IMG/VR virus record: IMGVR_UViG_3300018432_000001 | Location: 32,001-96,000 of that record | DNA: 64,000 nucleotides | Strand: one strand, 5' to 3' | Source: a virus | Shown here: one piece after another, positions 1-64,000 of the stretch | Numbering within the stretch: the first letter of the stretch is position 1 | How the letters are laid out: each line of letters begins with the position of its first letter | Translations under genes and position numbers: made by a program | The notes under the pieces: generated by a model | Seen by the model: the letters and a program-made list of their open reading frames with translations, nothing else | What the model was told of the DNA's origin: nothing | Databases searched by the model: none

Positions 1-481
1 CCGCGTACATGGCCGCCTCGTACCGCTGCGCGGCGATCTGCTCGGCCTCGCTGTCCCGGCGCGGGATGTCGGCCTCGTCCAGGACGACCTCGAACTGGAC
101 CCCCCGCACCGGGAGGACCCCGATCGTGAACCCCATGGTGCCGGTGACCGGGGCGGCGTGCGAGCGGATGTCGACGGAGTACCAGTTCTCCTCGGGGCGC
201 GCCTTCGGCGCTCTGGAGACCCGGTCGGATGTCACGCTCGTGCGGCGGCGCGGCCTGGTGCCCTCCTCGTCCTTGATCTTGACGCCGGTTGCGGTGCGCA
301 CGACGATCCAGCCCTCGTGCTCGCGCTTCTCGCCCACGGGGGCGGCGGCCATGTCGATGTCGGTGCCGTTGAGGGTGACCCTCGTGCTGGTGGTGGTCGA
401 CCATTCAGGGCCGACCGTCAGGGGCCCGTTGGCGACCAGGCCTCGGGAGTTGCCGCCGATCGTGTCGTAGATGCGGGTCAT
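1..481 (-). CDS. hypothetical phage protein (runs off window edge)
   Basis: ATG at 481 with GGAGGA RBS; open frame MTRIYDTIGG... continues to position 1. Confidence 0.7.
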   Translation of the reverse strand, partial: MTRIYDTIGGNSRGLVANGPLTVGPEWSTTTSTRVTLNGTDIDMAAAPVGEKREHEGWIVVRTATGVKIKDEEGTRPRRRTSVTSDRVSRAPKARPEENWYSVDIRSHAAPVTGTMGFTIGVLPVRGVQFEVVLDEADIPRRDSEAEQIAAQRYEAAMYA

Positions 482-483
482 TG

Positions 484-1062
484 CTAGTCCTCCATTTTGC
501 TGTCGATCTGAGGGGCGAACACTTCGCGGAGCACGAGGTACCCGGCGTAGCCGAGGAGCACTTCCGCGAGGTCCAGGAGAACGCGGCGCGGTCCTCCTGC
601 GAGCGTGGGGTCCGTGTCTCCGAGGTACGTTTTCGCGTCCTCGGTCCCCTCGTTCACGCCGATGTCGGCGACGCACACCAGCACGCGGCCGGTGTTGTCC
701 ATCATCGCGATGAACCGGTCGGTCTCGTCTTGCAGATGCTCGCGGGCCTCGTCGTAGGACATCGCCTCGAACCAGTCGGTGCCGATGTCGTTCGCGGCGA
801 TTCGGTCGCACAGGTCTCGCAGGAACTGCCAGCCGGGTGAGAGGTGACCGGCGGCGAACCCGAGCGGTCCGGCGTCAGGGTAGGTGCTCCCGGAGATGAC
901 TGAACTCGCCAGTTCGAAGCAGGCGTCGTTCTCCCAGTCGGCCTCGTTGTCGGGGTCGAGGTCGGTTTCGTACCCGACGACGGGCACGCGCCCGACAGGG
1001 TCCAGCTTGTACTTCTTGCAGGCGGTGCGGATCTGTTCGTCGGTGACCATGATGGCTTCCAC
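484..1062 (-). CDS. acidic hypothetical protein (weakly Ocr-like)
   Basis: GTG start after GGAGG; D/E-rich; SPGWQFLRDLCDRI segment. Confidence 0.65.
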   Translation of the reverse strand: MEAIMVTDEQIRTACKKYKLDPVGRVPVVGYETDLDPDNEADWENDACFELASSVISGSTYPDAGPLGFAAGHLSPGWQFLRDLCDRIAANDIGTDWFEAMSYDEAREHLQDETDRFIAMMDNTGRVLVCVADIGVNEGTEDAKTYLGDTDPTLAGGPRRVLLDLAEVLLGYAGYLVLREVFAPQIDSKMED

Positions 1063-1073
1063 TATTGGACCTC

Positions 1074-1223
1074 CTATCCCTTGAGCGCGTTGATGATCTC
1101 GATGGCGCTGATGGTCAGCACGACGACGAGAATGCCGACGGCGAACATGATCCGCCACACCAGCCCGTACTGCCGATCGGCCTTCGCCTCGGCGCGTTCT
1201 TCCCAGCTCTCGCTGTCCTTCAT
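1074..1223 (-). CDS. small single-TM membrane protein
   Basis: MKDSESWEE...IMFAVGILVVVLTISAIEII; AAGGAG RBS; 49 aa, below ORF-track cutoff. Confidence 0.7.
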   Translation of the reverse strand: MKDSESWEERAEAKADRQYGLVWRIMFAVGILVVVLTISAIEIINALKG

Positions 1224-1232
1224 GTCGTCTCC

Positions 1233-1565
1233 TTATCCGTATACGGGCGCCCGGTCCTTGTCGACCGTCACCTTGATGGCGACGCCGTCCCATTTGCAGA
1301 TGAACGAGTGCCAGCCTTTGTTGCCCTCGACGTGGGCGCGCATCGGTGACGTGGCCACGCGGCGCAGCGCCCGGAACGCGGTCTCGGCCGCGAAGCGGCG
1401 CTGCTCAGTGATGAATTCGGTGATGTCGGCGTGCGGGTTGACGCGCGCTTGGAGCGCGTCCGCATCGATGTCGACCACGACCGACACCGATCGCAGCGCC
1501 ACCCCGTCCACGGTCATGACGTCGCCGTCGCGTTTGACGGTGCGGAAGGTGACTTCGTATGCCAT
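1233..1565 (-). CDS. hypothetical protein
   Basis: MAYEVTFR start; tight operon packing. Confidence 0.7.
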   Translation of the reverse strand: MAYEVTFRTVKRDGDVMTVDGVALRSVSVVVDIDADALQARVNPHADITEFITEQRRFAAETAFRALRRVATSPMRAHVEGNKGWHSFICKWDGVAIKVTVDKDRAPVYG

Positions 1566-1581
1566 CCGGTTCTCTCTCTCG

Positions 1582-1953
1582 CTAGTAGACGACCTGGCCC
1601 AGCAGGGCCACCTGCATGACGGTGTCGGCCTCGGAAGGAGTGACGTTGATCTGCTCGATCGGGCGCTCGCAAATGATCTCTTGGCACTTCTGCGCCACTT
1701 CCAAGCGCACCCGAAGCTGGTTCGAACCGCAGGCGAGGATGGCCACCCACAAACGGGCGGCGTCCAGGCGCCTGCGCGCGAACCCGGATTCCTTGTCGCC
1801 GATGTCAACGACCACGTACCAGTCGTCGGGGACCGGGTCGTCGTCCTCGTCGTCGACCAGCTCCCACTGCGGGTAGAAGCCGAGCACGTCGCGGCGGATG
1901 AACAGGCGGTACAAGTCCTGCGCGGTCGCGCTGCCGTATCTCTGCTGGGGCAT
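1582..1953 (-). CDS. hypothetical protein, paralog family P1
   Basis: AAAGGAG RBS; DAARLWVAILAC...ADTVMQVALLGQVVY motif. Confidence 0.75.
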   Translation of the reverse strand: MPQQRYGSATAQDLYRLFIRRDVLGFYPQWELVDDEDDDPVPDDWYVVVDIGDKESGFARRRLDAARLWVAILACGSNQLRVRLEVAQKCQEIICERPIEQINVTPSEADTVMQVALLGQVVY

Positions 1954-1967
1954 GATGTCTCCTTTGG

Positions 1968-2387
1968 TTACAGTCCGAATCGGACTCTGCTGTACACGAT
2001 GACCTGCAAGATCTGGTCGGCCGTCGCCGAGTCGATGCTCCCGGCGGACTTCCACACGTCCGGGTTGTTCAGCTGGGTCAACTGTCGGGCCGCCTTGCAC
2101 GTCTGGGCGTGGACCCCGGGGACGAGGCCACTAGCGCACCCCAGCAGCGCGGCCCACACCCGGTAGGCGTTGATGACCTGCGTGCCCATCTCAGCTCCCG
2201 TTTCCGGGTGGAACAGCCACAGCCGCATCTGCCACGTCGGGTCGACCGCCGACTGGGTGACGCCGCGCTCGCCACCCCACGTGAGCCACGTGCACCAGTC
2301 GGCGTCGAAGACACCCGATCCGGCGATCGGGTCGTACAAGGCCTGCGGGGGAATCGCCCCCGCAGGCCAGTCGTGGATTGCAATCAT
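1968..2387 (-). CDS. hypothetical protein, paralog family P1
   Basis: GAAAGGA RBS; NAYRVWAALLGC...ADQILQVIVYSRVRFG. Confidence 0.75.
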   Translation of the reverse strand: MIAIHDWPAGAIPPQALYDPIAGSGVFDADWCTWLTWGGERGVTQSAVDPTWQMRLWLFHPETGAEMGTQVINAYRVWAALLGCASGLVPGVHAQTCKAARQLTQLNNPDVWKSAGSIDSATADQILQVIVYSRVRFGL

Positions 2388-2761
2388 GCGGGTCCTTTCG
2401 GGAGGTTCCAGGTGATGCAGGGAGGTTCGACTTCGATCACGGCACTGCGCTGGTCGGCGAACCGCAGCGGCCATGAGCGGTACCGGCCCTGGCCTTGGTG
2501 CCAGAAGCCGTGGCAGATCGCCGGAGGTGCGTCGTAGGTGCTGGCTGGGATGGTCTGGTGGCAGGGGATGAAGGTGTTGGCGGCGATGGCGTCGGTCTCC
2601 ATCTGCTCACGCCGTCCCTCGTCGAGGAACATGCGGTTCTCCTTGAAGTAGATGCAGGTTCCGCACTTGCGCTTGTTGACCCGCATCCGGCCGTGCTCGT
2701 CGAGCAGGTCCAGCAGGTACACCTCGTTGGCTTCGCCGCCCTCGGGATCGTCGGTCACCAC
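2384..2761 (-). CDS. Cys/His (probable Zn-binding) phage protein
   Basis: CGTC...PCH...ICHGFW; GAGGAG RBS. Confidence 0.7.
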   Translation of the reverse strand: MVTDDPEGGEANEVYLLDLLDEHGRMRVNKRKCGTCIYFKENRMFLDEGRREQMETDAIAANTFIPCHQTIPASTYDAPPAICHGFWHQGQGRYRSWPLRFADQRSAVIEVEPPCITWNLPKGPA

Positions 2762-2770
2762 GGGTTCTCC

Positions 2771-3301
2771 TCAGTTCAGGTGGAGGGCCAGGTACTCGTC
2801 GCTGTAGCCCATGGAGATGAGCAGGTCGGTAAGCCGTTCGCCGGGCCGGTCGTCGGGGTTCTCGTGGGTGCCCCACTCGTCCGGGGGAATCGCGAAGTAC
2901 TCGCCTTGGAAGGTCTCCAGGTGTTCGGGTGGCATGCGGTAGGCCATCTCACCGAGCCAGTGGAGCATGTGTTTATCGAACAATTTCAGGTCTTCGGACC
3001 TGAGCCCTTGCATCCACTCGATTGCGGCGATGGTGGCTGCCTCAGCGCCGTCGTATCCGATGCGATCGGCCACCTGTGTGGGCACGACCAGGTCCAGGTC
3101 GACGTTGAACAGGTAGTGCACAGTGAACGGCGCGTGGGGCTCGCCCGGCACCCGGTGGTCTTCACGGATGAACAGCGCCCGGCCAGCGGGCAGCCGCCAC
3201 ACCTCGGTAATGCCGCTGCGGGCGATGCCGTGGCGGGGACTGCCGAAGAACGACGGTCGCCGGGCTTTGATGCGAGAGGCCAGCTCGGTCTCGTTGATCA
3301 C
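2771..3301 (-). CDS. hypothetical protein
   Basis: GTG start after AAGGAG. Confidence 0.7.
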   Translation of the reverse strand: MINETELASRIKARRPSFFGSPRHGIARSGITEVWRLPAGRALFIREDHRVPGEPHAPFTVHYLFNVDLDLVVPTQVADRIGYDGAEAATIAAIEWMQGLRSEDLKLFDKHMLHWLGEMAYRMPPEHLETFQGEYFAIPPDEWGTHENPDDRPGERLTDLLISMGYSDEYLALHLN

Positions 3302-3373
3302 GGGAATGTCTCCTTGTCGTAGCGGATTCGGCGAGCGCACCCCGAGCCGGGGCGGGGTGCGTCACCGGGACCG

Positions 3374-3904
3374 CTACGCCTGCGGTCCGGGAATGTCGCG
3401 GGCTTCAAACCACGCGGTCAGGGTCTCGGTGCCCCAGTTGATGGCGACCATCCTGGCGGCGCCACTCAGGTAGGCCTCGGCCACGTAGTCGAGCCTGAGC
3501 ATCTGCGCGCATCGCTGCTTGTACTCCTTCAGGGCCTGCGCATCCGTCTTTCCCCACGGCACCGGGTTCTCGAACGCGCTGGTGAGGCGCATGTAGATCT
3601 CGTCGTCGAACGGGTCGGTCATGACCTCAGGCAGGTGCGAGGCCTCGCACAGCGACAGCACCTTCTTCATCGACCGCGCCTGCAACAGGCACTGGCGGAT
3701 CGAGTTGTCGACCAGGGTGTTCATGCGGTCCTGCCAGAACTCCTCGGTGTCCCACTCGTGGTAGTTGTTGATCGACTCCGTGAGGTGTGTGAGCAGCCAG
3801 AGCCACCAGGACCGTTCGCCCGCGTGGTTCTCGCCCTCAGGCCAGAACCCGTGCGAGGTGATGTGCGCTTCGGCCGCGACGTAATCGAATGCGGGTGAGG
3901 TCAT
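3374..3904 (-). CDS. hypothetical protein
   Basis: ORF track; GGAG RBS; operon packing. Confidence 0.7.
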   Translation of the reverse strand: MTSPAFDYVAAEAHITSHGFWPEGENHAGERSWWLWLLTHLTESINNYHEWDTEEFWQDRMNTLVDNSIRQCLLQARSMKKVLSLCEASHLPEVMTDPFDDEIYMRLTSAFENPVPWGKTDAQALKEYKQRCAQMLRLDYVAEAYLSGAARMVAINWGTETLTAWFEARDIPGPQA

Positions 3905-3907
3905 GCG

Positions 3908-4312
3908 TTACTCCGTTTCCTGGTCGTCGGTGCGGGGGTGGGTACCGACCCACTCGACGCCGGAGATGAGTCCGGTGCTGGGCGCGAGCATGAACGAGGG
4001 TGCGTAGCCCTCGGCGATGAAGTTCAGGTACGTCTCCTTCGACAGGCCCGAACCGTGCCACGTGTAGGCCGGGGAGGCCATCCACTCGGCGAGTTCGTCG
4101 GGGGTGGCGAACACCGGGCTGATCGGTGAGCCTTCCGAGACGGTCTCCCAAAGCTGGTAGCCGTCGCCGGGGGTGGGCTCGACCTTGCCGTGCTCGTACC
4201 ACCAGTCGTGGTCCTCGTCGGTGACCAACCCTGGGGGTGGCAGGTAGCCGGGCCACGCCGTGTCGAGGGGGTGGGAGAATTCGAGGTCGACGCGCTTGAT
4301 CTCACGTCCCAT
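3908..4312 (-). CDS. conserved phage hypothetical protein
   Basis: MGREIKRV start; YQLWETVSEGSPISPVFATPDELAEW motif recurrent in phage early genes. Confidence 0.75.
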   Translation of the reverse strand: MGREIKRVDLEFSHPLDTAWPGYLPPPGLVTDEDHDWWYEHGKVEPTPGDGYQLWETVSEGSPISPVFATPDELAEWMASPAYTWHGSGLSKETYLNFIAEGYAPSFMLAPSTGLISGVEWVGTHPRTDDQETE

Positions 4313-4568
4313 TGGTTGTCTCCTTGCTGCGGTCGGGGGGCAGGCTGTAAGTGAACTCGGCATCGTCGACCATGACCCGGCCGCCGATCGAGTTGCCGTT
4401 CTCGTCCTTTTGGAGGAAGCTGACGTGCCGGTGCATTGCGTAGCCGTCGGTGCGCATCTCCTGGATCGTCAGCTCGCCACGCAGGGGGAGCTTGTCGGCC
4501 AGGTACGGGTTCGAGGTCGCGGTCAAGGTGACCATGAGCGGCCGGTTCCATCCCGTGTAGTGGCTCAC
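4302..4568 (-). CDS. hypothetical protein
   Basis: GTGA overlap with upstream gene. Confidence 0.6.
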   Translation of the reverse strand: MSHYTGWNRPLMVTLTATSNPYLADKLPLRGELTIQEMRTDGYAMHRHVSFLQKDENGNSIGGRVMVDDAEFTYSLPPDRSKETTNGT

Positions 4569-5194
4569 TCGTGCATCGCCTTCTCGGCCGCGTCCTTCAG
4601 GTAGTAGCGGCCGAGGTCGTCGGTGTCGACGTGGTCGAAGAAGTGACGCACCAGGCGCGCGACGGGAGCCATCGCCGTGTCCATGCTCCCGATCCACGGG
4701 ACCGGCTTGATGAACAGCTCGGCGATCTCCTTGCCCAGCTCGACCGCGCGCTCGCGCTCGACCAGCCACGTCGCCTTGTACGCGCGGCGCGCCAGCTCCA
4801 TGACCTGTTCGCGCAGATGCCCCGAATTGTCGATCAGGTCGCACAGATCCTGGAGGTAGACGCCGCCGATCGTGGCCGGGGTGCGGTACCAGACGGTGAT
4901 CCAGTCGGGATCGATCTTGTTGGCCGAAATGCGGTAGTGCCGCTCGCCGGTGTCGAACTCGTCGTCGATCTCGACGACGTGGACCGGCGCGATCACGCGG
5001 ACGCAGCCCTCTCCATACCCGGCGGCGTATGCGCCCTGGTCGCGGTTGGAGAAGTAGACCGGGCCGGTGCGCTTGTCGCCCTCCTTCGACTGGAAGCGGC
5101 GGACACGGCCGATCAGTTCGGCCGTGGCGGCGTCGGTGCGGTGGAACAGTTCGATCCACCCCTCGGGGATATTCTGCTCATCTTCGTGGCTCAT
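4565..5194 (-). CDS. putative ADP-ribosyltransferase-fold domain plus helical P2 domain
   Basis: LFHRT...VYFS...AGYG...DDEF..GERHY pattern resembles H-Y-E-type ART folds. Confidence 0.5.
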   Translation of the reverse strand: MSHEDEQNIPEGWIELFHRTDAATAELIGRVRRFQSKEGDKRTGPVYFSNRDQGAYAAGYGEGCVRVIAPVHVVEIDDEFDTGERHYRISANKIDPDWITVWYRTPATIGGVYLQDLCDLIDNSGHLREQVMELARRAYKATWLVERERAVELGKEIAELFIKPVPWIGSMDTAMAPVARLVRHFFDHVDTDDLGRYYLKDAAEKAMHE

Positions 5195-5207
5195 GGAGCC
5201 CTCCTTG

Positions 5208-5489
5208 TCACGGTCGGTAGTTCTCGGTCAGGGCGCGGGCCTCGTCGGGGTGCGTCCGGCACCACGCCAGGACGACCGCGACGTTCGCGGTCGCCTTGAG
5301 CAGCGACAGGCACACGGTCTTTGCGCCGGGGACGCCGTCGATCCAGGACTGGAACTCCCACCGCCCGGACGTCTTGGTGGGGTGCTCGGAGTAGAGGAAC
5401 ACGTCCTCCACCCCCACTCCGGCGAGCTGCGCGATCTCGGCCAGCGACGTGGCGTTGGCCTCCTGGAACGACGGTGCGGTACTTGGCAT
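5208..5489 (-). CDS. hypothetical protein
   Basis: ORF track, AAGGA RBS. Confidence 0.65.
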   Translation of the reverse strand: MPSTAPSFQEANATSLAEIAQLAGVGVEDVFLYSEHPTKTSGRWEFQSWIDGVPGAKTVCLSLLKATANVAVVLAWCRTHPDEARALTENYRP

Positions 5490-5498
5490 GAGCGGTCC

Positions 5499-5843
5499 TT
5501 ACTCTTCGAGTTTTCGCAGGTAGTAGTAGCCGAGGTCGCCTCGGTTGACGTGGTGCAGCAGCTGGTCCAGCAGGCGCCCGAGCGCGTCGTCGGACTGGCC
5601 GGGCGAGAGCATCCCCGTGAAGGTGTGCACCACCTTTTCGCCGACGTCCCGGGCCCGGTCGATCTCGCTGGAGTAGGTCGCCCAGCGCGCTTTCCGGGCG
5701 GCGTCCAACGCGAACCCCAGCAGGCGCTTGTCGTTGTTGACCACAATGGTCACGTCCTGCATGCACGCGGCGTCGATCGCGTCGCTCACCTGCGCCTCGG
5801 TGTAGAACCCCACTGGTGGTGCTCCTCCGTCATGGATCGTCAC
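5499..5843 (-). CDS. hypothetical protein (standalone P2 domain)
   Basis: GTG start after AAGGAG; C-terminal HHVNRGDLGYYYL matches DHVDTDDLGRYYL of 4565-5194. Confidence 0.7.
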   Translation of the reverse strand: MTIHDGGAPPVGFYTEAQVSDAIDAACMQDVTIVVNNDKRLLGFALDAARKARWATYSSEIDRARDVGEKVVHTFTGMLSPGQSDDALGRLLDQLLHHVNRGDLGYYYLRKLEE

Positions 5844-6283
5844 TTGCCGTACTCCTTCTTCCAGGCGTCGGCCAGCATGACGCCGATCGCGTGGGCCAGG
5901 TGCGCCCCGGCTTCGTCCAGGTGCGCGTACATCACCCGGTGCAGGTCGGTGGGGTCCTCGACGTCGACCTCGTAGTGGGGTTCCCACAGGGAGATCTCGG
6001 TGGCGATGCGGAACCCGTCGCCGGTGAACGGCAACCAGTTCTCGGCCACACCGAGGACGCTTCGCGCCCACTCCCATCCGTCGTTCTCGGCCCAGCCGTC
6101 GGGCTCCCAGGATTCGACGGCTTTCGCGCACACCCGGTCGGCCCACTCCCAGCCCTTGGACACCTCGGCGGCACCGGAGAACCCGGTGTGCTTCCTGACC
6201 TTGAGCCGGGCCTGCTCCGACGCGGCGCGCAGCATCGACGCGCTGACGGGGAAACTGATCCGCAGCGCTTCCAGATCGTCCAT
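5840..6283 (-). CDS. hypothetical protein
   Basis: ORF track; AGGAGGAG RBS. Confidence 0.7.
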   Translation of the reverse strand: MDDLEALRISFPVSASMLRAASEQARLKVRKHTGFSGAAEVSKGWEWADRVCAKAVESWEPDGWAENDGWEWARSVLGVAENWLPFTGDGFRIATEISLWEPHYEVDVEDPTDLHRVMYAHLDEAGAHLAHAIGVMLADAWKKEYGK

Positions 6284-6751
6284 CTACTGCTCCTCCTGGT
6301 ACGGGTTGGACTTCTCGATCAACTGGCCGGGAGCGTACTCGGTGATCCGCTCGCTCTCCTCGCCCTCGTTCAGGTGCACGAGCACCCACTCGCGGCCCTT
6401 CCCGGTGCGGCCGGAGTCGAGCACGACACCGTACTCAGCCCCGTGCCACCACGTGTCGCTCTCACCGTGCGGGATGGCGACCGCGTCGTCCTCGCCCCAC
6501 CAGTCGAACTCAGAGTTGGTGAAGGCGCGCCGCATCTTCGGGCCCACCCAGAACCGGGCCTTACCGATCGCAACCGCATTCTCGCGTGAGGCTTCGACGT
6601 TGTCGCACATGTCGCAGATGGGCACCGGTTCACCGGCCCAACCCGGGGCCGGTTCGACCGCGCCCATCTCCTCGTCGGCCTGGTCGACCGGGGCGGCGCC
6701 GCAGACGGCGCACTGCTGGTTCTGGTGCAGGTGCTTCAGCTTGAGATCCAT
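6284..6751 (-). CDS. Zn-finger (CxxC...CxxC) protein
   Basis: CAVC...CDMC; start MDLKLK. Confidence 0.7.
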   Translation of the reverse strand: MDLKLKHLHQNQQCAVCGAAPVDQADEEMGAVEPAPGWAGEPVPICDMCDNVEASRENAVAIGKARFWVGPKMRRAFTNSEFDWWGEDDAVAIPHGESDTWWHGAEYGVVLDSGRTGKGREWVLVHLNEGEESERITEYAPGQLIEKSNPYQEEQ

Positions 6752-6756
6752 TCGTC

Positions 6757-6972
6757 CTACCTTTCGGGGGTCTGGGTGGTCGAGTACTTGCGCCAAGCGG
6801 CGTCGAAGCACTCCGGGTTGACGAACACCTCGCGGCTGTTGCACACATGCGCCTGCATGTATCCGGTCTCGGACTGCTTCTGGTACTTGGGTTTCAGCGA
6901 GCCGACAGTGATCATCGCGCCGCCGACGGCGGCAAGATCCTTGCCGCAGCCAGCGCACTCGGGATACGCCAT
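6757..6972 (-). CDS. small Cys-rich protein
   Basis: MAYPECAGCG...HVC...EC. Confidence 0.65.
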   Translation of the reverse strand: MAYPECAGCGKDLAAVGGAMITVGSLKPKYQKQSETGYMQAHVCNSREVFVNPECFDAAWRKYSTTQTPER

Positions 6973-7089
6973 GATAATGATTCGCCTTTCTGTCGAAACG
7001 ATATCGGACAGGGCCGACATGGATGCCAGGCCAATGGCACGCGTGCCCCGGCCAGCGGCCGGGGCACGATGCGAGAGGACCGGCGAGTG

Positions 7090-7713
7090 CTACTGGCCCG
7101 GGTCGGCGACGGCGACCCACGACAGCTCGCTCATGTACGAGTCGGGCCAGCGCCTCAACCCTTCTTCCCAGGCGATGCAGGTCCGGGGCCCCCAGTGCCG
7201 GTCGCTGTAGTCACGCTGGGTGGACTTGACCGTGCGCGGGGCGTCGACGAAGCTGCGCCTCTCGAACGCCACGACGACGTCCCCCTCGCAGACGTCATCG
7301 GCCCGCTTCCACCGGCCGATGTCGCCCAGGCGCGGCACCGCGTGCCTCCCGAACAGCACTCTCGCCAGCATCTTCTCGTGCCGGGGTGCGTAGTTGTACT
7401 CCTCGGGCCGGAACGTCATGGCCTCCAGGTCTTCGATGACCAGACGCTCGATCGTGCTTGTCGTCCCGGTCTGGGGCCACTGGGCGGTGCCGGTCTCCAC
7501 CCACAGGCGCGAGAAGACGACCGTCTCGACGCCGTCGTGGTCCTCGGGCTTGTCGTGCGTGAACACGAACGCCTCATCGGGGTGCGCCTCCCAGGTGTAC
7601 TCCTCGGAGATCCATCGCTCCTCGATCGGGACGGCGAGCGCGGGCTCCAGCTGGTGCTGCTGCTCCCAGTACATCAGCGACAGCTCTTTCCGCTTGCCCT
7701 GTTCCTTCGTCAT
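7090..7713 (-). CDS. hypothetical protein
   Basis: AAAGGAG RBS; MTKEQG start. Confidence 0.7.
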   Translation of the reverse strand: MTKEQGKRKELSLMYWEQQHQLEPALAVPIEERWISEEYTWEAHPDEAFVFTHDKPEDHDGVETVVFSRLWVETGTAQWPQTGTTSTIERLVIEDLEAMTFRPEEYNYAPRHEKMLARVLFGRHAVPRLGDIGRWKRADDVCEGDVVVAFERRSFVDAPRTVKSTQRDYSDRHWGPRTCIAWEEGLRRWPDSYMSELSWVAVADPGQ

Positions 7714-7943
7714 GCCGCTCCTTTCAGGGGCGTGTCCTTGTAGGCGACGATGCCGACGATCGGCTCGATGCCGGTCATGCGTCCTTTGTGGGTTGCGATG
7801 CCGGTGTGCCCCCCGCACACGGGCACGGAGACGGCGCCCGCGCGCTCACCGGGCGAGGGATTGTTGATCTCGTAGTGCTCGATCTGCACGGGCACGCGCC
7901 CGCACGAGGCCACGACACAGCGCTGTGGCTTGGGCTTCGTCAT
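7710..7943 (-). CDS. small Cys/His protein
   Basis: RCVVASC...VPVCGGH; ATGA overlap with next gene. Confidence 0.6.
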   Translation of the reverse strand: MTKPKPQRCVVASCGRVPVQIEHYEINNPSPGERAGAVSVPVCGGHTGIATHKGRMTGIEPIVGIVAYKDTPLKGAA

Positions 7944-7962
7944 CTGGTTCTCGTTCCTTGGG

Positions 7963-8214
7963 TTAGACACCCACGACCAGAGCGGTCGGGGTGGTCTTGC
8001 TCGCGCGGGCGGCGAAGCTCGACGCCTTGGCGACGATGAGGCTGCCCTTCTTGGTGCCTCCGGTGATGAGGGCGACGATCAGCAGACCGTTGCGGCTGCG
8101 CCGCGCGCCCATCACTTTCACCTTGGTGCCGCTGCTCTTGTGCAGGGCCAGCTGGCCCGTGCCGAACGCGAACACCTTGCTCCGCTTGCGGTTGAGGTTG
8201 GGGTTGTGGTTCAT
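7963..8214 (-). CDS. small basic protein
   Basis: GGAGGA RBS; MNHNPNLNRKRSK, K/R-rich. Confidence 0.6.
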   Translation of the reverse strand: MNHNPNLNRKRSKVFAFGTGQLALHKSSGTKVKVMGARRSRNGLLIVALITGGTKKGSLIVAKASSFAARASKTTPTALVVGV

Positions 8215-8290
8215 GAGTATCCTCCATCTTGCTGACGTCGGTGATGCCCGCAGGGTGCGGACGTGAGAGCGGCCCCGTTTCAGGCGCACG

Positions 8291-8323
8291 AAGAAGCCCA
8301 CCCGGCATGTCCCGGATGGGCTT
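8291..8323 (-). terminator. intrinsic terminator-like hairpin
   Basis: AAGCCCA-CCGG...CCGG-TGGGCTT stem followed by CTTC on the minus strand. Confidence 0.5.
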
Positions 8324-8370
8324 GTTCCTGCGCCCGGCGCTTACGCGCCGGGCTCGGATCGTCTAGTGGT

Positions 8371-9072
8371 TCAGCCTTGGAAGTACTCCACGTCGCCGCC
8401 GATCGACACGCGCGTCGGGATCGTCCCCGCCTCCGTCTGCACTTCGGGGTACGCCGTGTCGTAGTGGGTGCTGATGCGCAGCTCGCCGTCGGCGAAGTAC
8501 ACGTAGACCTGGACGCCGCCGATCTCCACGCATGGCAGCGTGTCATCCCATCCGCCCGGACTGAACCAGGCCGAGCAGTTCAGGTCGGTCGCATCCTTGT
8601 CGCTGAGTTTGCCCTTGACCAGCGGCACCAGGTCGGCCTGCCCGCGCCCGTAGTTGTCGGTCAGGGTCAGCGTGCGCCGCTCTTCGCGACCGTCGGGGTA
8701 CACCAGGACAAGCACGTCACCGGTGTCCAGGAGTGGGTGGTCTTTCGCGTACACCTGGCCGGACGCGGCTGTGCCGGTCGAGTTGCCGTGCGCGCTGATC
8801 ACCGTGGCCTCGGGCGAGAGCAGGACCGAGAACTCCTCGTCGGTGCCCTTGTTCTGCGGGTCGAGGTACTTGCCGTCGCCGCCGATCGGCCCCATCGCGC
8901 CCCGCCTGGTCTCGCCGGGGTGCGGGTTCGGGCGGTTCCGGTTGCTCCACACCTGGATACGGGTCGGTCCCCCGTCGCCCTTGGTGCGGTAGACGTACGC
9001 CGAGGTGTACTCGATGCCGTAATGCTTGCGCCGGTACTCGTCACCCTCGGCCAACTCGATACGATGTTCCAT
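8371..9072 (-). CDS. hypothetical protein
   Basis: ORF track; GGAG RBS. Confidence 0.7.
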   Translation of the reverse strand: MEHRIELAEGDEYRRKHYGIEYTSAYVYRTKGDGGPTRIQVWSNRNRPNPHPGETRRGAMGPIGGDGKYLDPQNKGTDEEFSVLLSPEATVISAHGNSTGTAASGQVYAKDHPLLDTGDVLVLVYPDGREERRTLTLTDNYGRGQADLVPLVKGKLSDKDATDLNCSAWFSPGGWDDTLPCVEIGGVQVYVYFADGELRISTHYDTAYPEVQTEAGTIPTRVSIGGDVEYFQG

Positions 9073-9091
9073 AGGTTGCTCCGTCTCGTTG

Positions 9092-9967
9092 CTAATCGCT
9101 GTATTCGGGGTCCAGCTCAGCCGCTGGGGTGAGGTCGCCCGTCCTCATCTGGTCGGCCGCTTCGATCAACCGCGCTGCCGACACATGCCGTTCGTCGAAC
9201 GTGGACATGCCGTACTGGAACGTCCGGGGAAAGAACACCGAGTTCCATCCGTGCCGCACGCATGCGCGGGCCCGTCGGCAGGCGTAGTACACCTGCTGTA
9301 CGGGATGGAACGCCTTCGACCACCACAGCCAGTGCCGCAGCCGGGGAATCCACCGGTCCTCTTTCCGCTTGGGGAACATCGGCTTGGGGGGGAACCCCAG
9401 GTGGATGTACATGCGGGTCACGGTGCCGTGGGTGATGATCCACTCGGCGATGACTGTGTTCTCAGGTGCGGCGCCGGTGCAGCCGAAGCCGCCCGAGAGT
9501 GCCTGCACCTGCATCTCCAGGAAGGGAAACGCCGCAGCGATCTGCTTCCATTCGGCTTCGATCTCATCGACCTCGGGGTACTTGACCCCCACGTACCAGT
9601 CGGGTCGGATCGTGCCGTCCCAGCGCAGCCAGCCGCCGGGCTCATCCGAGTGGGACATGATCGCGTCGTTGTCGAGGTGCCCCAGATCCAGCGCGCCGAT
9701 CGTGCTGCCGTACTCCTCGCTGATCTGTGAGGACCGCTGGCACCATCCGTGCCAGTCGTCTTCGCACTCACCGGCTTCCACCAGTTCATCGAACCGGTCG
9801 TACCACCCGAGGATGGAAGCGGCCATGCCCTCCCATTCCTCGTCGTTGCAGCTCACATGGAACCATCGGTTCGTGCGCATCATGATCTCGTTGGTCTGCT
9901 CCCGCGTCAGCGGATCGCCGACCGCGAGCATGCGCGCCCGTCTGCCGAGGCCGTCCTCATAACCCAT
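9092..9967 (-). CDS. hypothetical protein
   Basis: 291-aa ORF with purine-rich RBS. Confidence 0.7.
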   Translation of the reverse strand: MGYEDGLGRRARMLAVGDPLTREQTNEIMMRTNRWFHVSCNDEEWEGMAASILGWYDRFDELVEAGECEDDWHGWCQRSSQISEEYGSTIGALDLGHLDNDAIMSHSDEPGGWLRWDGTIRPDWYVGVKYPEVDEIEAEWKQIAAAFPFLEMQVQALSGGFGCTGAAPENTVIAEWIITHGTVTRMYIHLGFPPKPMFPKRKEDRWIPRLRHWLWWSKAFHPVQQVYYACRRARACVRHGWNSVFFPRTFQYGMSTFDERHVSAARLIEAADQMRTGDLTPAAELDPEYSD

Positions 9968-9982
9968 CCTTCCCCTCCTTCC

Positions 9983-10213
9983 TCATCTGAACCCTTCGAT
10001 GAAGGCGCGCATCAGCTGCGCACTTTCGGTTTGCAGGACACGCTCGCCTTCCTCCCGGGCGAACTGGAGCCGGAAGGGGTTGTCGGTCTCGGGGTGTTTG
10101 CTCATGTCCGAGATGAGACTGTCGAGACCCGCTTCGGGAGTGCCGTTCTCCATCGCTTCCAGGGCACGCTGCTTGGCCCACGCCATGTGCTGAGCTCGGT
10201 TCATGTCGGGCAT
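9983..10213 (-). CDS. conserved small phage protein
   Basis: HMAWAKQRALE...SDMSKHPET...FIEGF motif. Confidence 0.7.
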   Translation of the reverse strand: MPDMNRAQHMAWAKQRALEAMENGTPEAGLDSLISDMSKHPETDNPFRLQFAREEGERVLQTESAQLMRAFIEGFR

Positions 10214-10228
10214 CGTTACTCCTTCGGT

Positions 10229-11200
10229 TTAGGTGGGGTTGGGGACCAGTCCGTCGCCGCACACCGCGAGGTGGAAGACCGCGTCAGCGGCCTGCGGCGA
10301 GAGCGGCGCACGGTAGCGAGACCAGTCGCAGGTGACCAGGTTGCGGCACTCCAGCGCCACCGCCGGGTCGATCTGCATCGACCCGGTTGCGCACGCCACC
10401 AGCGCCATCCAGATCCGGGCCGCATCGACCTGGACCGCGTCGTTCGTGCCGCACTCCAGCCAGTACGACCACGCCACCTCGCGCTCGCTCTCATGGCCGA
10501 CGACCGTGAACGCTTCCAGCGTCGCCGGTTCGGCCACCGCTTTCCACAGGTCCAGCTGCCGCAGCCGGAAGCTCCAGGGCCGCTGCTGCGGGAACGTGAC
10601 CGGCTGCTCCAGCTCGGTCTCGGCCAGCGCCCGCTCGGCCTCCTCGACCGCGTACTCGTAGCCGACCATGCGCGACGACGTGTAGTCGCCGTTCTCCAGC
10701 GGCTGCCACTCGGTGCGCCTGAGGCCCGTCGCCCTGTGCGACCACTCGGCCTCGTACTCGACTGCGTAGCCGTACACCTCGCCGTCGTTGAAATCCTTGA
10801 CGAACGTCACGGCATGCTCCAGCGCGGTCTCGACGCCCTCCTCGGAGCCGAGTGCCGAAGCGATCCACTGCGGCGTGGACACCGCCCACCACGTGTCCCC
10901 GTTCGGGTCGGTCTGGATGAGCTTGACGCGCACCCCGTAGGCCAGCCACAGGTAGCGCGCGGTCAGCTCTTCCCGGACGTTCCCGATCGCGTAGTGTGAG
11001 GCGGCCCACGCCAGACGCGTGGTGTCGAAACCGTCCTCCCACTGGGCGCCTGCCTGGATGACAGGCGAGCCGTCACGGTTCGGCTTCGGGACCGACACGA
11101 CCAATGGCAGGAAATCGCCCTGGTCGTCCAGCTCCCCGGGGTCCTCGTCGCGGAACACGCGGACCCTCAGGCCCTCGACCCGGCTCGACTCGATATCCAT
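10229..11200 (-). CDS. two-domain hypothetical protein (C-terminal P1 domain)
   Basis: N-domain GEVYGYAVE motif; C-domain DAARIWMALVAC...ADAVFHLAVCG. Confidence 0.75.
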   Translation of the reverse strand: MDIESSRVEGLRVRVFRDEDPGELDDQGDFLPLVVSVPKPNRDGSPVIQAGAQWEDGFDTTRLAWAASHYAIGNVREELTARYLWLAYGVRVKLIQTDPNGDTWWAVSTPQWIASALGSEEGVETALEHAVTFVKDFNDGEVYGYAVEYEAEWSHRATGLRRTEWQPLENGDYTSSRMVGYEYAVEEAERALAETELEQPVTFPQQRPWSFRLRQLDLWKAVAEPATLEAFTVVGHESEREVAWSYWLECGTNDAVQVDAARIWMALVACATGSMQIDPAVALECRNLVTCDWSRYRAPLSPQAADAVFHLAVCGDGLVPNPT

Positions 11201-11271
11201 CTGCGGTTCTTCCCTTCGCTTAGTTCCACAGCGTGGGACCAGCACCCCCGTGCCTGGTCACCGCTGAAGGA

Positions 11272-11883
11272 CTACGCCTTGGGGTGGTGCGACTCCCCGT
11301 CCTGGCGGATCGGTTCGTGCGGTTCATCCCGAATGCACGCGGCCGACCGCTCGTCGTACACGCTGAATCCGTCGATGCGGGGCTCGTACTGGACGCGGCG
11401 TCCGCAGTGGCGGCACTCCCACGTAGCCGGGTGGCCGCCGGACGCGATCAAGTCGAGCCTGGGTTCGTGGTCCGGGAAGTACTGCTTCACGGTGAGGTAC
11501 CCGCCGTGGTGCTCGGGCTCGCCGGTGTTCGCCGACCGCTCCCGGTTGATGACTCCCGCCGGGTAGTAGCACCGCTGATAGTGGTGGTAGACGTGTCCCA
11601 TCCACGCCTCGGAGCACACCAGTTTCTGCGCCGCGATCAGCTCGGCCGCCTTGGCGCGCACCTCCTCGGGCACGTTCTCGCCCTCGGCCGCGTACTTGAT
11701 CTGCATGTACGCGTCCTCGTCCCAGCGGTTACGCCGCTTGACGTCGACCTCGTACGAGTACCGCAGGTTCACGTGCCCCGGCGGACTCGCGTAGCCGCCC
11801 ATGCCCTGCCCGTCATCGATGATCCGGTGACGCTCTCGCCGGTCGCTCGTGACCGCCTCGATCACAACCGTTCTCTTACCCAT
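11272..11883 (-). CDS. hypothetical protein with C-terminal CxxC
   Basis: GAGGAG RBS; ECRHCG. Confidence 0.7.
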   Translation of the reverse strand: MGKRTVVIEAVTSDRRERHRIIDDGQGMGGYASPPGHVNLRYSYEVDVKRRNRWDEDAYMQIKYAAEGENVPEEVRAKAAELIAAQKLVCSEAWMGHVYHHYQRCYYPAGVINRERSANTGEPEHHGGYLTVKQYFPDHEPRLDLIASGGHPATWECRHCGRRVQYEPRIDGFSVYDERSAACIRDEPHEPIRQDGESHHPKA

Positions 11884-11953
11884 ACACCCGTCACTCCTCT
11901 TGCGAATAGGTCTACAGCGGACGGCCGGGCGATGCCCGGCCCCCACTGAGGGC

Positions 11954-12520
11954 CTACTCGACGTAGTCACCTGCGCCGCCCTTGGTGACGTCGAAGACGT
12001 ACACCCACTGCGGATAGCCGGTCGCGCGCCCGGCCACCGACCGAAACGCCGCGCCCTTGCGGTTCATGGACCGCTCGGCCCACTCGGTCCAGTCGAACAG
12101 GTCCCCGATCGCGTTGTTGGAGAGGTTGCCCCAACTGGTGAACCCGCGACGCGTCCCGTCCCAGGTGGCGAGGTGGTCCAGCAAGGAACCCTTCCCCAGA
12201 TCCTCGGGACTGGCGAACTGGTCGCGGCAGAACGTCTCGTTCGATTCCCACCGGCCTTTGAAGCCGCCCGCGTTCATCCATCGGATGACCGCCGAGAACG
12301 GATGCGTGTCATCCGCGCGGCGCCACGCGTGCGCGGCGTCGATGCCGTCCCTGCCGTGGGTCTCCTCCAGCTTGACCGCGAGCGGATGCGGGACGTTGTC
12401 CCACATGCTCGACGTCAGCGTCGGGTTCTCCTCCTGCGCCAGGGCGAACGACAGCTGCCGACCCGACAGCTCGGTCACGTACTGCCGCTTCCACAGCTCG
12501 GTCCTGTATGGATCTTCCAT
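11954..12520 (-). CDS. hypothetical protein
   Basis: AAGGAG RBS; MEDPYRTE start. Confidence 0.7.
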   Translation of the reverse strand: MEDPYRTELWKRQYVTELSGRQLSFALAQEENPTLTSSMWDNVPHPLAVKLEETHGRDGIDAAHAWRRADDTHPFSAVIRWMNAGGFKGRWESNETFCRDQFASPEDLGKGSLLDHLATWDGTRRGFTSWGNLSNNAIGDLFDWTEWAERSMNRKGAAFRSVAGRATGYPQWVYVFDVTKGGAGDYVE

Positions 12521-12522
12521 GC

Positions 12523-12909
12523 CTACGCTCCTTCCTCGGTGATCTCGTCGCACTCCGGCTCGAAGCACGGCACCGCCCACACCTCGACGCCGCGCGTCAC
12601 GTGCGAGAGCTTGCCGCCCCCCATCGGGGAACCTTTCGGGCCGTACTTGCTGGCCCCGCTCTCCATGGCGTCGACGATCTTCTCGATCCCGGGCGTGGAG
12701 ATGCGCGAGTCGTAGAGCTGGCCCGCGTTGCGGAACGCGCGCTCTTCCTCGCCGGTCTGGGCGATCCACGCGAAGTGGTAGAAGTGCCCGGCCACGATGT
12801 TCACCGCGTCGTACACGGTCACGCCGTGGGCGACGTTGTCGGGGTTGGGCATCTCGCCCACCTCGCTGTACCCGACGACCCAGTGATAGGCGGTATAGAT
12901 ACGGGTCAT
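12523..12909 (-). CDS. hypothetical protein
   Basis: ORF track; GAGGA RBS. Confidence 0.7.
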   Translation of the reverse strand: MTRIYTAYHWVVGYSEVGEMPNPDNVAHGVTVYDAVNIVAGHFYHFAWIAQTGEEERAFRNAGQLYDSRISTPGIEKIVDAMESGASKYGPKGSPMGGGKLSHVTRGVEVWAVPCFEPECDEITEEGA

Positions 12910-12916
12910 CCGGTCC

Positions 12917-13219
12917 TCAGCCTCCGTACCCGGGCATGTCGAGCCCGTCCGTCATCTCCCACGGCTCGGGCGCGAAGGACCCGGCTTCGACGTCCTCGTC
13001 CGCCTCGCCGCGTGCCTCGGCCAGCTCGTGCCGCAGGGTCGCGACCTCGCGCTCCAGCTCCCGGATGCGGTCGGCCTCGTGTGTCTGGCTCGCCAGCCGC
13101 ACCACTGCCACCTCGTCCTCGTTATACGGGTCGAAGTCCTCGCCGGGGATGAACACCGGCGACCCGATCGGGTCCTCGCCGACCGCCTGCCGATACGTCA
13201 GTCGATCCACTGTGCACAC
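12917..13219 (-). CDS. acidic coiled-coil protein
   Basis: RIRELEREVATLRHELAE heptads. Confidence 0.65.
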   Translation of the reverse strand: MCTVDRLTYRQAVGEDPIGSPVFIPGEDFDPYNEDEVAVVRLASQTHEADRIRELEREVATLRHELAEARGEADEDVEAGSFAPEPWEMTDGLDMPGYGG

Positions 13220-13250
13220 CTTTCATCGATCAACTTGAATGCGAAGTATC

Positions 13251-13269
13251 GTTGCTGTTCAACAGCAAC
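13251..13269. promoter_or_regulatory. operator-like palindrome in AT-rich promoter island
   Basis: GTTGCTGTT-C-AACAGCAAC perfect 9-bp inverted repeat. Confidence 0.65.
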
Positions 13270-13333
13270 AATCAATCGAACGATTTCTATATCACTGGGG
13301 GTCGGAACACCACCGTGCCCGACCCCCATCTCC

Positions 13334-13837
13334 TTACAATCCGGTGAGCCTCGCGAAGTTGTCGAAGGCGTACACCACCGGCGACCCCGAGGGATTGACG
13401 CTCGCGAGGAACGCGAAGTGCGCCGGGAATCGGTCCTCGTGTTCGACCGCGTACCCCACCGACTCCCAGATCGGGCTCACGTCGCTGATTTCCATGTTCG
13501 GGAACCCGAGCTGTTCGCGCTGGCCCCACTTGTCGAACCAGCGCTGAAACTCCCCGGCGAACTGGCGCTCGGCGAACTCGGCCATGTCGGTGAAATCCCC
13601 GAGATAACCGCCCGCCAGCATCCACCGCACGGTGTGCACCGCAGTCGCACCCGAACCCCTGTTGCCGCGCTCGATGTACACCAGCGCAGCGCTGGCCGCG
13701 AGCGGCCCGTGCTGTTCGAGCAGTTCCATCACCGCCGGATGCGCGCCCTCCCACTGAGGGCCCGCTTCCCAGTGCTCGCCGAGCACTTCCTGGAACATCT
13801 TCTTGGACAGTGTGATCACGTCTTTGGCTACTTCCAT
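13334..13837 (-). CDS. putative ArdA-like antirestriction protein
   Basis: YLGDFTDMAEFAERQF resembles the ArdA C-terminal YxGx(F/Y)xxxxxFA motif; acidic. Confidence 0.45.
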   Translation of the reverse strand: MEVAKDVITLSKKMFQEVLGEHWEAGPQWEGAHPAVMELLEQHGPLAASAALVYIERGNRGSGATAVHTVRWMLAGGYLGDFTDMAEFAERQFAGEFQRWFDKWGQREQLGFPNMEISDVSPIWESVGYAVEHEDRFPAHFAFLASVNPSGSPVVYAFDNFARLTGL

Positions 13838-13850
13838 GACATCCCTTCCT

Positions 13851-14162
13851 CTACCCTTCGGTGAGTTCCTGCAAGACCAGCGCGGACACCGCCAGCGCGG
13901 CCCGCGTCATCGCCTCGGACATGTCGCGGATGCCGACGCCGTACGTCGGAGCCGTCGTCGGCAGGCTCACGACCTTCCACGCGTCGTGGTAGCGCATGCC
14001 CGCCGTGGGCCCGGTCTCGCGCTTCTGGAGCTCGAACGACCAGAGGTCACCCTTCTCGTCCGTGTCCAGGAAGATGCACGCCCGCACCTCCGCGAACGAC
14101 GCATCGATGATCTCGACCGGGTCGTTCATGGTGTCGTCGTCCACTCGGTACAGCTGTGCCAT
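13851..14162 (-). CDS. hypothetical protein
   Basis: AAGGAG RBS; MAQLYRV. Confidence 0.7.
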   Translation of the reverse strand: MAQLYRVDDDTMNDPVEIIDASFAEVRACIFLDTDEKGDLWSFELQKRETGPTAGMRYHDAWKVVSLPTTAPTYGVGIRDMSEAMTRAALAVSALVLQELTEG

Positions 14163-14234
14163 TCGTGCTCCTTCGCTCATCGGCTAACACCACGGCCGAG
14201 ACCAGCACCCCCGTGCCTGGTCACGACCGAACTC

Positions 14235-14648
14235 CTAGCCGTCGGCCTTGATCGCCTTCCCGTCCGCGACCCCGTCGCGATACGCGCTTGCCACATGGGA
14301 GGCGACCTGCTCGGCCGCCTTCCACTCGTGCTGGTACATCGGCGCACTGGGGTTGACGCCCGCGTTCCTCACCTGCTCCCGCATCGGCCCCGGAATGAGG
14401 TCACCCGTGAGGCCTGCGCCCTCGACCACACCGCACAGGAACGCCACCACGCACAGCGCCCCGGTGGTCCGATCGTCGTAGGTCAGGGCCCGCTGATCGG
14501 AGATGTACCGGACCCCGTGACCGAGGTTCGTGCCGATCGAGAACCACGGTGTGCCCGTGACCTTCTCGACTGCGCGGATCACCGCCTCCACCTCATCGCG
14601 GTGCCACTCGAAGCGCTCCCTATCCGGGTCCTTCTTGACGCCGCTCAC
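14235..14648 (-). CDS. hypothetical protein
   Basis: GTGA overlap; GGGGAG RBS. Confidence 0.65.
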   Translation of the reverse strand: MSGVKKDPDRERFEWHRDEVEAVIRAVEKVTGTPWFSIGTNLGHGVRYISDQRALTYDDRTTGALCVVAFLCGVVEGAGLTGDLIPGPMREQVRNAGVNPSAPMYQHEWKAAEQVASHVASAYRDGVADGKAIKADG

Positions 14649-14926
14649 GCGCTCCCCTTCCCCTGCTGCTGTTCGATGACGCGTTCGGCCGCCTTCTCGC
14701 ACCGCTTGCACAGCCGCTGGTCGAACAGCAGGGCCTTGTACCGGACCTGCTTCAGGGCTTCCTCGACCGTGGCGAAGACCTCGGCGCCATAGCCCAGGTT
14801 CGTACCCCCGGGCCGGTAGGAGAGGGCCGCGCACTTCATGACCGGCTCGGTCTCGCGGTCTTCGGGTACCTCCTGAATGTGGGTCACTCGCGGGCTGTGC
14901 CTGAGCCGGTAGCTTCTCTTGCCCAT
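14645..14926 (-). CDS. small Zn-binding-type protein
   Basis: TH...KC...LCKRC; AAGGAG RBS. Confidence 0.7.
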   Translation of the reverse strand: MGKRSYRLRHSPRVTHIQEVPEDRETEPVMKCAALSYRPGGTNLGYGAEVFATVEEALKQVRYKALLFDQRLCKRCEKAAERVIEQQQGKGSA

Positions 14927-14996
14927 GCCTTACTCCTTCCGAATAGACACTCAGCGCGGGACCAGGCACCCCCGTGCCCTGGTCACCACTGATCGC

Positions 14997-15407
14997 CTAC
15001 TGTCCGGGCCTGCTCAGCGCGGCGAGCCTGCGCATCTCCGCGATGCCCGCGTCACGTCCGGCTTTCAACCCGGGCATGTAGTCGGAGATGTTGGCTACGT
15101 CGTGCCACTCCTCGAACCGCTCCCGGTACCGGCCAAGCGTCGGGTTGTCGTACGTCTTGGTGATCGTGCCGCCTTCCAGCCGCTGCACCGAGTACGCGAA
15201 GGACGCCGGACCCGACAGGTAGGCGTCCTCGTTCTCGTCCTCGGTGTCCTCCGGCCCGACGTAGACCATCTCGGTGAAGTCGTACACCTCAACCCGCCAC
15301 TGGCAGGTTTCGACGCCGGTCCCGTTGCCGTCGGCCGCAAGCCACGCCTGCGTCCCGTCGACAACCTCGCCGTCCGGGTTGAGGTACCAGGTTTCCGTTG
15401 CACTCAT
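14997..15407 (-). CDS. acidic hypothetical protein
   Basis: MSATETWY start. Confidence 0.7.
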   Translation of the reverse strand: MSATETWYLNPDGEVVDGTQAWLAADGNGTGVETCQWRVEVYDFTEMVYVGPEDTEDENEDAYLSGPASFAYSVQRLEGGTITKTYDNPTLGRYRERFEEWHDVANISDYMPGLKAGRDAGIAEMRRLAALSRPGQ

Positions 15408-15450
15408 GGGATTCTCTTGCACTCCTATCGATTCGCTAGGAATTTGGGGG

Positions 15451-15822
15451 TTAGAGGCACGCCTCCACCCGTTCGAGCGCGACACCCATCGCCGCCTCGG
15501 CCGCGCCGCTGGTGTAGTGCTTGCTGCGGTACGCCGCCATCTCCTCGGCCGGAATGACACCACCCGCGAGGTTGTGCACGGGCTTCCCCCGCCCGTAGTA
15601 GCGGCTCGCTTCGAAGGTGAACGTCGGCCACACCGACTCGTCGCCCGCCTCGTGCGCCGCGATCGTCTCCTCGCTCGCCCACCCAGTGATCTGGATGTGC
15701 ACGAGGTCGCCGTCGACCTTGTAGATCCGGTTCTCACGCCCGACCTTCCAGCCCGGGAACTCCCGCAGCTCGTCCGAGGAACGCTCGGCAGTCTCCATCG
15801 TCAGCTTGAGCGTGCTACCCAC
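15451..15822 (-). CDS. hypothetical protein
   Basis: ORF track; operon packing. Confidence 0.65.
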   Translation of the reverse strand: MGSTLKLTMETAERSSDELREFPGWKVGRENRIYKVDGDLVHIQITGWASEETIAAHEAGDESVWPTFTFEASRYYGRGKPVHNLAGGVIPAEEMAAYRSKHYTSGAAEAAMGVALERVEACL

Positions 15823-16258
15823 GCGGCGCCCCCTTCAGGTTCGCGTACTCGACCCAGGTGTAACCCGACTCGACCCGGTAGGGCCGAATCAGGTTCAGCA
15901 CCTGCTGGAACTTCTTGATCGGCATGTCCCCGTAGTCCACGAGGATGCGCATTTGGGCGTACCCGCCGGAGTCGACGAACCCAGCCTCGACCCCGTCCTC
16001 GGTGAACCGCTGCAACGCCTCGACCAGGGCGATCTCGCGGCGACCGGCCGCACCCTCCCACCCGTTGAACGTGACGTCGTAGAACGGCCAGGTCGCCGTC
16101 CACTCCAGCGTCAGGCACCCGCGCCGCTCCGGAATCGACAGCGTCCGCTGCGGGAACGCCTTGATCAGCGCCGCGAACGACGCCAGCTCGTTCTCGTCCG
16201 TGGACGGGAGCGAATCGAGCAGTTCGTTGAACGCTTCCCGCGTGTCCTTCTTACCCAA
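15815..16258 (-). CDS. hypothetical protein
   Basis: TTG start after AGGAGG. Confidence 0.7.
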   Translation of the reverse strand: MGKKDTREAFNELLDSLPSTDENELASFAALIKAFPQRTLSIPERRGCLTLEWTATWPFYDVTFNGWEGAAGRREIALVEALQRFTEDGVEAGFVDSGGYAQMRILVDYGDMPIKKFQQVLNLIRPYRVESGYTWVEYANLKGAPRG

Positions 16259-16369
16259 ACCGAGCCTCCTAATGTGAGGAATCTACAGCCTGTGTGGTTC
16301 GACAGACCCCACGAACCGGCCCGCACCCCCGTGCGCGGACCGACCATGGGCAACCAGCGAACAACCCGG

Positions 16370-16723
16370 TTACGCCTTCGACGCCCGCTCCTGCCGCTCC
16401 TTCACCGCCTCGGCATCCCGGCGTCCCTCGGTCTCGGCCTCACTGTCGAACCGGCCCGAGGCGTGAAGGTATTCGAGCACCGCTCGCGTGTCCGGATCGG
16501 ACAGGTCGACGCCGAACACGGCCGCGACCCCGCCCAGATAGGACAGGGCCGACGCCGCACCCGGACCCCCGAGCCAGAGCCGCCCGCGAAACCCGCCGTG
16601 GTTCGGGATGTAGTGCTTGCCCTTCCCGTCGCCGGGATTGTTGATCTGCAACCAGTCCCGGTTGCCGGTCGCCTCGCATACCGGCAACAGCACCTGGTGC
16701 ACTCTCGCTGATGTCAACCGCAT
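16370..16723 (-). CDS. hypothetical protein
   Basis: GAGGTG RBS. Confidence 0.65.
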   Translation of the reverse strand: MRLTSARVHQVLLPVCEATGNRDWLQINNPGDGKGKHYIPNHGGFRGRLWLGGPGAASALSYLGGVAAVFGVDLSDPDTRAVLEYLHASGRFDSEAETEGRRDAEAVKERQERASKA

Positions 16724-16740
16724 CGCTCACCTCATGTTCT

Positions 16741-16959
16741 CTACTTGCTGGTGACGCCGTACTCGGCGATCTCCTCGGGACGCAGCCCCGCGAGCCACGC
16801 ATCGCACTCGGCCTCGAACGCGTCCTGTTCGAACGGAATCGTGGCGTGCCCGACGCCGTCAGTGGTGGTCCAGACGTTGTTGGTGGCGACGGCGTACTCG
16901 CCGCCCTCCCACGTGAAGGTCACTCCCCGACACGAGTACGACAGTTCCTCGTCTCCCAT
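16741..16959 (-). CDS. small acidic protein
   Basis: AGGAGG RBS. Confidence 0.7.
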   Translation of the reverse strand: MGDEELSYSCRGVTFTWEGGEYAVATNNVWTTTDGVGHATIPFEQDAFEAECDAWLAGLRPEEIAEYGVTSK

Positions 16960-16970
16960 ATGCGTGCCTC

Positions 16971-17486
16971 CTACTCGTCGTCCTCTTCGCTGTCATCGCC
17001 GCTGTCGTCCTCGTAGTAGGACTTCACGGCCGCGAGGATCGCCGCCGCTTCCGCTCGGCCCTTCCACGACCCGGTCCCGTCCCAGATGAAGTAGTGACTC
17101 AGCTCCTCGGGCACCGCGCGGAGCAGCGCGGTCTTTCCCAGCGGCTCGGCGAGCACCCCCAGGGTGTGCACCTCGTTGATGATCGACAGGCCCCACCCGT
17201 TCGCGAACTTGTGGATCTCGTGAGCGCCCTTGTCGTCAACCCACGTGTCGGACGGCTTGAACTCCGCACCCATGCTGGGTCTCCCTTCGGTATAACCGGT
17301 GACCTTCTCGCTCGGCAGGATCTCGCGGATCTTGTCGATGACTAGTTGCTCTCCCTCTTCATGCCCGGATGCCCACCCCTGGTCGAACCCGGCGGCCCAC
17401 TTCTGGTTTCTGACAGTGGCGCCGACCTCGTACCCGTCCACGAACTCGCGCAGGGCATCGAGCATTTCCTGATTCCGGATCTTCAC
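16971..17486 (-). CDS. hypothetical protein
   Basis: KFANGWGLSII motif; acidic tail. Confidence 0.7.
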   Translation of the reverse strand: MKIRNQEMLDALREFVDGYEVGATVRNQKWAAGFDQGWASGHEEGEQLVIDKIREILPSEKVTGYTEGRPSMGAEFKPSDTWVDDKGAHEIHKFANGWGLSIINEVHTLGVLAEPLGKTALLRAVPEELSHYFIWDGTGSWKGRAEAAAILAAVKSYYEDDSGDDSEEDDE

Positions 17487-17508
17487 CGGCGCCCTTTCCT
17501 TCCTCCTG

Positions 17509-17685
17509 CTAGTCGACCGCCGTGTGCACGACCGGCTTCCCGTCGAGCTCGGCCAGCGTCACGCTGATACGCGGGTACTTCTTGCGGCCCTTGTACAGCT
17601 CCCGCGCTTTCACGCTCGCCTCATACGAGGACTCGGCCTCGATCTCGTGTCGCTTGCCCTCCACGAACGCGATGTATCCGTTCAC
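17509..17685 (-). CDS. conserved small phage protein
   Basis: MNGYIAF...EIEAESSYEA...LAELDGKPVVHTA; GAGAGGA RBS. Confidence 0.7.
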   Translation of the reverse strand: MNGYIAFVEGKRHEIEAESSYEASVKARELYKGRKKYPRISVTLAELDGKPVVHTAVD

Positions 17686-17756
17686 GCGAACCGTCCTCTC
17701 GAATAGACCTTCAGCGGACGCGCCTGCGCCATCGGCGCTGGCGGACCACTGGACAC

Positions 17757-17882
17757 CTACTCGCGTGCCCGTACCCGGGCTGCGAACTCCCACCACCGCT
17801 GATTGCGGCGCAACCTTTGCGCCGCAACGAGCCGGGCGATATCCGCATCCGAGAGCGGGAGCGCCACCGTGATGCCTTCCAT
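17757..17882 (-). CDS. small hypothetical protein
   Basis: Fills gap between genes; start uncertain. Confidence 0.4.
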   Translation of the reverse strand: MEGITVALPLSDADIARLVAAQRLRRNQRWWEFAARVRARE

Positions 17883-17892
17883 CTCGATCACT

Positions 17893-18441
17893 TCACCCAC
17901 TGGCATGCACCGCACCCTCGCGAACCCTCCTTTCGAGCGCGCACAGCACACCACCGACCGCGTCCCGGATGGGCTGGTGCTTGTAGTTGTGCTCCCGCGC
18001 CTGGGCCAGGGACTTACGCCACTCGTTGAGCGCGTCCTGGTAGACCCCGTACGCGAACAACCCGTGCGTGTCCTCTCGGTAGTCCTCACGCTTGGGCGCT
18101 TCCACGGGACCCCGATACGCGAGGTCACGCGCCGACTTCGGGTTGAACCGCCCGGCCGGAGCAACCCGGGTGTACAGGTGCTGGTTCACACCGAGCGTGG
18201 GAACGTCACTGAGGACGTGCCCCCACAGGTACTCGACCGTGACCGGTTTCCCCGGCCAGTACGACGCCATGACGACCGCCCGCTTGCCGTACCCGTGATG
18301 CTTCACGGTGAACGTCGCCTCCCACGTCTTCCGCTCGCGCGGGTTCACGTTGCAGACGTCGCGGTACGACTCATCGAACACCGATTCCTCCACTACCCAA
18401 TCGCCTTGCGACCAGGTATTGAAGTAGTACAAAACGCCCAT
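17893..18441 (-). CDS. hypothetical protein
   Basis: ORF track; GGAGAGG RBS. Confidence 0.7.
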   Translation of the reverse strand: MGVLYYFNTWSQGDWVVEESVFDESYRDVCNVNPRERKTWEATFTVKHHGYGKRAVVMASYWPGKPVTVEYLWGHVLSDVPTLGVNQHLYTRVAPAGRFNPKSARDLAYRGPVEAPKREDYREDTHGLFAYGVYQDALNEWRKSLAQAREHNYKHQPIRDAVGGVLCALERRVREGAVHASG

Positions 18442-18461
18442 GCCGTTGCCTCTCCTCTCGC

Positions 18462-18941
18462 TTAGCTGTGCGCGTACACCACGCCGTCCTCACCCGCGTA
18501 CAGGTGGAACCCGCCGTACGGCTGGCAGTGGGCGGTGAGCCGGTCACCGACCTCACCCATGCCCCGGTCCCAGAACCCGGCGCCCGCCCTGTTGCGGGTG
18601 AGCACGAAATCGTGACCGATCTGCCCGGCCCCGACCGCGACGACATCAACCCACATCGCGTGGCAGAAATCGGCGACCTCCCGCGTGAACTCCACAGCGA
18701 CCGCTGCGTCGATGTCCTCGCGTTGGCACATCGCACTGAGGGACGCGCCCTCTACGTCCGCTGACGAGGACCACAGGGCCGTATCCAGACCCGTCCACGC
18801 CACGTCCGCGACGTAGTCGAAATCCAGATCCCACTGCGAGCACGCCACGCATGCGGCATTGTCGACCTCGCTGGTGTGCTCAGCCCACCACGCGTCGACC
18901 GCCGCATGCACCAGGTCGTAACCCGTTACCGCACCCGTCAC
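18462..18941 (-). CDS. conserved phage early protein (GHDFxLTRNxxGAGFWDR family)
   Basis: ALWSS...GHDFVLTRNRAGAGFWDR motif. Confidence 0.75.
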   Translation of the reverse strand: MTGAVTGYDLVHAAVDAWWAEHTSEVDNAACVACSQWDLDFDYVADVAWTGLDTALWSSSADVEGASLSAMCQREDIDAAVAVEFTREVADFCHAMWVDVVAVGAGQIGHDFVLTRNRAGAGFWDRGMGEVGDRLTAHCQPYGGFHLYAGEDGVVYAHS

Positions 18942-19360
18942 CGGCCCTCCTCAGTCTTCCGTTCGGGCATCGGGCCGCGCTCATCACTGAACGTCATGAC
19001 CGTGCTGATGCACCGCACGCCCGCGACCTGCCGACTCGTCACCTCGTGACCGAACCCGGGGTAGCGGATGCGCACCCGGAACGGGCTGTCTTGCCCGGGG
19101 TGGTGGTGGATGTACTCGACCACGGCAACGGCGGTGTTCCGCTCCCACTGCCCCAGGTCACGCAGGTACTGGTCCCACGTGATCTCAAGAGGATGACCGG
19201 ACGAGGCGAAATCCACCAGCACCCGAGCATCCTCAATCGGCAAGCCCGTGATCTGGGCGTACTCATGCGCCAGATCCGCCAGCGCAGGCCAACCCAGACG
19301 CTTCGCACCGTCGACCACTCGCGTCCCTTCCCACGTCGCATCCGTGAGCTTTTCCCGCAT
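18938..19360 (-). CDS. hypothetical protein
   Basis: GAGGAGG RBS; MREKLTD. Confidence 0.7.
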   Translation of the reverse strand: MREKLTDATWEGTRVVDGAKRLGWPALADLAHEYAQITGLPIEDARVLVDFASSGHPLEITWDQYLRDLGQWERNTAVAVVEYIHHHPGQDSPFRVRIRYPGFGHEVTSRQVAGVRCISTVMTFSDERGPMPERKTEEGR

Positions 19361-19433
19361 GCACCCTCCTCTCCTCGAATAGACCTTCAGCGGACCCGCC
19401 GCACCCCCGTGCGCTGGCGAACCACTGTGACGC

Positions 19434-19997
19434 CTACTCCTCTTCGACCTTGACCGCGTCCTCGTACAGGACCGAGCCCATGCCTTCCTTGCGGTAGTGG
19501 CAGATGGCCTCCAGCACCGTCTCCAGTTCATCGGGCGTCATGTCCGCGTACCCGAACTGGATCACGACCTGCGCATACCCGCGCTCATCGCGGTAGTACG
19601 CCTCCACTGTCGGGTTCGTGACGTCGCCCTCGTAGTAGGCGAACTTGGCCGCCTCGATCAGTTCGTCCTCGTTCTCACCGGCCCACCCCACGAACCCGTT
19701 GAACCGCAGCTCCTCGGCGTTGTCGACCCACTCCATGACCAGACCGGGCGGGCACGGGAACGCCTCGATCATCTCGGTTTTCGCTTTCGTGTCCGGGTGC
19801 TGCTCGTGAGCGATGGCCTTGACCACCGAATCGGGCACGCCCAGCTCGGACAGGACCCGCTCGGCCGTGTCCTCCTCGTCTAGCTCAGCCTCCCCGCGCA
19901 GGTACTCGTCCGCGAGCAGCCGGTACACCAGCTCCGCAGCACTCCGCGCGTTCTGCCGCTGCGGGTCGTTCCCCAACCCGCTCCACACGTCTGCCAT
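19434..19997 (-). CDS. acidic hypothetical protein
   Basis: GAGGAGG RBS. Confidence 0.75.
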   Translation of the reverse strand: MADVWSGLGNDPQRQNARSAAELVYRLLADEYLRGEAELDEEDTAERVLSELGVPDSVVKAIAHEQHPDTKAKTEMIEAFPCPPGLVMEWVDNAEELRFNGFVGWAGENEDELIEAAKFAYYEGDVTNPTVEAYYRDERGYAQVVIQFGYADMTPDELETVLEAICHYRKEGMGSVLYEDAVKVEEE

Positions 19998-20010
19998 CTG
20001 CGCCTCCTCG

Positions 20011-20370
20011 TTAACTTGTCAACAGCTTGTCGGCCTCGTCCAGCGCGACCTCCCACGCCAGCATCTTGATCAGCTCACCGGGCATCGCAGGACGCAACCG
20101 GTGATTCTCGATCACCCCCGAGCACCGCGCCATCGCCTCGGCGTCGTCGTCCGGGGCGAACACCTCGACCTCGAACCGGTACATCCCGCCAGGGGTCACC
20201 CCGCGACGGGTCCCGAACCCGATGTTGTCGGCCGCGAACACCGTCACCGCGCACCACCCGCCGTTAGCGAGCGCGTACTTGCGCGTCTGCGCCCACGCCT
20301 CCCACATCCCGTTGAACTTCTCGTCCCGGGTGGTGCGCCCGATCTCGGCCCCGTCGTGCAACTGGCTCAC
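20011..20370 (-). CDS. hypothetical protein
   Basis: GTGA overlap; GGAGGTG RBS. Confidence 0.65.
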   Translation of the reverse strand: MSQLHDGAEIGRTTRDEKFNGMWEAWAQTRKYALANGGWCAVTVFAADNIGFGTRRGVTPGGMYRFEVEVFAPDDDAEAMARCSGVIENHRLRPAMPGELIKMLAWEVALDEADKLLTS

Positions 20371-20855
20371 TCGCTCACCTCCTCGACGCCGACCGCCGCG
20401 AACAGCTCGGACCGCAACCCGGCAGAGACGCCGTCGGGGTGCAAGCTGTACTCGAACCGCTGATTTTGCTCGTACTGGTACTGCTCGTAGGCGTACACCC
20501 ACACGGTTCCCAGCGGCTGCGACTCCCAGCCGGGAGACGTGGACGCCTCCCAGAGAGAATCCGGGTACACGTTCCAACCCTTGAGCGCGTCCCCGAGAGC
20601 GACCGCAAGCGTGTCGCACACGCAGCACCCGTCCTTTTCGGAGCCGCACTCGCAGTCCTTCTCGACCAGTTCCCAGACGACCGCGAGCGTGCCCAGCTTC
20701 TCGGGCTCGTCCGCGTCCTCTTCCCAGCGGGCGAACTCGGTCCGGTACATGCGCACCACGGGCAGCCCGGTCTCACCCGCGCGGATCTCGCGGTGCTCCT
20801 CGGGCGTGATCTTGTCGAACTCCTCATCAACCCGGAGCTCTTTCAACTCCCACAT
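20367..20855 (-). CDS. acidic Cys-cluster protein
   Basis: CECGSEKDGCCVCD; AGGAGG RBS. Confidence 0.7.
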   Translation of the reverse strand: MWELKELRVDEEFDKITPEEHREIRAGETGLPVVRMYRTEFARWEEDADEPEKLGTLAVVWELVEKDCECGSEKDGCCVCDTLAVALGDALKGWNVYPDSLWEASTSPGWESQPLGTVWVYAYEQYQYEQNQRFEYSLHPDGVSAGLRSELFAAVGVEEVSE

Positions 20856-20941
20856 GTGAGACCTCCTCTCAAATCAGTAGTGTCCTAGAAGGTTGTGACA
20901 ACCCGCCCCCACCCCCGTGGGAGACGGGCTCTCGGAACCCG

Positions 20942-21070
20942 CTACAACCAGCAGTGACCCGCCTTCCGGAACCACCGCGTATGACGCCACAGACCCCAAC
21001 CCGTCCGCGCCCGGAACCGCACCAGCCACCCGCCGCACTGCTTGCAGCGGCGCCGCTCCCACCGCTTCAC
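20942..21070 (-). CDS. small Arg/Trp-rich Cys/His peptide
   Basis: MKRWERRRCKQCGGWL...WRH...HCWL; GTGA overlap. Confidence 0.45.
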   Translation of the reverse strand: MKRWERRRCKQCGGWLVRFRARTGWGLWRHTRWFRKAGHCWL

Positions 21071-21330
21071 GACCCGGCCCCCGCTCTCGGCAGCTCCACC
21101 AGGTACTCGGTCAACTGCCCATACCCGCTGTTGTACGTCGTGTCACGGGAAGTCCCGAACACCCGGACCATGACCAGCTTCCCGGCCCCGACCACCGCGC
21201 CAGCCTCCACCAGCACCTCACGCCACGGCCGCTCCTGGCCCTCCTCCTCGTCGCCGGACTCGCCCCGGTAGATCACCCGACCCACCAGCGAACCCCGGTC
21301 ACGGTGCAACCGCACCAACTCCCGACCCAT
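21067..21330 (-). CDS. hypothetical protein
   Basis: AGGAGG RBS; MGRELVRL. Confidence 0.65.
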   Translation of the reverse strand: MGRELVRLHRDRGSLVGRVIYRGESGDEEEGQERPWREVLVEAGAVVGAGKLVMVRVFGTSRDTTYNSGYGQLTEYLVELPRAGAGS

Positions 21331-21457
21331 CACGGACCTCCTCTCACGTTGGGAACCTTGCGGCAACCCGGCACGCACCCCCGTGCGCCTGCCGGGCACC
21401 GTAAAGCGCCCTACTTGCGGACCCGCGCACCTTCGTACGCAGGGTTAACGACCCGCT

Positions 21458-22018
21458 CTAGAGCCCCTGCCGCTGCGCCTGATCGGTGAAATTCCACTCG
21501 TATTCCTCGTGTGTGAGGTCCGACGTGGGGTAGCCCTCGCTACTCAGGGCGTCGCACAGCGCAGCGGCGTCCTCGTACGCCAGGCCGTCCGCCTGCCCCC
21601 AGTCGACGCAGTCCATGGTCGCGGTCTCGTCCACGGGGGGCAGGTCGTCCTCTTCGGGAGACACGTACTCCGGTTCCTCCCTCGGTTCCTCGGGAGACAC
21701 GTACTCCGGAGCGCTTGCGTCCCCTTCGGGGGTCGCGTCGCCTGCGGGCACGGGGCCGTCCACCGTGGCGGGCGCGTCGTCCACCGCGACGGTGGTATCC
21801 ACCTTGACGGGTTCAGGCACTGTCACCGCCTCGGGCGTGGGCACGGGCATCCTCTCCGGCACGGCACCCAGGGCATCCCGGTCGCCGCGCTCCGGTGCGG
21901 GGGCCACCGCCGTGTCCGCCACGGCCACCGCGTCAGGCGCGACCTCCGTTCCAGCACACCCGGCCAGAACCGCGAACGCGGCAAAGGTGAGGCACACCCC
22001 CATAAGTCGATTACGCAT
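21458..22018 (-). CDS. lipoprotein
   Basis: MRNRLMGVCLTFAAFAV-LAGC lipobox; P/E/A-rich linker with PEYVSPEE twice. Confidence 0.8.
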   Translation of the reverse strand: MRNRLMGVCLTFAAFAVLAGCAGTEVAPDAVAVADTAVAPAPERGDRDALGAVPERMPVPTPEAVTVPEPVKVDTTVAVDDAPATVDGPVPAGDATPEGDASAPEYVSPEEPREEPEYVSPEEDDLPPVDETATMDCVDWGQADGLAYEDAAALCDALSSEGYPTSDLTHEEYEWNFTDQAQRQGL

Positions 22019-22151
22019 CGTATGTCCTTTCTTGGTTGGAAACCTGACGGAAACCCGCCCCCACGCCAAGGACGGGCTCCCGTCAAACGTCCAACGATCA
22101 GGCGCGTCGCGGGCCGCCCCCGAAGGGACGAGACGGACTCACACCTGGCTC

Positions 22152-22508
22152 TCAACCCAGGAGCACCGCACCCGCAGTCGCCCGCGTCGTCGGCACATGC
22201 CGACCCCACCGCAACCGCACCGTGTGGTCCTCGCGCCCGTACTCGGCGAGCACCACCGGCTCCAACTCCTTCGGGCACCCGCGCTTGAACATCGGCGCGA
22301 CCGCGCGCACCGGGTCATCGGCGAACTCGCCCCACGGCAGCGTCAACCCACCCTGCAACGGATTCACCGCCCCGAACGCGAACGCCTCGCACTCCCCGTC
22401 CGGAGCCGCAACCCGGTCCTCCTCGCGCAACTGCTCGAACAGCCACCGCACGAACTTCGCGTTCGTCTGCGCCTCCACCTGAACCTCAACCCGACCCACA
22501 CCAACCAC
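22152..22508 (-). CDS. hypothetical protein
   Basis: GGGAGG RBS. Confidence 0.6.
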   Translation of the reverse strand: MVGVGRVEVQVEAQTNAKFVRWLFEQLREEDRVAAPDGECEAFAFGAVNPLQGGLTLPWGEFADDPVRAVAPMFKRGCPKELEPVVLAEYGREDHTVRLRWGRHVPTTRATAGAVLLG

Positions 22509-22523
22509 GAGCCAACCTCCCTC

Positions 22524-22946
22524 TTACAGCTTCTCGATACGAACCGGAACCGACCCGAAGTCGCGCACGAAATGCTCGCTCCACGCCAGCTCCATCACGC
22601 CCTTGAACGAGTCCTCCTCGGGCCGGTGCGAGGACACACCCCACTTCGGGTGCGTCACCTCCAACGACCAGCCCTGATAGGACAACTCGCCCCGTGAGGA
22701 CATCACCGCGTTCACGACGATCTCCACACCCAGATCCGGCGCAGCCGTCTGCACGAACGCGGCCCGCTTCCGACCCGTGAACGCGCCCTCAGGCTTCGCG
22801 TTCCCCTGCTTGTCCTTCGGAGTCGTCTCCTCCAGAACATCCGCGACCACCCGCGCGAGCTCCTTACGGGACCCGTGCGGCATGACCACCGACGCCAGCG
22901 CACCCGCGATCGTCTTCACATGCGACGTCGTCAACCGATGCACCAT
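22524..22946 (-). CDS. hypothetical protein (N-terminus related to 22950-23162)
   Basis: TTSHVKTIAGAL...LARVVADVLEE...F..RAAFVQTA. Confidence 0.65.
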   Translation of the reverse strand: MVHRLTTSHVKTIAGALASVVMPHGSRKELARVVADVLEETTPKDKQGNAKPEGAFTGRKRAAFVQTAAPDLGVEIVVNAVMSSRGELSYQGWSLEVTHPKWGVSSHRPEEDSFKGVMELAWSEHFVRDFGSVPVRIEKL

Positions 22947-22949
22947 TCG

Positions 22950-23162
22950 CTACACCTCCTCACAATGAACAGACGAGTACACCTCGCCAGAGCGCGCGAT
23001 CTCGGCCGCTTCCACGAACAGCGTCGCGTTGAAACGCGGGTTGTCCGCAATGAACACCTCGATCATTGCCGCCAGCAGGTCATAGAACACCTTGTCGGGC
23101 ATCTCCACACCCGCCACCAACGCAGCGAACTGCTCATAGGTCGTCTTGCTCATACGCGGCAT
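22950..23162 (-). CDS. conserved small phage protein (DNPRF family)
   Basis: MSKTTYEQFA...FIADNPRFNATLFVEA. Confidence 0.75.
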   Translation of the reverse strand: MPRMSKTTYEQFAALVAGVEMPDKVFYDLLAAMIEVFIADNPRFNATLFVEAAEIARSGEVYSSVHCEEV

Positions 23163-23251
23163 GACAACTCCTCTCCTCGTGAAAACACTCAGGCCCCACC
23201 CGGAAACCCGGATGAGGCCTAAGCAGGTTCACGACCTGCGCCGAACCAACC

Positions 23252-23437
23252 TCACACCTCCTCGCACACCACCTCAGACCAGCCCGGCCGCAACCCCACC
23301 GACGGCACGAACGGCTCCTCCATGCGCTGCCCCCACTGGACCAGCACCCGGAACCGCTCACCCTCCGCGTGGATCGCATAGACCCGCAACCGACCCACCC
23401 GAACCGCGCTAATCGACTTGCCCCGGAAAAACTCCAT
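23252..23437 (-). CDS. small hypothetical protein, first gene of leftward operon
   Basis: GAAAGGG RBS; MEFFRGK. Confidence 0.55.
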   Translation of the reverse strand: MEFFRGKSISAVRVGRLRVYAIHAEGERFRVLVQWGQRMEEPFVPSVGLRPGWSEVVCEEV

Positions 23438-23517
23438 GACCTGCCCTTTCACCGAACTAGTTGAAACTTCAATGACTGAAAACCCGGGGAAACACCCCGA
23501 ACCCAGGCACGCCAAGC

Positions 23518-23546
23518 GCCCCGGCCACCCGAAGACGGCCGGGGCA
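23518..23546 (-). other. stable hairpin with cUUCGg tetraloop in operon leader
   Basis: GCCCCGGCCGTC-TTCG-GGTGGCCGGGGC on the minus strand. Confidence 0.6.
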
Positions 23547-23944
23547 CCTCACCCGGTTGAACAAACTTCACGACTCGGGAGAATGCCGCTCCCGACCAGC
23601 ATCAACTTTGAAATTAGTATGAAATTAGCTCGAACCTACAGAAACGGCCCGTTCAGTGACGTGATTGCCGCTCGCCCACCAGACACCCGCTTATCCGGGG
23701 TGGGGCCGCGCCCGCTCTATTCCACCTACTAGCGACCTGCCCTCTGAGGACAACTCACGCCCACCGATACCTCAACCCGCAAGGGGAGGCACCCGATGCG
23801 CATGAAAAATACTCAGAGACCCGGACCCATGACCCGCAACCCGCTAGACAATGTCCAGATTGTCCCGAATTTTATATTTCACGTGCGGCCCGTTCATGTT
23901 GCGAGCGTGAGCAGGGCGTGCGTTTTGTCCGTTTTGGGGACACG

Positions 23945-23969
23945 AAAAAAGGCCGCCCGTGGGCAGCCT
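23945..23969 (-). terminator. intrinsic terminator
   Basis: AGGCTGCCC-AC-GGGCGGCC-TTTTTT downstream of 23987-24928. Confidence 0.75.
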
Positions 23970-23986
23970 GATTTCGTTGGTTTCGT

Positions 23987-24928
23987 TCACTTTTCGACTT
24001 TCGCGAAGGTTGCGAGGTCCTTCAGGAATTGTCCGAATTCTCCGGACTTGTAACGCTTGGGCAACCCTTGCGTCAAGCTGGTCACTTCACTAGGCGAGTA
24101 CAGGTCAATATCGACCATTTCGCCCGGTTCGATGCGTTGGGCAAGTTCCCGTAGCATGTCGCTACGGTTGTCGCCTGCCAGCTTGCCGCGCTTGGCTTGG
24201 ACGTCGTGAACCCGTGCGAGCATGACGAGCATGTCGCGCGGGATTGCGAGCGTGTACCGGTTCGCGACCGGTTCGCCAGCGCTGGCGGGTTCGGTTGCGT
24301 CTCGCATGACGTTCGCGAGCGCTTCCCTTGCCGTCGGGTCGCTTTTGTACATAAGGTGCTTATTGCGTGCCGTGAGCGGTTTGTCCGTTCCGGCACCGTG
24401 CGGCATGACGTACTCAATGCCGCTGGTAGACACGTGCTTACGCTTGGATGATGCCTTGCGATCGATAGGCGACGGCTTATCCATGTACGCGTCCGAAGAG
24501 AACGCATACGTAGCCGCTGAATAGTAGCCAGCTTTAGCCGCCCGGTCCCGCGCTTCCGTCGAAATGTCCTTATCGTCCCTATGCGGGAGATTGGGACCTT
24601 CCGACAGTTCGGCTACATCCATAACCACGGGCGAAACCTTACGGAATCGCAGCGGAATGAACTTGCCAACTACGCGGTTGTCACCCGTACCGAACACTTT
24701 CGGTTTCTGCTCTTCATAGGCAGCGTGAGCCGCCATGTGTTCCGCACGGTCATCACTGCGACGCTGCGACACTCGCGCTTGCGATTCCGCACGGTCCTCG
24801 TAAAACTTTTTGACCGCGCGTTGTTTCGCTTGCGCTGGCGTCTCCCCCTTGCGAGGGTTAGCCGCTTTCGATGCACCGGGAATCCTATAGACCTCATAGT
24901 CACGATCCGTCACAAACGGTTCAGACAT
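23987..24928 (-). CDS. basic hypothetical protein with atypical codon usage
   Basis: 313-aa ORF, GAGGAG RBS, own terminator, lower GC than neighbours. Confidence 0.75.
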   Translation of the reverse strand: MSEPFVTDRDYEVYRIPGASKAANPRKGETPAQAKQRAVKKFYEDRAESQARVSQRRSDDRAEHMAAHAAYEEQKPKVFGTGDNRVVGKFIPLRFRKVSPVVMDVAELSEGPNLPHRDDKDISTEARDRAAKAGYYSAATYAFSSDAYMDKPSPIDRKASSKRKHVSTSGIEYVMPHGAGTDKPLTARNKHLMYKSDPTAREALANVMRDATEPASAGEPVANRYTLAIPRDMLVMLARVHDVQAKRGKLAGDNRSDMLRELAQRIEPGEMVDIDLYSPSEVTSLTQGLPKRYKSGEFGQFLKDLATFAKVEK

Positions 24929-25130
24929 GATGATATCTCCTCAATAGTCCCATTTCGCGCAACTAGTCCCCTTCGCATATAGCTAGCCATGGCACAGTTC
25001 GCCCCCAAGGGAGCGCCCAATGCGGGCGGGATTCGTCGCGCGTCTGCGCTTCAAAACACACTGTTCGGTTAGGAAAAAACAGTCGCCGCCCGGGTTCCGC
25101 GTTCCGTGTGGTTCGCGTCGCTCGGAAGCG

Positions 25131-25148
25131 ATGACATAACTATGTCAT
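25131..25148. promoter_or_regulatory. operator-like palindrome
   Basis: ATGACATA-AC-TATGTCAT. Confidence 0.6.
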
Positions 25149-26084
25149 AGGCCAGCGCGCCCAATTTTGGGGGTCCTGACCTGGGGATTCATTTTGTCCG
25201 TTTTGCGTTTCGCCTGGTCACGGGCTTGTGGGAGGAAATGGGGTCAGCAGTCAAGAGGGTATGACAGCGCTTGCCACAAAGGTCACGGTTTGGTAAAGCC
25301 TGCGTATGCCCTGGTCAGCGGCTCAACATTTCCGAAATTCGCACGGTATCGACATTGTGGACAGTCAAGTGGAAAGCGCTTGCTTTACACAGTGGATGGT
25401 CACAGTAGTCACGCTAGGCAACACGCGTCACAAGCGGCCAGCGCGGGCAGTGATCGCGCGTTGTGACGGGATGGGCTTAGGGGGACGAGACGATGCGGAT
25501 GAGGCATTGAGGGTGTGAGCTGGGAGGATGCAGCGTTTCGCCTGGTAGATTCGTCGCACTGTCGCAAGTGGAGCCGAGAGCGTCCGAAGTGGACACGATG
25601 GGGTGGGAGTGGCGTATGCCTGCCAGCGCGTCAGATGATGCCAATGAGGCATTGTGGCGCTGGCCTGCGACGATACGCGTTTCCCCTGGTAGATTGCTCG
25701 CGACCGGTTCGGGTAGGCCGCTAGGGGAGGCGTAGCGCGCTGGCAGTGGCGCGGCCTAGCCCACGGGTAGGGATGCACGCTGCGAGCGGCGTAGGGAGGC
25801 GTACAGCGGCCTAGGGAGGCAGGTACGCCAGCGCGGCCTAGCCGCTCCCTTCACACGGTGCGCATGTGTGCGCGAATAGCACAGTGCCGCGCTGGCGTCA
25901 AGGGTGAGGCCATGATCGTTATCGTATTGTGATGTCATGCTGGCAAGCAATGGAGCGCTCCCAAGAATGGAGCCGCATGTCAAAGGCACATTCCATGCAT
26001 ACCGAGTATCAACACATTGTTTACCGAATGCCACACAGTGAGACGCCAGCTACCAAACGCAAGCGCATCGCTACACAGAGCTAG

Positions 26085-26342
26085 TCCACATGAGAGGCAG
26101 CTATACGCGCGGCTAGTGCCAGCGCGCCACTACACATAATCCACAAGCGACGCTCACCAATTCCACACAGGACACATCCACATGAGACACGCTCGCCTCC
26201 ACAAAGGACGTCCACACAGGACAGAGCGAAGATCATGCATCCACAAGCGACAGTCCACACAGGATCAATCCAAAATCGACAGTCCACATCGGAGGGCCGA
26301 TCCGTCCACAGTGGACGCCACCCCCTTAAAAGATAGGGGGGT
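26085..26342 (+). repeat. cluster of ten co-oriented TCCACA boxes ending in two palindromes
   Basis: TCCACA at 26085, 26140, 26162, 26177, 26198, 26211, 26240, 26254, 26283, 26305; GTCCAC-A-GTGGAC at 26304; CCCCCT-TAAAAGAT-AGGGGG at 26321. Confidence 0.8.
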
Positions 26343-26472
26343 CGTGAAATTTTCCAGGATTCGAGCGTATCACATGAGGATCGCTCGTGAATGCAGGGTT
26401 TTGCCATTGTCGTGATGGTGTTGTGCCTGGTGTGGCCCGAGTTTGTTTTGTAGGTAGTGGAACCTTCTCGGT

Positions 26473-26499
26473 GGCCTCTCGTGCAGCATGCGAGAGGCC
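26473..26499 (-). terminator. hairpin after HTH gene
   Basis: GGCCTCTCG...CGAGAGGCC stem. Confidence 0.5.
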
Positions 26500-26511
26500 T
26501 TCATGCGTTGG

Positions 26512-26802
26512 TTATTTGCTGGGGCCCGGGGGTCGTCCTCTTAGGGTGAGGCCTTCGCGTTGACGTTGGTGGGTGAGGGCGATGCGTTGTTCGTTCCAGG
26601 TTTCCCATTCGGGGAGGCGTTCTTGGAGCCAGAGGGGTGTGGGGGTTCCTCGTTTTCCGACGAGGTGTGCGTCGGGGGGTGGGGTGGGAAGGTCGCGGTC
26701 GTTTTGCCACTTGTTGATGAGGTGGCGGATGTTGCTGGGTGAGATGTATCCGAGGGTGGTTGCGATCTGTGTGATTGTGATGTAGATGGGCTGGGTGCTC
26801 AT
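26512..26802 (-). CDS. AlpA/excisionase-like HTH DNA-binding protein
   Basis: YITITQIATTLG...NIRHLINKW...PPPD...PLWLQERLPEW; AAGGA RBS. Confidence 0.6.
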   Translation of the reverse strand: MSTQPIYITITQIATTLGYISPSNIRHLINKWQNDRDLPTPPPDAHLVGKRGTPTPLWLQERLPEWETWNEQRIALTHQRQREGLTLRGRPPGPSK

Positions 26803-26952
26803 CGGTGGTCCTTGTGGGTTGGGTGGGGGTGCCGCGCTGCTCGGGGTATGACTGCCGTGCAGCGCGGCGGCTCTGTGGGGTGGGGTTGACGGTAGCAGGG
26901 TGGCGATGTCGAGTGAAGGGCTGTCGCATTTGATCGTCTAGACTTCCTGGTC

Positions 26953-27501
26953 ATGCACACGAGACGAGTCTTGCCCTTTGGGCATGCGCCCGAGGAACAC
27001 CGGCATGCAGTGTTCGAGAGCCTGGGTCCGGAGTACGGGTCTGAGGAGGAGCAGCGGAAGGTCGGTCTGTGGTTGTCGGTGGCGGCCGATGAGTGCGCGG
27101 GGTGTTCGCAGCGGCTGGTGTGGCTGCTGGCTAAGGATGTGGGGGCGGTGGTGTCGTTGGGGAAGGTCGTGAAGTTGTTGTTCACGTCTGCGCCGCCGCC
27201 GGAGGGCGCGCATGAGGAGTTGACGGAGTTCCTGCAGTGGAGCACGGTGAGTGATCGTGCGGAGTTGGTGGTGGAGATCGCGAACGATTTCATTGCGCGG
27301 CGGCGTGAAGCGATTGCGGCGGCGGCGGCGTCGTTGGGGGATGCGGCGTCATTCCTGGGTGGGGTCGAGGAGCGGGGTGAGGGTTTTGGTGTTGCAAGGG
27401 AAGACCCAGGTGAAGGTGCTGGCGTTCGTCCAGTTCTCTCTGGTGGAGAGCAGGGTCTCCAGGGGGCTGAGTGTGGTCAGGAAGGCGATGGCGTGCCATA
27501 G
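26953..27501 (+). CDS. CxxC helical protein, paralog family P3
   Basis: DECAGCSQRLVWLLA; 3' end overlaps a convergent gene. Confidence 0.6.
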   Translation: MHTRRVLPFGHAPEEHRHAVFESLGPEYGSEEEQRKVGLWLSVAADECAGCSQRLVWLLAKDVGAVVSLGKVVKLLFTSAPPPEGAHEELTEFLQWSTVSDRAELVVEIANDFIARRREAIAAAAASLGDAASFLGGVEERGEGFGVAREDPGEGAGVRPVLSGGEQGLQGAECGQEGDGVP

Positions 27502-27816
27502 GCCGGTGGTGTCGTGGGGTGGGGGGTTGTCCCAGCCGGGGATGACGGTGAGGGTGTCGGTGAGGTGGGGGTAGCGCAGGAGGGCGTTGCGCACCCATTC
27601 GGGTACGGCGAGGAAGTGGGGGCTTTCGCGCCACCGGTAGCGGAGTTCGATCTGGACCATCTCGATGAAGGCGGCGAGGTGTCGGGTGGCTTGGTCGCGG
27701 TCTTTGGGCATTTCGTCGGGTTCCCAGATGACGGGTGCCTGGTCGGCTTCATTGATGATGCGTCGCATGGTCATGTTCACGTGGGCGTGGACGGGCCCGG
27801 GGATGTCGAATCGCAT
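27349..27816 (-). CDS. hypothetical protein
   Basis: ORF track; follows DUF6879-like gene. Confidence 0.55.
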   Translation of the reverse strand: MRFDIPGPVHAHVNMTMRRIINEADQAPVIWEPDEMPKDRDQATRHLAAFIEMVQIELRYRWRESPHFLAVPEWVRNALLRYPHLTDTLTVIPGWDNPPPHDTTGLWHAIAFLTTLSPLETLLSTRENWTNASTFTWVFPCNTKTLTPLLDPTQE

Positions 27817-27842
27817 GGAGCGACGCTAGCAGCCGCTTGTGT

Positions 27843-28526
27843 TCAGATGCGTTTCTTCGGCCGGTACTTTCCTCGCGTTTCGAGGTAGTCGTCGGGGATC
27901 TGCTCGACGGGGCCCGGGGCAGGTAGGTTCTTGATGTGCTTCTCGAAGTAGTCGGCGAGCGGTGAGCCGTGTTCCCAGTAGTACTTGGTGTAGTCACGCC
28001 AGGCGGTGACGACGGTCGGGTCGGTGAAGCGGATGTTGCGGTCTTGGACGCCGTGTTCGTCGTAGGTGTGGAGGTAGAGGACGGTGTCGTCCATGGTGCA
28101 GATCTCGGGGAGTTCGCTGCCGTAGGCGCGTTCGTCTTCGGTGATGGCGGTGGTGGGGAAGACGCGGATGGTGCCGCCGGAGACTTCGTTGCGGAGCTGG
28201 AGCAGGTGAAGTTCCCATTGGAGGTAGGGGCCGATGGGTTCGTCGACGATGCGAACGCGGCGGGCGGTGACACTGTGGTCGGCCATCTCGTTGTAGTGGG
28301 CTACCAGGTCGACCCGGCGCGCTTCGGTGAGCTGGAGGGCCAGGTCCCAGTTGCCGTGCTGGAAGGCCTGCCATGAGGCGTCGTGCGGCTCGGCGAAGTG
28401 CGTGGCGCGTTCGAGTTTCCAGAAGTCGGTGGCCTGCCAGAAGCGGGTGTTGAAGTCGTTGAAGAACTCCTCGTCCGGAAGGTATTCGCCGTCGGCGGCG
28501 TTCAGCGGCGGTGGAATGGTGGTCAT
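27843..28526 (-). CDS. DUF6879-like protein
   Basis: FWKLER..F.EP...SW.AF..G.W...RRVRIVDEP..PYLQWEL signature. Confidence 0.75.
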   Translation of the reverse strand: MTTIPPPLNAADGEYLPDEEFFNDFNTRFWQATDFWKLERATHFAEPHDASWQAFQHGNWDLALQLTEARRVDLVAHYNEMADHSVTARRVRIVDEPIGPYLQWELHLLQLRNEVSGGTIRVFPTTAITEDERAYGSELPEICTMDDTVLYLHTYDEHGVQDRNIRFTDPTVVTAWRDYTKYYWEHGSPLADYFEKHIKNLPAPGPVEQIPDDYLETRGKYRPKKRI

Positions 28527-28730
28527 CGCGGTGTTCCTTCCGGTGGGCATGGGACAGCCCGGGGGACGGAGGTCTCCCCGGGCTGTTCGGGTTGGGTTGC
28601 CGAGACGGTGGCTTCCAACCCTGTGTGTCTCATACTTCGCGTGCGCCAGCGTAGCATCCGCGAGACGTTCATGTTAGCCCGGTTGTTAGCAATACTTTGT
28701 GAGCATTGTCCGGTTCTGTACGATTTGTGT

Positions 28731-29369
28731 ATGTCGAACTGGGATGAACCGATCGAACTCGATGAGGACATCGAGCTGTGGGAGCAGCAGCCGGGCGAGA
28801 CCGACGAGCAGTACACCCTGTTCAAGATGTACATGAAGCTCTCCCCGCAGGCGGACACGGACACCCGTGAGGTGCTGCCGCGCCGGATCTCGGAGCTGTT
28901 CGGCAAGACTGAATTCTCCGACCGGCATGTCAAGCGCCTGGCGCGACGTTACTCGTGGGAGCCACGCGCCCGCGCCAACGACCTCGCGAAGGTGCAGTCG
29001 GTGCAGGGGCAGCTGGAGCATCACTGGCTCGTTCTCGTCGAGAACCGGCTGAAGCAGCTCGCGAAAGCCGAAGACATGATCTTCAAGGCCATGGAGGTGA
29101 TGGTCCAAGACGCCGAGTCCTGGAAACTGCGCGACCTCGTCATGTTCTGGGAGACGTCGGTGAAAGTCGGCAACGGCATCCTCGGGATGACGCGCCTCGG
29201 CGGTCCCGAGCAGGCCGCCGCCGCGCAGGTCATGGCCGGAGCCCGCGCCGAAGTCACCGTCGGCTCGGGCGATTCCCTCGACGCCCGCACCATGGAACTC
29301 GCCGAAGAACTCCGGCGCCGCGCCGAACTCGCCGCATCAGCACCGACGCCAGCGATCGAGCAGGCCTAA
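28731..29369 (+). CDS. terminase small subunit-like HTH protein
   Basis: WEQQPGET..QY..F..Y..L...RYSWEPRARAND pattern; TACGAT -10 box 6 nt before ATG (leaderless). Confidence 0.55.
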   Translation: MSNWDEPIELDEDIELWEQQPGETDEQYTLFKMYMKLSPQADTDTREVLPRRISELFGKTEFSDRHVKRLARRYSWEPRARANDLAKVQSVQGQLEHHWLVLVENRLKQLAKAEDMIFKAMEVMVQDAESWKLRDLVMFWETSVKVGNGILGMTRLGGPEQAAAAQVMAGARAEVTVGSGDSLDARTMELAEELRRRAELAASAPTPAIEQA

Positions 29370-29737
29370 CCCGGTGCGTTCTGTTGCTTGTTGATGAGTT
29401 CTACCAGCGCGTGCAGCTCATTGGCGACCGCGCTGGCTTGCCTGGTCAACGTCTGGATGGACAAGGCATTCGGGTCATCCTGGTCATTCGTGTCGTCGCC
29501 GGGCAGCAGCGATGCTGCGGGCACCTCTAGCGCGTCGGCCACGAGGACGAGGTTGATGACGTTGATCCCTCGGCTGCCGCACTCCCAGTGGGCAATAGTG
29601 ACCTGGTGAACGCCGATCTTGGAGCCGAGCTGCCCCTGTGTCAAGCGCCGCTGGTTACGGGCTTGCGCTATGCGGCGTCCGACGAGTACCGCGATCTGTG
29701 TGGCGTACCCGGGTTGGTCGTAGTTCCGTGCGGGCAT
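29366..29737 (-). CDS. XRE-family HTH regulator
   Basis: VGRRIAQARNQRRLTQGQLGSKIGVHQVTIAHWECG...VADALEV; AAGGAG RBS. Confidence 0.85.
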   Translation of the reverse strand: MPARNYDQPGYATQIAVLVGRRIAQARNQRRLTQGQLGSKIGVHQVTIAHWECGSRGINVINLVLVADALEVPAASLLPGDDTNDQDDPNALSIQTLTRQASAVANELHALVELINKQQNAPG

Positions 29738-29832
29738 CAGTCGCTCCTTCAGGATGGCAGCGTGGCGCACCGATCATCGCCGATGGCGCTCCGTTACCAT
29801 CAGCGGGTGCTTCATGTTCTGTGGGAGATCTG

Positions 29833-30273
29833 ATGAACCCTTCACGACACGGTGTCGACACCCATCTGAAAGAGCGGTTGTCCGGTGAGCAGCGTCGTGC
29901 GCTGGGTCAGCAGCCGGTGGCGCGGCGGCTGGTGTGGACCGCGCATGAGGTCGGGCTGAGCATGTGCGTGCCGTGCTCGAAGGTGATGGCGAACCGGGTG
30001 GCGGCGTCGACCGAGGCGATGATGGAGCTGGCGCGACTCGCGCACGCGACCGATCTCGCTCTGGATAAGGCCCCCCTTCACCAGAGCGGCTTGCCGTACC
30101 AGCTCGATGAAGACGCGGTACGCCGCGACCTCGAACAGGCAACGGCCGTGCAGCGGCGCGCCATGGCTGTGCAGGCGCTACACATGCTGGCCCATGATCT
30201 CCCCGGTGCTCGACGAAAGGCAGCGCAATGGAAAACGGACCTGGACACCACTACCGATCTCACTACCGACTGA
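29833..30273 (+). CDS. CxxC helical protein, paralog family P3
   Basis: GGGAG RBS; SMCVPCSKVMANRVA. Confidence 0.65.
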   Translation: MNPSRHGVDTHLKERLSGEQRRALGQQPVARRLVWTAHEVGLSMCVPCSKVMANRVAASTEAMMELARLAHATDLALDKAPLHQSGLPYQLDEDAVRRDLEQATAVQRRAMAVQALHMLAHDLPGARRKAAQWKTDLDTTTDLTTD

Positions 30274-30719
30274 TCGTCGACGGCCCCGGCGTCCGCGATG
30301 TTCTGGGCGACGCGCGGCATGTCGCGCTCGCCGAGAACGCGATCTGCGCGGAGATGGACGGGTGCGCGTCCTGTTTCGAAGCGATCGTCGATGATCTCGC
30401 GGTCGAACCGACGGCGCTCCTGACCGCGCGTCGGTTCGGGTCGCTGATCCTCGGGTTCGCCGAGGGCATCACCCCGATCGGCTCCGATGAGGAAGCGCAG
30501 GAGCTGCAGGCGATCATCGCGCACCTCGCAGAGTCACGGGGGCTCGCGGCCGAGCTGCTGCGGTTCTGCGCCATGAACATGATCGCTGCCCACCACGCGC
30601 ACGACGCCCACCCGCACAGCCATAGCCATGGCCATGGGGAGAAGACGAAGAAGCGGAAGGTAGTGCGTCATCCGGGGCGGCGCGTGCGCACGAAGGAAGA
30701 GCGCCAGGGAGACAGCTAG
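30228..30719 (+). CDS. CxxC helical protein with His-rich tail, family P3
   Basis: DGCASCFEAIVDDLA; HHAHDAHPHSHSHGHG; start uncertain. Confidence 0.65.
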   Translation: MENGPGHHYRSHYRLIVDGPGVRDVLGDARHVALAENAICAEMDGCASCFEAIVDDLAVEPTALLTARRFGSLILGFAEGITPIGSDEEAQELQAIIAHLAESRGLAAELLRFCAMNMIAAHHAHDAHPHSHSHGHGEKTKKRKVVRHPGRRVRTKEERQGDS

Positions 30720-31141
30720 GAGCGCGGGGCGGTGACCGCACCGAGGAAACGGATGGCATGAACACGGCAGCCGCACGGCTGGTTCGTCTCCTCCAGGGAG
30801 ACCAGGCCCTGATCGTTGACGCGGTAGATCCCGGTGTAGCCGATGAGGCCCGCGTCGCAGTCGCGGCAGCGCGGCGGCAGCTCCGCATCGATGTCGCCGG
30901 TGTGGGCGCTGCCGTGTCGTTGGGCGACGATGCGTTGCATGTCGTGTGCTTTCCGGAAGCTGAGGGCGAGTATCCAGTGCTGGAGCATGACGATGACCGA
31001 CGTGATCAGCACGAGTGTGCTGGTGCTGGCAACTACGGTGTTGATCTGCTGCGGCGAGAAGACGGCGAGGGCCAGGACGGTCGCGGAACCGCCGAACACG
31101 CCGAAGGCAGCGAGCAGGCTAAGCAGGCGTATCGAGATCAT
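30716..31141 (-). CDS. two-TM membrane protein with C-terminal Zn ribbon
   Basis: Two hydrophobic helices; CRDC...PCGC. Confidence 0.7.
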   Translation of the reverse strand: MISIRLLSLLAAFGVFGGSATVLALAVFSPQQINTVVASTSTLVLITSVIVMLQHWILALSFRKAHDMQRIVAQRHGSAHTGDIDAELPPRCRDCDAGLIGYTGIYRVNDQGLVSLEETNQPCGCRVHAIRFLGAVTAPRS

Positions 31142-31197
31142 GGAGTGCCGTCCTTGCTGGTCGTAGATTCGCCGGAGTCTGAGTCGCAGATTCGTCG

Positions 31198-32070
31198 CTA
31201 GTCGAGCTCGCCGAAGATCTTCTCGGTCTTCCTGCAGGCGCTCATGAATTCATTGATGCCCATGGTCGTCACTCCCAGCAGCCGCACCATCGTGGAGGGC
31301 AGCAGTGTCGCCACCGACAAGTGGGTGGTCTCGTCCATCCAGTTGTCTTCCTTCGGGTCGAAGCAGGCATCGATGATCTGCTCCAACACCTCGACGGGAA
31401 ACTCGCCGTGGAGGCGCTCCATGTCCTTCGCGAGGCGGTCGCGTTCGTCGCGGCTGGGATTGCGTCCCCCGAAGAGCGTGTGGAGAGCGCCGCTGGCGGC
31501 GTTGTAGACCATGATCGAACGCTGATGAGGAGTTTTCGTGTCGTCCGCGAACAGCAGGCGCGCGGCGCGGCTGGGATCGATGCAGACCGTCCGGTAGAAC
31601 TCGGCGTAGTCCTCCCCCCATGCTTCGATCACTGACTGGCGTCCCTCCTGGAAATGGTTCACCGCCTTGTCCACCCACCGGTTGATGTCGGCCTCGGAGG
31701 CGGTGGCGCCGGAGTAGATGCCGTGCGGCAGGAGGAACGCGATCCGCCGCATGATGCGCGGATCGATCGAATCCAAGCGTCGCTGCATGGCCACCGAATC
31801 GGGGACGAAGCAGCTCTCGATGACCGTCGCCAGCGCGAACGTGTCGATCGGTTCGTCGAAGATCCGGCGCATCCGGGAGGCGAGGGCCCGGATCTGCGCG
31901 GGCCCCGGCAGTTTCTGGAAGCCGGACATGATGGCCTGCTGTGCGGCGACCGAGCGGAGCATCGCGCGTTCGTTCTTCGACCACTGGTCGAGTTCGGGTT
32001 CGGCGGCGGCGGGGTCGGTAAGGACGAGGCGGAAGAAGCGGACGACAGCCGGGTCGGGTGGGTGGTTCAT
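31198..32070 (-). CDS. helical protein with internal two-fold duplication
   Basis: FFRLVLTDP...VIESCF versus FYRTVCIDP...IIDACF. Confidence 0.75.
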   Translation of the reverse strand: MNHPPDPAVVRFFRLVLTDPAAAEPELDQWSKNERAMLRSVAAQQAIMSGFQKLPGPAQIRALASRMRRIFDEPIDTFALATVIESCFVPDSVAMQRRLDSIDPRIMRRIAFLLPHGIYSGATASEADINRWVDKAVNHFQEGRQSVIEAWGEDYAEFYRTVCIDPSRAARLLFADDTKTPHQRSIMVYNAASGALHTLFGGRNPSRDERDRLAKDMERLHGEFPVEVLEQIIDACFDPKEDNWMDETTHLSVATLLPSTMVRLLGVTTMGINEFMSACRKTEKIFGELD

Positions 32071-32071
32071 G

Positions 32072-32153
32072 TGGACCGGGCAGGATTTGAACCTGCGATG
32101 CGTGATGCAGCTGGTTTACAGCCAGCCCCTTTTGGCCGCTCGGGCACCGATCC
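32072..32153 (-). tRNA. tRNA-Tyr(GTA)
   Basis: Acceptor GGATCGG/CCGGTCC+A; anticodon arm GCTGG-CTGTAAA-CCAGC; long variable arm; GGTTCAAATCC; no encoded CCA. Confidence 0.92.
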
Positions 32154-32162
32154 TTGTCGCCC

Positions 32163-32388
32163 GACTCCCCCCCTGGTGAAGCCGGGCGCGCCCGCTCTGC
32201 GGGGAGTCCTACAGGTGTCCAAAGGTCACGCACGGCCTTCCCCGACAAGAAGCGACGTGAGTCTAACACGCAGTGCGGGAACGCCGGTGGTGCGTTTGGG
32301 GTGATCGGCGGCGCCTCGAACCGTGTGAAGAAGCAATGCGACGCCGCCGAAACCGTGCCGGGTGTTGCCTAATCTCACCCGCACTGCG
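32163..32388 (-). ncRNA. candidate structured RNA upstream of tRNA-Tyr
   Basis: 11-bp closing stem 32269-32279/32378-32388 with nested 9-bp stem 32305-32313/32342-32350; further stem GACTCCCC/GGGGAGTC. Confidence 0.45.
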
Positions 32389-32390
32389 GG

Positions 32391-32669
32391 TCATTGGCAC
32401 GGGGGTTGCTCACCCGGAGGTGAGTATACGTCATCCGCATCGTGAGCGCATGTCATGTCCGGGACCTCGCCGTTGATGGCGAGTTCCTCGACCTGCTCGG
32501 CGATGCCGCGAATGAACTGGGCGAGTTCGACCGTGACGACGACCTGCCGGTCGTCGCCGTAGTGCGGGAGGATCGATGCCGAGAGCTGCCCGGCGGCGAT
32601 GGGGTATTCATCGCCTTCGGGGCCGCGCATGACCATCGTCCATTCGCCCAGATTCATCGTGCTCGCCAT
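32391..32669 (-). CDS. hypothetical protein
   Basis: AGGAG RBS directly after TerL stop. Confidence 0.65.
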   Translation of the reverse strand: MASTMNLGEWTMVMRGPEGDEYPIAAGQLSASILPHYGDDRQVVVTVELAQFIRGIAEQVEELAINGEVPDMTCAHDADDVYSPPGEQPPCQ

Positions 32670-32677
32670 TCGCGCTC

Positions 32678-34192
32678 CTAGAAGAGGTCCGTGGTGGCCC
32701 AGTCGACCGGGTCGGCGTGGATGCTGATCCCGATCGGCGGTTCGATGACTTCGCCTCGTCCGTATCCAGATCCCTTGAGGAGTCCTTGTGCGAGGTAGAC
32801 CGTGGCGTCGATGCGTCCGGGGCTCTCTCGGGAACCGGGCTGCCAGGTCGTCCACTGCTGGATGAGCTTGTCATGTTCGCCTACCAGGCGGATGTCGCCT
32901 TGTACCCAGTATTGGGCAACGGGGTCCGCGCGAATGCGTTTTCCGTATCGGGCGCGAACTTCATCTATTCGGGGGATGGGGACATCAGGCGGAATGGCAC
33001 CGTCTTCTTCCAGATCGGACCATGCTGACTGGATCTGGAGCTTGCACATCTCGCCGCCGAAGTTCGTCTCCACGAAGATGACGTCGGCCATCAGCTCGTA
33101 GGACAGGAGGGCGACCTCGCGGGCCCATTCGGTGGGGCTGGCCTGGCGGGACTTGTCGTCGGTGATGTAGCAGCGGTTGTCGTCGCCGAGGAATCCGGCG
33201 ACGATCCCGGCTTCGTCGCCGCCTGCGGTGCCGGAGGGGTCGACGGCGACGGCGACGCGGAGCTTGTCGGGGAGTGGTTCCCCGGGGCGGTGGCGGGATG
33301 CTTCGATCTGTTCGAGGTTGAGCAGGGCGCCCTCAACGGGCTGGGGGTCGCACTGGAAGAGGGCGAACCAGTCGCGCTTGGACAGCGAGGACTGTAGGCC
33401 GCCCCAGTGGGCGAGGAGCGCGTTCTTGTCCTTGTGAGGGATTTTCGGGTGGCCGAGGGGTTCGCCGAGGGCGCGGCCGAGCGGATCGTTCGCGTCGACG
33501 GCGATCGCCGGGAGGCGGATGATGTCCCACTCGTCGCCTTCGCGTTGCAGGAGGCGACCGGCGATGTCGTCTTCATGCCAGCGGGTGAGGACGAGGACGA
33601 TGGGTGCGCCGGGGGAGCCTCGGGTGATGAACGTGGAGGTCCACCAGTGGTCGACGGCGTCGCGGAAGATCTTCGATTCCGCTTCATCGCGGTCTTTGTG
33701 AGGGTCGTCACAGATGAGTAGGTCGCCGTCATGGCCCGTGAGGCCCGAGCCCACGCCGACAGTTTTCATGCCGCCACCGGCAGTGAGTTTCCAGGCTTGG
33801 GCGGTCCGCTGCTCCGGGGAGATGGTCAAGCCGAGCTTGTGGCCGTGCTCGCGGACGGCCTTGCGGACGTCGCGGCCCCAGTTCTTGGCCAGGTCTGAGC
33901 CGTAAGCGGCGGCGACGACCTGGTGGTGGGGACGATGGGCGAGCCACCACAGCGGGAACTTCTTGGTGACCAGTTCGCTCTTGCCGGTGCGAGGCGGCGC
34001 GAAGATCATGAGCTTGCGCTTGCCGCCGGGCTGGCCCAGCCGCGCCAGGCGCTCGCCGATGAGGCGGTGGTGGGGGCAGATCTGATAGCGCGGTTCAAGC
34101 CACGCGCCGAGACTGGCGGGATCGTGAAGGGCCTGGACGCGCGCGGCGTAGGCGTACAGCTCCGCGTCAGACAACTTCGAAAGATCCGGCAT
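32678..34192 (-). CDS. terL: terminase large subunit
   Basis: PPRTGKSEL Walker A, LLICDDPHKD Walker B, TRWHEDD, VAVDPSG nuclease motif. Confidence 0.95.
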   Translation of the reverse strand: MPDLSKLSDAELYAYAARVQALHDPASLGAWLEPRYQICPHHRLIGERLARLGQPGGKRKLMIFAPPRTGKSELVTKKFPLWWLAHRPHHQVVAAAYGSDLAKNWGRDVRKAVREHGHKLGLTISPEQRTAQAWKLTAGGGMKTVGVGSGLTGHDGDLLICDDPHKDRDEAESKIFRDAVDHWWTSTFITRGSPGAPIVLVLTRWHEDDIAGRLLQREGDEWDIIRLPAIAVDANDPLGRALGEPLGHPKIPHKDKNALLAHWGGLQSSLSKRDWFALFQCDPQPVEGALLNLEQIEASRHRPGEPLPDKLRVAVAVDPSGTAGGDEAGIVAGFLGDDNRCYITDDKSRQASPTEWAREVALLSYELMADVIFVETNFGGEMCKLQIQSAWSDLEEDGAIPPDVPIPRIDEVRARYGKRIRADPVAQYWVQGDIRLVGEHDKLIQQWTTWQPGSRESPGRIDATVYLAQGLLKGSGYGRGEVIEPPIGISIHADPVDWATTDLF

Positions 34193-34239
34193 AACCCGAA
34201 TCTACCTGAATGTCCGTTTTATTCAGCTATGAGACGAGT

Positions 34240-34547
34240 GCGCCGCGCTGCCATCGAGGTTAGAGCCGTGAAGCAGCGCGGCGCGTAATCTCCCGCGCAG
34301 AAACCCCTGCGCAGCCTGCACGGCCGTGTCCGATGCACGCCGTGCACGGCAGGGTCCCACCCTGCGATCTGCGATTGCGCCGGGCGCCCCGCCTGAACGT
34401 CGGGACCATCGGAGCCTCCGATGCTACCTGGAGGTGTGGCCTCACTGGTGAGCGCGTCACTTCTCACCGCACCCAGCGTCTGGGCTAACGTCCGGCTCCC
34501 CCCTTGCGCGTAGGGGGCCGACTGGCGGCGAGACCACGGTATGCCAG
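34240..34547. ncRNA. candidate multi-hairpin ncRNA
   Basis: About 11 back-to-back hairpins fill a 310-nt intergenic gap. Confidence 0.55.
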
Positions 34548-34556
34548 CTACCTGGT

Positions 34557-34799
34557 TTATAGCATCTGGTCAGGGGCGTTGCTCAGCCACAAGCCGAACT
34601 CGGTGGTGCCTTCGGCGTGCACGCTGGAGTGGCTGACCATCCACATCAGCGCGGCTTGGCGCGTGTCGGCCGTGGCACAGGCACTGCACGAGCTGCGCCC
34701 CTGGCAGCAGATGATCACCGGATAGCAGTATCCGATGTCGTCGAGCAGCCGGTTGAACGACCACAGGGGACTGCCCACCAGCAGTGCGTCAGGGTTCAT
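34557..34799 (-). CDS. small Cys-rich protein
   Basis: CCQGRSSCSAC; overlaps upstream stop. Confidence 0.55.
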   Translation of the reverse strand: MNPDALLVGSPLWSFNRLLDDIGYCYPVIICCQGRSSCSACATADTRQAALMWMVSHSSVHAEGTTEFGLWLSNAPDQML

Positions 34800-35148
34800 G
34801 CCCTGATCCTAAGCGCGGAGGTGGCGCGGTGAGGTCGTCTTCGCGGATGAAGTAGGCACGCGGCGCCGTCCACCACGCGATGGTCTGACCGCCGTCGCCG
34901 GTGAACGGCGCCTCGCCGTAGAGCACGAACACACCCGGGGCCACCGTGATGTACCCCTGGGGTGGATCGCTGCCATAGTCGTCCCGGTCGCGGCGACCCA
35001 CGTGGATCTGGATGCCCGGGTCGAGCTTGCCTTCCATGTCGGTGGCCCAGTCCGCCAGCCGCAGCATCAGCCGGGACTTCAGCGCGGGAGGACACACTAG
35101 GGTGATCGGCGGCTGGAACAGATAGGAATGGTCGACCTGCTCGCTCAC
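34789..35148 (-). CDS. standalone anchor-family domain (paralog of FN3-protein N-domain)
   Basis: GTG start after GGAGG; LKSRLMLRLADWA...YGEAPFTGDGGQTI...YFIREDDL. Confidence 0.7.
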   Translation of the reverse strand: MSEQVDHSYLFQPPITLVCPPALKSRLMLRLADWATDMEGKLDPGIQIHVGRRDRDDYGSDPPQGYITVAPGVFVLYGEAPFTGDGGQTIAWWTAPRAYFIREDDLTAPPPRLGSGHEP

Positions 35149-35492
35149 ATGACCTCCGGATCTTTGAGGAGGTCGGCGGCCGTGATCGTGAATGATGGGC
35201 TGTGGAACAGCTCGTGCCACCAGCGCCAGCGGATCGTCTTGCCCCGCGAGGTGAACGGCAGCGGCCCGTACTGGTCGAGCATCGGTGCTTCCAGCGTCCA
35301 GTAGGCCATGCCACTGCAGCCGCAGGAGGAGCCGGTGCGGTAGTGCAGGCGCACATCCGTGCGGCCCTCGGAGGTGGCGCACCACGAGACCAGCGCCTGC
35401 GCGAGACGCTGTTTCACTGCTTTGTCCTGCGGCAGGAGTTCGATCAGGCGCGGATCGCGGCGCACCGATACGGACAGCACGGGATCTCTCAT
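35145..35492 (-). CDS. standalone anchor-family domain (paralog of FN3-protein N-domain)
   Basis: IELLPQD...KQRLAQALVSW...GRTDVRLHY...YGPLPFT. Confidence 0.75.
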   Translation of the reverse strand: MRDPVLSVSVRRDPRLIELLPQDKAVKQRLAQALVSWCATSEGRTDVRLHYRTGSSCGCSGMAYWTLEAPMLDQYGPLPFTSRGKTIRWRWWHELFHSPSFTITAADLLKDPEVM

Positions 35493-35911
35493 GACTGCTC
35501 CACCTCGGCAGGCGTCGGTGTCCACGGGAGCACGATTCCGTCGCCTTTGCTTCTGGGCAGGTAGTGCAGATGGAGGTGGTCGACGGTCTGGGTCGCTTCG
35601 GCGCCGACGTTGATGATGAGGTTGAAAGGTCTGCGCTGGGCAAGGGCGTACTGCCAGGCGGCCATCCACATGTACGCGGTCGGCGAGTGGCTGACGGCGA
35701 CGCCGTGGTCTTTGGTGACGTGCAGGCGCGGGATGAACAGCACGTGGCCCTCGACGCGAGGGTTGAGGGGGACGATCGCGATGGCGTTGGTGAACTTGGC
35801 GACGACCTGGGCGGGCGCCTGACCGGTGATGATCTGGCAGAACGGGCACGGATCGCTGGAGCGGGCGTCCCCCTCGGTGGTGCTCGCTGCTTGACTGGAC
35901 GCCCGCGTCAT
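35489..35911 (-). CDS. HIT (histidine triad) family nucleotide hydrolase
   Basis: CPFC...PLNP..EGHVLFIP..H...NVG..A.QTVDHLHLH. Confidence 0.9.
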   Translation of the reverse strand: MTRASSQAASTTEGDARSSDPCPFCQIITGQAPAQVVAKFTNAIAIVPLNPRVEGHVLFIPRLHVTKDHGVAVSHSPTAYMWMAAWQYALAQRRPFNLIINVGAEATQTVDHLHLHYLPRSKGDGIVLPWTPTPAEVEQS

Positions 35912-36306
35912 GCTCCTGCTTCCACAGTGTATCCGATCGATTCTCGCGTCCACATCGAACATGGACCGGTCGTGTCGATGAGGTGATACTCACCGGATTC
36001 GACGATGCCGCCGGTGGCCAGCGGGTGGCGCTGGAGCCGCGCGCAGGCCGCGATGCCGATACGAGGCCGCGCGCCGGTACGTCGCTGGCGGGCAAGGTAC
36101 CGCTTCGCGCAGCGGCGCTCGGCCTTGGTCGTGCGCGGTTCGCACAGCAGCCCGGCAGCGCGGAGCTTCGGGCCGAGGACGTCGGTGAGGCAGGCGGACA
36201 GCTGCTCGAAAGAGTCCTGCAGGCCCTGAACGGCATCGCCCAGCGCCTGCCCCACGGTATGGAGGTACGCCCGCAGGGACGCGAACGGCATGTTTGAATC
36301 GCTCAT
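35908..36306 (-). CDS. hypothetical protein
   Basis: ORF track; ATGA overlap with HIT. Confidence 0.6.
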   Translation of the reverse strand: MSDSNMPFASLRAYLHTVGQALGDAVQGLQDSFEQLSACLTDVLGPKLRAAGLLCEPRTTKAERRCAKRYLARQRRTGARPRIGIAACARLQRHPLATGGIVESGEYHLIDTTGPCSMWTRESIGYTVEAGA

Positions 36307-36337
36307 CTATCCATGTTCGCGCACACCGGCTGCGAAA

Positions 36338-36910
36338 TCAGGGATAGAACCGCTTCGCTGCGCGCATTGCGGCGCGCTTGCACTTCCGGGCCGCCTTCAC
36401 CTGGCGGGTATTGCGGGTCACCACGGCCTTGGTGAACGAGCCGTCAGGGTCGTAGTGCATCTCCATGACCTGCGCGTGGTCGGTGTCCTCGTCGAACAGC
36501 CAGAAGTCATGGCCCTTCTTGCGGACGCGGCTGACCCACTCTCCCGGTTCGACCCATGCGATGCGGATGTCTTCCCCGGCGGCTTTGTTCCGCTTGTACC
36601 ACTCGAACTCGAAGCGGAGGTAGTCGCCGAGGGTGAGCTTGCCGTCCTCGTCGGTGTGGCGCTCGATGATGTGGACGCGTCCGATGTCCCTACCCGCCTC
36701 CACCGCTGGGACGATCACCTCATCGATCCATGTGGTGGGACGGTCGTGAATGAGGCTCAGGTCGCCCTTGAGGAACGCCTCATAGGCCTCGTCCTCATAG
36801 GCGACGCTGTAGGAGTCCAGGGTCTCCAGGCGCCACGCCGAGTCGGTGAACGAGGTGAAGTACTTGTGGAACTGCGGATCGTCCAGGTCGAAGATCTCAG
36901 TAACGCGCAT
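36338..36910 (-). CDS. DUF6879-like protein
   Basis: SAWRLETLDSY...RVHII...YLRFE...NKAAGEDIRI...HDFWLFD. Confidence 0.8.
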   Translation of the reverse strand: MRVTEIFDLDDPQFHKYFTSFTDSAWRLETLDSYSVAYEDEAYEAFLKGDLSLIHDRPTTWIDEVIVPAVEAGRDIGRVHIIERHTDEDGKLTLGDYLRFEFEWYKRNKAAGEDIRIAWVEPGEWVSRVRKKGHDFWLFDEDTDHAQVMEMHYDPDGSFTKAVVTRNTRQVKAARKCKRAAMRAAKRFYP

Positions 36911-37739
36911 GGTAGCTCCTGACGGCGTCGGCAACGATGGTCCAGAGGTCGTCCGCATTATCGTGCATGGGGAAATGGCCTGAGTTCTCGATGCCTTGGG
37001 CGATGACGCCGAGCTCCGCGAAGCGCTCGCGGTGGTGTTCGGGGAAGCCGCTGCGCTCGCCGTAGAGGTACACGGTGTCTCTGAGGTCGCTTTCGCGCGG
37101 GTGGTTGCGCTCGTTGTCGCACCAGCCGACGACCGAGGCGGCCAGATTGACGAGGAACTGGGGTTCGCAGGAGGCGAGGTCGGCGCCCCAGCGGCGCATC
37201 GCGGCGTCGTCGTCGGCGGCGACGTCGGTGATGAACTGCTCGACGGCGTCGGTGCCTTTCGCCAGGGACCGCGACGCCAGCGAGCAGTCCTCGCCGGTGA
37301 TGTTGCCTTCGATGGAGATGAAGCGGCCTCGCCGGTGCGTGGGGAGCCCATACCAGGCGCTCAAAGCGGGGAGCACCCCCATGGAGTGGGCGACGACGTG
37401 GACACGAGTTTCGTCGGTCATGTGCGCGACGAGTTCGAGCGCACCCTGCACGCATCCCGACAGCGTCGTGATGAGGCCGCCGGAGCGGTGGCTGCGGGCG
37501 AGATGGTTTTCAGGGGAGTCGCCTTGGCCGGGCAGATCGATGCTGATCAGGGCGTGGGTGCGCAGCGCTTCATGCCGGAAGGCGCTGTCGAACCAGTTGC
37601 GGTGGCAGCCGAGGCCGGGGACGAAGACGATCGGGTCGAGGAGGTTCATCTGGCCGTAAGCGATGCGGTCAGCTGCGGGCCGGAAGCTGAAGGTGAGAGG
37701 GAACACGGTCAGGTCATGGAGGTAGTGAACGATCTTCAC
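36897..37739 (-). CDS. alpha/beta fold hydrolase
   Basis: FVPGLG, IDLPGQGDS, AHSMG nucleophile elbow, SGHFPM; start may be ATG at 37649. Confidence 0.85.
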   Translation of the reverse strand: MKIVHYLHDLTVFPLTFSFRPAADRIAYGQMNLLDPIVFVPGLGCHRNWFDSAFRHEALRTHALISIDLPGQGDSPENHLARSHRSGGLITTLSGCVQGALELVAHMTDETRVHVVAHSMGVLPALSAWYGLPTHRRGRFISIEGNITGEDCSLASRSLAKGTDAVEQFITDVAADDDAAMRRWGADLASCEPQFLVNLAASVVGWCDNERNHPRESDLRDTVYLYGERSGFPEHHRERFAELGVIAQGIENSGHFPMHDNADDLWTIVADAVRSYHARY

Positions 37740-37748
37740 GCAGACGTC

Positions 37749-38072
37749 CTATCGATGGCGCATTCGGTTGACGATCCGGGCGGGCACGCGCAGATGCCTG
37801 CCTGACCCAGGGCTGCTGCAGCAGTCCCGGTCGCTCCAGGTGCCCTTGAACAGCCGCTTGGAAGTGTTCCGGCCGCCTTTGGGGCACGGCTTCCACTTGC
37901 GGATCAGACCGTGAACGAACCAGACGATAACGAACGCGCTGACGCCGATGATGAGCGCGTTGCGCAGCTCGGGGTAGGTCGTGACAGCCCACCATAGGGC
38001 GCTCCCGAGGGCCTTGACGACCATCAGCAGAAGAGCGCCGAAGGCCCCGAGGGCATTAAGAAGGCCGTCCAT
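37749..38072 (-). CDS. membrane protein with Cys-containing basic tail
   Basis: Two TM segments then WKPCP...RDCC..PGSGRHLR. Confidence 0.65.
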   Translation of the reverse strand: MDGLLNALGAFGALLLMVVKALGSALWWAVTTYPELRNALIIGVSAFVIVWFVHGLIRKWKPCPKGGRNTSKRLFKGTWSDRDCCSSPGSGRHLRVPARIVNRMRHR

Positions 38073-38608
38073 CAGCTGGCGTTGAGGGCGCTGTTGATCT
38101 GGGTCTCGGCTTCGTTGAGGGCGCCCGCGAGCTGTGGGGCGCCTTCGGCGGCCTCGGTAACTTGGCCGAGGATGCCCATCACCATGCTCACGGCCTCGGT
38201 CTTGGCGTGCTCGGCGACGGCCTGCAGGTTCCCGAGGAACTCGGTGATGCCCTGTGCTTTCGCACTGGCGGTAACGCATTGCTCTTGAGCTTCCTGCGCA
38301 TAGGACAGGGCCTGCTGGGCGACGTCGGCGACGTGGCCGCCGACGGCTTCGGCAGTGGCCGCATGGGCCTGTGCGGCCGAAACGTGGGCTTCAGCGGCGG
38401 TGACGGTGTTGTTCGCGGCCGTGGTGACCGTGTCGCTTTGGACACCGACAGCCCCGAGGGTCTCGATGAGGGTGTTGATGGCGGCGGTGATGGTCGCGGC
38501 GGCATCGGTGAGGTGTTCAGGGATGCGGGCCATTTCCCCGGCGAGGGTCTCGGCTTCGGCTTTGGCGGTGGTGACGGTGGTGAGGTGATCGTTCGCGGCG
38601 CCGCTCAT
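38072..38608 (-). CDS. Ala/Thr-rich all-helical coiled-coil protein
   Basis: GAAAGGA RBS; amphipathic heptads. Confidence 0.7.
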   Translation of the reverse strand: MSGAANDHLTTVTTAKAEAETLAGEMARIPEHLTDAAATITAAINTLIETLGAVGVQSDTVTTAANNTVTAAEAHVSAAQAHAATAEAVGGHVADVAQQALSYAQEAQEQCVTASAKAQGITEFLGNLQAVAEHAKTEAVSMVMGILGQVTEAAEGAPQLAGALNEAETQINSALNAS

Positions 38609-38748
38609 GACGTCCTTTCAGGTACTGGGTGATTCGTGAGGATATCGCACACCAGCATGCGACCGGTTTTCGCCCGATACCAGAGACAAGTACGTTTTTG
38701 AACTAGTTCGTGGTGCATTTACTCTTTTGTCCGGTTTATGCTGTTGTG

Positions 38749-39228
38749 GTGGATGACTGGCTGACGATCGCGCTTGCCCTGGCCCTGACGGCCAGGATCA
38801 CGCGGCTGATCACGTTCGACACGATCACCCAGCCGATCCGCGATCGGCTGCCCGGACTACTCGGTGCCCTGGTGCAGTGCCCCTGGTGCTCGGGGTTCTG
38901 GGCCGCCGTCGCCGTCGCCTTCTCCTGGCACTGGTGGGCCGACCAGACCTGGTGGCAGATCAGCGCGCTCATCGGCGCGCTCTCCTGGTTCGCCGGAGCC
39001 GTCTCCAACGCCGCGATGCCCGGCCAGCATGAAGTGGCCATGGTCGGACCCGTCGCGCTGCTCAACGCCGACGAGCCGGTCCGCGAGACCGTCGAGCGCG
39101 TCGAGACGACCAACGAGATCCACATCGACACGCGCGAGGAAGCCGATCCCGAGGAGATCGCCCGGATCGTCGTCGATGCCTTGCAGCGCGCCAAGTGGGG
39201 CCCGAACAAGGCGGGCGGGTCTGACTGA
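38749..39228 (+). CDS. DUF1360-like membrane protein
   Basis: ARITRLITFDTITQPIR...LVQCPWCSGFW; precedes portal. Confidence 0.8.
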   Translation: MDDWLTIALALALTARITRLITFDTITQPIRDRLPGLLGALVQCPWCSGFWAAVAVAFSWHWWADQTWWQISALIGALSWFAGAVSNAAMPGQHEVAMVGPVALLNADEPVRETVERVETTNEIHIDTREEADPEEIARIVVDALQRAKWGPNKAGGSD

Positions 39229-40967
39229 TGGGGTTCGGCTCGCAGCTCAAAAGCCTGACCGCCGCTATGTTTCGCGGCCAACCGGCCGGTGTTCCCACCG
39301 GCCGCATCGGCATGGGCTCGTACGCGCTGCAGGGCGCCACCGCCGAATGGCAGGCCGAAGCCGCTGAGCTGTACAACGTCGTCCCCGAGCTGCGCTACGG
39401 CATCTACTGGATCGCTTCCTCGGCCTCCCGCGCGACGCTCACCGTCGCCAAGAAGCCTACCGGCGAGCAGACCACCCCCGAGACCGTTTCCCGTGACAAC
39501 CCGGCGTGGGAGCCGCTCAACGAACTCGCGCCTACCGCCCCCGAGCAGGCGATGCTCATCTACCGCATCGTCACGCTCATGAAGCTCCTCGGGCGGTGGC
39601 GGCTCGTGGGCTTCGATACCGACGAGGGCAAGCGCCAATGGGTCGTCACCTCCGAATACGACTACAACGAATCGGGCAACGGCGTCAGCGTCCACGACGC
39701 CTCCAGCGGCGTCAACTACACCCTCAGCCGCGACCAGGTGTGGTCGATCCCGATGCTCATGCCCCACCCCATCCGCTCCTCCGAGCCCGACGCCCCCACC
39801 CGCGCGCTCATCCCCACCCTCCACGAACTCATCGACCTGTCCGGACACGTCCAGACCGCTGCCAAATCGCGCCTGGCCGGTGCGGGCCTGCTCCTCATTC
39901 CCAACCAGGTCTCCACCGTCGCCCCCGGCCAGTCCAGCGGCGTCAACCCACCCGATGGCGACCCGGCGATGAACGCGCTCATGCGCACCGCCCAGGCCAG
40001 CCTGCGCTCCCCCACCGACGTTTCCCGCCACCTGCCGGTCATTTTCAAAGGCCAGCAGGAAGCCCTCAACGCCGTCCGACACCTCAGCCTCCAAACCCCC
40101 TTCGACGAACGCGTCGACTCCCTGCGCACGTCAGCGGTGCGGCGCATTGCGATCGGCCTCGACCTCCCTGCCGAGGTCCTCAGTGGACTTGGTGATCTGA
40201 ATCACTGGACAGCGTGGGCTGTGGAGGCCTCCGGCCAGCGCGTGAACATCGAGCCCACCCTCAACTTCGTGTGCAGGGAACTGACGACGAAGTTCCTGCA
40301 GCCCGCACTCAAGGCCATGGGCCTGCCCGACGCCGACCAGTACATGGTCTCGTTCGACCCGGCCGGGGCCCAGTCCGAGGCGAACAAGGGCGACTTGGCG
40401 CTGGCGGCCTATGAGCTAGGCGTCATCTCGGCCGACGCGGCGCGTAGCGCCTTGGGCTACGGCTCGGAGGACGCGCCGCAGCCCGGGTCGGTGCCGCCGG
40501 TGCAGATGGGCGTTCCCGGTGAGCGGGAAGGGGGCCTGGTCCCCAGTGCCATGGACCGCCTTGCCGACCGGCTGCGCGACCAGACCAACCGTGCCGGTCC
40601 TGCTTCGGGGACGCAGTCGCAGGTGGGTCTCGAATCGCTGGCAGCGGACGCCGGATGGGCGGCCTGCGCCGACATCGGGGCGAGGCGCGCGCTGCGCCGG
40701 TGCGGGCAGTACCTCCTGGGATCTTCGCGGGCGCTGCGCGGCCGGTACCGCGATACGCCCTTGGAGGCGATGCACACCCAGATCCGCGCTGAGCCCGACA
40801 CGGTCGCCTCTGCGCTGCGGGACGGGTTCGCCGAATTGGCCGAGGCCGCGCCGCAGTTGGTCGACCCCGTAGCCAGCTATGTCCGCTTTAGGATAGAAAC
40901 AGGTACTAAGCACGATAAGTCCGAAATGTGCAGGTATCTTCTAGAAGAGGCGACCACGAGGGGGTAG
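39228..40967 (+). CDS. portal protein
   Basis: WQAEA..LY..VPELRY, SRLAGAGLLLIP, RRIAIGLDLPAEVL.G....NHW.AW as in cluster-B-like portals. Confidence 0.85.
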   Translation: MGFGSQLKSLTAAMFRGQPAGVPTGRIGMGSYALQGATAEWQAEAAELYNVVPELRYGIYWIASSASRATLTVAKKPTGEQTTPETVSRDNPAWEPLNELAPTAPEQAMLIYRIVTLMKLLGRWRLVGFDTDEGKRQWVVTSEYDYNESGNGVSVHDASSGVNYTLSRDQVWSIPMLMPHPIRSSEPDAPTRALIPTLHELIDLSGHVQTAAKSRLAGAGLLLIPNQVSTVAPGQSSGVNPPDGDPAMNALMRTAQASLRSPTDVSRHLPVIFKGQQEALNAVRHLSLQTPFDERVDSLRTSAVRRIAIGLDLPAEVLSGLGDLNHWTAWAVEASGQRVNIEPTLNFVCRELTTKFLQPALKAMGLPDADQYMVSFDPAGAQSEANKGDLALAAYELGVISADAARSALGYGSEDAPQPGSVPPVQMGVPGEREGGLVPSAMDRLADRLRDQTNRAGPASGTQSQVGLESLAADAGWAACADIGARRALRRCGQYLLGSSRALRGRYRDTPLEAMHTQIRAEPDTVASALRDGFAELAEAAPQLVDPVASYVRFRIETGTKHDKSEMCRYLLEEATTRG

Positions 40968-40973
40968 GGCGCG

Positions 40974-42692
40974 ATGCCAGTAACCGTGAACACTGACCTG
41001 CCGCTTCACCCTGAACGCGATACCGCCTGGGATGGCGATGCCGCTCGTGCGGCAATGGCGCGCCGCTGCTCCTCTGAAGACGGCGTCATGGCCGACTGCA
41101 TGGGGCCGGGATTCGTATGGCGCGACGGCGAGGCCGACGCCTCCACCATCGGCGCCTATTCGCTGCCGGTCGCCGACGTGTTCTCCGGCGACCTCCATCT
41201 GGTCCTTTCCGGTGTGCAGGCGGCGGCCAACGCCATCTCCCCGGCCCGGGAACCCGGCGGACCGCGCGCCATGAGCGGCTCCGAATCGGAGCTGTCTTCC
41301 ATGCGCAGCGCTGTGGAGACCATCCTGCGCCGTTTCGCACGCGAATTCGACGACGACACCATCCGCGCCCCCTGGGAAGAAGAGCCCGAGTCCGAACGCG
41401 CCTCGGCCGCCGCGCCGGTGGCCGCCGCCGGATGCTGCGGCGGCTGCGGGTGCTCCGACACCAAGACCACTGACAACACCGAGGCCGAGCGGCCCGAACC
41501 GAAGCAGGAGGGGGAGGCTGCCATGTCCGACATCGCCAGCGTCCAGAACATCGAGTTGGGGCGTCCCCGCAGCCGCGTCATTCGCGCCTCGGCCACCGGC
41601 GGTGAATGGCGTCCGCCCGTCGACCACTTCGCCAACCCGCACCTGAACGAACCGACCAAGTTGACCGTCACCGCCGACGGCCGGGTCTACGGCCACCTCG
41701 CCACCTGGGACCAGCCGCACATCGGCTACGACGGCAAACTGGTCTACCCGCCGCGCAACCGCGACGGCGCATACGGCTACTTCCGCCAGTCGCAGGTCGT
41801 CACCGCCGACGGCTCTGTCGTCCCGGTCGGCATCCTCACCATGAACACCGGTCACGCCGACGAGTCGCTCTCGGCTGACGCCGCCGCCGCGCACTACGAC
41901 AACACCGGCACGATGATGGCCGCCTGCAACGTCGGCGAGGACTCGATCGGCATCTGGCTGGCCGGATCGATGCTGCCCGACGTGTCCCCGGAACTGCGCA
42001 ACCGCTTCAGCCTGGCGCGCGTCTCCGGCGACTGGCGCCAGCCCAAGCCCGGTGCGCCGCTGGAGCTCATCGCCGCCTTGTCGGTGCCCAACCCGGGATT
42101 CCCCGTGCGGCAGAACGCCGAGCTTCTGGCCTCTGACCGGCTGACGCTGGCCGCTTCGGGCCTGGTCAAAGCCGAAGCGGGCGAGATCCGCACCTTCATC
42201 TGCGCGGGCGCCAGCGTCGTCGACGAGGCCCAGCAGGCCGCGCTCACCGACGCCGTCCGCACCGCGATCGGCCCCGACTTCATCGGGCAGGTCAAGGACG
42301 CCGTCATCGAAGCGCTCAAGTCGCAGGCCGACCTCGCTGCGAAGGCACCGGAGCCTGTGGTTTCGGGTCCTCCAGAAGCACCGGCGCCCGAAAGCCCTGC
42401 CGAGCCTGCGGCCGAAGCGGCCACCGAGGCCCCTGCCGACGAAGAACTGCCCGGCCAGGACCCGCTTCCCATGCCCGACCCCGCTCCCGCCGAGGCCGCT
42501 CCGGCGGCCACCGACGCGGGCGGTGCCGGTGCACTTCCTGCCGTGGACTCTGCCGCCGCACCGGCACCGCCCGTCCCAGTCGAAGCCGCACAGGTCGCCG
42601 CCAGCGCCCTGGCCAAGCACCTGCTGCAGTACCGGTCGACCACGGCCCGGCAGAAGCTGCTCGCCGCTGCGGGTCGCGGAAAAAAAGCCTGA
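40974..42692 (+). CDS. capsid maturation protease (with extra N-domain and P/A/E-rich tail)
   Basis: GRVYGHLATW, GIWLAG, VSGDWR, LELIAALSVPNPGFP; lies between portal and capsid. Confidence 0.75.
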   Translation: MPVTVNTDLPLHPERDTAWDGDAARAAMARRCSSEDGVMADCMGPGFVWRDGEADASTIGAYSLPVADVFSGDLHLVLSGVQAAANAISPAREPGGPRAMSGSESELSSMRSAVETILRRFAREFDDDTIRAPWEEEPESERASAAAPVAAAGCCGGCGCSDTKTTDNTEAERPEPKQEGEAAMSDIASVQNIELGRPRSRVIRASATGGEWRPPVDHFANPHLNEPTKLTVTADGRVYGHLATWDQPHIGYDGKLVYPPRNRDGAYGYFRQSQVVTADGSVVPVGILTMNTGHADESLSADAAAAHYDNTGTMMAACNVGEDSIGIWLAGSMLPDVSPELRNRFSLARVSGDWRQPKPGAPLELIAALSVPNPGFPVRQNAELLASDRLTLAASGLVKAEAGEIRTFICAGASVVDEAQQAALTDAVRTAIGPDFIGQVKDAVIEALKSQADLAAKAPEPVVSGPPEAPAPESPAEPAAEAATEAPADEELPGQDPLPMPDPAPAEAAPAATDAGGAGALPAVDSAAAPAPPVPVEAAQVAASALAKHLLQYRSTTARQKLLAAAGRGKKA

Positions 42693-42715
42693 CCGCCGCC
42701 CCACCGCCCAGCGCG

Positions 42716-43018
42716 GTGGGGTGGGTCGATCTCCCCGGTGAACGCAACTGGGTTGACCGATCCGGCGGTACCCAGTCGGACCTCAAGGCCGTCGCCTTGC
42801 ACCTGATGGCGAAGGGCATGTCGCAGTCGCATGCGATCGCCGTGGCCACGAACGTCATCCGGCGCTGGTGCCGGGGCGGTGCTTCCGGCAACCCCGGCGA
42901 CAACCTCAACTGGCCCGGCAGGCAGCAGGCCACGTTGAAAACTCGGGTCAAAGGGTGCAAAGCGGTTCTCGAATACAACGCCAAGCGAGCGCTGGCCAAG
43001 GCGCGCTCGGCCGCCTAG
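42716..43018 (+). CDS. conserved head-module protein
   Basis: NWVDRSGG...SHAIAVA.N.IRRW. Confidence 0.65.
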   Translation: MGWVDLPGERNWVDRSGGTQSDLKAVALHLMAKGMSQSHAIAVATNVIRRWCRGGASGNPGDNLNWPGRQQATLKTRVKGCKAVLEYNAKRALAKARSAA

Positions 43019-43042
43019 CGGCACGAAAGAGGGGACGAAGTC

Positions 43043-43228
43043 GTGGGGTGTGGCTGTCAGAAGAACGCCGCCGGTGGTTGGAAGTCGAACCGGACGCGGT
43101 GGCAGGTCGTGACCCCTTCGGGTGCACGGGTGACGTATGGACGTCGTGAGGATGCGGTGCGGCATGCGCAGATCCACAATGGCACCGTCGAAGAGATTCG
43201 TCCCGGTATGACCCTTAAGAAGGCTTAG
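43043..43228 (+). CDS. small MGCGC-type basic virion-module protein
   Basis: MGCGCQKN...WQVVTPSG; GAGGGG RBS. Confidence 0.65.
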   Translation: MGCGCQKNAAGGWKSNRTRWQVVTPSGARVTYGRREDAVRHAQIHNGTVEEIRPGMTLKKA

Positions 43229-43384
43229 TACACTTTCGCGAGCTAAATGTCTGATTTACCGTTTGCTGTGGTAATGTCCGTTTTATCCAGTGTCTGGGGT
43301 GTGGGTGACCAGGCACTGAACGGACCGCTGGCGTGAGGGCCGGGGACGACAGCGACGCGCCCACTCCACATCCGGAGATACGAC

Positions 43385-45136
43385 ATGACGCTCGACGAAC
43401 TCATCGAGGCGCTGAACGGTCTCGATGCCGAGGAGCGGCTCGCGCGAATCGAGCAGCTCGTCGGCGAAGTCTCTGAAGACGACCTGGCCGCCATCCGCGA
43501 CGCCGCCATCGAAGCCGCGCAGGCCTACATCGACGAAGTTCCCAGCGACGAGGCATCGATCGCCCGCGCTGAGGCCCTCGCCGTGATCCTCGACGCGATC
43601 GACCGGCGCACCGGCGATGCCGAGACCGCAACCGAAGCCACCGAAGCCGAGGAAGCCGACCTCGAAGCCACAGCCGCTCGTGCGGCCTCGGCCGAAGAGG
43701 TGGCCGAGCCCGCCCGCGAAGGCGAACTCGTCGCCGCTGATGGAGCTCCGCAGACCCAGAAGGCGAGTAATCAGATGCCGATCCCGCTGGCCCAGGCTGC
43801 CTCCGTCGCCCCGACGCAGGTGACCGCAGGCGAACGCACCGACCGTGTGAAACACACCGTCGTGGCCGCAGGCGATCTTCCCGACTATCGCGGGGGCACC
43901 GAGCTGCCGGACACCAAGGCGATCGCCGCCGCTGTCCAGGCCGGTATGACCGTCGTCTCCCGCTCCCAGGCCCCGGGCGTGCGCCAGGGCCTGTGCTCCA
44001 TCAAGCGCGAGGCACCCGACCACCTCAACTACACCGGAGCCAGCGACTGGCTCAAGGTCGACGAGGTCACCAACCAGAAGAACCTCCCGGGCAAGTCGCT
44101 CGTCGCCGCTGGCGGATGGTGCGCCCCCTCCGAGGTGCTTTACGACGTTTGTCCAATTCCTGTCTCTAGGGACGGAATGGTCGATTTGCCGACCATCACC
44201 GCGACGCGCGGCGGCGTCAAGTACTCGCGTCGGCCCGACTTCGCCCCGTTCTGGTCCCTTGTGGGCTTCGAACAGACGGAAACGGACGCTATCGCCGGAG
44301 TTGAGAAGCCTTGCTTCGAAATTCCGTGTCCTGATGATTTGTCCGAATGCCGGATGGACATCGAGGGCATCTGCCTCATCCAGCCGCTGCTCACCGAGCG
44401 CGGCTGGCCGGAGAAAGTCGAGGAATTCGTCGAGTACGCGATGCTTGCGCACGCGCACCGCATCAACGCCCGGCGCATCGAGCGCATGGTCGACATGGCC
44501 ACCTGGGCCATCACCGTTCCCGGCCCCGTCCGCAGTCCCGCCGACAACACGCTGCCCTCCACGGGCTACACCGTCGATGACCACGGCCCGGGTGCGTTCG
44601 AATCGCTTCTGAGCGTGCTCGAACTGCAGGTCGAGTTCTTCCGCTACTCCATGCGCCTGAGCCGCACCGCGCTGCTCGAAGGCATGGCGCCGTACTGGTT
44701 GCGGGGCCTGCTCCGTGCCGACATCTCCAAGAAATTGGGGATCGACAACCGCTGGGGCATCGCCACCGACGAGATCCTCGACCGGTGGTTCGCCGACCGA
44801 GGTGTCCGAATTCAGTGGGTTTACGACTGGCAGGACAGTATGTCCGAGCAGGACCCCGCTGCGTTCGGTGGTACGCCTCCGACCAAATGGCCGGAAGAGG
44901 TGTCGATCCTCCTGTGGGAGCCGGGCACGTACTTTGCCCTGCAGCAGGACGTCATCAACCTCACTGGGGTGTATGACCGAATCGACCTGCAGCGCAACAT
45001 CTACACCCGTCTGTTCACCGAAGAGGGATTCGCGGTGTGTGCCCGTTGCGGGCGTTCCATGCTCATCACCATTCCTCTGTGCCCGAACGGACTTTCCGGC
45101 TCGCAGGAGCTCACCGTCTGCTCGACGACCGCGTAA
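43385..45136 (+). CDS. major capsid (hexamer) protein with N-terminal scaffold-like region
   Basis: LVAAGGWCAPSEVLYD, KPCFEIPCP, IQWVYDWQ, LFTEEG as in Rosebush-type capsids. Confidence 0.9.
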   Translation: MTLDELIEALNGLDAEERLARIEQLVGEVSEDDLAAIRDAAIEAAQAYIDEVPSDEASIARAEALAVILDAIDRRTGDAETATEATEAEEADLEATAARAASAEEVAEPAREGELVAADGAPQTQKASNQMPIPLAQAASVAPTQVTAGERTDRVKHTVVAAGDLPDYRGGTELPDTKAIAAAVQAGMTVVSRSQAPGVRQGLCSIKREAPDHLNYTGASDWLKVDEVTNQKNLPGKSLVAAGGWCAPSEVLYDVCPIPVSRDGMVDLPTITATRGGVKYSRRPDFAPFWSLVGFEQTETDAIAGVEKPCFEIPCPDDLSECRMDIEGICLIQPLLTERGWPEKVEEFVEYAMLAHAHRINARRIERMVDMATWAITVPGPVRSPADNTLPSTGYTVDDHGPGAFESLLSVLELQVEFFRYSMRLSRTALLEGMAPYWLRGLLRADISKKLGIDNRWGIATDEILDRWFADRGVRIQWVYDWQDSMSEQDPAAFGGTPPTKWPEEVSILLWEPGTYFALQQDVINLTGVYDRIDLQRNIYTRLFTEEGFAVCARCGRSMLITIPLCPNGLSGSQELTVCSTTA

Positions 45137-45151
45137 GGAAGCCGTAACTCG

Positions 45152-46588
45152 ATGCTCAGGTTCCGAGTCGATCCGCCAGCTGTACGGCGCGCGCCGTACG
45201 GCCTGCTCGACGTGGCCGAGGTCGTCGAGCGCGACGACGCGCACTGGCGCACGGGCATCGAGTACGACACGTTCGCCTGCTCGACGGCGAAGTTGTGGGG
45301 GGCCTGGTGTACCGCCGCCGGTACACCAGCGACCCTCCCCGATGCCCGCACCATCGCGATCGCGCTCACCGGCCAGCTGACCGACGGGCGCTACTCGATG
45401 CTGGGCGCCGCCGGAGACAACGAAGGCCCCCGGCAGCTGTCGTTCACCTACTACGACGACGGCGTCCCCACCGAGACGGTGTACACCACGGGCACCGCGC
45501 CGGTGGAGATCGCCGCCGACGACGAGCCACTCAACGGGCACCTCGTCGTCACCGACATCCTCACCGGGCTCCATGTCGAATGGAACATCGTCCAGGACGC
45601 CACTACCGGCGCGATCACGAACCCGGGCGAAGACGCGATCCTGTTCCGCGTACCGCAGATGGCCATCCCCGAGGGGTGCGACTCCATCACCACGACCTTC
45701 ACGGCCGTGGATGCCGACCCCGGGGAGGGCGTCGCTTTCACGGTCACGTCGGTCGGGACCGGCGACCTGGGCGAGCGCGTAGTGATCATCGCCGGTCACC
45801 AGCTCGTCATCGCCGCCGGGGACGCCGAGGGGGCGCTGGTCATCGAGACCGGCGTCGGCGTGGGCACCTGGCCGATCTCGATCCGCGACGCCCTGTCCGG
45901 GTCGTTCGTGTCCGGGTGGATCTACATCGATGCGGCCCTCGACGGGACCGCTGTGCTGATTCAGGCCACGTGCCCGGTCAAGGAGATCCGCAGCGCTCCG
46001 TGGTCGACCTTGTTCGCTCCTGCGTGGACGATCTACTCCGAGGTCGAGTGCCAGTCGATGGCGTTCGATGACGCCGCCGAGGCGGCCAGCGACGTACTGG
46101 AGCTGGCGCAGCACAAGGCCATCGAAGCAGCGTGGTGGGATCTCGCGTTCGCTCGCGCCCGTTTCATCGGTGCGGGCCTCATGGTGACTGAAGCGATCGC
46201 GGAGCTGGAGCACTACATCGCGACCAACTACTCGGGGCTGGGCATGATCCACATCCCGGTGTACATGGCCGCGTGGATGGGGCTGGGCACCGAGGGCGCG
46301 TGGATCACCGTCGGCGCCGAGCAGGCGGACGGCGGGGAGCTGCGGACGACGCGCGGCACGCCGATCGTCATCGGTTCGGGATACCCGCGCACAGCGGGCG
46401 AAACCGGCACGGGCACCGCCATCATGGCGACCGGCGCCGTCCGGCTCTACATGTCCGGTGTGGAGGCCATTGAGACCTTTGACCGGCGCACCAACCTGCG
46501 TTCGGCCGTGGCGGAACGGACTATCGCCGCCGCTGACGACTGCCTGGAACCGGCGGTCGTCTATGTCGATCCGGCGGCTTCCCCATGA
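45152..46588 (+). CDS. major capsid pentamer-like protein with large beta-rich insertion
   Basis: PP..RRAPYGLL...HWRTG; IAELE...MIH; TTRGTPIVIGSGYP; ATGAV; AVAERT. Confidence 0.7.
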   Translation: MLRFRVDPPAVRRAPYGLLDVAEVVERDDAHWRTGIEYDTFACSTAKLWGAWCTAAGTPATLPDARTIAIALTGQLTDGRYSMLGAAGDNEGPRQLSFTYYDDGVPTETVYTTGTAPVEIAADDEPLNGHLVVTDILTGLHVEWNIVQDATTGAITNPGEDAILFRVPQMAIPEGCDSITTTFTAVDADPGEGVAFTVTSVGTGDLGERVVIIAGHQLVIAAGDAEGALVIETGVGVGTWPISIRDALSGSFVSGWIYIDAALDGTAVLIQATCPVKEIRSAPWSTLFAPAWTIYSEVECQSMAFDDAAEAASDVLELAQHKAIEAAWWDLAFARARFIGAGLMVTEAIAELEHYIATNYSGLGMIHIPVYMAAWMGLGTEGAWITVGAEQADGGELRTTRGTPIVIGSGYPRTAGETGTGTAIMATGAVRLYMSGVEAIETFDRRTNLRSAVAERTIAAADDCLEPAVVYVDPAASP

Positions 46589-46651
46589 CCATCGATGTCC
46601 GATTTATCCATGTAAGCACCGCTTTGACGGTGTTCAGCGGGGAGGGCCGAC

Positions 46652-48181
46652 ATGGCTGAGACTTCTACCGTCCGAGGCCGGATGGCCCGGTTCACGCGCC
46701 TGGACGACATGGGTCGTCCGCTGTACGGACCGGGCAACCAGGCCGTCACCAAGGGCATCATTTCGGTCACCTACACCCCGAACGTCACCGAAGGCGAAGC
46801 CACCTCGGTCACGAACTTCGCGGGCGAACAGTGCATCTCGGCCCCCGCGCCGTGCGCGACCATCGACAACTGGACCGTCGGCGTCGAATTCTGCGCCGTC
46901 GACCCTTGTGTCGTCCTGATGATCTACCCGTCCTGGATTCCGATTTATGACGATTTCGGGTCGATCAAGGGTTTCCAGATCGTCGGCGGCCTGTCGTGCG
47001 ACGTCGGTTTCGCCCTGGAGATCTGGGGCCAGATCGGATCGGCAGGGTCGGCCATCCAGTGCGGACCGGGCGCCGTCTCGGGCTCCACGTACTGGCTCGC
47101 GCCGCGCCTCGTGGGCGCCGCTCCCGGCGAAATCACGATCAGTAACGAAGCGACTTCATTCACGTTCAACGGGACCACCACGAGCCCCGTGGGTTGGCGC
47201 CGTGGCCCGTACCTGGTCGACATCGTCAACGGCGTGCCCTCGGTCCTGCGCGACCCGGTCGACTCGGCCGCGCAGCTCGTGGAGTTCACCACGCAGGTGC
47301 GTCCGCCCGAGCCCACCAACGGCTGCGTGGAGCTGCCGCGACCGGTCCCGGAGGAAGCGAGCGTCATCATCGACCGCGTTCCCACCGACGACACCGGCAT
47401 GTGCGCGCGCTTGATCATCGACAACCATGGATTTGGCCCGGTGACGGTGAACTGGGGCGACGGTTCGGACCCCGAGACCAGCGGCGACTGCTCGACCATC
47501 ACCCACTGCTACGCCACGCCGGGCACCTACACGGTGTGCGTCGCCGACCAGCAGACTCCGGCAATCTCGACCTGCCGCGACATCGTCGTGCCGATGCCTG
47601 CCGACCAGCCGACCATGACGCTGGCCGTCGACCCGACCGACGACATGTGTGTCATCGCCACCATCGACATGCCGCCGCAGTCCGATGGACGCGTCGAAGT
47701 CACCTGGGGCGACGACACTGCCGCGTCCACGGTCGAAATCACGCCGGGCACGCCAGTGGAAGTGCGCCACTGCTACGCCACGCCGGGCGTCTACACCGTC
47801 CGTGCCGTGCGCGTGGAGCAGCCGGACTACTACACCACCGCAACCGTCGTGGTGCCGGTCATCGCCAACCCCATGGTGTCGGCCGCCGTCGACGGCCAGG
47901 TGGTCACGCTGACCGTTGACAACAACGGCAACGGGCTGACCACTGTGGAGTGGGGCGACGGCACCACGACCTCCGGTCCGAACACGGACGGAGGCAACGT
48001 CCAGCACACCTACGCCGCCGACGGCACCTACTCGATCACGGTCACTTCGGTGTCCAACCCACTCTCGACCACCACGGTGCAGGTCACCATCGGTGCCGCT
48101 CCAGGCCTCCAGGCCGGAGTCGATGCCGATGAAGGCGATGTGTCGGGCATGACGGTCGAAGTCACCTGGAACAACGCCTAG
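46652..48181 (+). CDS. major tail (tube) protein with three PKD/Ig domains plus a C-terminal half domain
   Basis: VRGRMARFTRLDD.G, FCAVDP, FALEIW, WRRGPY; three WGD...HxY...GxYT repeats. Confidence 0.85.
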   Translation: MAETSTVRGRMARFTRLDDMGRPLYGPGNQAVTKGIISVTYTPNVTEGEATSVTNFAGEQCISAPAPCATIDNWTVGVEFCAVDPCVVLMIYPSWIPIYDDFGSIKGFQIVGGLSCDVGFALEIWGQIGSAGSAIQCGPGAVSGSTYWLAPRLVGAAPGEITISNEATSFTFNGTTTSPVGWRRGPYLVDIVNGVPSVLRDPVDSAAQLVEFTTQVRPPEPTNGCVELPRPVPEEASVIIDRVPTDDTGMCARLIIDNHGFGPVTVNWGDGSDPETSGDCSTITHCYATPGTYTVCVADQQTPAISTCRDIVVPMPADQPTMTLAVDPTDDMCVIATIDMPPQSDGRVEVTWGDDTAASTVEITPGTPVEVRHCYATPGVYTVRAVRVEQPDYYTTATVVVPVIANPMVSAAVDGQVVTLTVDNNGNGLTTVEWGDGTTTSGPNTDGGNVQHTYAADGTYSITVTSVSNPLSTTTVQVTIGAAPGLQAGVDADEGDVSGMTVEVTWNNA

Positions 48182-48191
48182 GAGGGCTGCC

Positions 48192-49493
48192 ATGACCGTC
48201 ACCATTCAATGGGACGCCGATGCTCCATTGACGGCCCAGCCCGACGCGGGCACCGCAACGAAGGTGTACACGACTGCAGGGCCCGGAACCGTGACCATCA
48301 CCGACGAGGCCATCGGCGGTGACAGCGTCACGCTGGACTACACCGTGCCGCTGGAAATGACCACAGTGGTGCCGACTCCGAACACGGCCGATTCGGCCGG
48401 GACCGCCGAAGAGCGCACCATCTCGGTCGCTGGCGAGGGCTTCCCGGCCAGCATGGCGGGCACCGTGGCCATCGCCACGGGCGTGCCCGGCGCGTTCGGG
48501 ACCACGCTGGTGTCGACCTCGGCCACCACCAACACCGCCGGGATCTTCACCGACGTCGACGTGGTGGTGCCAAGCGATGCTGCCGCCGGTGACTACCACC
48601 TGGAAGTCAGCTTCGGGGCCATCGTGGACCTGTCGGCTGCGATCACGCTCACCAACACCGAGCTCGCTGCGCCGACGTCGCTCGCGTCGCCGTCGCAGAC
48701 CTCGACCACGGTCACCCTGACCTGGGCGGCAGTGACCGACGCCGAAACGTATGTGGTCCGTTCCTCGCCTGCAGGCGCTGGTACTTGGGTCGAGCGTGCC
48801 CCGGTGGCGGTTCTGACCGACACGGTCTCGGCGCTCACCGCGTTGACGAGCTACGACTTCCAGGTCAAGGCGCAGGCCACGGGCTCGACCGATTCGCCGT
48901 GGTCGACCACGCTCACGCAGTCCACGACCGCGCAGCCGGTGCTGGACGCACCGGCGAACCCATCGGCGGGCACGCCGACGACCACGACCATCCCGTTCTC
49001 CTGGGATGCGGTCACCGACGCCGAAACGTACACCGTCGAATGGCGGATCAGCCCGGCCGGAGCCTGGACCGCAATCGACAGCATCGCCACCACCAACACC
49101 ACGGTCAGCGGCCTGGACCCGAATACGACGTACGACCTGCGGGTCAAGGCCGTCGCTGATGGATTCACGGACTCTCCGTTCTCTGCAGTCGTCACCGAGT
49201 CCACCGATTCGCTGGGCACGTTGGCCGCTCCGACCGGTATCGCCAGCCCGTCGCAGACGGCCACGACGATCGACCTCACGTGGGACGCGGTTCCCAATGC
49301 CACCAGCTACGGCATCGAACGGTCGCCTGCGGGGGCCGGGACGTGGGTCGAAGTGCAGACCGCTGGGACGAACGCTGCGACGGTGACCGGCATGGTCGCC
49401 AGCACTTCATATGACTTCCGGATTTCGGCTCGCGCCGCCGGATGGGTCGACTCGGACTGGTCGGCCACGTTCACCCAAGCCACCACCGCTTAA
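48192..49493 (+). CDS. Ig/FN3-array protein (half PKD + Ig + 3 FN3)
   Basis: AGGAGG RBS; three APxx...WxAV...Y...L...TxYD.xVxA repeats. Confidence 0.85.
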   Translation: MTVTIQWDADAPLTAQPDAGTATKVYTTAGPGTVTITDEAIGGDSVTLDYTVPLEMTTVVPTPNTADSAGTAEERTISVAGEGFPASMAGTVAIATGVPGAFGTTLVSTSATTNTAGIFTDVDVVVPSDAAAGDYHLEVSFGAIVDLSAAITLTNTELAAPTSLASPSQTSTTVTLTWAAVTDAETYVVRSSPAGAGTWVERAPVAVLTDTVSALTALTSYDFQVKAQATGSTDSPWSTTLTQSTTAQPVLDAPANPSAGTPTTTTIPFSWDAVTDAETYTVEWRISPAGAWTAIDSIATTNTTVSGLDPNTTYDLRVKAVADGFTDSPFSAVVTESTDSLGTLAAPTGIASPSQTATTIDLTWDAVPNATSYGIERSPAGAGTWVEVQTAGTNAATVTGMVASTSYDFRISARAAGWVDSDWSATFTQATTA

Positions 49494-49511
49494 GCAGAGA
49501 GGAGAGCCGCT

Positions 49512-51737
49512 GTGCCTATCGTGTTGCAGCCTGTCGACCAGCTCGCGCACAACGAGCTGGCGCAGCGGCTCGCCTGCTGGGCCAAAGCCGAAGACGGCTT
49601 CACCGACAATGCCCTGATCTACCAGTCCTGCTGTGTCTCCCCCACCGGGCAGACGCTGGGCCGGTGGGTCGTTGACGAAGCGCTGTGCGCCGAGTACGGG
49701 CCGTTCGACTTCACCGCCAACGAAGGCGACGTTATTGTCTGCCCGACGCCGGGTTCGGCCGAGTACACCAACTACTACATCTACGACGACGACGTCCACG
49801 CTATCGACCCGAACACCTGCATCGAGCAGCTGCTCGCGGCGCCGACAGGCCTGAACTCGCCCACGCAGGGACCCACCACCGTGGACCTGGCGTGGGACGC
49901 CGTCCCTGACGCTCAGCGGTACGTCGTCCGCTGGTCTTTGGCTGGTCAGGACGACTGGACGGAGCTGGCGCCCACGTTCCTGCTGACCGCCGAGGTCACG
50001 GGCCTGACCGACGAAACGAGCTACGACTTCCAGGTGCAGGCGATCGCCGTGGGCTTCGTCGACTCGCCGTGGTCGGCCACGCTCACGCAGGCCACCACCT
50101 CGCTGGGGACGCTCGCAGCGCCTACGGGGCTCGCGACCCCATCGGCCACCGGTACCACCATCGACGTCACCTGGAACGCCGTCGACAACGCCACCGGGTA
50201 CACCGTGGAATGGTCGCCCACCGGCGCTGGAACGTGGACTCCGGCGACCACGGCCACGAACTCGTACACGATCACCGGTCTGACCTTGGACACGTCCTAC
50301 GACATCCGCGTCAAGGCGACCGCACCGGGCTGGACCGACTCGCCGTATTCGGCCCAGATCATCGGCTCTACCGAGGCGCAGCTCGCCACTCCGGCGGGGC
50401 TCGCGTCGCCCTCGCAGACCGGCCTGACCGTGAACCTCACGTGGTCGGCGGTCACCGACGCCAACGAGTACGTCGTGCGCTGGTCTCCGGCCGGTGCGGG
50501 CACCTGGACTGAACTGGCGCCAGTAGGCATCACTAGCGCGACGGTGTCCGGTTTGACCGCCTCTACCAGTTACGACTTCCAGGTCAAGGCCCAGGCCGAG
50601 GACTTCGTCGACTCCGCGTGGAGCACCACGCTGACCCAGTCCACGGCGGCTGTCCTGGCGACGCCGGTACTGACGAGCCCATCGCAGACGGACACCACGG
50701 TCGCTTTGACCTGGGGTGCAGTGCCGAATGCGACGTCGTACACCGTGCAGTGGTCGCTGGCGCCGTCCGGTTCCTGGAACGCCATGCCGGACGTGTCGGG
50801 TACCGGGCAGACCGTCACGGGCCTGACCGCTGCCACGTCCTACCGGTTCCGGGTGCTGGCGCACGCTGCCGGTTGGACCGACTCCGCGTGGTCGGCCGAG
50901 CTGACTCAGGCGACCGATGCCGCCCTGGCAGCGCCGACCGGGGTGAACAGCCCATCGCAGACCGCCTCGACGATTGACGTCGCATGGACTGCCGTGGCGG
51001 GCGCGGACGGGTACACCGTCGAATGGTCCCCGGCGGGTGCGGGCACGTGGACGCCTGCGACGAACGCGGACACCACATACACGATCATCGGGCTCGCGGC
51101 CGACACCGCCTACGACATCCGCATCAAGGCCACCGCGACCGGGTTTGCCGACTCGGCGTACTCGACGGTGCTCACGCAGTCGACGCTGGAAGTGCAGCTC
51201 GCTGCACCGACCGGGTTCGCGAGCCCCTCGCAGACCGACACGAGCATCAACACGTCCTGGGACGCCGTTGACGACGCCGAGTCCTACGTCGTGGAGTGGT
51301 CCCCGGCGGGTGCAGGCACGTGGACCCCGGTCCCCGCTGCCACGACTACCCAGGAGATCACGGGTCTCTCAGCCGCCACCAACTACGACCTTCGGGTCAA
51401 GGCGATCGCAGACGACCACATCGACTCGACCTACGCAACGCTCACGCAGGAAACGCATGGGCCGCTGCTCGCGCCGACCGGTCTCGCCAGTCCCTCCCAG
51501 ACGTCGACCACGGTCGACCTCACCTGGAACGCGGCCATCAACGCCGATTTCTACGTCGTGCGCTGGTCGCCTGCGGGGGCCGGGACCTGGACTGAGGAAC
51601 CGCAGGTGTCGGGGACCTCGGACACCGTCTCGGGGTTGACGGCCTCGACTTCATATGACTTCCAAGTCAAAACCATTGCGGACGGTTTCGCCGACTCTGG
51701 CTGGTCCGGCTCGCTTACCCAGTCAACTACCGCCTAG
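49512..51737 (+). CDS. anchor domain + 7 FN3 virion decoration protein
   Basis: GAGGAG RBS; seven ~90-aa FN3 repeats. Confidence 0.85.
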   Translation: MPIVLQPVDQLAHNELAQRLACWAKAEDGFTDNALIYQSCCVSPTGQTLGRWVVDEALCAEYGPFDFTANEGDVIVCPTPGSAEYTNYYIYDDDVHAIDPNTCIEQLLAAPTGLNSPTQGPTTVDLAWDAVPDAQRYVVRWSLAGQDDWTELAPTFLLTAEVTGLTDETSYDFQVQAIAVGFVDSPWSATLTQATTSLGTLAAPTGLATPSATGTTIDVTWNAVDNATGYTVEWSPTGAGTWTPATTATNSYTITGLTLDTSYDIRVKATAPGWTDSPYSAQIIGSTEAQLATPAGLASPSQTGLTVNLTWSAVTDANEYVVRWSPAGAGTWTELAPVGITSATVSGLTASTSYDFQVKAQAEDFVDSAWSTTLTQSTAAVLATPVLTSPSQTDTTVALTWGAVPNATSYTVQWSLAPSGSWNAMPDVSGTGQTVTGLTAATSYRFRVLAHAAGWTDSAWSAELTQATDAALAAPTGVNSPSQTASTIDVAWTAVAGADGYTVEWSPAGAGTWTPATNADTTYTIIGLAADTAYDIRIKATATGFADSAYSTVLTQSTLEVQLAAPTGFASPSQTDTSINTSWDAVDDAESYVVEWSPAGAGTWTPVPAATTTQEITGLSAATNYDLRVKAIADDHIDSTYATLTQETHGPLLAPTGLASPSQTSTTVDLTWNAAINADFYVVRWSPAGAGTWTEEPQVSGTSDTVSGLTASTSYDFQVKTIADGFADSGWSGSLTQSTTA

Positions 51738-51750
51738 TTAGGAGATAGCC

Positions 51751-52638
51751 ATGCCTATCGTGCTCCAGCCGATCGATCAGATCGCTAAAAAGGAGTTGGC
51801 TCAGCAGCTGGCCTGCTGGGCGCGGGCCGCCAACGGCCTGACCGACGTCGCCGTCCAGTACGGTACCTGCTGCGTCTCGCCGACCGGCGAGACGTTGGGG
51901 CGTTGGACGATCCCCAACGACCTCTGCACCACGTACGGTGAGCTTCCGTTCACCGGAAATAACGGGGAGACGATCGTCTGCCCGCCCGTCGGGTCGGCCG
52001 AGTACGTCTCGTACTACATCTACGACGAAGACGTCGACCCGATCGACGTGGACACCTGCACGCCGCTGGTGGCGCTCGATGCGCCGACTGCGCTCGCGGC
52101 CGGGACCCCGACCGACACCACCATCCCGCTGACCTGGGTCGCCTCGGCGAACGCCAACGGATACACGGTGTCGTACTCCTCGGACTCGGGCACGACCTGG
52201 CTGGAGGTACAGGCCACCGGCAGCCCGTTCACGCTGACGGGGCTGACGCCGGAGACGACGTACACCATCCGCATCCGCGCGACCGACTCGACGAATACGT
52301 TCGCGAAGTCGCCGTGGACGAGCACGGTCACCGCCACCACGGAGTCTTCGCTGCCTGAGCTGGACGTCCCAGAGAACCTGGCGACCGGTACTCCAGCGGC
52401 GACCGAGATGCCGCTGACCTGGGATGCGGTCACGAACGCCGTGTCGTACCACGTCCAGTACAAGACGACGGCATCGTCGACGTGGCTGGACTTCGCGACC
52501 GAGCCGGTCACGCCGTCGACCACGGTCACGGGCCTGGTGACCGCAACCAGCTACGACTTCCGGGTGCGCGCCAACGCCGACGACATCTCGTTCTCGGACT
52601 CGGACTACAGCGCGCCGGTCACCGAGACCACCGCGTAA
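51751..52638 (+). CDS. anchor domain + 2 FN3 virion decoration protein
   Basis: N-terminal ~105 aa closely matches 49512 gene; two FN3. Confidence 0.85.
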   Translation: MPIVLQPIDQIAKKELAQQLACWARAANGLTDVAVQYGTCCVSPTGETLGRWTIPNDLCTTYGELPFTGNNGETIVCPPVGSAEYVSYYIYDEDVDPIDVDTCTPLVALDAPTALAAGTPTDTTIPLTWVASANANGYTVSYSSDSGTTWLEVQATGSPFTLTGLTPETTYTIRIRATDSTNTFAKSPWTSTVTATTESSLPELDVPENLATGTPAATEMPLTWDAVTNAVSYHVQYKTTASSTWLDFATEPVTPSTTVTGLVTATSYDFRVRANADDISFSDSDYSAPVTETTA

Positions 52639-52644
52639 GCGACA

Positions 52645-52689
52645 TGGAGGTGCCCGGCTCTCCTCGAAAGAGAGAGCCGGGCACCTCCA
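52645..52689 (+). terminator. long hairpin terminator or processing site
   Basis: TGGAGGTGCCCGGCTCTC...GAAA...GAGAGCCGGGCACCTCCA. Confidence 0.7.
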
Positions 52690-52721
52690 GTTCCAACTTA
52701 TCGTCCCTTTTGGAGGGGTAT

Positions 52722-53474
52722 ATGCCGAGTATCAAGTGGTACCCGGACCGTACGGTACCGCGCAAGGGCAAGGCCCGCGTCATCGATGTGCCGCAGGCGT
52801 ACACGCTGTCCTTCGGGGATGGCAACACGATCGCGAAGGACGCCGACGACGTCTACCCGTACACCTATGCGGCGGCAGGCCCGTACGCGTTGAACGTGAC
52901 GCTGGTCGGCGAGACCGAACCGGCGGCGTCGCTGCTGCTGAACGTGCTGGACGCAACGGTCCCGAACGTGACTATCTCGGCTCCGGCCAACACGCAGAAG
53001 ATCCGGGTGGCGTTCAACGACCCCGAGATGCCCGTCGTGGGCCGCTACACGGTGGACTGGACGTCGACGGAGAGCGAAGATGTGCTCGCCGAGCCGGACA
53101 AGTACGTGGAGCGGCTCTTCGCGCCGGGCACGTATCCGATCCGGGTCACCGACCACTGGTCGGGACTGTCGGTGGTGCAAGACGTGGTGGTGGCGGCGGT
53201 GGCTGACGATCCGGGTTTTAGCCTCGCCGAGGACACGTCCGATGTCTCGCGGATGACAGCAGAGCTCGAAGTGCTCGCGGTTCCCTCGGCAGAACCCGAA
53301 GAGACTCTCACCGTCGACTGGGGCGATGGCCAAACCGAGACGCTCGCCGCCATCGTGGGCACAACGGCCTCACATGCTTACGCCTATGACGATGAGTACA
53401 TGGTGGAGCTCGCGTACACCGCTGAGCCCGCGAAGAACACCACGCAGTTCGTGTGGCTGCCGTTCACGGATTAG
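52722..53474 (+). CDS. PKD-domain protein (3 Ig-like domains)
   Basis: FGDG..YTY..AGPY; VDW..PGTY; VDWGDG..SHAY; GGAGG RBS. Confidence 0.8.
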   Translation: MPSIKWYPDRTVPRKGKARVIDVPQAYTLSFGDGNTIAKDADDVYPYTYAAAGPYALNVTLVGETEPAASLLLNVLDATVPNVTISAPANTQKIRVAFNDPEMPVVGRYTVDWTSTESEDVLAEPDKYVERLFAPGTYPIRVTDHWSGLSVVQDVVVAAVADDPGFSLAEDTSDVSRMTAELEVLAVPSAEPEETLTVDWGDGQTETLAAIVGTTASHAYAYDDEYMVELAYTAEPAKNTTQFVWLPFTD

Positions 53475-53488
53475 TCCCGGAAGCAAGG

Positions 53489-53521
53489 AGCGGCCCTGAC
53501 GTTGCGCACGTCAGGGCCGCT
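53489..53521. terminator. bidirectional hairpin between convergent transcripts
   Basis: AGCGGCCCTGACGT-TGCGC-ACGTCAGGGCCGCT, 14-bp stem. Confidence 0.75.
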
Positions 53522-53524
53522 TTG

Positions 53525-53598
53525 TCGCGGGGAGCGGATTTGAACCGCCGACCTTCAGGTTATGAGCCTGTTGAGCTACCGAACTGCTCCACCCCGCT
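53525..53598 (-). tRNA. tRNA-Met(CAT), initiator-like
   Basis: AGCGGGGTGGAGCAG...CTCATAA...GGTTCAAATCC...CCCCGCGA; unpaired 1:72; no encoded CCA. Confidence 0.88.
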
Positions 53599-53713
53599 GC
53601 GCGTCTCTGAGTGTAGCTGGTGTGCGGTGACGTCCTTTTCGAGTTGGTCCATGAGGGCGACCGACGAGGTCGTGCCCACGTACAGGCACGCCATCCGAGA
53701 ATTCGGCAAAGAG

Positions 53714-53752
53714 TATACACAACACCCTCATGTCCGTTTTGTCGTCTATAGT
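53714..53752. promoter_or_regulatory. divergent promoter pair flanking a TGTCCGTTTT box
   Basis: TATACT (minus, toward tRNA) and TATAGT (plus, toward fibre gene) either side of the box at 53731. Confidence 0.6.
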
Positions 53753-53792
53753 ATGAATGACGTGGGTTTTTATTGCTAAGGAGGTCAGGCTG

Positions 53793-55361
53793 ATGGCGAT
53801 CGCCCAGTACTCCGACCTGTTCTGGTATCCCTCAGGCACGCTGGCCACCGGCATCCAGGTACGCATCTTCGAACTCAACGACAACGTGTTCGCCCCGCTC
53901 TTCTCCGACCCCGCCGGAACCATTCCCCTTGCCAACCCGATGACCACCAGCGCCACCGGCACCATCTCGTTCTACGCCGAGCAGGGCGAGTACTGGATGC
54001 ACGCCGACTCCGAGAGTTTCCGGATCGGCGTCGGCCTGTCCCCGGTGACCCCGGAGACGATCGCCGCCATCGAAGCGGACGTGGCTGCGCTGCAAACCGA
54101 CATGACAGCGGTCGAAGGCGACGTCACGGGCCTGCAAACCGCCGTAGCTACTGCGCAGGGCGACATCACGGCACTTCAGGGTGATGTAACGGCAGCGCAA
54201 GGGGACATTACTGCCTTGGAAGGGAACGTCGGAACCCTCCAGACCGACATGACCACCGCGCAGGGCGACATCACCGCGCTGCAGACCGGTTTGGGCACCG
54301 CGCAGGGCGACATCACCGCGCTGGAAGGCGACATGGCTACCGCGCAGGGCGACATCACCGCGCTGGAAGGCGACATGGCTACCGCGCAGGGAGACATCAC
54401 CGCGCTGGAAGCGGCCATCGAGGTCACGGAAAAGGCGGCAGCATCCACACTGTCGACAGGCGTCTCTGCCGGTGGTGAGTTGAACGTCAACGGTGTGAGT
54501 TCTTCGGCGATTGATATCGCTCCGCTGGTCGGGTACATCACGTCGTTCGACATCGATCCGTTCAATCCTGCCATCACCCGCATCGAATACCCCGGCGGGA
54601 CTGTGGAGATGGACGCGGGCGCGCTCTCGCGGACCGCAACGGCGTGGTTGATGGACGTCAACCAGGTGATTACGCAGCAGGCGACGCCGCCCACGAATTC
54701 GCAGCGTCGCACCCACATCTTCTTGGGTATCACCGCGCAAGTCGGCGGCGTCATCATCGTCGACCAGACGTTGCAGACCATTCTGCAACAACCCGCCAAC
54801 CAACTGTCCGACCTGCTGAACTCGCTCGGCGCGTTCAACATCTCGGGGAACATCATCTCTGCCAACGGCGCGAACCTCATGATCAACCAAACGGCTGGAA
54901 CGATGTTCGCCCAGTCGTTCAACCACTTCATGGGCCCCGTGCAGACCAACGACCCGCATGTGAACACGACGATGGCGCAGACCCCGGCGAACTTCCGGTA
55001 CGCCACCCGCGACCCGAACACGCCGTTCGGGCTGCTTCGCAACACCATCGACGTCGCGAACTACGACAACGCAGGCGTCATCACGCCGATCGGCGGCGGC
55101 GCGAACTCCGCGACGATTCACCGCGTGTACCTGTTCGCGAACAACACCGCGAACGAGCAGATCGCCATCCAGTACGGGCAGAGCGTCTATGCGTCGCTGT
55201 CCGCAGCCGTCAACGCCATCGGTTCGGGCACGTTCGTGCAGAACCCGCTCATGAACGCCGCTGCCCTGCTGGGGCACATCTGCGTCATCCGGACCGCAAC
55301 CAGCCTCGCCGACCCCGCGCAAGCCATCTTCGAAACCGCCGGAAAGTTCGACACCCCGTAA
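53793..55361 (+). CDS. coiled-coil fibre / whisker-like virion protein
   Basis: AAGGAGG RBS; 14-aa repeats TAQGDITALEGDMA; globular N- and C-domains. Confidence 0.8.
   Translation: MAIAQYSDLFWYPSGTLATGIQVRIFELNDNVFAPLFSDPAGTIPLANPMTTSATGTISFYAEQGEYWMHADSESFRIGVGLSPVTPETIAAIEADVAALQTDMTAVEGDVTGLQTAVATAQGDITALQGDVTAAQGDITALEGNVGTLQTDMTTAQGDITALQTGLGTAQGDITALEGDMATAQGDITALEGDMATAQGDITALEAAIEVTEKAAASTLSTGVSAGGELNVNGVSSSAIDIAPLVGYITSFDIDPFNPAITRIEYPGGTVEMDAGALSRTATAWLMDVNQVITQQATPPTNSQRRTHIFLGITAQVGGVIIVDQTLQTILQQPANQLSDLLNSLGAFNISGNIISANGANLMINQTAGTMFAQSFNHFMGPVQTNDPHVNTTMAQTPANFRYATRDPNTPFGLLRNTIDVANYDNAGVITPIGGGANSATIHRVYLFANNTANEQIAIQYGQSVYASLSAAVNAIGSGTFVQNPLMNAAALLGHICVIRTATSLADPAQAIFETAGKFDTP
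54151..54410 (+). repeat. 42-bp tandem coding repeats
   Basis: accgcgcagggcgacatcaccgcgctggaaggcgacatggct, two exact copies plus several degenerate. Confidence 0.85.
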
Positions 55362-55372
55362 GGAGATAGGTC

Positions 55373-56212
55373 ATGCCGGTCATCAACGTCGCGCCGACCG
55401 TCGCGGACGGTGAGGGAAACGCGCTGTACCCGTGCGAGCCGTGGCCGATCAACCCTGTGTGCTGCCCAGGGTGGCCTGCCGACCCGGCCGAGTGGGACCC
55501 CGCGCATTATGACGCTCAGTGGCTGGCCACGGTCGAGCTCTGGCGCGCGGTCGCCGGAGTCATCGGGCTGTGCCGGACCACTGAGCTGCCGTGTCTGGAC
55601 CAGTGCGTGGCGCGCCCGCTGGAGGCGTACTGGATGCGTCCCTACCGGGACGTCAACGGCGCCTGGTTCAACTCCAAGTGCGGATGCCGCGATACGTGCT
55701 CGTGCTCGCAGCTGTGCACGGTAACCCTCCAGGGGCCGGTGTACTCGATTGAGTCGGTCACCGTCGACGGCGTCGCCCTGGAGAGCGATGAGTGGAAGCT
55801 GCTCACCAACAACCGGCTCGCCCGCTGCGGCGGATGCTGGCCCGCCTGCCAGGACTACTGCACCGAGGACGGTCTCGTCGTCACCTACCTGCGCGGCATT
55901 CCGCCAGGCCTGGACGCCATCCGCGCCGTCAGCATCCTCGCCTGCCGCCGACTCCAAGAATGCCCACCAAGTGGCGGCGACTGCGGCACACTGCCCTCCG
56001 GCGTCACCAGCATCAACCGTGAAGGGCTGAACATGCAGCTGGACTCGACCATCGGGGCCGGGGAAGACGGCGTCATCCACTTCACCGGCATCGCCCGGGT
56101 TGATCGATGGATCGCTTCGATCAACCCCTACGGCGTCACCTCGAACCCATCCGTGTGGTCGCCCGACGTCGACACCTCGCAGGTCTGGCGCACCGGCACG
56201 GTGACGCCATGA
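55373..56212 (+). CDS. head-to-tail adaptor
   Basis: PCEPWP, GAWFN..CGC...CSC, LQGPVYSIESVTVDG, WPACQD, LPSGVTSINREG, TGIARVDRWI..INP. Confidence 0.8.
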   Translation: MPVINVAPTVADGEGNALYPCEPWPINPVCCPGWPADPAEWDPAHYDAQWLATVELWRAVAGVIGLCRTTELPCLDQCVARPLEAYWMRPYRDVNGAWFNSKCGCRDTCSCSQLCTVTLQGPVYSIESVTVDGVALESDEWKLLTNNRLARCGGCWPACQDYCTEDGLVVTYLRGIPPGLDAIRAVSILACRRLQECPPSGGDCGTLPSGVTSINREGLNMQLDSTIGAGEDGVIHFTGIARVDRWIASINPYGVTSNPSVWSPDVDTSQVWRTGTVTP

Positions 56213-56433
56213 TCCCGTTGATCGTGAGTCTGGTCTACACCGTTGCCATGCTGTTCACCGCACGCATGCTCTACCGCAACGCCGTCACCAGCGGCTTCGA
56301 CGTCACCACTCCCGCGCGCCTATTCATGGGCGTCGGCTTCGCCCTGATCTATGCGCTGGCATGGCCGCTGCTGCTGCTGGGCATCGGGGCGGTGCGTTTC
56401 ATCGTGCACCGCGCCAAGGGAGACGTCGCGTGA
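56209..56433 (+). CDS. small two-TM membrane protein
   Basis: ATGA/GTGA overlaps on both sides; two hydrophobic helices. Confidence 0.65.
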   Translation: MIPLIVSLVYTVAMLFTARMLYRNAVTSGFDVTTPARLFMGVGFALIYALAWPLLLLGIGAVRFIVHRAKGDVA

Positions 56434-57095
56434 ACGTCCTGGACTACCTCGAAGACGAGCTGCTGTCGTGCCTGTGCTCGATGCTGCGCACCGAAGGGCG
56501 TCCAGCTTGCGAGTGCCATCACTTCGGCGGTGACGTGCCGCCAGTCGGGGACCGCTGCCAAGCCAACACTGCCGGAGAGAACGGTCAAGTCTGGGTTCGC
56601 CGCATCTCGCAGGCGATCGAGGTCGATCCCGAAGACATCACGTTCGGTGGCCTCCCGTGCGCGAGTTCCTGGCAGGCGCAGATCGAGCTGGGCATCTACC
56701 GGTGCATCACCGCCATCCCCGACGACAACGGGAATGCACCATCACCGGCGGCCTACGACGCCGACCGGGATCTGCTCGTCGCTGATCGGGCGACCCTCGC
56801 GCAGGTGCTGTGCTGCTGGCCACTGGTCGGTGAGGCGCCCACTCCGGTGCCCTTCGACCTGCCTATCTCGGTGATCGCGGCGCAGATCCTGCCACTGGGG
56901 CCCACCGGAGGGTGTGCCGGTTCGATCTTGACGCTCGTTGTCAACGCGCCGCTCATCGTCGAAGAGCCCGTGGCGCAGCTGGTCGCCGGTGTCGATGCCG
57001 ATCCTGCCGACCCGAGTGGTCAGACCGCCGTGGTCACCTGGCGAAACGAACCTGCGGAGGAGGTCTTCATTTCGCGTCCAGCCGGAGGTGGTTAA
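56430..57095 (+). CDS. tail terminator/neck-like protein with C-terminal half-PKD tag
   Basis: GQVWVR, ELGIYRC, PLGPTGGCAG; tail LVAGVDADPADPSGQTAVVTWRN. Confidence 0.7.
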   Translation: MNVLDYLEDELLSCLCSMLRTEGRPACECHHFGGDVPPVGDRCQANTAGENGQVWVRRISQAIEVDPEDITFGGLPCASSWQAQIELGIYRCITAIPDDNGNAPSPAAYDADRDLLVADRATLAQVLCCWPLVGEAPTPVPFDLPISVIAAQILPLGPTGGCAGSILTLVVNAPLIVEEPVAQLVAGVDADPADPSGQTAVVTWRNEPAEEVFISRPAGGG

Positions 57096-57577
57096 TGGTC
57101 ATCCGGTTGCGCGTAACGCGCGTCGACATCAACATGGCCGAAGCCAACCGGTTGCTGAACTCTCCGCAGGGCGAAGTGGCGTCGTTGGTGGTGCTGACGT
57201 CGCAGCGGGTGCGGGCGATGTGCGTGCAGCAGACCCCTGTGCAGGACGGCGACATGAAGGCCAGCTACGGGTTCGCGCTGCGTGTGCGGCCCTTCCGGTA
57301 CATCATGGGCCGCGTTATGAACTTCGACGAGGCGGCGCTGTGGGTGCAGATCGGCACCGGGATCTATGGCAAACGGGGACGACCGATCACGCCGAACACG
57401 AAGCGGTTCCTGCGGTTCGAAGGCAAACGAGATGGTGCGCTGCTGTATCGGCGGTCGGTGAAAGGACAACCGGCAAACCCGTTCATGTTGCGTGGCCTGA
57501 TCAGGGGGACGTCGGGGCGCCAGCGGTGGGTGATCACGCCCGGTTCGGGGGTGCGGAACATCGGGTCGGGACCGTGA
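57095..57577 (+). CDS. HK97 gp10-like neck/tail completion protein
   Basis: TPVQDG.MKAS...ALWVQIGTG...LRF...VKGQPANPFM. Confidence 0.75.
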   Translation: MVIRLRVTRVDINMAEANRLLNSPQGEVASLVVLTSQRVRAMCVQQTPVQDGDMKASYGFALRVRPFRYIMGRVMNFDEAALWVQIGTGIYGKRGRPITPNTKRFLRFEGKRDGALLYRRSVKGQPANPFMLRGLIRGTSGRQRWVITPGSGVRNIGSGP

Positions 57578-57632
57578 CACACCGGAACCCAAATGTCTGA
57601 TTTAGTCGCATTAGTAGGGTTAGATCCTTTAT

Positions 57633-58145
57633 GTGACTGATGATCTGTTTACCTCGCGTCCGCTGGCCGATGCCCAGAAGCAGTACGCCAAGACCAGCCC
57701 CGCCGCGCAGCCGCAGAACGGGGCCCAGCCGCAGCGGGCCATCCGGCCGCAGCCCATTCTCGACATCAACCTCGACGATGTTCCCGAGACTTCCTACGCC
57801 GAATTCGTGTTCCAGCTCAAAGGCAACATCTACACCCTCGGCATCGACGACGACACCGTGCTGTTCGACATCGCCGAGATGAGCATGGACGAGGTCAGCC
57901 CCACCGACCTCTTCGAGTACTTCTTCGAACGCACTTTCCGGCGCGCCGTCGACGAGAACGGCGACGAGATCGACGACGGCCTCGGCGTGCTCCTGCGGGC
58001 CACCGCCGCCCGCCCGCGCGACAACTCCCGTCCGGTGCCCAGGCAGCAGCTGCTGCGGATCATGAACACGGCCGTCGAGGACTGGATGGGCGAGCTCACC
58101 GACACGAACATGCGGCCTAAGCGCCGTTCGGGTCGCCGTCGTTGA
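57633..58145 (+). CDS. tail assembly chaperone
   Basis: Acidic protein with basic tail two genes before tape measure. Confidence 0.6.
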   Translation: MTDDLFTSRPLADAQKQYAKTSPAAQPQNGAQPQRAIRPQPILDINLDDVPETSYAEFVFQLKGNIYTLGIDDDTVLFDIAEMSMDEVSPTDLFEYFFERTFRRAVDENGDEIDDGLGVLLRATAARPRDNSRPVPRQQLLRIMNTAVEDWMGELTDTNMRPKRRSGRRR

Positions 58146-58672
58146 TCTCCTCGTTCGCCACCACTGTCCACATGCCTGGGATCTCGCCCGACCGCGTGCT
58201 GCTGCGCATCGACGACGAGGACTTCGAGTTGCCGGTTCCAGGCGCGCAGCGCCTCCTGGACATCGGTGCCTCCTACGGATGGCGCCATCTCATGCCCGAC
58301 GGCCTGGTCACGGTGGACAAGGAGCGCATGTACGAGCGCCTGAAAGACCCCGAGGACTTGATGAGCTGGAAGCGGCTGCACGTGATCGCGCAGCCGCTGG
58401 GGCTCTATCTCTACGGGTTCCCGTTCTTCGTGGCCTCGCGCGCGCTGGGAACGCTGCGGCACTACCTCACGTCGTTTCGCATGTGGTCGGTATGCAACCT
58501 GCGGATCGATCTGGCCACGGCGAGCGCGGCCGACTGGTGCGCGGCGGCGGTGACGTGGCTGGTGCAGACCGGTGACAAGGAGGAGAAGCGGCTGGAGATG
58601 TGGGCGCAGCTGACGACGCCGGGGGTGTTGCCCATGGAAGCGCCGGGGGTGAGCCCCGATTGGATGGCTTAA
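58142..58672 (+). CDS. second tail assembly chaperone-like protein
   Basis: Directly before tape measure; TTGA overlap; start uncertain. Confidence 0.6.
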   Translation: MISSFATTVHMPGISPDRVLLRIDDEDFELPVPGAQRLLDIGASYGWRHLMPDGLVTVDKERMYERLKDPEDLMSWKRLHVIAQPLGLYLYGFPFFVASRALGTLRHYLTSFRMWSVCNLRIDLATASAADWCAAAVTWLVQTGDKEEKRLEMWAQLTTPGVLPMEAPGVSPDWMA

Positions 58673-58739
58673 CTAACCACAAGACGTACCATAATACCCG
58701 TATGCCCGATTTGTGATCTAATGAGAACTTGGGGGGGTT

Positions 58740-61700
58740 ATGGCAGTAATTGCGACTGCAGAAGTTCGCGTTGTCGCCGACACCTCCCGGTTCCTCTCCA
58801 ACCTGCGGCGCCAACTGCGCGGTGCCTTCAGCCAAATCGGCGCCCAAGCTGCCCAGCAGTTCACCAACGCCTTCAACCAGAACATCGGCAACCAGTTCAC
58901 CGGCGGTCTTCGCCGCGCAGGCCAGCAAGGTGGCGTCTCCTTCACCGACGGATTGCGCACCGCCCTGCGCCGAGGGCTGCGCGGCATCCAGATCCTCGGC
59001 TTCCTCAACCTCGCCATCGTCCAAGGCCTCCAAGGGGCTGCGCAGCTGGTCTCCAGGGGGTTGCGCGTTGCCTTCGTGGAGGGTGGCCGTGGCATCGTCA
59101 CCGCGTTCCAGAACGCCGTGGTCAACCCCCTACGCACCTTGATCGGGAACCTCTTCGGCCGGGCGCTGAACGCCACGCTGTCGCGTCTGGCACCCCTGTT
59201 CGCCGCTGCCGGAGCCGCAGCCCGCAACGCCTTCTTCAGCCAGATGGCCGGAATCGGCGCGGCCATCACGAATTTCATCAACAGCCCCGTCGGCCAGGCA
59301 CTGGGTCGCATCCCGGCGCTGTTCCGCGCCGCAGGCGACCTCGCTCGTGAGGCGTTCTTCCAGCGTATGGCCGGAATCGGCGCGGGCATCATGAACATCA
59401 TCGAAGGGCCGATCGGGCGCGCCGCCACCCGCATCGGGCAGCTCTTCGGCGCGGCCGGTGACCTGGCGCGCGAGTCGTTCTTCCGCAGTATGGCGGGCAT
59501 TGGCGCCGGGATCACGAACTTCATCGAGAGCCCGGTCGGCCGGGCACTGGGCAGGCTTCCCGCGCTGTTCCGCGCCGCAGGCGACCTGGCCCGCGAGGCG
59601 TTCTTCCAGCGCATGGCGGGCATCGGTGCGCTCATCACCAATGTTCTGGAAAGTCCGATCGGACGTGCCCTGGGTCGCCTCCCGGCGCTGTTCCAGGCGT
59701 TCGGCACCCGTGCCAGTGATGCGTTCGGGCGCGGTCTGCTGCGGTTGCGCACAGCGGGTACGACGGCCGTCAACAACATCACGCAGGCGATCAACCGTGC
59801 AGGTCCACGTATTCAGGCAGCGGCCACCCGTGCGTTCGGTCCCGCTGCGCAGAGCGTCCAGCGGGCCTTCAACCTCATCCCCTGGGCACGCATCGGCCAG
59901 GGCATCGGCCAGTTGTTCGGCCGGGGTGTCGGCGATGGAGCTGAGGAGGAGACGCAGCGGCGCGGCCAGAGCATCGGCGCGCGCTTCGGATCGGCCATGA
60001 CCCGAGGCCTCACCGCCGGGCTGCGCGGCCTCAGCACCGCACTTGCGTCCATCTCGCTGCGGCCCTTGCAAGCCTTGGCCGGAATCTTGGGCAACGCCAC
60101 CAGCGAGATGATCTCCATGGCGGCTCAGGCCCTGGTCGTGGTCGGCCTCCTGGAGTCGCTCTCAGGCGCCCTGTTCGCACTCCCCGCCGTGCTCAACGTC
60201 GTAGGCGCCGGTGTCGCCACCGTCGCCATCGCCTTCAACGGCTTCGGCGCCGCTATCGGCGCGGCCTTCGAAGACACCGCCGCCTTCGAAGAGGCGCTTG
60301 AAGGCCTCGCTCCAGCGGCCCAGAGCGTCGCCCGCGAGTTCCAGGCCATCGCCCCCGCGCTCACCGACATGCGCCTGGGCGCGCAGGAGGCACTGTTCTC
60401 CCAGCTCGCAGGCACCATCACTGCCGTTGCCGATAACCTGCTCGGCCCCCTCAGCGAGGGCCTGAACCTCGCTGCCGCGTCTTTCGGGGGGATCGTCGCC
60501 GGGATCGGCGAGTTCCTCGCCCAGAGCGCCACCGCTGGCACCGTTACCGCCACGTTCGCGACGCTTTCCGCCATCTTCGACGCGCTCGCGGTGTCCACAG
60601 TGCCATTCCTGGAGGCGATGCGCCTCCTGGCCGACACCTTCCTGCCTCGAATCGCCGAAGCAGCCGGTCCCCTCGCCGGGCTCGGCGCCCAGTTCCAGGC
60701 CTGGACTGAGCAGGTCGTCGCCTCCGGCGACGCCATGGCCGCCTTCGACTTCGCCATTCAGGTGTTTCAGCAGCTCGCCGGGGTAGTCGGCAGTCTCGCC
60801 GGGATCTTCCAGGCAGTCTTCTCAGCTGCCGAGCTCGCCGGTGTCGACGCGCTGGGCGCCATCGGCGAAGGACTCGAAGTCGTCCGCACCACCTTCGAAT
60901 CGTTCGAGGGGCAAGCGGCCCTGGCAAACGTGTTCGCGGCCATCGGCACCACCGTGCAGGCCCTAGCGCCCGTCTTCGCCACCCTGGTGACCCAGCTCGG
61001 CCTCGTCTTCCCGATCGTCGGGCTGATCGCCGAGGCGCTGGGCCCCAGCTTGTCGGTCGTCCTCGAAGGACTCGGGCAGGCCCTGCTCGCCCTCGGCCCC
61101 GGCGTCGTCGAGGTCTTCGCCGGGATCGCCGCCGCCGCTGAAGCCATTGCCCCCTCCCTCGCCCCCCTTGGCGCGGCCATCGGCGCCGTACTGACAGCGA
61201 TCGCACCGATACTCCCTGTGATCGGCGAGCTGATCGGGATCGTCGTCACCCTCGGTGCGCAGATCCTCTCAGTGTTGGCAAGCGCGATCATGCCGATCGT
61301 GCAGGCGCTCGCAGGCGCCCTAGCTCCAGTTTTGCCCCTTATTGCCGATTTGTTCACCAGGCTGGTCACGGCGCTCGCGCCCGTGATCGAGGCTCTGGGC
61401 GCCGGGCTGGCAAGCGTTATCGCGACCCTGCTGCCGCCGATTCTGCAGCTCGTCGCCGCGCTCGCGGAGGCCTTGATGCCGATCATCGAGGCGCTTTTGC
61501 CCGTTTTGACCCCAATTATTGAGATTTTCTTCCAACTGGTCAATGTGATCGGTTCGTTGCTCGTTCCCATCATTTCCCTGCTTTTGCCCATTATTGAGGC
61601 ACTTAGTCCGGTTTTGCAGCTGGTCGGGCTCGTCCTCGCTCCCCTGCTGGAGCTCTTCTCGGCGATCCTGGAGCCGATCACCACGCTGATCACGCTGATC

Positions 61701-62528
61701 GCGGGCCTGCTCACGCCCGTGATCGAGTTCCTGGCCGAGATCATCGGCGCGATCATCGGTGCCGCGCTGACGCCGCTGACCGCCGCCTTCGGGTTCCTGG
61801 CCGACATCCTCGCTGACCACGTCATTCCGTGGTTCGAGGAGAGCACCGCGATCCTGAAGCTGTTCTGGGAGACCGCGATTGAGCCGCTGATCGAGTGGAT
61901 CGGTCGGCTCAGCAGCGGGGTCACCGAGCGATTCGGCACTATCCGTGACGCAGTGACCACTCTCTGGAATCTGTGGAAAAACCGGTTCGACCTCATGGAG
62001 AGCCTGATCGAGACCGTGGTCGACGTGGTCTCCGACGCGGCAGGCAACATCGGTGACTTCTTCAGTAACATGGGCGACACGATCAGTGACGTCTTTGACA
62101 ACATGCTGGACGGCCTGCGCAGCGCCCGCGACACCATCTCCGGCATCGTCGACTCGATCGTCGGATTCGTCCAGGACGCCATCAACACCGCCCAGAACCT
62201 CGGCGACATCGACCTCAACCCGTTCGCCAACGGCGGCATCGTCAACGGACCCACCGCCGCGCTCATCGGCGAAGCGGGACGCGAGGTCGTCATCCCCCTC
62301 ACCCGGCCCCAGCGCGCCGCCGAACTCGCCCAGCAGTCGGGACTCATCGATCTGCTCGCTGCCCAAGGCGCTCTTGGTGGAGCTTCCATCAGCGGCACAC
62401 CAGCCGGTCCTGTCGTCGGTGAGATGCACGTCCACTCCCAAAACGCCGATCCCGAGCAGGTCGCTCGCAAGGCGCTGCGAATCATCGAGCGCCGCATGGG
62501 CGGCCGGGGATTGGAGCGACTCTCATGA
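58740..62528 (+). CDS. tape measure protein
   Basis: 1262 aa A/G/L-rich; IATAEVRVVADTSRF start; FANGGIV.GPT.ALIGEAG.EVVIPL C-terminal motif. Confidence 0.92.
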   Translation: MAVIATAEVRVVADTSRFLSNLRRQLRGAFSQIGAQAAQQFTNAFNQNIGNQFTGGLRRAGQQGGVSFTDGLRTALRRGLRGIQILGFLNLAIVQGLQGAAQLVSRGLRVAFVEGGRGIVTAFQNAVVNPLRTLIGNLFGRALNATLSRLAPLFAAAGAAARNAFFSQMAGIGAAITNFINSPVGQALGRIPALFRAAGDLAREAFFQRMAGIGAGIMNIIEGPIGRAATRIGQLFGAAGDLARESFFRSMAGIGAGITNFIESPVGRALGRLPALFRAAGDLAREAFFQRMAGIGALITNVLESPIGRALGRLPALFQAFGTRASDAFGRGLLRLRTAGTTAVNNITQAINRAGPRIQAAATRAFGPAAQSVQRAFNLIPWARIGQGIGQLFGRGVGDGAEEETQRRGQSIGARFGSAMTRGLTAGLRGLSTALASISLRPLQALAGILGNATSEMISMAAQALVVVGLLESLSGALFALPAVLNVVGAGVATVAIAFNGFGAAIGAAFEDTAAFEEALEGLAPAAQSVAREFQAIAPALTDMRLGAQEALFSQLAGTITAVADNLLGPLSEGLNLAAASFGGIVAGIGEFLAQSATAGTVTATFATLSAIFDALAVSTVPFLEAMRLLADTFLPRIAEAAGPLAGLGAQFQAWTEQVVASGDAMAAFDFAIQVFQQLAGVVGSLAGIFQAVFSAAELAGVDALGAIGEGLEVVRTTFESFEGQAALANVFAAIGTTVQALAPVFATLVTQLGLVFPIVGLIAEALGPSLSVVLEGLGQALLALGPGVVEVFAGIAAAAEAIAPSLAPLGAAIGAVLTAIAPILPVIGELIGIVVTLGAQILSVLASAIMPIVQALAGALAPVLPLIADLFTRLVTALAPVIEALGAGLASVIATLLPPILQLVAALAEALMPIIEALLPVLTPIIEIFFQLVNVIGSLLVPIISLLLPIIEALSPVLQLVGLVLAPLLELFSAILEPITTLITLIAGLLTPVIEFLAEIIGAIIGAALTPLTAAFGFLADILADHVIPWFEESTAILKLFWETAIEPLIEWIGRLSSGVTERFGTIRDAVTTLWNLWKNRFDLMESLIETVVDVVSDAAGNIGDFFSNMGDTISDVFDNMLDGLRSARDTISGIVDSIVGFVQDAINTAQNLGDIDLNPFANGGIVNGPTAALIGEAGREVVIPLTRPQRAAELAQQSGLIDLLAAQGALGGASISGTPAGPVVGEMHVHSQNADPEQVARKALRIIERRMGGRGLERLS
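59190..59700 (+). repeat. four 40-aa (120-bp) repeats within tape measure
   Basis: LFRAAGDLAREAFFQRMAGIGAxITNxIESPxGRALGRLPA units. Confidence 0.85.
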
Positions 62529-63736
62529 TAACCGACCGCGCCGGATGGATGAGCTTCGACGGCACCGAGGTCATCAACTCCGCACGTCTGGCCGCCTACC
62601 TCGCGCACAGCCCGTGCGACCCCGGGGCGGTCACCATCTGCGTGCCGTGCCCCGAGCTCGTCGCCGAAGTCTCTGACCCCCCGTTCATCTCCCCCCAGGC
62701 CGATGTCGCCCCCTGGTACGACCTGGCAGTACCGGTGTCGGCCGAATTCCTCGGCATCGGCGGCGTCGACATCGAGGGCCTGTGGATGCATCCTTCCGAG
62801 GTCGTCGACGGCGTCATCGTCCGCGACATGACCATCCGCGTCATCCTCGCCGGACTGTCCGAAGCCGCCGTGTCGTACGGCTTGGCGTGGCTGTCGATGG
62901 CACTCACCGGCTCCTACTGCCCCACAGGCTCGTGCATCGGCGGCCAGATGTGCGTCGCTGTGGCATGCCCGACTGCGACCGCACCCGACCCGGTTCGCAC
63001 GCTCGTGGACGTCTCAGCGCTGGAGCGCCCGCAAGTCCTGTCGATCTGGCGCTCAGGACTGGTGACGTTCTGGGAGGTCGAGTTCGTCATGCGAAGCCGC
63101 AATGTCGGATTGTTCCAGGACGCGGACATCAACCTGGTGTTCAACGCGGCGAGCGCGGAGCGGACCACCGTCAACCTGCTGGACGCCTACGAGAACTGCG
63201 CGATTGTCACGCCGTGCGCGACTGATCCCGAATGCCCGCGCCCGATCATCCCTGAAGTGCCCGAGGCGCCCCTGGACGCCTGCTACCCGGTCGAAGACTT
63301 CGAGGCCTACCACCAGATCGCGTCTGTGGAGGGCACGAGTGTCCCCTCCTGGCTGGAGCTGGTGCCGGTGATCCGCATCCGCGCCGGAGACGCGGACCTG
63401 CGCAACGTGACCATCCGGTTCTACCAGAACCCGCTCGGTCTGGACTGCACCGATCTGATCGCGGTCGATCCGTGTATGGCCTGCACCGACATCACGGTCT
63501 TGTTCGTTCCTTCCGGGGGCGAGACGGTCATCGACGGACGCGTCTCACGCGCCCAAACCGTATGCCTCGGCGGCGATGTCGACGTCCCGGCACTCTACGG
63601 ACCCGGCGGTCGCACGTTCTCCTGGCCGACGTTCTCCTGCGGCTACGGACTCTGCGTCGAAGTACTCGCCGCCGTCGGCGCCGACATCGAAGCGCAAGTC
63701 GACGTCGCCCTCTACACCCGATGGGAAGCCGCCTGA
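62525..63736 (+). CDS. minor tail protein (distal-tail position), Cys-rich
   Basis: GTEVINSARLAAY, APWYD...SAEFLG, LRNVTIRFYQNP; follows tape measure. Confidence 0.8.
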   Translation: MITDRAGWMSFDGTEVINSARLAAYLAHSPCDPGAVTICVPCPELVAEVSDPPFISPQADVAPWYDLAVPVSAEFLGIGGVDIEGLWMHPSEVVDGVIVRDMTIRVILAGLSEAAVSYGLAWLSMALTGSYCPTGSCIGGQMCVAVACPTATAPDPVRTLVDVSALERPQVLSIWRSGLVTFWEVEFVMRSRNVGLFQDADINLVFNAASAERTTVNLLDAYENCAIVTPCATDPECPRPIIPEVPEAPLDACYPVEDFEAYHQIASVEGTSVPSWLELVPVIRIRAGDADLRNVTIRFYQNPLGLDCTDLIAVDPCMACTDITVLFVPSGGETVIDGRVSRAQTVCLGGDVDVPALYGPGGRTFSWPTFSCGYGLCVEVLAAVGADIEAQVDVALYTRWEAA

Positions 63737-64000
63737 TGGTGTCGCTATCGCCGCTGCTGGGATGCGCCGGGCAGTACCGTGTGGAGGTCTACCTCCTGCA
63801 ACGCACTGACAACAACGACAACCCGCTGCCGGTACCGGAGATGCGGTTCATCGGCGTCCTTGAAGGCATCACCCAGGTCACCTGGACCCGGCGGCTTCGC
63901 GCCTTCTCCGAAGCGATCATCACGCTCGACTTCAACCAAGCGTCACCGGAGTGCTGCCGCCTGTTCGACATCGTCGCCAACTCGGTGCGCGTGGCGCAGC
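63736..64000 (+). CDS. minor tail protein (partial)
   Basis: TGATG overlap; LGCAGQYRV...VTWTRRLRAFSEA. Confidence 0.7.
   Translation, partial: MVSLSPLLGCAGQYRVEVYLLQRTDNNDNPLPVPEMRFIGVLEGITQVTWTRRLRAFSEAIITLDFNQASPECCRLFDIVANSVRVAQ

Follow-up and report, generated by a model that had tools for sequence, protein, structure and literature searches.

A family of ten RNA hairpins marks gene junctions in one region of the 64,000-nucleotide stretch of viral DNA that we analysed (the window). That these hairpins are selected at the RNA level, as the original prediction had proposed, is well supported by the covariation of their arms, an excess of G·U pairs, a bias of folding toward the sense strand, and pair-keeping substitutions between orthologues. 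Their most likely role, advanced here tentatively, would be that of intercistronic punctuation for processing or stability of the message, as at the RNase III sites of phage T7.

The 12-mer GCACCCCCGTGC is present exactly where it had been listed, at 11242, 14205, 14966, 16323, 19401 and 21375. These six exact matches (0.03 expected; 0 of 100 shuffles reached six) occur on one strand only and are restricted to 11.2-21.4 kb of the window, with none elsewhere in the 142,477-bp genome. The sites are on the plus strand, the strand on which the element had been presented, but the transcribed strand of the region is minus. Since the genes of the hairpin region, which have a high GC3, lie on the minus strand, the RNA form of the 12-mer is GCAC-GGGG-GUGC. 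The variants reported along with it were recovered as well: the compensatory CCAC-GGGG-GUGG at 20909-20920, the GGUG-loop variant as CACGGTGGTG at 13308-13317, and two triloop variants with CAGTGG...CCGCTG at 11915-11948 and 17712-17751. A covariance model (CM, rounds R1 and R2) found ten elements in the phage, with GC contents of 55-71%, and five and seven in two close relatives (G001 and G002 are the relatives compared below); the elements of all three genomes sit in one syntenic ~10 kb, and the model gave no match in five relatives that are more distant. Each element below rests on the CM (for H, matches in R1 and R2) and on its predicted fold; two further hairpins on the same strand are given for comparison.

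21347..21415, minus strand: H, stop (TAG)-hairpin-RBS with apex GCGCAC-GGGG-GUGCG, 26 bp, dG -41.8
20882..20948, minus strand: G, compensatory apex CCAC-GGGG-GUGG, 26 bp, dG -38.9
19374..19442, minus strand: F, base GAGUAGGC / CAGUGG ... CCGCUG / GUCUAUUCG with GGGG apex, 25 bp
17698..17765, minus strand: t17, base as in F, triloop apex GCGCC-GAU-GGCGC, 26 bp
16295..16363, minus strand: E, unrelated lower stem topped by a GGGG apex, two extra small flanking hairpins, 111-nt spacer
14938..15005, minus strand: D, UAGGCGAU-CAGUGG-UGACCAGG-GCAC-GGGG..., 25 bp, followed by GGAAGGAG and ATG
14179..14243, minus strand: C, GGGG apex, 24 bp
13279..13345, minus strand: B, GGUG-loop variant with a 14-bp core, accompanied by a further, AT-rich hairpin in a 123-nt spacer
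11901..11962, minus strand: t11, F-type base, triloop apex GGGC-AUC-GCCC, 25 bp, dG -42.7
11215..11280, minus strand: A, GGGG apex, 23 bp, directly 5' of a 323-aa gene
22101..22141, minus strand: intergenic hairpin of different sequence with a UUCG loop
23186..23225, minus strand: canonical terminator with an 18-bp stem and a U-tract, a contrast case

Each element is an irregular hairpin of 23-26 bp (18 bp in B) that folds with a dG of -30 to -43 kcal/mol and a z of -2.9 to -6.1. The outer stem, P1, has the consensus GAGUAGGC paired to GUCUAUUC and usually includes the upstream stop codon; it encloses P2 (CAGUGG/CCGCUG), a P3 that varies, a purine bulge and the apex GCAC-GGGG-GUGC. The upstream in-frame stop holds a fixed position in the basal stem and is TAG in 8/10 elements here and in 16/22 over the three genomes, compared with a genome-wide TAG use of 33% (p=0.003 for the 8/10). 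In most copies a Shine-Dalgarno sequence follows no more than ~10 nt past the stem, and the sequence around the RBS is GAGAGGAGG or GAAGGAG. The elements had been placed between a stop and the next RBS; the RBS does follow the stem, but the stop is part of the basal stem rather than outside it. The lengths of gene junctions are bimodal: some are tight (-17 to +22 nt), and the others measure ~70-125 nt and have one hairpin filling the spacer. The anticipated lack of a U-tract was borne out, with 0-1 T in the 10 nt 3' of the stem in 8/10 elements and a T run in none.

The lower stems, described earlier as unlike in sequence yet paired, are precisely that: cognate arms pair at -37.0 kcal/mol vs -22.5 kcal/mol for non-cognate arms, and 0 of 100,000 permutations were as good. 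In the CM alignment, 83% of cells are paired, vs 68% in shuffles and ~40% in slid controls, and both sides have changed in 18 of 25 pairs; the covariation score of 0.418 (vs 0.187; 0/500 shuffles as high) draws mostly on paralogues and on a structure-fitted alignment because the family occurs in only three closely related genomes. G·U combinations outnumber A·C combinations by 71:14 over all copies and by 38:7 over representative copies (p=1.3e-5 vs the expectation from composition), and the sense strand folds better than the antisense strand by -9.9 kcal/mol, vs -2.3 kcal/mol in 336 control windows (p=6e-7). Inner-stem substitutions between orthologues comprise ten that keep the pair, all of them wobble transitions, and two that break it; in the orthologues of C, for instance, GCAC has become GUGC or GCGC, and pairing survives only via G·U.

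Single elements differ among the relatives. Orthologues of E, t11 and G are present in both G001 and G002, those of G with a 428-bp gene inserted directly 3' of the hairpin. From CAGUGG through the RBS, D is identical in G002 despite a different upstream gene, and at its position in G001 a GGGG apex stands on a different stem. At the position of H, G001 keeps the base but has another upper stem, of 22 bp and with UUCG. F and t17 have flanks that are 81% identical and differ in the apex (family D5). A has no orthologue in G001 or G002.

Among processing, antitermination and protein binding, the roles offered earlier, processing or stability fits this anatomy best. The ten elements would be cis-acting RNA structures in one long leftward polycistronic transcript, in which a double-strand-specific host nuclease would cut the hairpins much as RNase III acts on the early transcript of T7; the hairpins may also, or instead, block exonucleases. 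Groups of one to four tightly packed genes would thereby become separately stable and separately translated units, and as a by-product the shared sequences could offer patches of homology for the gain and loss of cassettes. We infer cleavage, stabilisation, co-transcription and the identity of any factor from the sequence, and we assume that the host possesses RNase III; the phage itself has no RNase III domain. An RNase III substrate spans about two helical turns, and the stem length here is within that range. Recognition of tetraloops is not known for bacterial RNase III, so that the RNase III model alone does not account for the conserved GGGG apex, which is probably the recognition point of a trans-acting factor. 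Loops differ in three copies (GAU, AUC and GGUG), and in relatives a UUCG stem occupies the position of H; the apex sequence is therefore dispensable for the role of the hairpin as such.

Several familiar kinds of element can be set aside. A search of Rfam, one of the suggested checks, yielded no match for the elements: at gathering thresholds it returned two tRNAs only, and at E<=1 the sole match was a spurious miRNA. Self-cleaving ribozymes such as twister or hammerhead gave no covariance-model match, and the fold is a single unbranched hairpin. A lambda-type nut site would have a 5-bp stem, a GNRA-like pentaloop and a boxA; here the loop is GGGG, or ACGGGG in an alternative register, and inspection by eye revealed no conserved single-stranded box or boxA-like linear element beside the hairpins. 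An integron attC array is not in keeping with the absence of a PF00589 tyrosine recombinase from the whole genome (control genomes were positive), nor a REP/RAYT system with the absence of the Y1 (HUH) transposase PF01797.

Could the apex instead be a sequence-specific RNA operator, formed by the tetraloop, a 4-5 bp stem and a purine bulge on the 5' side and bound by an RNA-binding protein of phage or host? Such a protein, which might repress or activate translation, cut RNA in the manner of Cas6/Csy4 endoribonucleases or antiterminate as N does, would co-ordinately control ~10 cassettes. The idea is possible, though on balance unlikely. It would explain why CACGGGGGUG is identical in 7/10 copies over stems that have diverged beyond alignment just beneath it (D, E, G, H and the G001 copy at D), why the GGGG loop is invariant in 17/17 GGGG-type copies from the three genomes, and why a purine bulge recurs 4-5 bp under the loop, a likeness to the coat-protein operators of MS2 and PP7. 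Against it, triloop or UUCG-stem copies occupy equivalent positions, 20/20 neighbouring ORFs lack a Pfam match, and the PHROGs matches are to families of unknown function, which leaves no candidate protein among them; for antitermination in particular, no boxA-like element was noticed by eye and ten nut-like sites within 10 kb would be unprecedented. Transcription might alternatively be graded along the operon by U-less intrinsic terminators, attenuators or pause sites, a role that Ingham and colleagues reportedly described in 1995 for the early region of phiC31. In its favour, hairpins that are stable and rich in GC lie where cistrons end, in an actinophage of high GC content, and the stop codon is within the stem, so that a terminating ribosome would modulate folding. 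We nevertheless find this reading very doubtful, and we reject the intrinsic terminator proper. The elements have no U-tract, which mycobacterial RNA polymerase needs according to one study (PMC3993855); a terminator scan listed 0/10 elements as terminator-like, and true hairpin-plus-U terminators are used elsewhere on the same strand of this phage. In most copies, moreover, an RBS and a start follow close behind the stem with no match to a sigma-70-type promoter in between (none was found in 9-28 kb, where non-consensus actinobacterial promoters could escape such a search), so that efficient termination would silence every downstream cassette. We give as little credence to a role in translation, in which the hairpin base would join the stop to the next Shine-Dalgarno sequence for ribosome hand-on or cistron insulation. 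The stop does lie in the 5' strand of P1 with the RBS close to its 3' strand, the spacing at every other junction is small enough to allow direct coupling, and in one G002 copy (L047:8116-8184) the stop-adjacent strand is perfectly complementary to the RBS; predicted RBS pairing, however, ranges between 0.09 and 1.0 and its partners are not consistent, which makes RBS masking no general feature, and the conserved apex is left unexplained.

Another reading places the main selected role of the hairpins at the DNA level. As linkers for the shuffling of ORFan cassettes, the elements would resemble the PeSLs of T4-type phages or integron attC sites. The region is indeed a mosaic of ORFans, and 15/48 homology breakpoints fall within 20 nt of a hairpin, vs 7% expected at random positions (p=7e-7). 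Where the window has t11, a gene and A, G001 lacks the gene and retains a single t11-type hairpin; in G002 H is reduced to its 3' half, which is fused to the 5' half of the UUCG-loop hairpin at 22101..22141. Apex and base modules have been swapped among copies, a few events do end inside hairpins, and PeSL crossovers were mapped within the stem-loop (PMC2839356). Yet hairpin junctions are breakpoints no more often than hairpin-less ones (7/10 vs 12/17, Fisher p=0.68). The phage has neither a tyrosine or serine recombinase nor a Y1 transposase, and an asymmetry of G·U over A·C with wobble-preserving changes would not be expected of a duplex-DNA site. The suggestion that the hairpins act as recombination points thus gains weak support from the enrichment of breakpoints near them, and the proposed comparison of gene content among relatives places breakpoints at hairpins, though not beyond the frequency at other junctions and with no recombinase to act there; as the main role, DNA linkage seems quite improbable to us. 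We consider it extremely improbable that the elements are palindromic repeats of a selfish or neutral kind, which spread by duplication and are of no use to the phage. Their limitation to one small clade and one 10-kb region and the presence of half-hairpin remnants are what such repeats would leave; their orthologous cores, however, are 93-97% identical vs 73-88% for flanking DNA, their arms co-vary with RNA pairing preserved, and their position and orientation are fixed relative to stop codon and RBS.

Intercistronic processing, our preferred reading, has its closest parallel in T7, whose RNase III sites (R0.3, R0.5, R1, R1.1 and others) lie in early and late transcripts. Measured against that type, an irregular hairpin of at least ~20 bp on the sense strand and between cistrons, the elements fit, running from stop to RBS on the minus strand only. 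Both sets consist of ~10 irregular hairpins of ~50-65 nt with bulges or internal loops, placed between the cistrons of a polycistronic phage message, on the sense strand only, without a terminator tail and with partial sequence sharing over differing stems. Unlike the T7 sites, the elements described here are putative as processing sites, have a conserved G-rich tetraloop apex and a stop in the basal stem, and belong to a phage of a high-GC actinobacterium. REP, BOX and Correia/NEMIS repeats are co-transcribed intergenic palindromes that shape mRNA stability, as our elements would be, and some are targets of RNase III. They form families spread over whole chromosomes, a part of them moved by RAYT transposases; our phage, by contrast, lacks a Y1 transposase, and a single pattern scan detected no host copies of the hairpin.

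Among phage repeats, the promoter-early stem-loops (PeSLs) of the T4-type phages RB49 and phi1 (Arbiol et al. 2010, PMC2839356) are likewise ~100-bp repeated modules that extend from an upstream stop to a downstream start, contain a G-rich stem-loop and flank ORFans in a hyperplastic region, and there, too, one genome can have a cassette between two copies where a relative has a single, sometimes chimeric, copy. A PeSL, however, has a strong sigma-70 promoter, an AT-rich region and a terminator stem-loop (PMC2839356); here there is no promoter match, AT-rich part or U-tract, and the hairpin fills the spacer. Individual PeSL-type indels and chimeric copies fit our data, but breakpoints are no more strongly associated with the hairpins than with other junctions between genes. 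Comparable in layout are the SAS/ESAS of Cluster K mycobacteriophages and Cluster EF Microbacterium phages and the 17-18-bp inverted repeats of Clusters O and EG (PMC3203893, PMC7302621, PMC12699233). The SAS, a 13-bp consensus (GGGATAGGAGCCC), is located at the RBS and is closely preceded by imperfect inverted repeats of 17 bp that are spaced 4-13 bp apart (PMC3203893). Shared with our elements are the restriction to actinophages, ~8-19 intergenic copies co-oriented with genes directly upstream of the RBS or start, imperfect inverted repeats with a short spacer, conservation within a cluster beside unrelated genes, and the lack of a known function. We do not assign the elements to SAS/ESAS, as the resemblance is one of layout only: the sequences show no similarity, the RBS regions are not the 13-bp SAS, pairing extends over 23-26 bp vs 17-bp arms and takes in the upstream stop, the copies are confined to a single 10-kb region, and RNA-level selection is evident here from G·U asymmetry and covariation.

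A combination of two of the ideas weighed above, in which the phage would encode an RNA-binding protein or endoribonuclease dedicated to the GGGG apex and the bulged purine as its operator while the hairpins also serve as cassette-exchange linkers, strikes us as rather improbable. Were it true, one protein acting on ~10 identical sites would switch or cut an array of ORFan cassettes at a single stroke and thereby create a phage-private post-transcriptional regulon. If the hairpins act in message processing or stability, as we tentatively favour, they would represent a variant of familiar phage gene punctuation.

Ten intergenic hairpin elements (A, t11, B, C, D, E, t17, F, G and H), here called the GGGG family, are located on the minus strand between 11.2 and 21.4 kb of the window. 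Since nearly all genes between positions 1,000 and 23,200 are encoded on this strand, as judged by GC3-based gene calling with heuristically placed gene starts, the plus-strand motif GCACCCCCGTGC reads GCAC-GGGG-GUGC as RNA. Six exact copies of the 12-mer are present in the window, where 0.03 would be expected, all in one orientation; the remainder of the 142,477-bp genome has none. Likewise, the CCAC...GUGG variant (element G), the GGUG-loop variant (B) and the two triloop variants with their common CAGUGG/CCGCUG stem (t11 and t17) all lie where the original prediction had placed them. A search of the whole genome with a covariance model of the ten copies (A1/R1, later refined to R2) returned exactly those ten and no other significant match. 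Because whole-genome scans found hairpins to be frequent across this genome with its 66% GC content, generic stem counts are uninformative, and we place weight on family-specific tests only.

Each element is predicted to form one unbranched hairpin of 23-26 bp (18 bp in B), with folding energies of -30 to -43 kcal/mol and z-scores of -2.9 to -6.1. From the outside to the inside, an element consists of the outer stem P1, a small internal loop, the middle stem P2 (CAGUGG/CCGCUG), the variable inner stem P3, usually a bulged purine, and the apex. In the P1 consensus, GAGUAGGC pairs with GUCUAUUC, two G·U pairs included, and the upstream gene usually has its in-frame stop codon in the P1 5' strand. 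At a fixed position of the model, this stop is TAG in 8 of the 10 elements, against a genome-wide TAG use roughly estimated at 33% (p=0.003); over the three genomes that carry the family, the count is 16 of 22 copies. In most copies, a purine-rich ribosome-binding site (RBS; GAGAGGAGG or GAAGGAG) begins no more than about 10 nt beyond the P1 3' strand, and the start codon comes next. The elements had been thought to lie between a stop and the next RBS; an RBS does follow the stem in most cases, but the stop is usually inside P1 rather than ahead of it. Stop-in-stem hairpins followed by an RBS are also present at junctions 3301-3374, 6972-7090 and 8301-8371, with sequences unrelated to the GGGG family (for instance GCG-TAG-CGG...CCGCUACG, then AAGGAG), so that this layout is more general in the phage than the family itself. 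Outside the window, a small minus-strand hairpin, CGCACGAC-CCCC-GUUGUGCG, is found at genome positions 126,374-126,393, within a hairpin-rich region close to a tRNA cluster; its loop complements the GGGG loop of the family, probably by chance.

That the elements are under selection as RNA, and in the sense orientation, is well supported by four independent lines of sequence-based evidence: arm specificity, covariation, wobble asymmetry and strand-specific stability. These bear out the selection at the RNA level put forward in the original prediction. Cognate arms fold with -37.0 kcal/mol, compared with a mean of -22.5 kcal/mol for swapped, non-cognate arms, and 0 of 100,000 permutations were as good; the lower stems thus differ in sequence yet stay paired, as had been claimed. 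In the covariance-model alignment 83% of the cells are paired, against 68% after column shuffling and about 40% with the partner slid. Both sides have changed in 18 of 25 pairs, with a covariation score of 0.418 versus 0.187 (0/500 shuffles); these values come from a structure-fitted alignment in which a few rows are antisense. An A·C juxtaposition corresponds to a G·U pair on the opposite strand; in the sense rows G·U outnumbers A·C by 71:14, and by 38:7 once each orthologous group is reduced to a single representative, whereas base composition predicts a G·U share of 54% (excess p=1.3e-5). The sense strand has a fold advantage of 9.9 kcal/mol over the antisense strand, compared with 2.3 kcal/mol in 336 control windows of the same arm (p=6e-7). 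Among orthologues, the pair was kept in 10 of 12 substitutions at paired inner-stem positions, always by transitions to or from G·U; in those of element C, for example, GCAC is changed to GUGC or GCGC with pairing kept.

The IMG/VR record of which the window covers bases 32,001-96,000 has a length of 142,477 bp, direct terminal repeats and 66% GC. Its portal protein shares only 25-32% identity with those of Arthrobacter, Curtobacterium, Streptomyces and Microbacterium phages, and an 11 kb query gave no megablast match to a cultured near relative; hence, we regard it as an uncultured actinophage-like virus. The genes of the hairpin region are ORFans: 20 lack a Pfam match, and the PHROGs matches are all of unknown function. 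The spacing between genes of this arm falls into two classes, tight junctions (-17 to +22 nt) and long ones of about 70-125 nt with one hairpin filling the spacer, and every long junction of the hypervariable region is taken by a hairpin. In the direction of transcription, the hairpin region lies downstream of two terminators and an ORF-poor, iteron-bearing stretch. These and a further feature of the window are:

23,186-23,225, minus strand: canonical terminator (18-bp stem) followed by a T-run, just upstream of the hairpin array in the transcript sense
23,950-23,969, minus strand: canonical terminator (8-bp stem) followed by a T-run, likewise just upstream of the array
24,930-26,370: few ORFs, GC lowered to 0.59-0.61; GC skew flips sign, coding strand unchanged
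26,070-26,332: at least six direct copies of TCCACA(C/A)AGGAC / ATCCACAAGCGAC, similar to DnaA boxes (TTATCCACA)
48,192-52,638, plus strand: three adjoining tail-region genes with multiple common internal repeats (about 90-100 aa, 40-54% identity) that look like Ig/FN3-like domain arrays

The stretch at 24,930-26,370, which lies upstream of the genes with the hairpins between them, is a candidate origin of replication or control region.

The family is known from three related genomes only. Besides this virus, it was found in two IMG/VR genomes from IMG samples 3300049573 and 3300021184, G001 (141 kb; five copies and a partial one) and G002 (138 kb; seven copies), all within a syntenic region of about 10 kb and on the transcribed strand; a neighboring 323-aa protein has amino acid identities of 86 and 80%, respectively. 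Five more distant relatives (G003-G007), retrieved by portal similarity (51-96% identity) and mostly fragments, contained no convincing copy in covariance-model searches, and no clustered repeated hairpin apex was found in G003 and G004. Across viral contigs, an 18-mer apex pattern had no matches; a 15-mer pattern had 37 singletons, none confirmed by the covariance model and therefore attributed to chance. A metagenome scan with the neighboring protein recovered the G002 source contig only. Scanning prokaryotic genome contigs with a P2+P1 pattern yielded at least 120 singletons from unrelated taxa, with one marginal R2 match (E=0.005), nothing convincing and no host REP-like family. The Rfam search suggested in the original prediction gave no match to the elements, and ribozymes were dismissed on this ground.

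The three genomes are mosaic across the hairpin region, and the hairpins themselves are modular. F and t17 have flanks that are 81% identical and different apexes; at the H position of G001 the base is kept and the upper stem is a 22-bp UUCG stem, and at the D position of G001 a GGGG apex sits atop an unrelated stem. Some rearrangement endpoints fall within hairpins. In G002 one gene is absent, and a UUCG hairpin has its 5' half fused to the 3' half of H; G001 lacks the gene that separates t11 from A, with one t11-type hairpin left, and keeps half a B-type hairpin at another junction. The proposal that the elements serve as recombination points is weakly supported: 15 of 48 breakpoints lie near hairpins against 7% expected at random positions, a strong enrichment, but there is no enrichment in comparison with other gene junctions (7 of 10 hairpin junctions broken versus 12 of 17; p=0.68). 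The hairpins are therefore passive homology patches at most, a role proposed for the PeSLs of T4-type phages (PMC2839356), and a dedicated recombination system is not demonstrable. We found no tyrosine or serine recombinase and no Y1 transposase in the phage genome, and integron-like or RAYT-like machinery is absent; a linker role at the DNA level is accordingly improbable in our view. A neutral repeat is the least credible reading of all. Tandem gene duplication was rejected as the source of the repeats, as the region has one weak paralogous pair (15815-16258, just downstream of element E, and 19434-19997, just upstream of element F; both minus strand; 34% identity over 109 aa), which is out of register with the hairpins.

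Our analysis favors, tentatively, intercistronic RNA punctuation resembling the RNase III sites of phage T7 as the best-supported reading. These sites share their anatomy with the elements, an irregular RNA duplex of about 25 bp that separates translationally compact groups of genes, and a duplex of this length suffices for RNase III. The hairpins would also stop exonucleases, and the outcome would be separately stable message segments with neighboring gene groups uncoupled. RNase III was not found in the phage genome. Sequence-specific recognition of the apex, as a rival or an added layer, is possible though rather unlikely: the apex is kept while the stems beneath have diverged past alignment, and the loop reads GGGG without exception in 17 copies, yet copies with other loops sit at equivalent positions, which points to a generic hairpin function independent of the apex sequence. 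Attenuation retains a small probability because U-less terminators have reportedly been claimed for the early region of phiC31 (reference 34 of PMC2602773). The elements are not canonical terminators: as predicted, no U-tract was detected 3' of the stems, the RBS lies close after the stem in most copies, and no sigma-70-type promoter was found within 9-28 kb. On the same strand there are true terminators made of a hairpin and a U-tract, such as the one at 23,186-23,225, so that the host polymerase evidently uses ordinary terminators here. Mycobacterial RNA polymerase reportedly needs a U-tract (PMC3993855). Translational hand-over or insulation likewise has a low probability. Predicted RBS pairing varies among copies, so masking is no general mechanism, although in one G002 copy the stop-proximal strand is a perfect 8-nt complement of its own RBS; read-through of the stop into the next gene was rejected since the stop-to-start distances, taken from junction coordinates, are not consistently in frame. 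A hairpin promoter for a phage polymerase was set aside as well, a search run without a positive control giving no match to a single-subunit (T7-like) RNA polymerase.

The T7 RNase III sites are the closest functional analog of the GGGG family in its proposed role. In architecture, it comes closest to the PeSLs and, among actinophage motifs, to SAS/ESAS and the inverted repeats of Clusters K, EF, O and EG. The family differs from PeSLs in having no promoter match, from SAS/ESAS in missing the SAS consensus, and from intrinsic terminators in missing a U-tract. Repeated intergenic motifs (SAS/ESAS; Cluster O and EG inverted repeats) are common in actinophages, with a function established for none (PMC3203893, PMC7302621, PMC12699233). 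The GGGG family is the same kind of thing as known phage gene punctuation. It is unusually informative, as its reading as sense-strand RNA is evident from sequence alone, its modules are clear (stop-codon base, variable stem, conserved apex), and it fills all long junctions of one hypervariable region. The module of about 65 nt could be an insulator part in actinobacterial operon design. These three traits make the family a good test case for message segmentation in large lytic phages of high-GC hosts, and it is one also for how swappable ORFan cassettes are kept expressed.

Follow-up and report, generated by a model that had tools for sequence, protein, structure and literature searches.

A domain of about 100 amino acids is present in four homologous copies in the genome of an uncultured actinobacterial phage. 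Two copies are fused to arrays of FN3 repeats, in proteins of 741 and 295 amino acids encoded within the virion module, and the two others are the bare proteins A and B, encoded upstream of the large terminase gene terL. The domain represents a new small family and most likely acts as a new type of anchor in a form of phage decoration that is itself known. Architecture and gene context indicate that the fused copies probably dock their FN3 arms on the virion, which is the best-supported reading for them. For the four copies together the reading tentatively preferred here, held at somewhat less than even confidence, is that of a constant virion-docking module with exchangeable arms, A and B being old specialised paralogues that probably form a heterodimer.

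The window, a stretch of 64,000 nucleotides, corresponds to bases 32001-96000 of a 142,477-bp IMG/VR record with DTR that is rated complete. The GC content is ~66%. No isolated phage is closely related in nucleotide sequence, a 104-bp stretch matching Tsukamurella phage TPA2 being the sole hit. The phage has a capsid protein of the actinophage "major capsid hexamer protein" type, whose best tblastn identities (33-40%) are with Microbacterium and Gordonia phages. The gene directly 3' of the capsid gene codes a 478-aa protein whose sole match, phrog_779 (function unknown), is confined to the last ~185 residues; it is probably a pentamer-type capsid protein carrying a large insertion.

The minus-strand genes diverge from the virion module (Table 1) in the order 178-aa gene, alpha/beta hydrolase gene, DUF6879 gene, 132-aa gene, HIT gene, B, A and, after ~600 nt, terL. 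The product of the HIT gene belongs to the HIT superfamily (56.5 bits to PF01230 for a cut-off of 21.5), an assignment that applies to this neighbour only and to neither A nor B. The segment separating A from terL (34193-34788) is without a credible gene, its GC3 of 0.61 in the terL-strand frame not being coding-type. A scan of positions 34000-39300 for promoters and terminators gave nothing exceeding shuffled sequences. Residues 127-243 of the product of 28383-29369 (+) match phrog_6299 (E 1.2e-8), which makes this gene a terS candidate ~3.3 kb from terL, on the opposite strand and apart from terL and the portal gene.

Table 1. Features of the window relevant to the four domain copies.
Feature	Position	Strand	Remarks
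Large terminase (terL)	32678-34192	-	PF03237 and PF17289; next gene downstream of A
Standalone copy A, 119 aa	34789-35148	-	GTG start; motifs PPITLVCPP...YGEAPFTGDGGQTIAWW
Standalone copy B, 115 aa, Trp-rich	35145-35492	-	ATG start; motif YGPLPFTSRGKTIRWRWWH
HIT-family gene	35489-35962	-	PF01230, E 4.4e-15
DUF6879 gene	36338-36922	-	PF21806, E 7.6e-35
DUF1360	38710-39228	+	virion module
Portal	39228-40967	+	virion module
MuF-like	40974-42692	+	virion module
Capsid hexamer protein	43385-45136	+	virion module
phrog_779 protein, 478 aa	45152-46588	+	virion module
Major tail protein with PKD	46652-48181	+	virion module
433-aa protein, 3 FN3	48192-49493	+	virion module
741-aa protein, N-terminal domain copy and 7 FN3	49512-51737	+	virion module
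N-terminal domain copy of 741-aa protein	49512-49826	+	profile match
Arm of 741-aa protein, seven FN3 repeats	49827-51737	+	PF00041, E 1.2e-53, 7 stretches
295-aa protein, N-terminal domain copy and 2 FN3	51751-52638	+	virion module
N-terminal domain copy of 295-aa protein	51751-52065	+	profile match; six Cys
Arm of 295-aa protein, two FN3 repeats	52066-52638	+	PF00041, E 3.4e-15, 2 stretches
PKD protein	within 52482-53474 reading frame, start not fixed	+	virion module
Fibre-like protein	53757-55361	+	virion module
Head-tail adaptor	55373-56212	+	phrog_783
phrog_810	56361-57095	+	virion module
Tape measure	58740-62528	+	inferred from 1262-aa size and position

An earlier note on this DNA had recognised the four copies from the sequence, and their homology is borne out. 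BLASTP relates B to the N-domain of the 295-aa protein (E 5e-12, 37% identity), A to the same N-domain (E 4e-7) and A to B (E 3e-6). A profile built from the four copies detects each of them at E 2e-50 to 7e-46 and reveals no fifth copy at E <= 10 anywhere in the 142,477 bp. The alignment of the four is significant and covers ~95 residues, the fused copies spanning residues 1 to about 105 of their proteins. Eight residues are invariant among the four copies (W23, D32, Y62, F67, T68, G72, I75 and D94 in the numbering of the 295-aa protein), and W23, D32, Y62-G63, F67-T68, G72, I75 and D94 are invariant across the three clades of the family described below; they could form the core of the fold instead of a common binding site.

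Both bare ORFs lie where the note had placed them, on the strand opposite to the fused genes, and its wording of a leftward HIT operon is apt: overlaps of 4 nt join the HIT gene to B and B to A. A and B are real genes since they have coding-type GC3 (0.82-0.84), are each preceded by a Shine-Dalgarno sequence (for A, GGAGG 6 nt upstream of the GTG), start at the same position as their orthologues (for A: P0006, P0011-13, P0016, P0064, P0071 and P0074) and are under purifying selection, with dN/dS against three relatives of 0.13-0.22 for A and 0.35-0.58 for B.

A few relatives depart from the usual length. The A gene overruns its usual stop in L010:917-1849 (+), coding 310 aa, and in P0011, of 161 aa; the extension is Arg-rich and of low complexity, and in L010 runs on into another segment of ~110 aa. 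Loss of the stop codon, misassembly or a genuine fusion could explain it. The B copies of G001:C1:81190-81414 and P0018 (86 aa) cover only profile positions 47-121; it appears that either the first strand and one half of helix 1 are missing from them or their translation begins at an upstream start that was not called.

The family is rare and phage-bound. A word-indexed search of 5.8 billion clusters yielded 15 short and 41 long relatives, and when 1.84 billion representatives were searched exhaustively with HMMER no more than 35 clusters reached E <= 1e-3; all members found are metagenomic. The domain gave no tblastn hit at E <= 1 among 50,697 deposited phage genomes, and no prophage copy was detected when B was scanned against prokaryote genomes, one for each species. 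A metagenome scan with the alignment as query recovered a 138-kb relative and nothing otherwise. This genome (G001) and a 141-kb one (G002) each carry two bare and two fused copies, while a 73-kb genome that is maybe a fragment (G003) has two bare and one fused copy. The A/B pair is thus constant while the number of fused copies varies.

A quick maximum-likelihood tree with aLRT supports, computed from few columns and unsure in its deep order, separates three clades: the fused copies (53 rows, support 85), A (96) and core B (96). Three single standalone forms with long branches fall outside of them. The N-domain of the 741-type is nested within the 295-type clade, showing that the gene with the long arm arose recently by duplication of the short-arm one.

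AlphaFold2 predicts an alpha/beta fold for residues 1-110 of the 295-aa protein (44-sequence alignment, pLDDT 88.5, pTM 0.82), with the order strand, helix, two strands, helix, hairpin, strand. The model features strand 3-7, helix 10-23, strands 36-38 and 51-54, helix 56-62 and strand 86-90, with the hairpin around the invariant PFT..G..I motif. The model of B (pLDDT 77) has its elements in the same order as the fused copy, preceded by a disordered 15-residue amino-terminal extension.

Neither sequence nor structure searches relate the domain to a characterised family, non-structural ones included (Pfam, PHROGs, PDB, Foldseek and BFVD). In Pfam, A, B and the two N-domains gave no match at E <= 0.01 and none of 18 family members at E < 0.06; the four copies gave none in PHROGs. 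The best hit of the domain profile among PDB sequences has E 0.58, that of Foldseek against the PDB E 1.2 and that in BFVD E 0.08. ESM Atlas returned no usable match for the fused copy or for B, its own model of B being poor. With either model the top score of VIA-align among 48,161 chains was Z 4.2, attained by substrate domains of oxidases and by alpha/beta sandwiches of a generic kind; such values count as background, so the fold is called unmatched and is not proven new. Hoc, pb10, Soc, gpD, Dec and Psu were considered for comparison, and no decoration protein is among the Foldseek, VIA-align and BFVD matches listed, an absence that excludes no relation.

The fused proteins share a simple plan. 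The domain starts at residue 1-2 in 53/53 fused relatives and is their sole non-Ig part. The arm behind it consists of one to about 10 FN3 repeats, in proteins of 194, about 295, 378, 412, 576, 650, about 741 and 1063 aa, or of PKD arrays, in proteins of about 694-725 aa. The 741-aa and 295-aa proteins stop flush at the final FN3 repeat. Comparisons of 295-type orthologues always show higher conservation of the N-domain than of the arm (for example 0.95 versus 0.73, 0.78 versus 0.27 and 0.72 versus 0.42). A constant amino terminus joined to a variable distal region is typical of phage fibres and decoration proteins, and here leaves the N-domain as the only candidate anchor.

Precomputed Pfam matches in the carboxyl-terminal arm of ~290-aa relatives are F5_F8_type_C (P0048 and P0049), CHB_HEX_C (P0048 and P0050) and BNR (P0052). 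They show that the displayed part is swapped among these close relatives (P0048-P0052).

Four Cys residues set the fused clade apart: Cys22, Cys59 and Cys77 are each present in 53/53 members and Cys103 in 52/53. At the first three of these positions A and B carry D/S/T, F/L and W, while the fourth has no counterpart in them. The four invariant Cys fit two disulfides or a Cys4 metal site, which may stabilise an extracellular version of the domain.

The fused genes belong to the virion module, where they are located after the major tail gene and before that of the head-tail adaptor; in two distant lineages (L017 and L020) they directly adjoin the adaptor gene (phrog_783). A distant fused member, P0070, sits among non-structural genes. 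The assignment of L017:1-1833 as a major tail protein (phrog_4971) was rejected: the match, at profile positions 180-281, concerns FN3 alone because the same profile region matches the 433-aa FN3 protein of the window (48192-49493). Matches of this kind do not mark tail-tube genes, and no adjacency to such a gene is claimed in L017. In L020 (7771-10660) the distant fused protein P0063 (576 aa) is encoded in inverted orientation beside the adaptor gene, and its other flank holds two LPMO_10 (AA10) genes and an amine-oxidase-like gene; the contig bears phage tail genes.

The standalone proteins display opposite charges. A is acidic (pI 4.8 in the window, 4.1-5.3 in 7/8 lineages), like the fused N-domains (pI 4.1-5.1), whereas B, which bears an RWRWWH motif, is basic (pI 9.0 in the window, 8.6-9.7 in 8/10 lineages). 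The 4-nt overlap of the B and A genes is kept in lineages that are only ~30% identical (window, L011/12 and L013-15), and that of the HIT and B genes is present in the window and in L013. The combination of coupled translation and opposite charge suggests that A and B form a heterodimer.

The A/B pair, or a single standalone copy (L021-L024), is always found in the operon upstream of terL, which includes DUF6879 and usually HIT and diverges from the DUF1360-portal operon. Synteny with HIT is observed in L011, L013-15 and L022, DUF6879 adjoins the standalone copies in L011, L013, L021, L023 and L024, and the terL neighbourhood is conserved in L008-L015 and L023. The HIT, DUF6879 and alpha/beta hydrolase genes that accompany A and B are clearly non-structural. 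No paper mentioning DUF6879 was found in the literature, nor anything on phage HIT genes close to the terminase.

The earlier note had regarded the domain as a virion anchor displayed with 7, 2 or 0 FN3 arms for tunable decoration. The idea of an anchor fits the fused copies, given their amino-terminal position in all 53 relatives, the better conservation of the N-domain than of the arms and the virion-module location of the genes. It does not extend to the part given to the bare copies. A and B are not simple zero-arm variants because they form their own clades, lack the four Cys, are opposite in charge and belong to another operon, with non-structural genes; to judge from their sequences they are old, separately conserved and specialised paralogue clades and not fused proteins that lost their arms. 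The note's alternative, that the bare copies might be hetero-oligomer partners, would account for clade, Cys, charge and operon at least as well.

The favoured mechanism is that the alpha/beta domain would be a phage-specific docking module. Its fused form, at the extreme amino terminus of virion surface proteins and with the four invariant Cys as a brace, would hold exchangeable FN3 or PKD arms of varied length on the particle, attached to the capsid, neck or tail. The arms would be the variable displayed part, probably providing weak adhesion like other phage Ig-like domains. Acidic A and basic, Trp-rich B would be made in equal amounts from their overlapping genes in the HIT/terL operon, most likely as a heterodimer whose subunits meet at the same interface as the fold employs elsewhere. 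Their role would be in particle assembly, where they would either fill the docking site without an arm or serve as its adaptor. This docking reading is favoured by the homology of the four copies, the common fold of the fused copy and B, the amino-terminal position and conservation of the N-domain and the location of the fused genes, and further by the Cys found only in fused copies, the kept 4-nt overlap, the charges of A and B and the constancy of their pair. It is weakened by the non-structural genes in the A/B operon, by those surrounding P0070 and by the possibility that the residues invariant across the clades merely reflect the fold core.

A different account of A and B is possible although rather unlikely: they might be non-structural intracellular partners of HIT and DUF6879, active in host takeover, counter-defence or as packaging accessories, that have only ancestry and fold in common with the anchor. 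An operon upstream of terL with HIT, DUF6879 and alpha/beta hydrolase is kept in several divergent lineages, the HIT-B overlap recurs in L013, and the bulky hydrophobic residues replacing the Cys of the fused clade are expected of a cytoplasmic version; single standalone forms also occur in lineages where no fused copy was seen, on contigs that are short. However, A and B have no likeness to a known enzyme, regulator or anti-defence family in Pfam and PHROGs, the motif common to the three clades suggests a common molecular activity, and terL is a late morphogenesis gene.

Somewhat less probable is a homotypic socket, in which B, alone or with A, would be a virion-resident or bridging partner with which the acidic N-domains of the FN3 proteins pair, like fold to like fold, in a pseudo-symmetric heterodimer or ring; the bare copies would then be the socket and not compete for it. 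This would make use of the contrast between basic B and the acidic A and fused N-domains, of the translational coupling of B and A and of the constancy of their pair beside a variable number of fused copies. Yet charge complementarity by itself is weak evidence, the distant B-type protein P0080 is acidic, and proteins of only ~115 aa with short disordered tails have no obvious anchor of their own.

It is improbable, if conceivable, that one fold serves as a pairing system linking DNA packaging to decoration. A and B, made with TerL, would occupy or form a docking site on the procapsid or portal vertex, where the Cys-braced acidic N-domains would dock or replace A by pairing of like folds, the paralogues acting as plug, socket and placeholder.

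Still more doubtful is an inverted arrangement of the fused proteins, with the N-domain as a distal head that binds a ligand or the cell wall, FN3 repeats as spacers and the carboxyl-terminal repeat as the attachment, A and B being soluble versions of the head. The invariant polar and aromatic residues W23, D32, Y62 and D94 could make a pocket, and many extracellular enzymes use FN3 arrays as linkers. The carboxyl-terminal parts are nevertheless the least conserved and are exchanged for discoidin (F5_F8_type_C), CHB_HEX_C, BNR or PKD domains in close relatives, the opposite of the behaviour of an anchor, and the proteins end at the last FN3 with nothing beyond it.

A role of A and B as small terminase (TerS), to which their position upstream of terL on the same strand might point, is hardly credible and was rejected: the domain is also found at the front of FN3-array proteins, about 67 kb separate A and B from the genome ends (DTR), phrog_6299 is matched by 28383-29369 instead, and A and B are alpha/beta sandwiches without HTH or long oligomerisation helices that match no TerS family in Pfam or PHROGs.

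If the docking reading is true, the domain would be an undescribed module for phage surface display that is small, self-folding and amino-terminal, and that accepts arms of various Ig-like types, between one and about ten domains long. A new fold would then join the short list of decoration-protein anchors and possibly provide a handle for protein display on actinophage particles. The bare acidic/basic pair beside terL is the unusual part, and offers a testable case of how one ancestor could give rise both to a module that binds the virion and to soluble factors with assembly or accessory roles. Should A and B be unrelated to the virion, the finding would come down to a new family of small proteins with no known function, carried by a narrow group of soil phages that are uncultured.

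Among decoration proteins of actinophages, Rosebush gp17 and Patience gp29 are without known structural relatives (PMC7150772). These phages have a related capsid gene set, with the hexamer-type major capsid protein. Their decoration proteins lack FN3 arms, in contrast to the proteins described here, and no sequence relation was found by tblastn in 50,697 phage records at E <= 1.

Ig-like decoration of siphophage tails is represented by the carboxyl-terminal domain of lambda gpV, T5 pb6 and SPP1 gp17.1*, in which an Ig domain is fused to the tube protein. The genes studied here resemble them in lying beside the major tail gene and, presumably, in displaying FN3/Ig domains on the virion. They differ in that each arm belongs to a protein distinct from the tube and has a docking domain of its own.

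The fused proteins have the architecture of the Ig-like decoration class, a non-Ig N-domain followed by 7 or 2 FN3 repeats, as do the 53 relatives. In this class Hoc of T4 and pb10 of T5 combine a small non-Ig capsid-binding domain with a projecting string of Ig-like domains, and are dispensable adhesins, not cement (PMC7602432). No likeness to them was found in sequence or fold (best Z 4.2, E 0.08), and the anchor of Hoc, as described from its crystal structure, is carboxyl-terminal while that proposed here is amino-terminal and braced by Cys. The common element would be the constant anchor with displayed Ig arms, virion attachment being suggested here by the position of the genes in the structural operon. 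To this plan the present phage adds arms of up to 7-10 FN3 repeats, two arm lengths on one type of anchor and bare paralogues.

Follow-up and report, generated by a model that had tools for sequence, protein, structure and literature searches.

The window, i.e. the whole stretch of 64,000 nucleotides that was analysed, belongs to the 142-kb genome of an uncultured phage. Two adjacent genes of this window, hereafter gene 1 and gene 2, carry complementary parts of one PKD-like domain: gene 1 ends with the first two strands of the domain, and gene 2 opens with the following ones. The locus comprises the following features.

46652-48181, plus strand: gene 1, putative major tail (tube) protein of 509 aa (phrog_792, tblastn, Pfam PKD, profile of the phage's own repeats)
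Residues ~1-235 of gene 1: N-terminal tube domain
47357-47596, 47609-47860 and 47867-48094, plus strand: three complete PKD-like repeats of gene 1
48107-48178, plus strand: tag 1, last 24 residues of the tail protein, strands A and B (profiles, predicted strands)
48179-48191, plus strand: junction, made of the stop codon TAG (48179-48181), AGGAGG (48180-48185) and a 6-nt spacer, followed by the ATG at 48192
48192-49493, plus strand: gene 2, 433 aa, with a socket, one Ig-like and three FN3 domains
48192-48356, plus strand: socket (catcher), first 55 residues of gene 2, strands C to G (profile, AF2)
48357-49493, plus strand: arm, Ig-like domain and three FN3 domains, remainder of gene 2 (Pfam fn3, AF2)

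The assignment of gene 1 as a tail-tube protein is based on PHROG and GenBank annotation. A match to phrog_792 ('major tail protein') was obtained with an E-value of 3.3e-55, and tblastn returned 793 phage records; among the matches listed, 29 out of 30 were annotated as major tail protein. A sequence search of the PDB with the tail-protein profile gave 0 matches. The profile of the phage's own repeats was matched over its full length three times in gene 1, and repeat 3 was recognised by Pfam PKD (E 1.5e-13). Tag 1 forms no domain of its own and corresponds to the beta-hairpin share (A-B) of a fourth PKD-like domain, which agrees with the initial annotation of three complete PKD repeats followed by the first two strands of a fourth. 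An A-B-only profile, for which 14 intact domains supplied the A-B halves, detected ten tags with scores of 17-30 bits; the highest score among 200 shuffles was at most 11.6 bits. Tag 1 itself scored 17.2 bits, a value attained by none of its 200 shuffles.

The product of gene 2 starts directly with the socket. Strand C begins at its initiator methionine, and the same socket start at residue 1 was found in about a dozen representatives of clusters at 50% identity. The socket was modelled by AF2 with a pLDDT of 83-97. In the arm, three stretches matched Pfam fn3 (E 1.4e-20) and the Ig-like domain displayed a pLDDT of about 95. Profile, AF2 and Pfam results are in line with the previous description of gene 2 as opening with the missing part and continuing with one Ig and three FN3 domains. 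A search of the genome with the tag profile revealed no tag-like piece in gene 2 itself.

At the junction, the stop codon TAG of gene 1 is followed by a gap of 10 nt and by the ATG of gene 2 in the +1 frame. The initial annotation had located an AGGAGG motif within this gap; the gap and the motif are indeed present, but the motif shares its first bases with the last two of the stop codon and thus lies partly inside it. No start codon occurs in the frame of gene 2 between the TGA at 48150 and the ATG at 48192. In the window as well as in the related loci L003 and L006, this frame stays open for 13 codons upstream of the ATG and extends back into the end of gene 1. A purine-rich site is found 5-11 nt upstream of the ATG in every related locus. 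With its own AGGAGG and ATG in the +1 frame, gene 2 is out of frame with gene 1 and translatable alone, as already proposed.

Homology of the two parts, once joined, to the neighbouring PKD repeats was directly visible. On the own-repeat profile (81 positions), the tail of gene 1 aligns with positions 4-23 and residues 1-53 of gene 2 with 29-80, residues 3-53 spanning these positions only; the joined sequence is recognised as a single domain from position 4 to 80. By BLASTP, the joined domain was aligned with repeat 1 over 78 residues across the junction (E 0.002). Pfam gave nothing significant for the joined split domain, the best hit being Big_3_5 (E 0.15).

For structure prediction with AF2, L004 supplied a natural read-through in frame, with TAG read as Q, which was folded as one chain. 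Tag-only rows were left out of the folding alignment; strands B and C are alike, and these rows slid onto C. The resulting three-domain model had a pLDDT of 87 and the tag was placed as two strands, with a pLDDT of 75-78 that is below the 83-95 of the socket; by this model, tag 1 is likewise predicted as two strands inside a complete sandwich. The 87-residue domain of L004 alone gave a seven-stranded sandwich (pLDDT 91, pTM 0.80), although a complete fold was partly expected because a single chain was folded with an alignment that contained intact homologues. Residues 2-86 of this model were superposed on whole FN3 and PKD domains with Z-scores of 8.2-9.0. For PKD1 of 4l9d, the Z-score was 8.2 over 76 residues with an rmsd of 2.4 Å, and PKD1 of 4l9d and of 6aem both gave 8.2, over 76-77 residues (VIA). 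The joined domain is therefore predicted to belong to the class of seven-stranded sandwiches, PKD and FN3 being indistinguishable on structural grounds (FN3 Z up to 9.0). With the three-domain model, Foldseek retrieved generic multi-Ig proteins only.

The cut in the B/C loop was observed in 12 distinct related loci with 39-96% identity. Whether relatives keep the split or are fused, a point raised by the initial annotation, is answered by these 12 loci with a conserved split and by one fused relative described below. A wider scan of IMG/VR with socket patterns delivered only 10 loci, most of which were already in the set, and the family is therefore small. Every socket gene examined adjoins an upstream gene that ends in a tag. 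Among the related loci, the frame of gene 2 is +1, 0 or +2, the stop codon is TAG, TAA or TGA and the gap ranges from -4 to +17 nt, while the SD and the ATG are kept throughout. Both halves are under purifying selection, as pN/pS was below 1 in 15 of 15 pairs for each of them (0.14-0.80 for tag 1 and 0.06-0.54 for the socket among close relatives). The window is a single metagenome-derived record, which could point to a continuous gene interrupted by an error of sequencing or assembly or by a recent inactivation. However, assemblies made independently (IMG/VR, JGI, ENA and Logan) show this same cut at identities as low as 39%, and both the selection on the two halves and the conserved start signal speak against it. 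The variation of frame, stop and gap around a maintained SD and ATG therefore excludes sequencing error and recent decay, for which we retain a negligible probability.

Programmed recoding, either by read-through or by a +1 shift on the final sense codon ahead of the TAG, would fuse some of the products, and the split would then be only apparent. In its favour, the 13 open codons of the window, L003 and L006 would let a +1 shift encode a sensible loop, gene 1 and gene 2 of L004 are in frame with a single TAG between them, and SPP1 offers a precedent for frameshifted Ig-type tube extensions. Against this stand the three frames and three stop codons of the relatives, for which no common slippery site was found. 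Additional stops are present in L007, where the TAG is directly followed by TAA, and in L008, where a +1-frame TAA lies just past the TAG; in L010, L014 and L022 the two genes overlap by ATGA. At the sequence level, the conservation of SD and ATG everywhere, ahead of a gene 2 frame with no other start, combined with varying frames and stops, argues strongly against a programmed +1 shift. The arrangement of the SPP1 gp17.1* type, that is a fixed frame with a shift site and a downstream ORF devoid of start signals, was not found here. Recoding is thus regarded as very improbable, and the rare +1 shift at GCC-TAG suggested earlier finds no support.

Intact versions of the domain served for comparison, one of them being located in the window itself.

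53211-53471, plus strand: intact PKD-like domain, third domain of a 250-aa protein (52722-53474), a comparator and no part of the joint

This domain matched the own-repeat profile (33.7 bits) and was aligned over its full length in two alignments of the subfamily, which sustains the earlier claim that an intact example of the same fold lies in this gene, but the BLASTP match of the joined split domain to the 250-aa protein was weak (E 0.22). Much better intact comparators were found in L010, L014 and L012. In the middle proteins of L010 and L014, tag and socket profiles matched neighbouring parts of a single domain (19.7 and 52.5 bits). The last repeat of the tail-protein homologue P0041 is intact and aligns across the cut site; the P0041 locus contains neither an orphan tag nor a gene starting with a socket. 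In the fused relative P0015/L027, a single ORF combines PKD2 of the tail protein (37% identity, E 2e-15) with an arm portion resembling that of gene 2 (49% identity, E 3e-37). This relative may be considered as a Rosetta stone that links the arm to the tail protein. A second cut site, situated after the WGD motif and with the other half opening the next gene, was identified in four lineages, namely L010, L014, L022 and L028. It is an independent cut that follows the same complementary logic and would donate strands A-B-C.

A second copy of the A-B hairpin was detected elsewhere in the window.

56430-57095, plus strand: putative neck-module protein of 221 aa (phrog_810; gene order as in Arthrobacter phage SilentRX)
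56979-57047, plus strand: tag 2, further A-B hairpin (37.8 bits with the tag profile, E 1.6e-10)

The neck-module protein is encoded between the head-tail adaptor (55373-56212) and a 160-aa protein preceding the tail chaperones; it had no match in Pfam, nor by tblastn among cultured phages. Tag 2 is the sole other match of the tag profile in the 142-kb genome, and it scored 22.7 bits against the intact A-B profile. It is an insertion about 15 residues short of the C-terminus of the neck-module protein, and it is kept in L006, L007 and L008. The homologue in L009 is devoid of tag 2 and retains the strand that follows the tag position. A putative neck homologue in the P0041 locus turned out to be unrelated on comparison. 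Tandem tags occur in some of the relatives, and some adaptor proteins display a socket together with tags.

Tags are therefore more numerous than sockets, since this genome encodes two tagged proteins and relatives have tags in tandem, against one socket gene per genome, and no socket gene adjoins the tagged neck-module gene. Both features would fit with halves that are not partners, the socket being completed in another way (by self-swapping of gene 2 or by an unrelated virion protein) and the tag binding elsewhere or acting as a spacer. However, genes that end in a tag and genes that start with a socket always occur together and side by side in the loci examined, the position of the cut exactly matches the intact domains, and gene 2 has no tag-like piece to offer. 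In addition, the fused relative ties the arm to the tail protein, and the second cut site obeys the same complementary logic. Halves that are not partners are considered unlikely.

Taken with the models and the analogous systems discussed below, these data make it probable that the split halves rejoin in trans and dock the Ig/FN3 arms non-covalently on the tail. An old gene fission would have severed the last PKD-like domain of the tube protein in the B-C loop, leaving the 24-residue A-B hairpin on the tube protein as an exposed C-terminal tag. Gene 2 has a ribosome-binding site of its own and would be translated independently, probably with coupling to the termination of gene 1; its product would open with the five-strand remainder, whose sheet edge is open and whose core is exposed. 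Insertion of the tag hairpin into the socket would restore one seven-stranded sandwich, and this rebuilt domain would fasten the arm, with its Ig and three FN3 domains, outside the tail tube without any covalent bond. By means of tag 2, the neck-module protein could attract this arm to the head-tail junction as well. A tag of 24 residues would spare the duplication of an arm gene of 1.3 kb, and arms could be exchanged with the tube protein left untouched. We infer the binding between the chains, its stoichiometry and an adhesive role of the arms.

Complementation in trans could also be followed by a covalent lock, for instance through the isopeptide bond typical of engineered Tag/Catcher pairs. 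All sockets seen have a lysine in place of the usual histidine of the 'HxY' motif, a replacement that is not observed in intact versions, and acidic residues are conserved in the tag. Intact domains of the subfamily, in which there is no cut, nevertheless contain the same acidic residues, so that no special role has to be assigned to them. Isopeptide-type bonds are not known from PKD domains. A covalent lock is judged highly unlikely, and the term 'tag/catcher' used in the initial annotation receives no support in its covalent sense. Non-covalent docking may be part of a larger natural kit, a broader proposal to which we attribute even chances: portable half-domain tags with two orthogonal cut sites, single or in tandem, would be carried on the tube, the neck and adaptors (one end bearing a socket, the opposite end two tags) and would build branched, exchangeable Ig/FN3 arms after core assembly, as a natural counterpart of the engineered Tag/Catcher.

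Tube proteins are decorated with Ig-like domains by fusion or programmed frameshift in SPP1 (gp17.1*), lambda (C-terminal domain of gpV) and T5 (pb6). As in these phages, Ig-like, FN3 or PKD domains would project here from the C-terminal end of the major tail protein on the outside of a siphophage tube, and the fused relative P0015 represents the ordinary fusion kind. In the window, in contrast, neither a peptide bond nor recoding would be involved, and the domain is cut between separately translated genes. In chaperone-usher pili (Fim, Pap, Caf1), the subunit is missing its G strand, an N-terminal extension donates it, chaperone and usher are needed, and a polymer results. The parallel drawn in the initial annotation is a loose one and holds insofar as an incomplete Ig-like fold would be finished by the strand(s) of another polypeptide; it fails on the nature of the donor, which is a two-strand C-terminal hairpin and not a single N-terminal strand. 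Here strands A-B (or A-B-C) would be donated from a C-terminus, and the arm protein has a socket without a tag, so that a polymer is not expected; nor is a chaperone apparent. SpyTag/SpyCatcher was engineered from CnaB domains and is locked by an isopeptide bond. There, as would be the case here, a short portable tag and the rest of an Ig-like domain restore one fold; the fold is PKD/FN3-like here, and isopeptide chemistry is not indicated.

In phage Tuc2009, a 25-residue C-terminal hairpin of BppU completes the sheet of the 57-residue domain 2 of BppA to form a composite Ig-like domain, and this joint, known from a crystal structure, fastens a carbohydrate-binding accessory to the virion (PMC4742702). 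The sizes of hairpin and socket are nearly equal to those described here, a likeness of mechanism and size that is taken from the paper. In contrast, the fold is titin-like in Tuc2009 and PKD-like here, the joint belongs to the baseplate there and would belong to the tail tube and neck here, and the socket is located at the C-terminus of the accessory there and at the very N-terminus here. A portable tag (on two host proteins and in tandem), a second cut site and adaptors with socket and tags are found here only. Natural non-covalent trans-complementation of Ig domains is also described for myomesin and obscurin-like-1, which form a mechanically stable joint of ~135 pN (PMC5222588); unlike the phage locus, this is a system of eukaryotic muscle where linker sequence is donated and no gene fission is involved.

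In the literature searched, no tail tube with a split PKD or Ig domain was found. If true, the proposed docking would represent a third route to Ig-like decoration of tail tubes, beside fusion and programmed frameshifting. A single arm gene could then serve several sites of the virion, and arms could be swapped between phages with an unchanged tube protein. The two cut sites would provide short natural tags and sockets, possibly orthogonal, for attaching cargo to tails or scaffolds. For genome annotation, very short 'orphan' half-domains at gene ends may be functional joints and not errors.

The window covers bases 32001-96000 of a 142,477-bp IMG/VR virus record, which carries direct terminal repeats and was rated complete. 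Its virion module, from a siphophage that is a distant relative of actinobacteriophages, contains the following genes.

Virion-module features (window coordinates)
39228: portal
43385: capsid (phrog_777)
After the capsid, before the major tail protein: phrog_779 protein
46652: major tail protein (phrog_792, E 3.3e-55)
Between the major tail protein and the fibre-like protein: Ig/FN3-rich genes
53757-55361: fibre-like protein (phrog_16641)
55373: head-tail adaptor (phrog_783)
56430: phrog_810 protein
57095: 160-aa protein
Between the 160-aa protein and the tape measure: two chaperone-sized genes
58740: tape measure

The tail-protein gene of Arthrobacter phage SilentRX is likewise placed before the adaptor, and its product has no Ig extension. 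The fibre-like protein, encoded between the Ig/FN3 genes and the adaptor, contains a long series of near-identical short coiled-coil repeats. Within the virion block, the interval that separates the PKD protein from the fibre-like gene holds an antisense tRNA-Met (CAT) gene (53524-53598, minus strand); a tRNA-Tyr gene is found at 32071-32153 (minus strand).

According to the initial annotation, the major tail (tube) protein (gene 1, 46652-48181) has three complete PKD repeats and part of a fourth, the rest of which opens the out-of-frame arm gene (gene 2, 48192-49493). Gene 1 indeed encodes three complete repeats and ends with TAG, followed after a 10-nt gap by the ATG of gene 2 at 48192 in the +1 frame. 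AGGAGG (48180-48185) is separated from this ATG by 6 nt, and no earlier start codon was found in the frame of gene 2. A profile of length 81, built from 21 PKD repeats of the window phage and six relatives, placed the C-terminal 24 residues of gene 1 at positions 4-23 and residues 3-53 of gene 2 at positions 29-80, while the joined sequence was aligned as a single domain over positions 4-80. The C-terminal piece of gene 1, hereafter the tag, corresponds to the A-B hairpin, and the start of gene 2, the socket, to strands C-G. A second profile, for which only the A-B parts of 14 intact domains and no tags were used, gave 17-30 bits for ten tags, against a maximum of 11.6 for shuffled controls (200 per tag). 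Profile placement and these scores show that the description was correct and exclude a chance resemblance. At the 'HxY' position, all aligned socket-type proteins (window 48192-48356 and relatives) have a lysine in place of the histidine or glutamine that occupies it in intact PKD-like domains of the subfamily.

Related loci came from IMG/VR pattern scans and from HMMER, with which the first 150 residues of gene 2 were searched exhaustively against 1.8 billion cluster representatives; the contigs of the matches were looked up as well. Comparison with relatives, proposed earlier to distinguish a split from a fusion, revealed the same cut in 12 distinct loci, with gene 2 identity from 95% down to 39%.

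Gene junctions at the first cut (L numbers, related loci)
Window, L003, L006: TAG, 10-nt gap, gene 2 in +1
L004: TAG, 9-nt gap, gene 2 in frame
L005: TAG, 14-nt gap, gene 2 in +2
L007: TAG then TAA, 15-nt gap, gene 2 in frame
L008: TAG, 16-nt gap, TAA present in the +1 frame, gene 2 in +1
L009: TAA, 13-nt gap, gene 2 in +1
L011: TAA, 17-nt gap, gene 2 in +2
L010, L014, L022: ATGA overlaps, gene 2 in +2

All 12 loci keep a purine-rich ribosome-binding site and the ATG, which codes for the first residue of strand C. Synonymous divergence reached 0.6, and pN/pS lay at 0.14-0.80 in the tag and 0.06-0.54 in the socket; both halves are under purifying selection, as judged from these substitution patterns. 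Given such selection and the occurrence of the cut down to 39% identity, neither a sequencing error nor a recent pseudogene can account for it. A rare +1 shift joining the genes, the other option offered initially, is rejected since stop, gap and frame (+1, 0 or +2) vary while the translation start is always kept; the extra stops in L007 and L008 likewise speak against read-through. As no recoding model is workable across the family, the two proteins are made separately.

Uncut versions of the domain exist in relatives. The fourth PKD repeat of the tail-protein homologue P0041, located at the protein end, aligns across the junction and places the cut in the B-C loop. The P0041 locus contains neither an orphan tag nor a socket-starting gene, and every socket-starting gene examined is preceded by a tag-ending gene. 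In the 'middle' proteins of L010 and L014 (185-190 aa), tag (19.7 bits) and socket (52.5 bits) profiles match directly adjacent stretches of one domain. In P0015 (L027:1-1518), a 5'-truncated ORF open to the end of a 2.1-kb contig, one frame runs from the end of tail-protein PKD1 through the whole PKD2 (37% identity, E 2e-15) and on into an FN3-Ig-Ig-FN3 arm (49% identity to gene 2, E 3e-37). Sequence comparison identifies P0015 as a classical 'Rosetta stone' fusion, which speaks for the arm belonging with the tail protein.

In L004 (7528-7539), a 95%-identical relative, the genes are in frame across a 9-nt gap with TAG alone between them. This locus therefore gives a natural joined sequence, which was folded with TAG read as a residue. 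AlphaFold2 predicted PKD3, the split domain and the Ig domain with a mean pLDDT of 87, the tag forming two strands (75-78) and the socket reaching 83-95. The 87-residue split domain alone gave seven strands (pLDDT 91, pTM 0.80); its residues 2-86 superpose on complete FN3 and PKD domains with Z 8.2-9.0 (4l9d PKD1: Z 8.2, 76 residues, rmsd 2.4 A). Obtained with a single chain and intact homologues in the alignment, these models show compatibility with one domain, not binding.

The cut, intact and fused relatives and the fold model best support the proposal that the halves fold together in trans, and this predicted binding is considered likely. Without strands A and B, the socket would have one open sheet edge and an exposed core; the hairpin would join this edge and cover the core. 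Close or overlapping stop and start codons suggest translational coupling, which could match the amounts of both proteins. The nearest solved case is phage Tuc2009, where BppA domain 2 (57 residues) has one of its beta-sheets completed by a 25-residue C-terminal hairpin of BppU, giving a composite similar to a titin Ig domain (PMC4742702). Mechanically strong Ig trans-complementation is also known from myomesin and obscurin-like-1 (PMC5222588). The principle is thus already known, and no split PKD or Ig domain on a tail tube turned up in literature searches; what is new here is that it would act on tail tube and neck and in the PKD subfamily, with portable and tandem tags, a second cut site and adaptor proteins.

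Since the hairpin ends lie side by side, a tag can extend a C-terminus, occur as tandem copies or sit inside another protein close to its end. L007, L008 and L009 have tail proteins with two tandem tags. The tag profile found one further strong match in the genome (37.8 bits, E 1.6e-10; encoded 56979-57047), about 15 residues short of the C-terminus of the phrog_810 neck-module protein (56430-57095) and kept in L006, L007 and L008. The L009 homologue (8221-8838) lacks the tag yet retains the short C-terminal strand following it, so the tag acts as an inserted, portable piece; these alignments suggest that some lineages acquired the neck copy by insertion. The gene downstream has no socket, hence recoding is unable to explain this copy.

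In four loci (L010:2368-5971, L014:2368-5974, L022:870-3473 and L028:2517-5446) the tail protein stops right after the WGD motif (strands A-B-C), in L028 with two such pieces in tandem, and the strands that are left, beginning at the HTY motif, open the next gene. In three of them this gene encodes a small adaptor (185-190 aa) that combines a second-type socket with one intact domain and a tandem pair of first-type tags, and overlaps by ATGA with a socket-bearing arm gene. This implies branched chains of tube protein, adaptor and two arms. The protein sequence P0007 also opens with a second-type socket. Behind the conserved socket, arm length ranges from 356 to 719 aa and the domain content from one to six Ig and one to three FN3, a wide variation consistent with exchangeable cassettes. 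Phage Ig-like domains are viewed as mediating weak adhesion to surfaces or glycans, and by analogy the arms may do the same.

The consecutive window genes at 49512 and 51751 begin with a common Cys-containing domain of about 105 residues (49512-49835, 51751-52070) that matched no family; seven FN3 domains follow it in the first gene and two in the second. The shared domain may be another virion-docking module. Similar gene starts occur in L008 and L027, in the latter as the Cys-rich N-domain of the gene after P0015.

Follow-up and report, generated by a model that had tools for sequence, protein, structure and literature searches.

Why does the closing segment of a tail tube protein recur within an unrelated tail protein of the same phage? 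The question is raised by a 23-residue motif (referred to here as the tag) that occurs twice in the window, the whole stretch of 64,000 nucleotides analysed, which corresponds to bases 32001-96000 of one 142,477-bp contig and has a G+C content of 65.8%. Relatives of this genome are metagenome contigs of 90-140 kb, and a metagenome scan contributed only two further informative loci (L022 and L023). In a tblastn search, residues 3-316 of the tube protein matched annotated major tail proteins of Arthrobacter, Microbacterium, Gordonia and Mycobacterium phages at less than 37% identity. Since the tube domain is the only part of the tail protein with cultured relatives and all of these are actinophages, the source phage is, to judge from its sequence, an uncultured actinophage, and soil Actinomycetota are its probable hosts. 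The terminator and the catcher protein described below gave no tblastn matches among 50,697 phage records, and a 12-kb region gave no megablast matches. That collection contains no cultured relative with this system.

The right part of the window contains a siphophage structural module. The capsid protein is encoded at 43385-45136 (phrog_777) and is adjoined by the gene for the major tail (tube) protein (46652-48181, plus strand), which is located apart from the terminator block. The 509-aa tube protein matches phrog_792 over residues 1-367 (E = 3e-55) and Pfam PKD (50.9 bits). The next gene (48192-49493, plus strand) encodes a 433-aa FN3 protein (fn3, 73.8 bits), which is referred to here as the catcher. 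Further FN3 and PKD proteins, followed by a fibre, are encoded between the catcher gene and the adaptor gene. Two of these (49512-51737 and 51751-52638) are FN3-array proteins sharing an N-terminal domain of about 110 residues that is unrelated to the catcher half; their way of attaching to the virion is presumably a different one. A 250-aa protein of PKD-like repeats (52722-53474; Pfam PKD_4, 28.6 bits) has no PHROG family; several relatives (L009, L010 and L011) lack it or have a replacement. The terminator gene belongs to the head-tail joining block and precedes the chaperones and the tape measure. The gene order of this block is head-tail adaptor (55373-56212, phrog_783), a small gene, tail terminator (56430-57095, plus strand, phrog_810), a 160-aa gene (57095-57577, plus strand), two chaperone-sized genes and a 1262-aa tape measure. 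The small gene between adaptor and terminator (56209-56433, 74 aa) keeps its position in the relatives and gave no family match. A longer open reading frame from 56107, lying over this gene, looks membrane-like, which would be odd in a neck module.

Tag 1 (48107-48175, plus strand) corresponds to strands A-B of a fourth tube-protein PKD repeat and is followed by one alanine and the TAG stop codon. Tag 2 (56976-57044, plus strand), also called site B, is the 23-residue core of an insert of about 27 residues in the reading frame ending at 57095. The initial annotation had drawn attention to the resemblance of this segment to the tube-protein end, and the resemblance is borne out: 15/23 residues are identical without gaps (BLASTP E = 5e-5 for the pair), and the matching part of the tail protein is its final 24 residues. 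At the DNA level, 44/69 nucleotides (64%) are identical, a value too low for a recent duplication, and the copy is thus old. A 23-position tag profile was run over the 142,477-bp genome, translated in six frames, and over the loci of the relatives. True copies scored 32-55 bits and everything else 8 bits or less. Exactly two copies were found in the genome, at the end of the tube protein and in the terminator, and the search of genome and loci gave two copies per tag-bearing genome. Tag 1 is present in 12/12 relatives whose contigs contain the tube-protein end. A search of 1.84 billion representative proteins returned six matches; the tag family is either rare, or the tag is too short for the profile to reach further.

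The identity of the tag was examined through the tube protein and its neighbour. The tube protein consists of a tube domain, three complete PKD repeats and the orphan tag. The catcher begins with a half PKD (48192-48353, strands C-G), which precedes one Ig-like domain and three FN3 domains, and its gene has its own GGAGG ribosome-binding site and ATG. A catcher profile search detected one such gene per genome. Within the first 160 catcher residues, conservation is highest over residues 1-54. An 85-position profile of the PKD repeat was built from 33 distinct complete repeats of the tube proteins of the group. The catcher N-terminus maps to positions 30-82 of this profile (E = 1.6e-7 for a search space of one), and the tags map to approximately positions 5-28, each scoring by itself just 3-4 bits and being too short for significance. 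By beginning at position 30, the catcher is a partner that lacks exactly the strands that the tag supplies. In L001 and L008, where natural in-frame read-through translations of the two halves can be made, these align to the profile as one domain over positions 8-82 (E values from 4e-8 to 6.5e-9, again for a search space of one).

A structural model of the L001 read-through piece (87 aa), which covers tag 1 and not tag 2, is a seven-strand sandwich (pLDDT 83, pTM 0.75); the alignment used contained complete repeats, which favours a sandwich. The model matches PKD domains (PrtV, Epp, SorCS2, polycystin-1 and ColG) and FN3 domains alike, with TM scores of 0.55-0.65 over approximately the full length. 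The PKD matches (4l9d, 6aem, 1wgo and 1b4r) are among the top ones at weak E values of 0.008-0.06, and FN3 domains score alike. The piece was not called PKD by Pfam (PF00801/PF18911), the best match being Big_3_5 (E = 0.13). The label “half PKD” therefore draws on the predicted fold and on homology to the repeats of the phage itself, and not on a Pfam match. The 23-residue motif is read as the A-B beta-hairpin of a PKD/Ig-like sandwich.

The catcher is apparently translated separately from the tube protein. Between the tube stop codon and the catcher ATG, the window, L002, L003 and L011 have a spacer of 10 nt, L001 and L008 one of 9 nt (which places the catcher in frame behind a single TAG) and L006, L007 and L009 one of 14 nt. 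In L022, a tandem TAG TAA is followed by the ribosome-binding site and ATG of the catcher. All three frame relations thus occur among close relatives, and conservation extends to the tag, to the ribosome-binding site and ATG of the catcher gene and to catcher residues 1-54. Neither a conserved frame relation nor a slippery site was found at the junction in the window and its relatives. With spacers of 9, 10 or 14 nt, or tandem stops, programmed frameshifting or read-through cannot be the general route to a complete domain, and frameshifting, read-through and hopping were rejected because of the variable spacer. A 143-aa database fragment with no contig on record (P0043) carries a Tyr codon in place of the tube stop, with the catcher in frame; it represents either a natural tube-catcher fusion or a sequencing error.

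The protein carrying tag 2 has a predicted tail-terminator fold. The reading frame had initially been drawn from 56361, but the GTG at 56430, which overlaps the upstream stop codon and agrees with all homologues, is the likelier start; it is probably the true one and gives a protein of 221 aa. An AlphaFold2 model of this protein, made from a 41-sequence alignment, has a pLDDT of 79.8 and a pTM of 0.71. It contains a helix, strands, a second helix and a long beta-hairpin (residues 147-159 and 162-174). Tag 2 forms a separate modelled beta-hairpin (strands 184-190 and 200-206) that lies beyond the phrog_810 core, which ends near residue 172. A Foldseek search against the PDB returned tail terminators almost exclusively, with probabilities of about 1.0, E values from 2e-5 to 1.6e-3 and modest TM scores of 0.3-0.5. 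The matches include the P74-26 neck, Mu, lambda gpU (crystals and tail; 3fz2, 3fzb and 8iyd), T5 p142, T4 gp15 and pyocin collars. The product of 56430-57095 is therefore supported, at the level of a predicted model, as a lambda gpU-type tail-terminator fold, and the “terminator-like” label of the initial annotation is upheld by this model (pLDDT 80) and its matches to the lambda gpU, Mu, T5 p142 and P74-26 terminators. The downstream neck/tail gene, which shares a TAATG overlap with the terminator stop codon, had been called gp10-like; its 160-aa product has no significant Pfam, PHROG or PDB-sequence match that would support that name. The accompanying statement that this gene carries no complementary half agrees with the catcher profile, which matches the 48192 gene alone in the genome.

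The terminator family also contains ten invariant or near-invariant cysteines and two histidines (56430-56830), some of them in a CC-W-P motif and others, close to the N-terminus, in a C-x-C ... C-x-C-H-H cluster. Such a pattern is unusual in terminators and suggests metal binding or disulfides. The adaptor (55373-56212) is likewise cysteine-rich.

Tag 2 was described at first as a tag appended to the end of a second, unrelated tail protein. The presence of the motif in the terminator stands, but it is not an appendage. Fourteen residues follow tag 2, and the last nine form a C-terminal motif (57066-57092, plus strand) that is near-invariant in tag-bearing and tagless homologues among the 41 members of the family (S215, P217, A218 and G219 are invariant or nearly so). 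As this motif lies C-terminal to the tag and is kept with or without it, the tag is an internal insert. In the alignment, it is an insert of about 27 residues between the end of the phrog_810 core and the C-terminal tail. The frameshift fusion that the initial annotation had excluded for the terminator copy fails for this reason as well: the tag is internal, and the partner half is absent downstream.

The tag is found at two alternative sites in the terminator family. The site-B insert is present in 17/40 homologues, and 22/40 have no tag at all. Three independent samples yielded L006, L007 and P0031, in which the tag lies about 45 residues upstream, directly after the CCWP motif (site A), and this clade has no site-B insert. 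In window numbering, residues 138 and 139 flank site A and residues 183 and 184 flank site B; these positions are 8-9 residues before and after the strands of one beta-hairpin (147-159 and 162-174). Because they flank the strands of a single hairpin, the two sites should be close in space in the model, both emerging at one spot. On a terminator tree built with the insert columns removed, the distribution of the states “none”, “A” and “B” requires six changes or more. On this tree, site B is found on deep branches and was lost several times, and site A arose inside a B-less clade. The genomes L008, L009 and L010 have a tube tag and a catcher together with a tagless terminator, and tag 2 is therefore dispensable. 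Two tagless proteins (P0026 and P0027), which are most closely related to the site-A form, carry five inserted residues at site A that may be the remnant of a deleted tag.

Several comparative observations connect the terminator tag with the catcher. Pairwise Nei-Gojobori dN/dS is the same, at 0.17, for tag 2 and the terminator core (50 codons); tag 1 has a value of 0.27 and the N-half of the catcher one of 0.15. Tag 2 is thus under purifying selection. In L022, the terminator is 46% identical to that of the window and the tube protein has two tandem tags. The terminator tag of this genome is identical to its own first tube tag at 17/23 positions and to the tag of any other genome at 11/23 or fewer, a same-genome match that could also be explained by gene conversion. 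Among the closer relatives, three genomes have G at position 4 of both tags, three have S at this position of both and one has V; within the close clade, the similarity of tags from the same genome is not significantly above that of tags from different genomes (permutation test, 1536/20000).

The initial annotation had proposed a profile of the tag and a search for its co-occurrence with the catcher half, and had regarded a tag in relatives lacking a catcher-bearing gene as evidence against docking. The catcher is present in 10/10 evaluable distinct genomes with a terminator tag (the window, L001, L002, L003, L006/L007, L011-L014 and L022), and no terminator tag without a catcher was seen among evaluable loci. 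The tube tag is also present in these genomes wherever the tube-protein end is on the contig, the end being off the contig in L014. In L023, whose terminator is 34% identical to that of the window, the tube protein ends in a complete PKD repeat, and the catcher, the tube tag and the terminator tag are all absent. Two insertion sites, purifying selection, the self-match in L022, the co-occurrence and the variable junction frame together give comparative support to the earlier idea of a portable docking tag that would bind the catcher by trans-complementation.

The reading that we consider probable is that a docking hairpin on both the tube and the terminator recruits one catcher by sandwich completion. 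On this reading, the fourth PKD repeat of the tube protein is split, with strands A-B ending the tube protein and strands C-G beginning the separately translated 433-aa protein. The terminator, a predicted gpU-fold ring capping the tube, has acquired the same hairpin as an insertion in a surface linker. The N-domain of the catcher, itself half a PKD domain, most likely docks on either hairpin and completes its own sandwich, and the FN3 arms would thereby decorate the tube rings and the terminator ring. We infer both the mutual binding of hairpin and half-domain and the common partner of the two hairpins from sequence comparison. The same data might also be read as a structural role of the hairpin in both ring proteins without the catcher, for example in pairing neighbouring subunits or tube PKD domains and bracing the tail exterior; the catcher half would then be completed by the tube tag only, aided by coupled translation of the adjacent genes. 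The tube protein and the terminator stack in known tails and form hexamers, tandem orphan tags occur without extra catcher genes in L022, L015 and L016, and tags 1 and 2 differ at 8/23 positions, all of which would suit such a role. It leaves unexplained, however, why the catcher misses exactly the strands supplied by the tag, why the terminator tag is absent in the sole catcher-less lineage (L023) and why the L022 terminator tag resembles its own tube tag, and we regard it as rather unlikely.

Tag 2 might instead be neutral and functionless, a passenger derived from the tube gene that illegitimate recombination or gene conversion copied into a tolerant terminator linker. Its repeated loss and its position in a variable, acidic linker are what would be expected of a passenger, but its dN/dS equals that of the protein core (0.17), terminators as far apart as 46% identity (L022) keep it, a second acquisition took place at a different site, and the two tag DNAs, just 64% identical, indicate an old copy; this explanation is very improbable. 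Still more doubtful is that frameshifting, read-through or hopping joins the two halves during translation, as happens in known Ig extensions, with the terminator copy as an unrelated coincidence. The fused P0043 gene, in which a Tyr codon replaces the stop, and the single TAG before an in-frame catcher in L001 and L008 are compatible with it. Against this, the frame varies in close relatives (9, 10 and 14 nt, and TAG TAA in L022), a slippery site is absent, a ribosome-binding site and ATG are conserved, and the internal terminator tag leaves nothing to fuse. We therefore hardly credit joining by translation and keep to docking of the catcher on both hairpins as the preferred reading.

Docking of the catcher on a hairpin would have parallels in several known systems. 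Ig-like and FN3 extensions of phage tail and head proteins reportedly arise by programmed frameshifting, as Fraser et al. are said to have described in 2006, and the extension of the TP901-1/Tuc2009 MTP and SPP1 gp17.1* are said to be examples. As in those phages, an Ig-like decoration along a siphophage tail tube is encoded directly after the tube gene. Here, in contrast, the decoration is a separate protein, the junction has neither a conserved frame nor a slippery site, and translational fusion is impossible for the terminator copy. In chaperone-usher and type V pili, donor-strand complementation likewise completes an incomplete Ig-like fold with strands from another polypeptide. Pilins lack the last strand and take an N-terminal extension, whereas in the catcher the first two strands are missing and would be supplied as a hairpin; a chaperone, an usher and a polymer are all absent here.

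The closest likeness is found in the baseplate tripod of the Lactococcus phage Tuc2009, in whose solved structure BppU contributes a C-terminal hairpin of 25 residues to a sheet of BppA domain 2 and so completes it; the composite domain is titin-Ig-like (PMC4742702). In both cases, a beta-hairpin of about 25 residues lies on a tail structural protein outside its core fold, and its partner is (in Tuc2009) or would be (here) the sandwich of a separate accessory protein. Tuc2009 has one hairpin on one baseplate protein, whereas here the tube protein and the terminator carry the tag, the latter at two alternative sites, and tandem copies occur in relatives. The partner in Tuc2009 is a carbohydrate-binding protein of the baseplate, whereas the candidate partner here carries FN3 arms. 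Folds divided between adjacent tail genes have also been described: the HDII-insertion domain is distributed over two such genes in lambda gpL/gpJ and RcGTA gp13/gp15 (PMC10721106), and a fold is divided between nozzle-rope and nozzle-base in A1002 (PMC13730344). These resemble the tube-catcher pair in that one half of a fold ends a tail gene, the other half starts another and the fold is rebuilt in the virion. They are, however, fixed one-to-one tip or nozzle partnerships, and in none of them is the donor half also present in another, unrelated protein. A literature search found no description of donor-hairpin portability, i.e., two unrelated ring proteins, alternative sites, repeated gain and loss, and tandem copies.

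Other split domains are present in the wider group. Two of the six protein matches of the tag profile, P0044 (L015) and P0045 (L016), are small proteins that begin with the last PKD strands. At both loci (L015:3-1576 and L016:3-1638), the upstream open reading frame stops just after a Trp-Gly-Asp motif, ending with the first three PKD strands. The two small proteins continue with one complete repeat and then two tandem orphan tags, and a catcher-type gene is next; the 188-aa protein at L015/L016 is the one that ends in the two tandem orphan tags. The tube protein encoded at L022:5134-6900 is the one with two tandem orphan tags in that genome. As L015 and L016 show a second kind of split PKD, split Ig domains, as assigned by sequence comparison, recur at gene borders in this phage group and differ in their cut points. 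A bolder version of the docking proposal, which we put forward tentatively and do not favour at present, is that the hairpin is a mobile general docking module, a split-PKD tag/catcher pair copied into any virion protein to be decorated, with tandem copies setting the number of arms. As suggested by L015 and L016, chains of tube, small linker and arm would then be assembled only by split-Ig completion from one gene border to the next.

The Tuc2009 BppU-BppA structure already demonstrates the principle, which is therefore not new; the value of the present system is in its portability, in the comparative evidence and in a family of uncultured actinophages of about 140 kb. If the proposed docking is true, the tag and the half-domain would be a small, non-covalent and genetically encodable pair from nature, and the repeated gain, loss and re-siting of the terminator tag would be a natural experiment on modularity. 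If the hairpin truly recruits the FN3 protein, decoration in these phages would be re-addressed on the virion by moving about 25 residues, with no new interface having to evolve.
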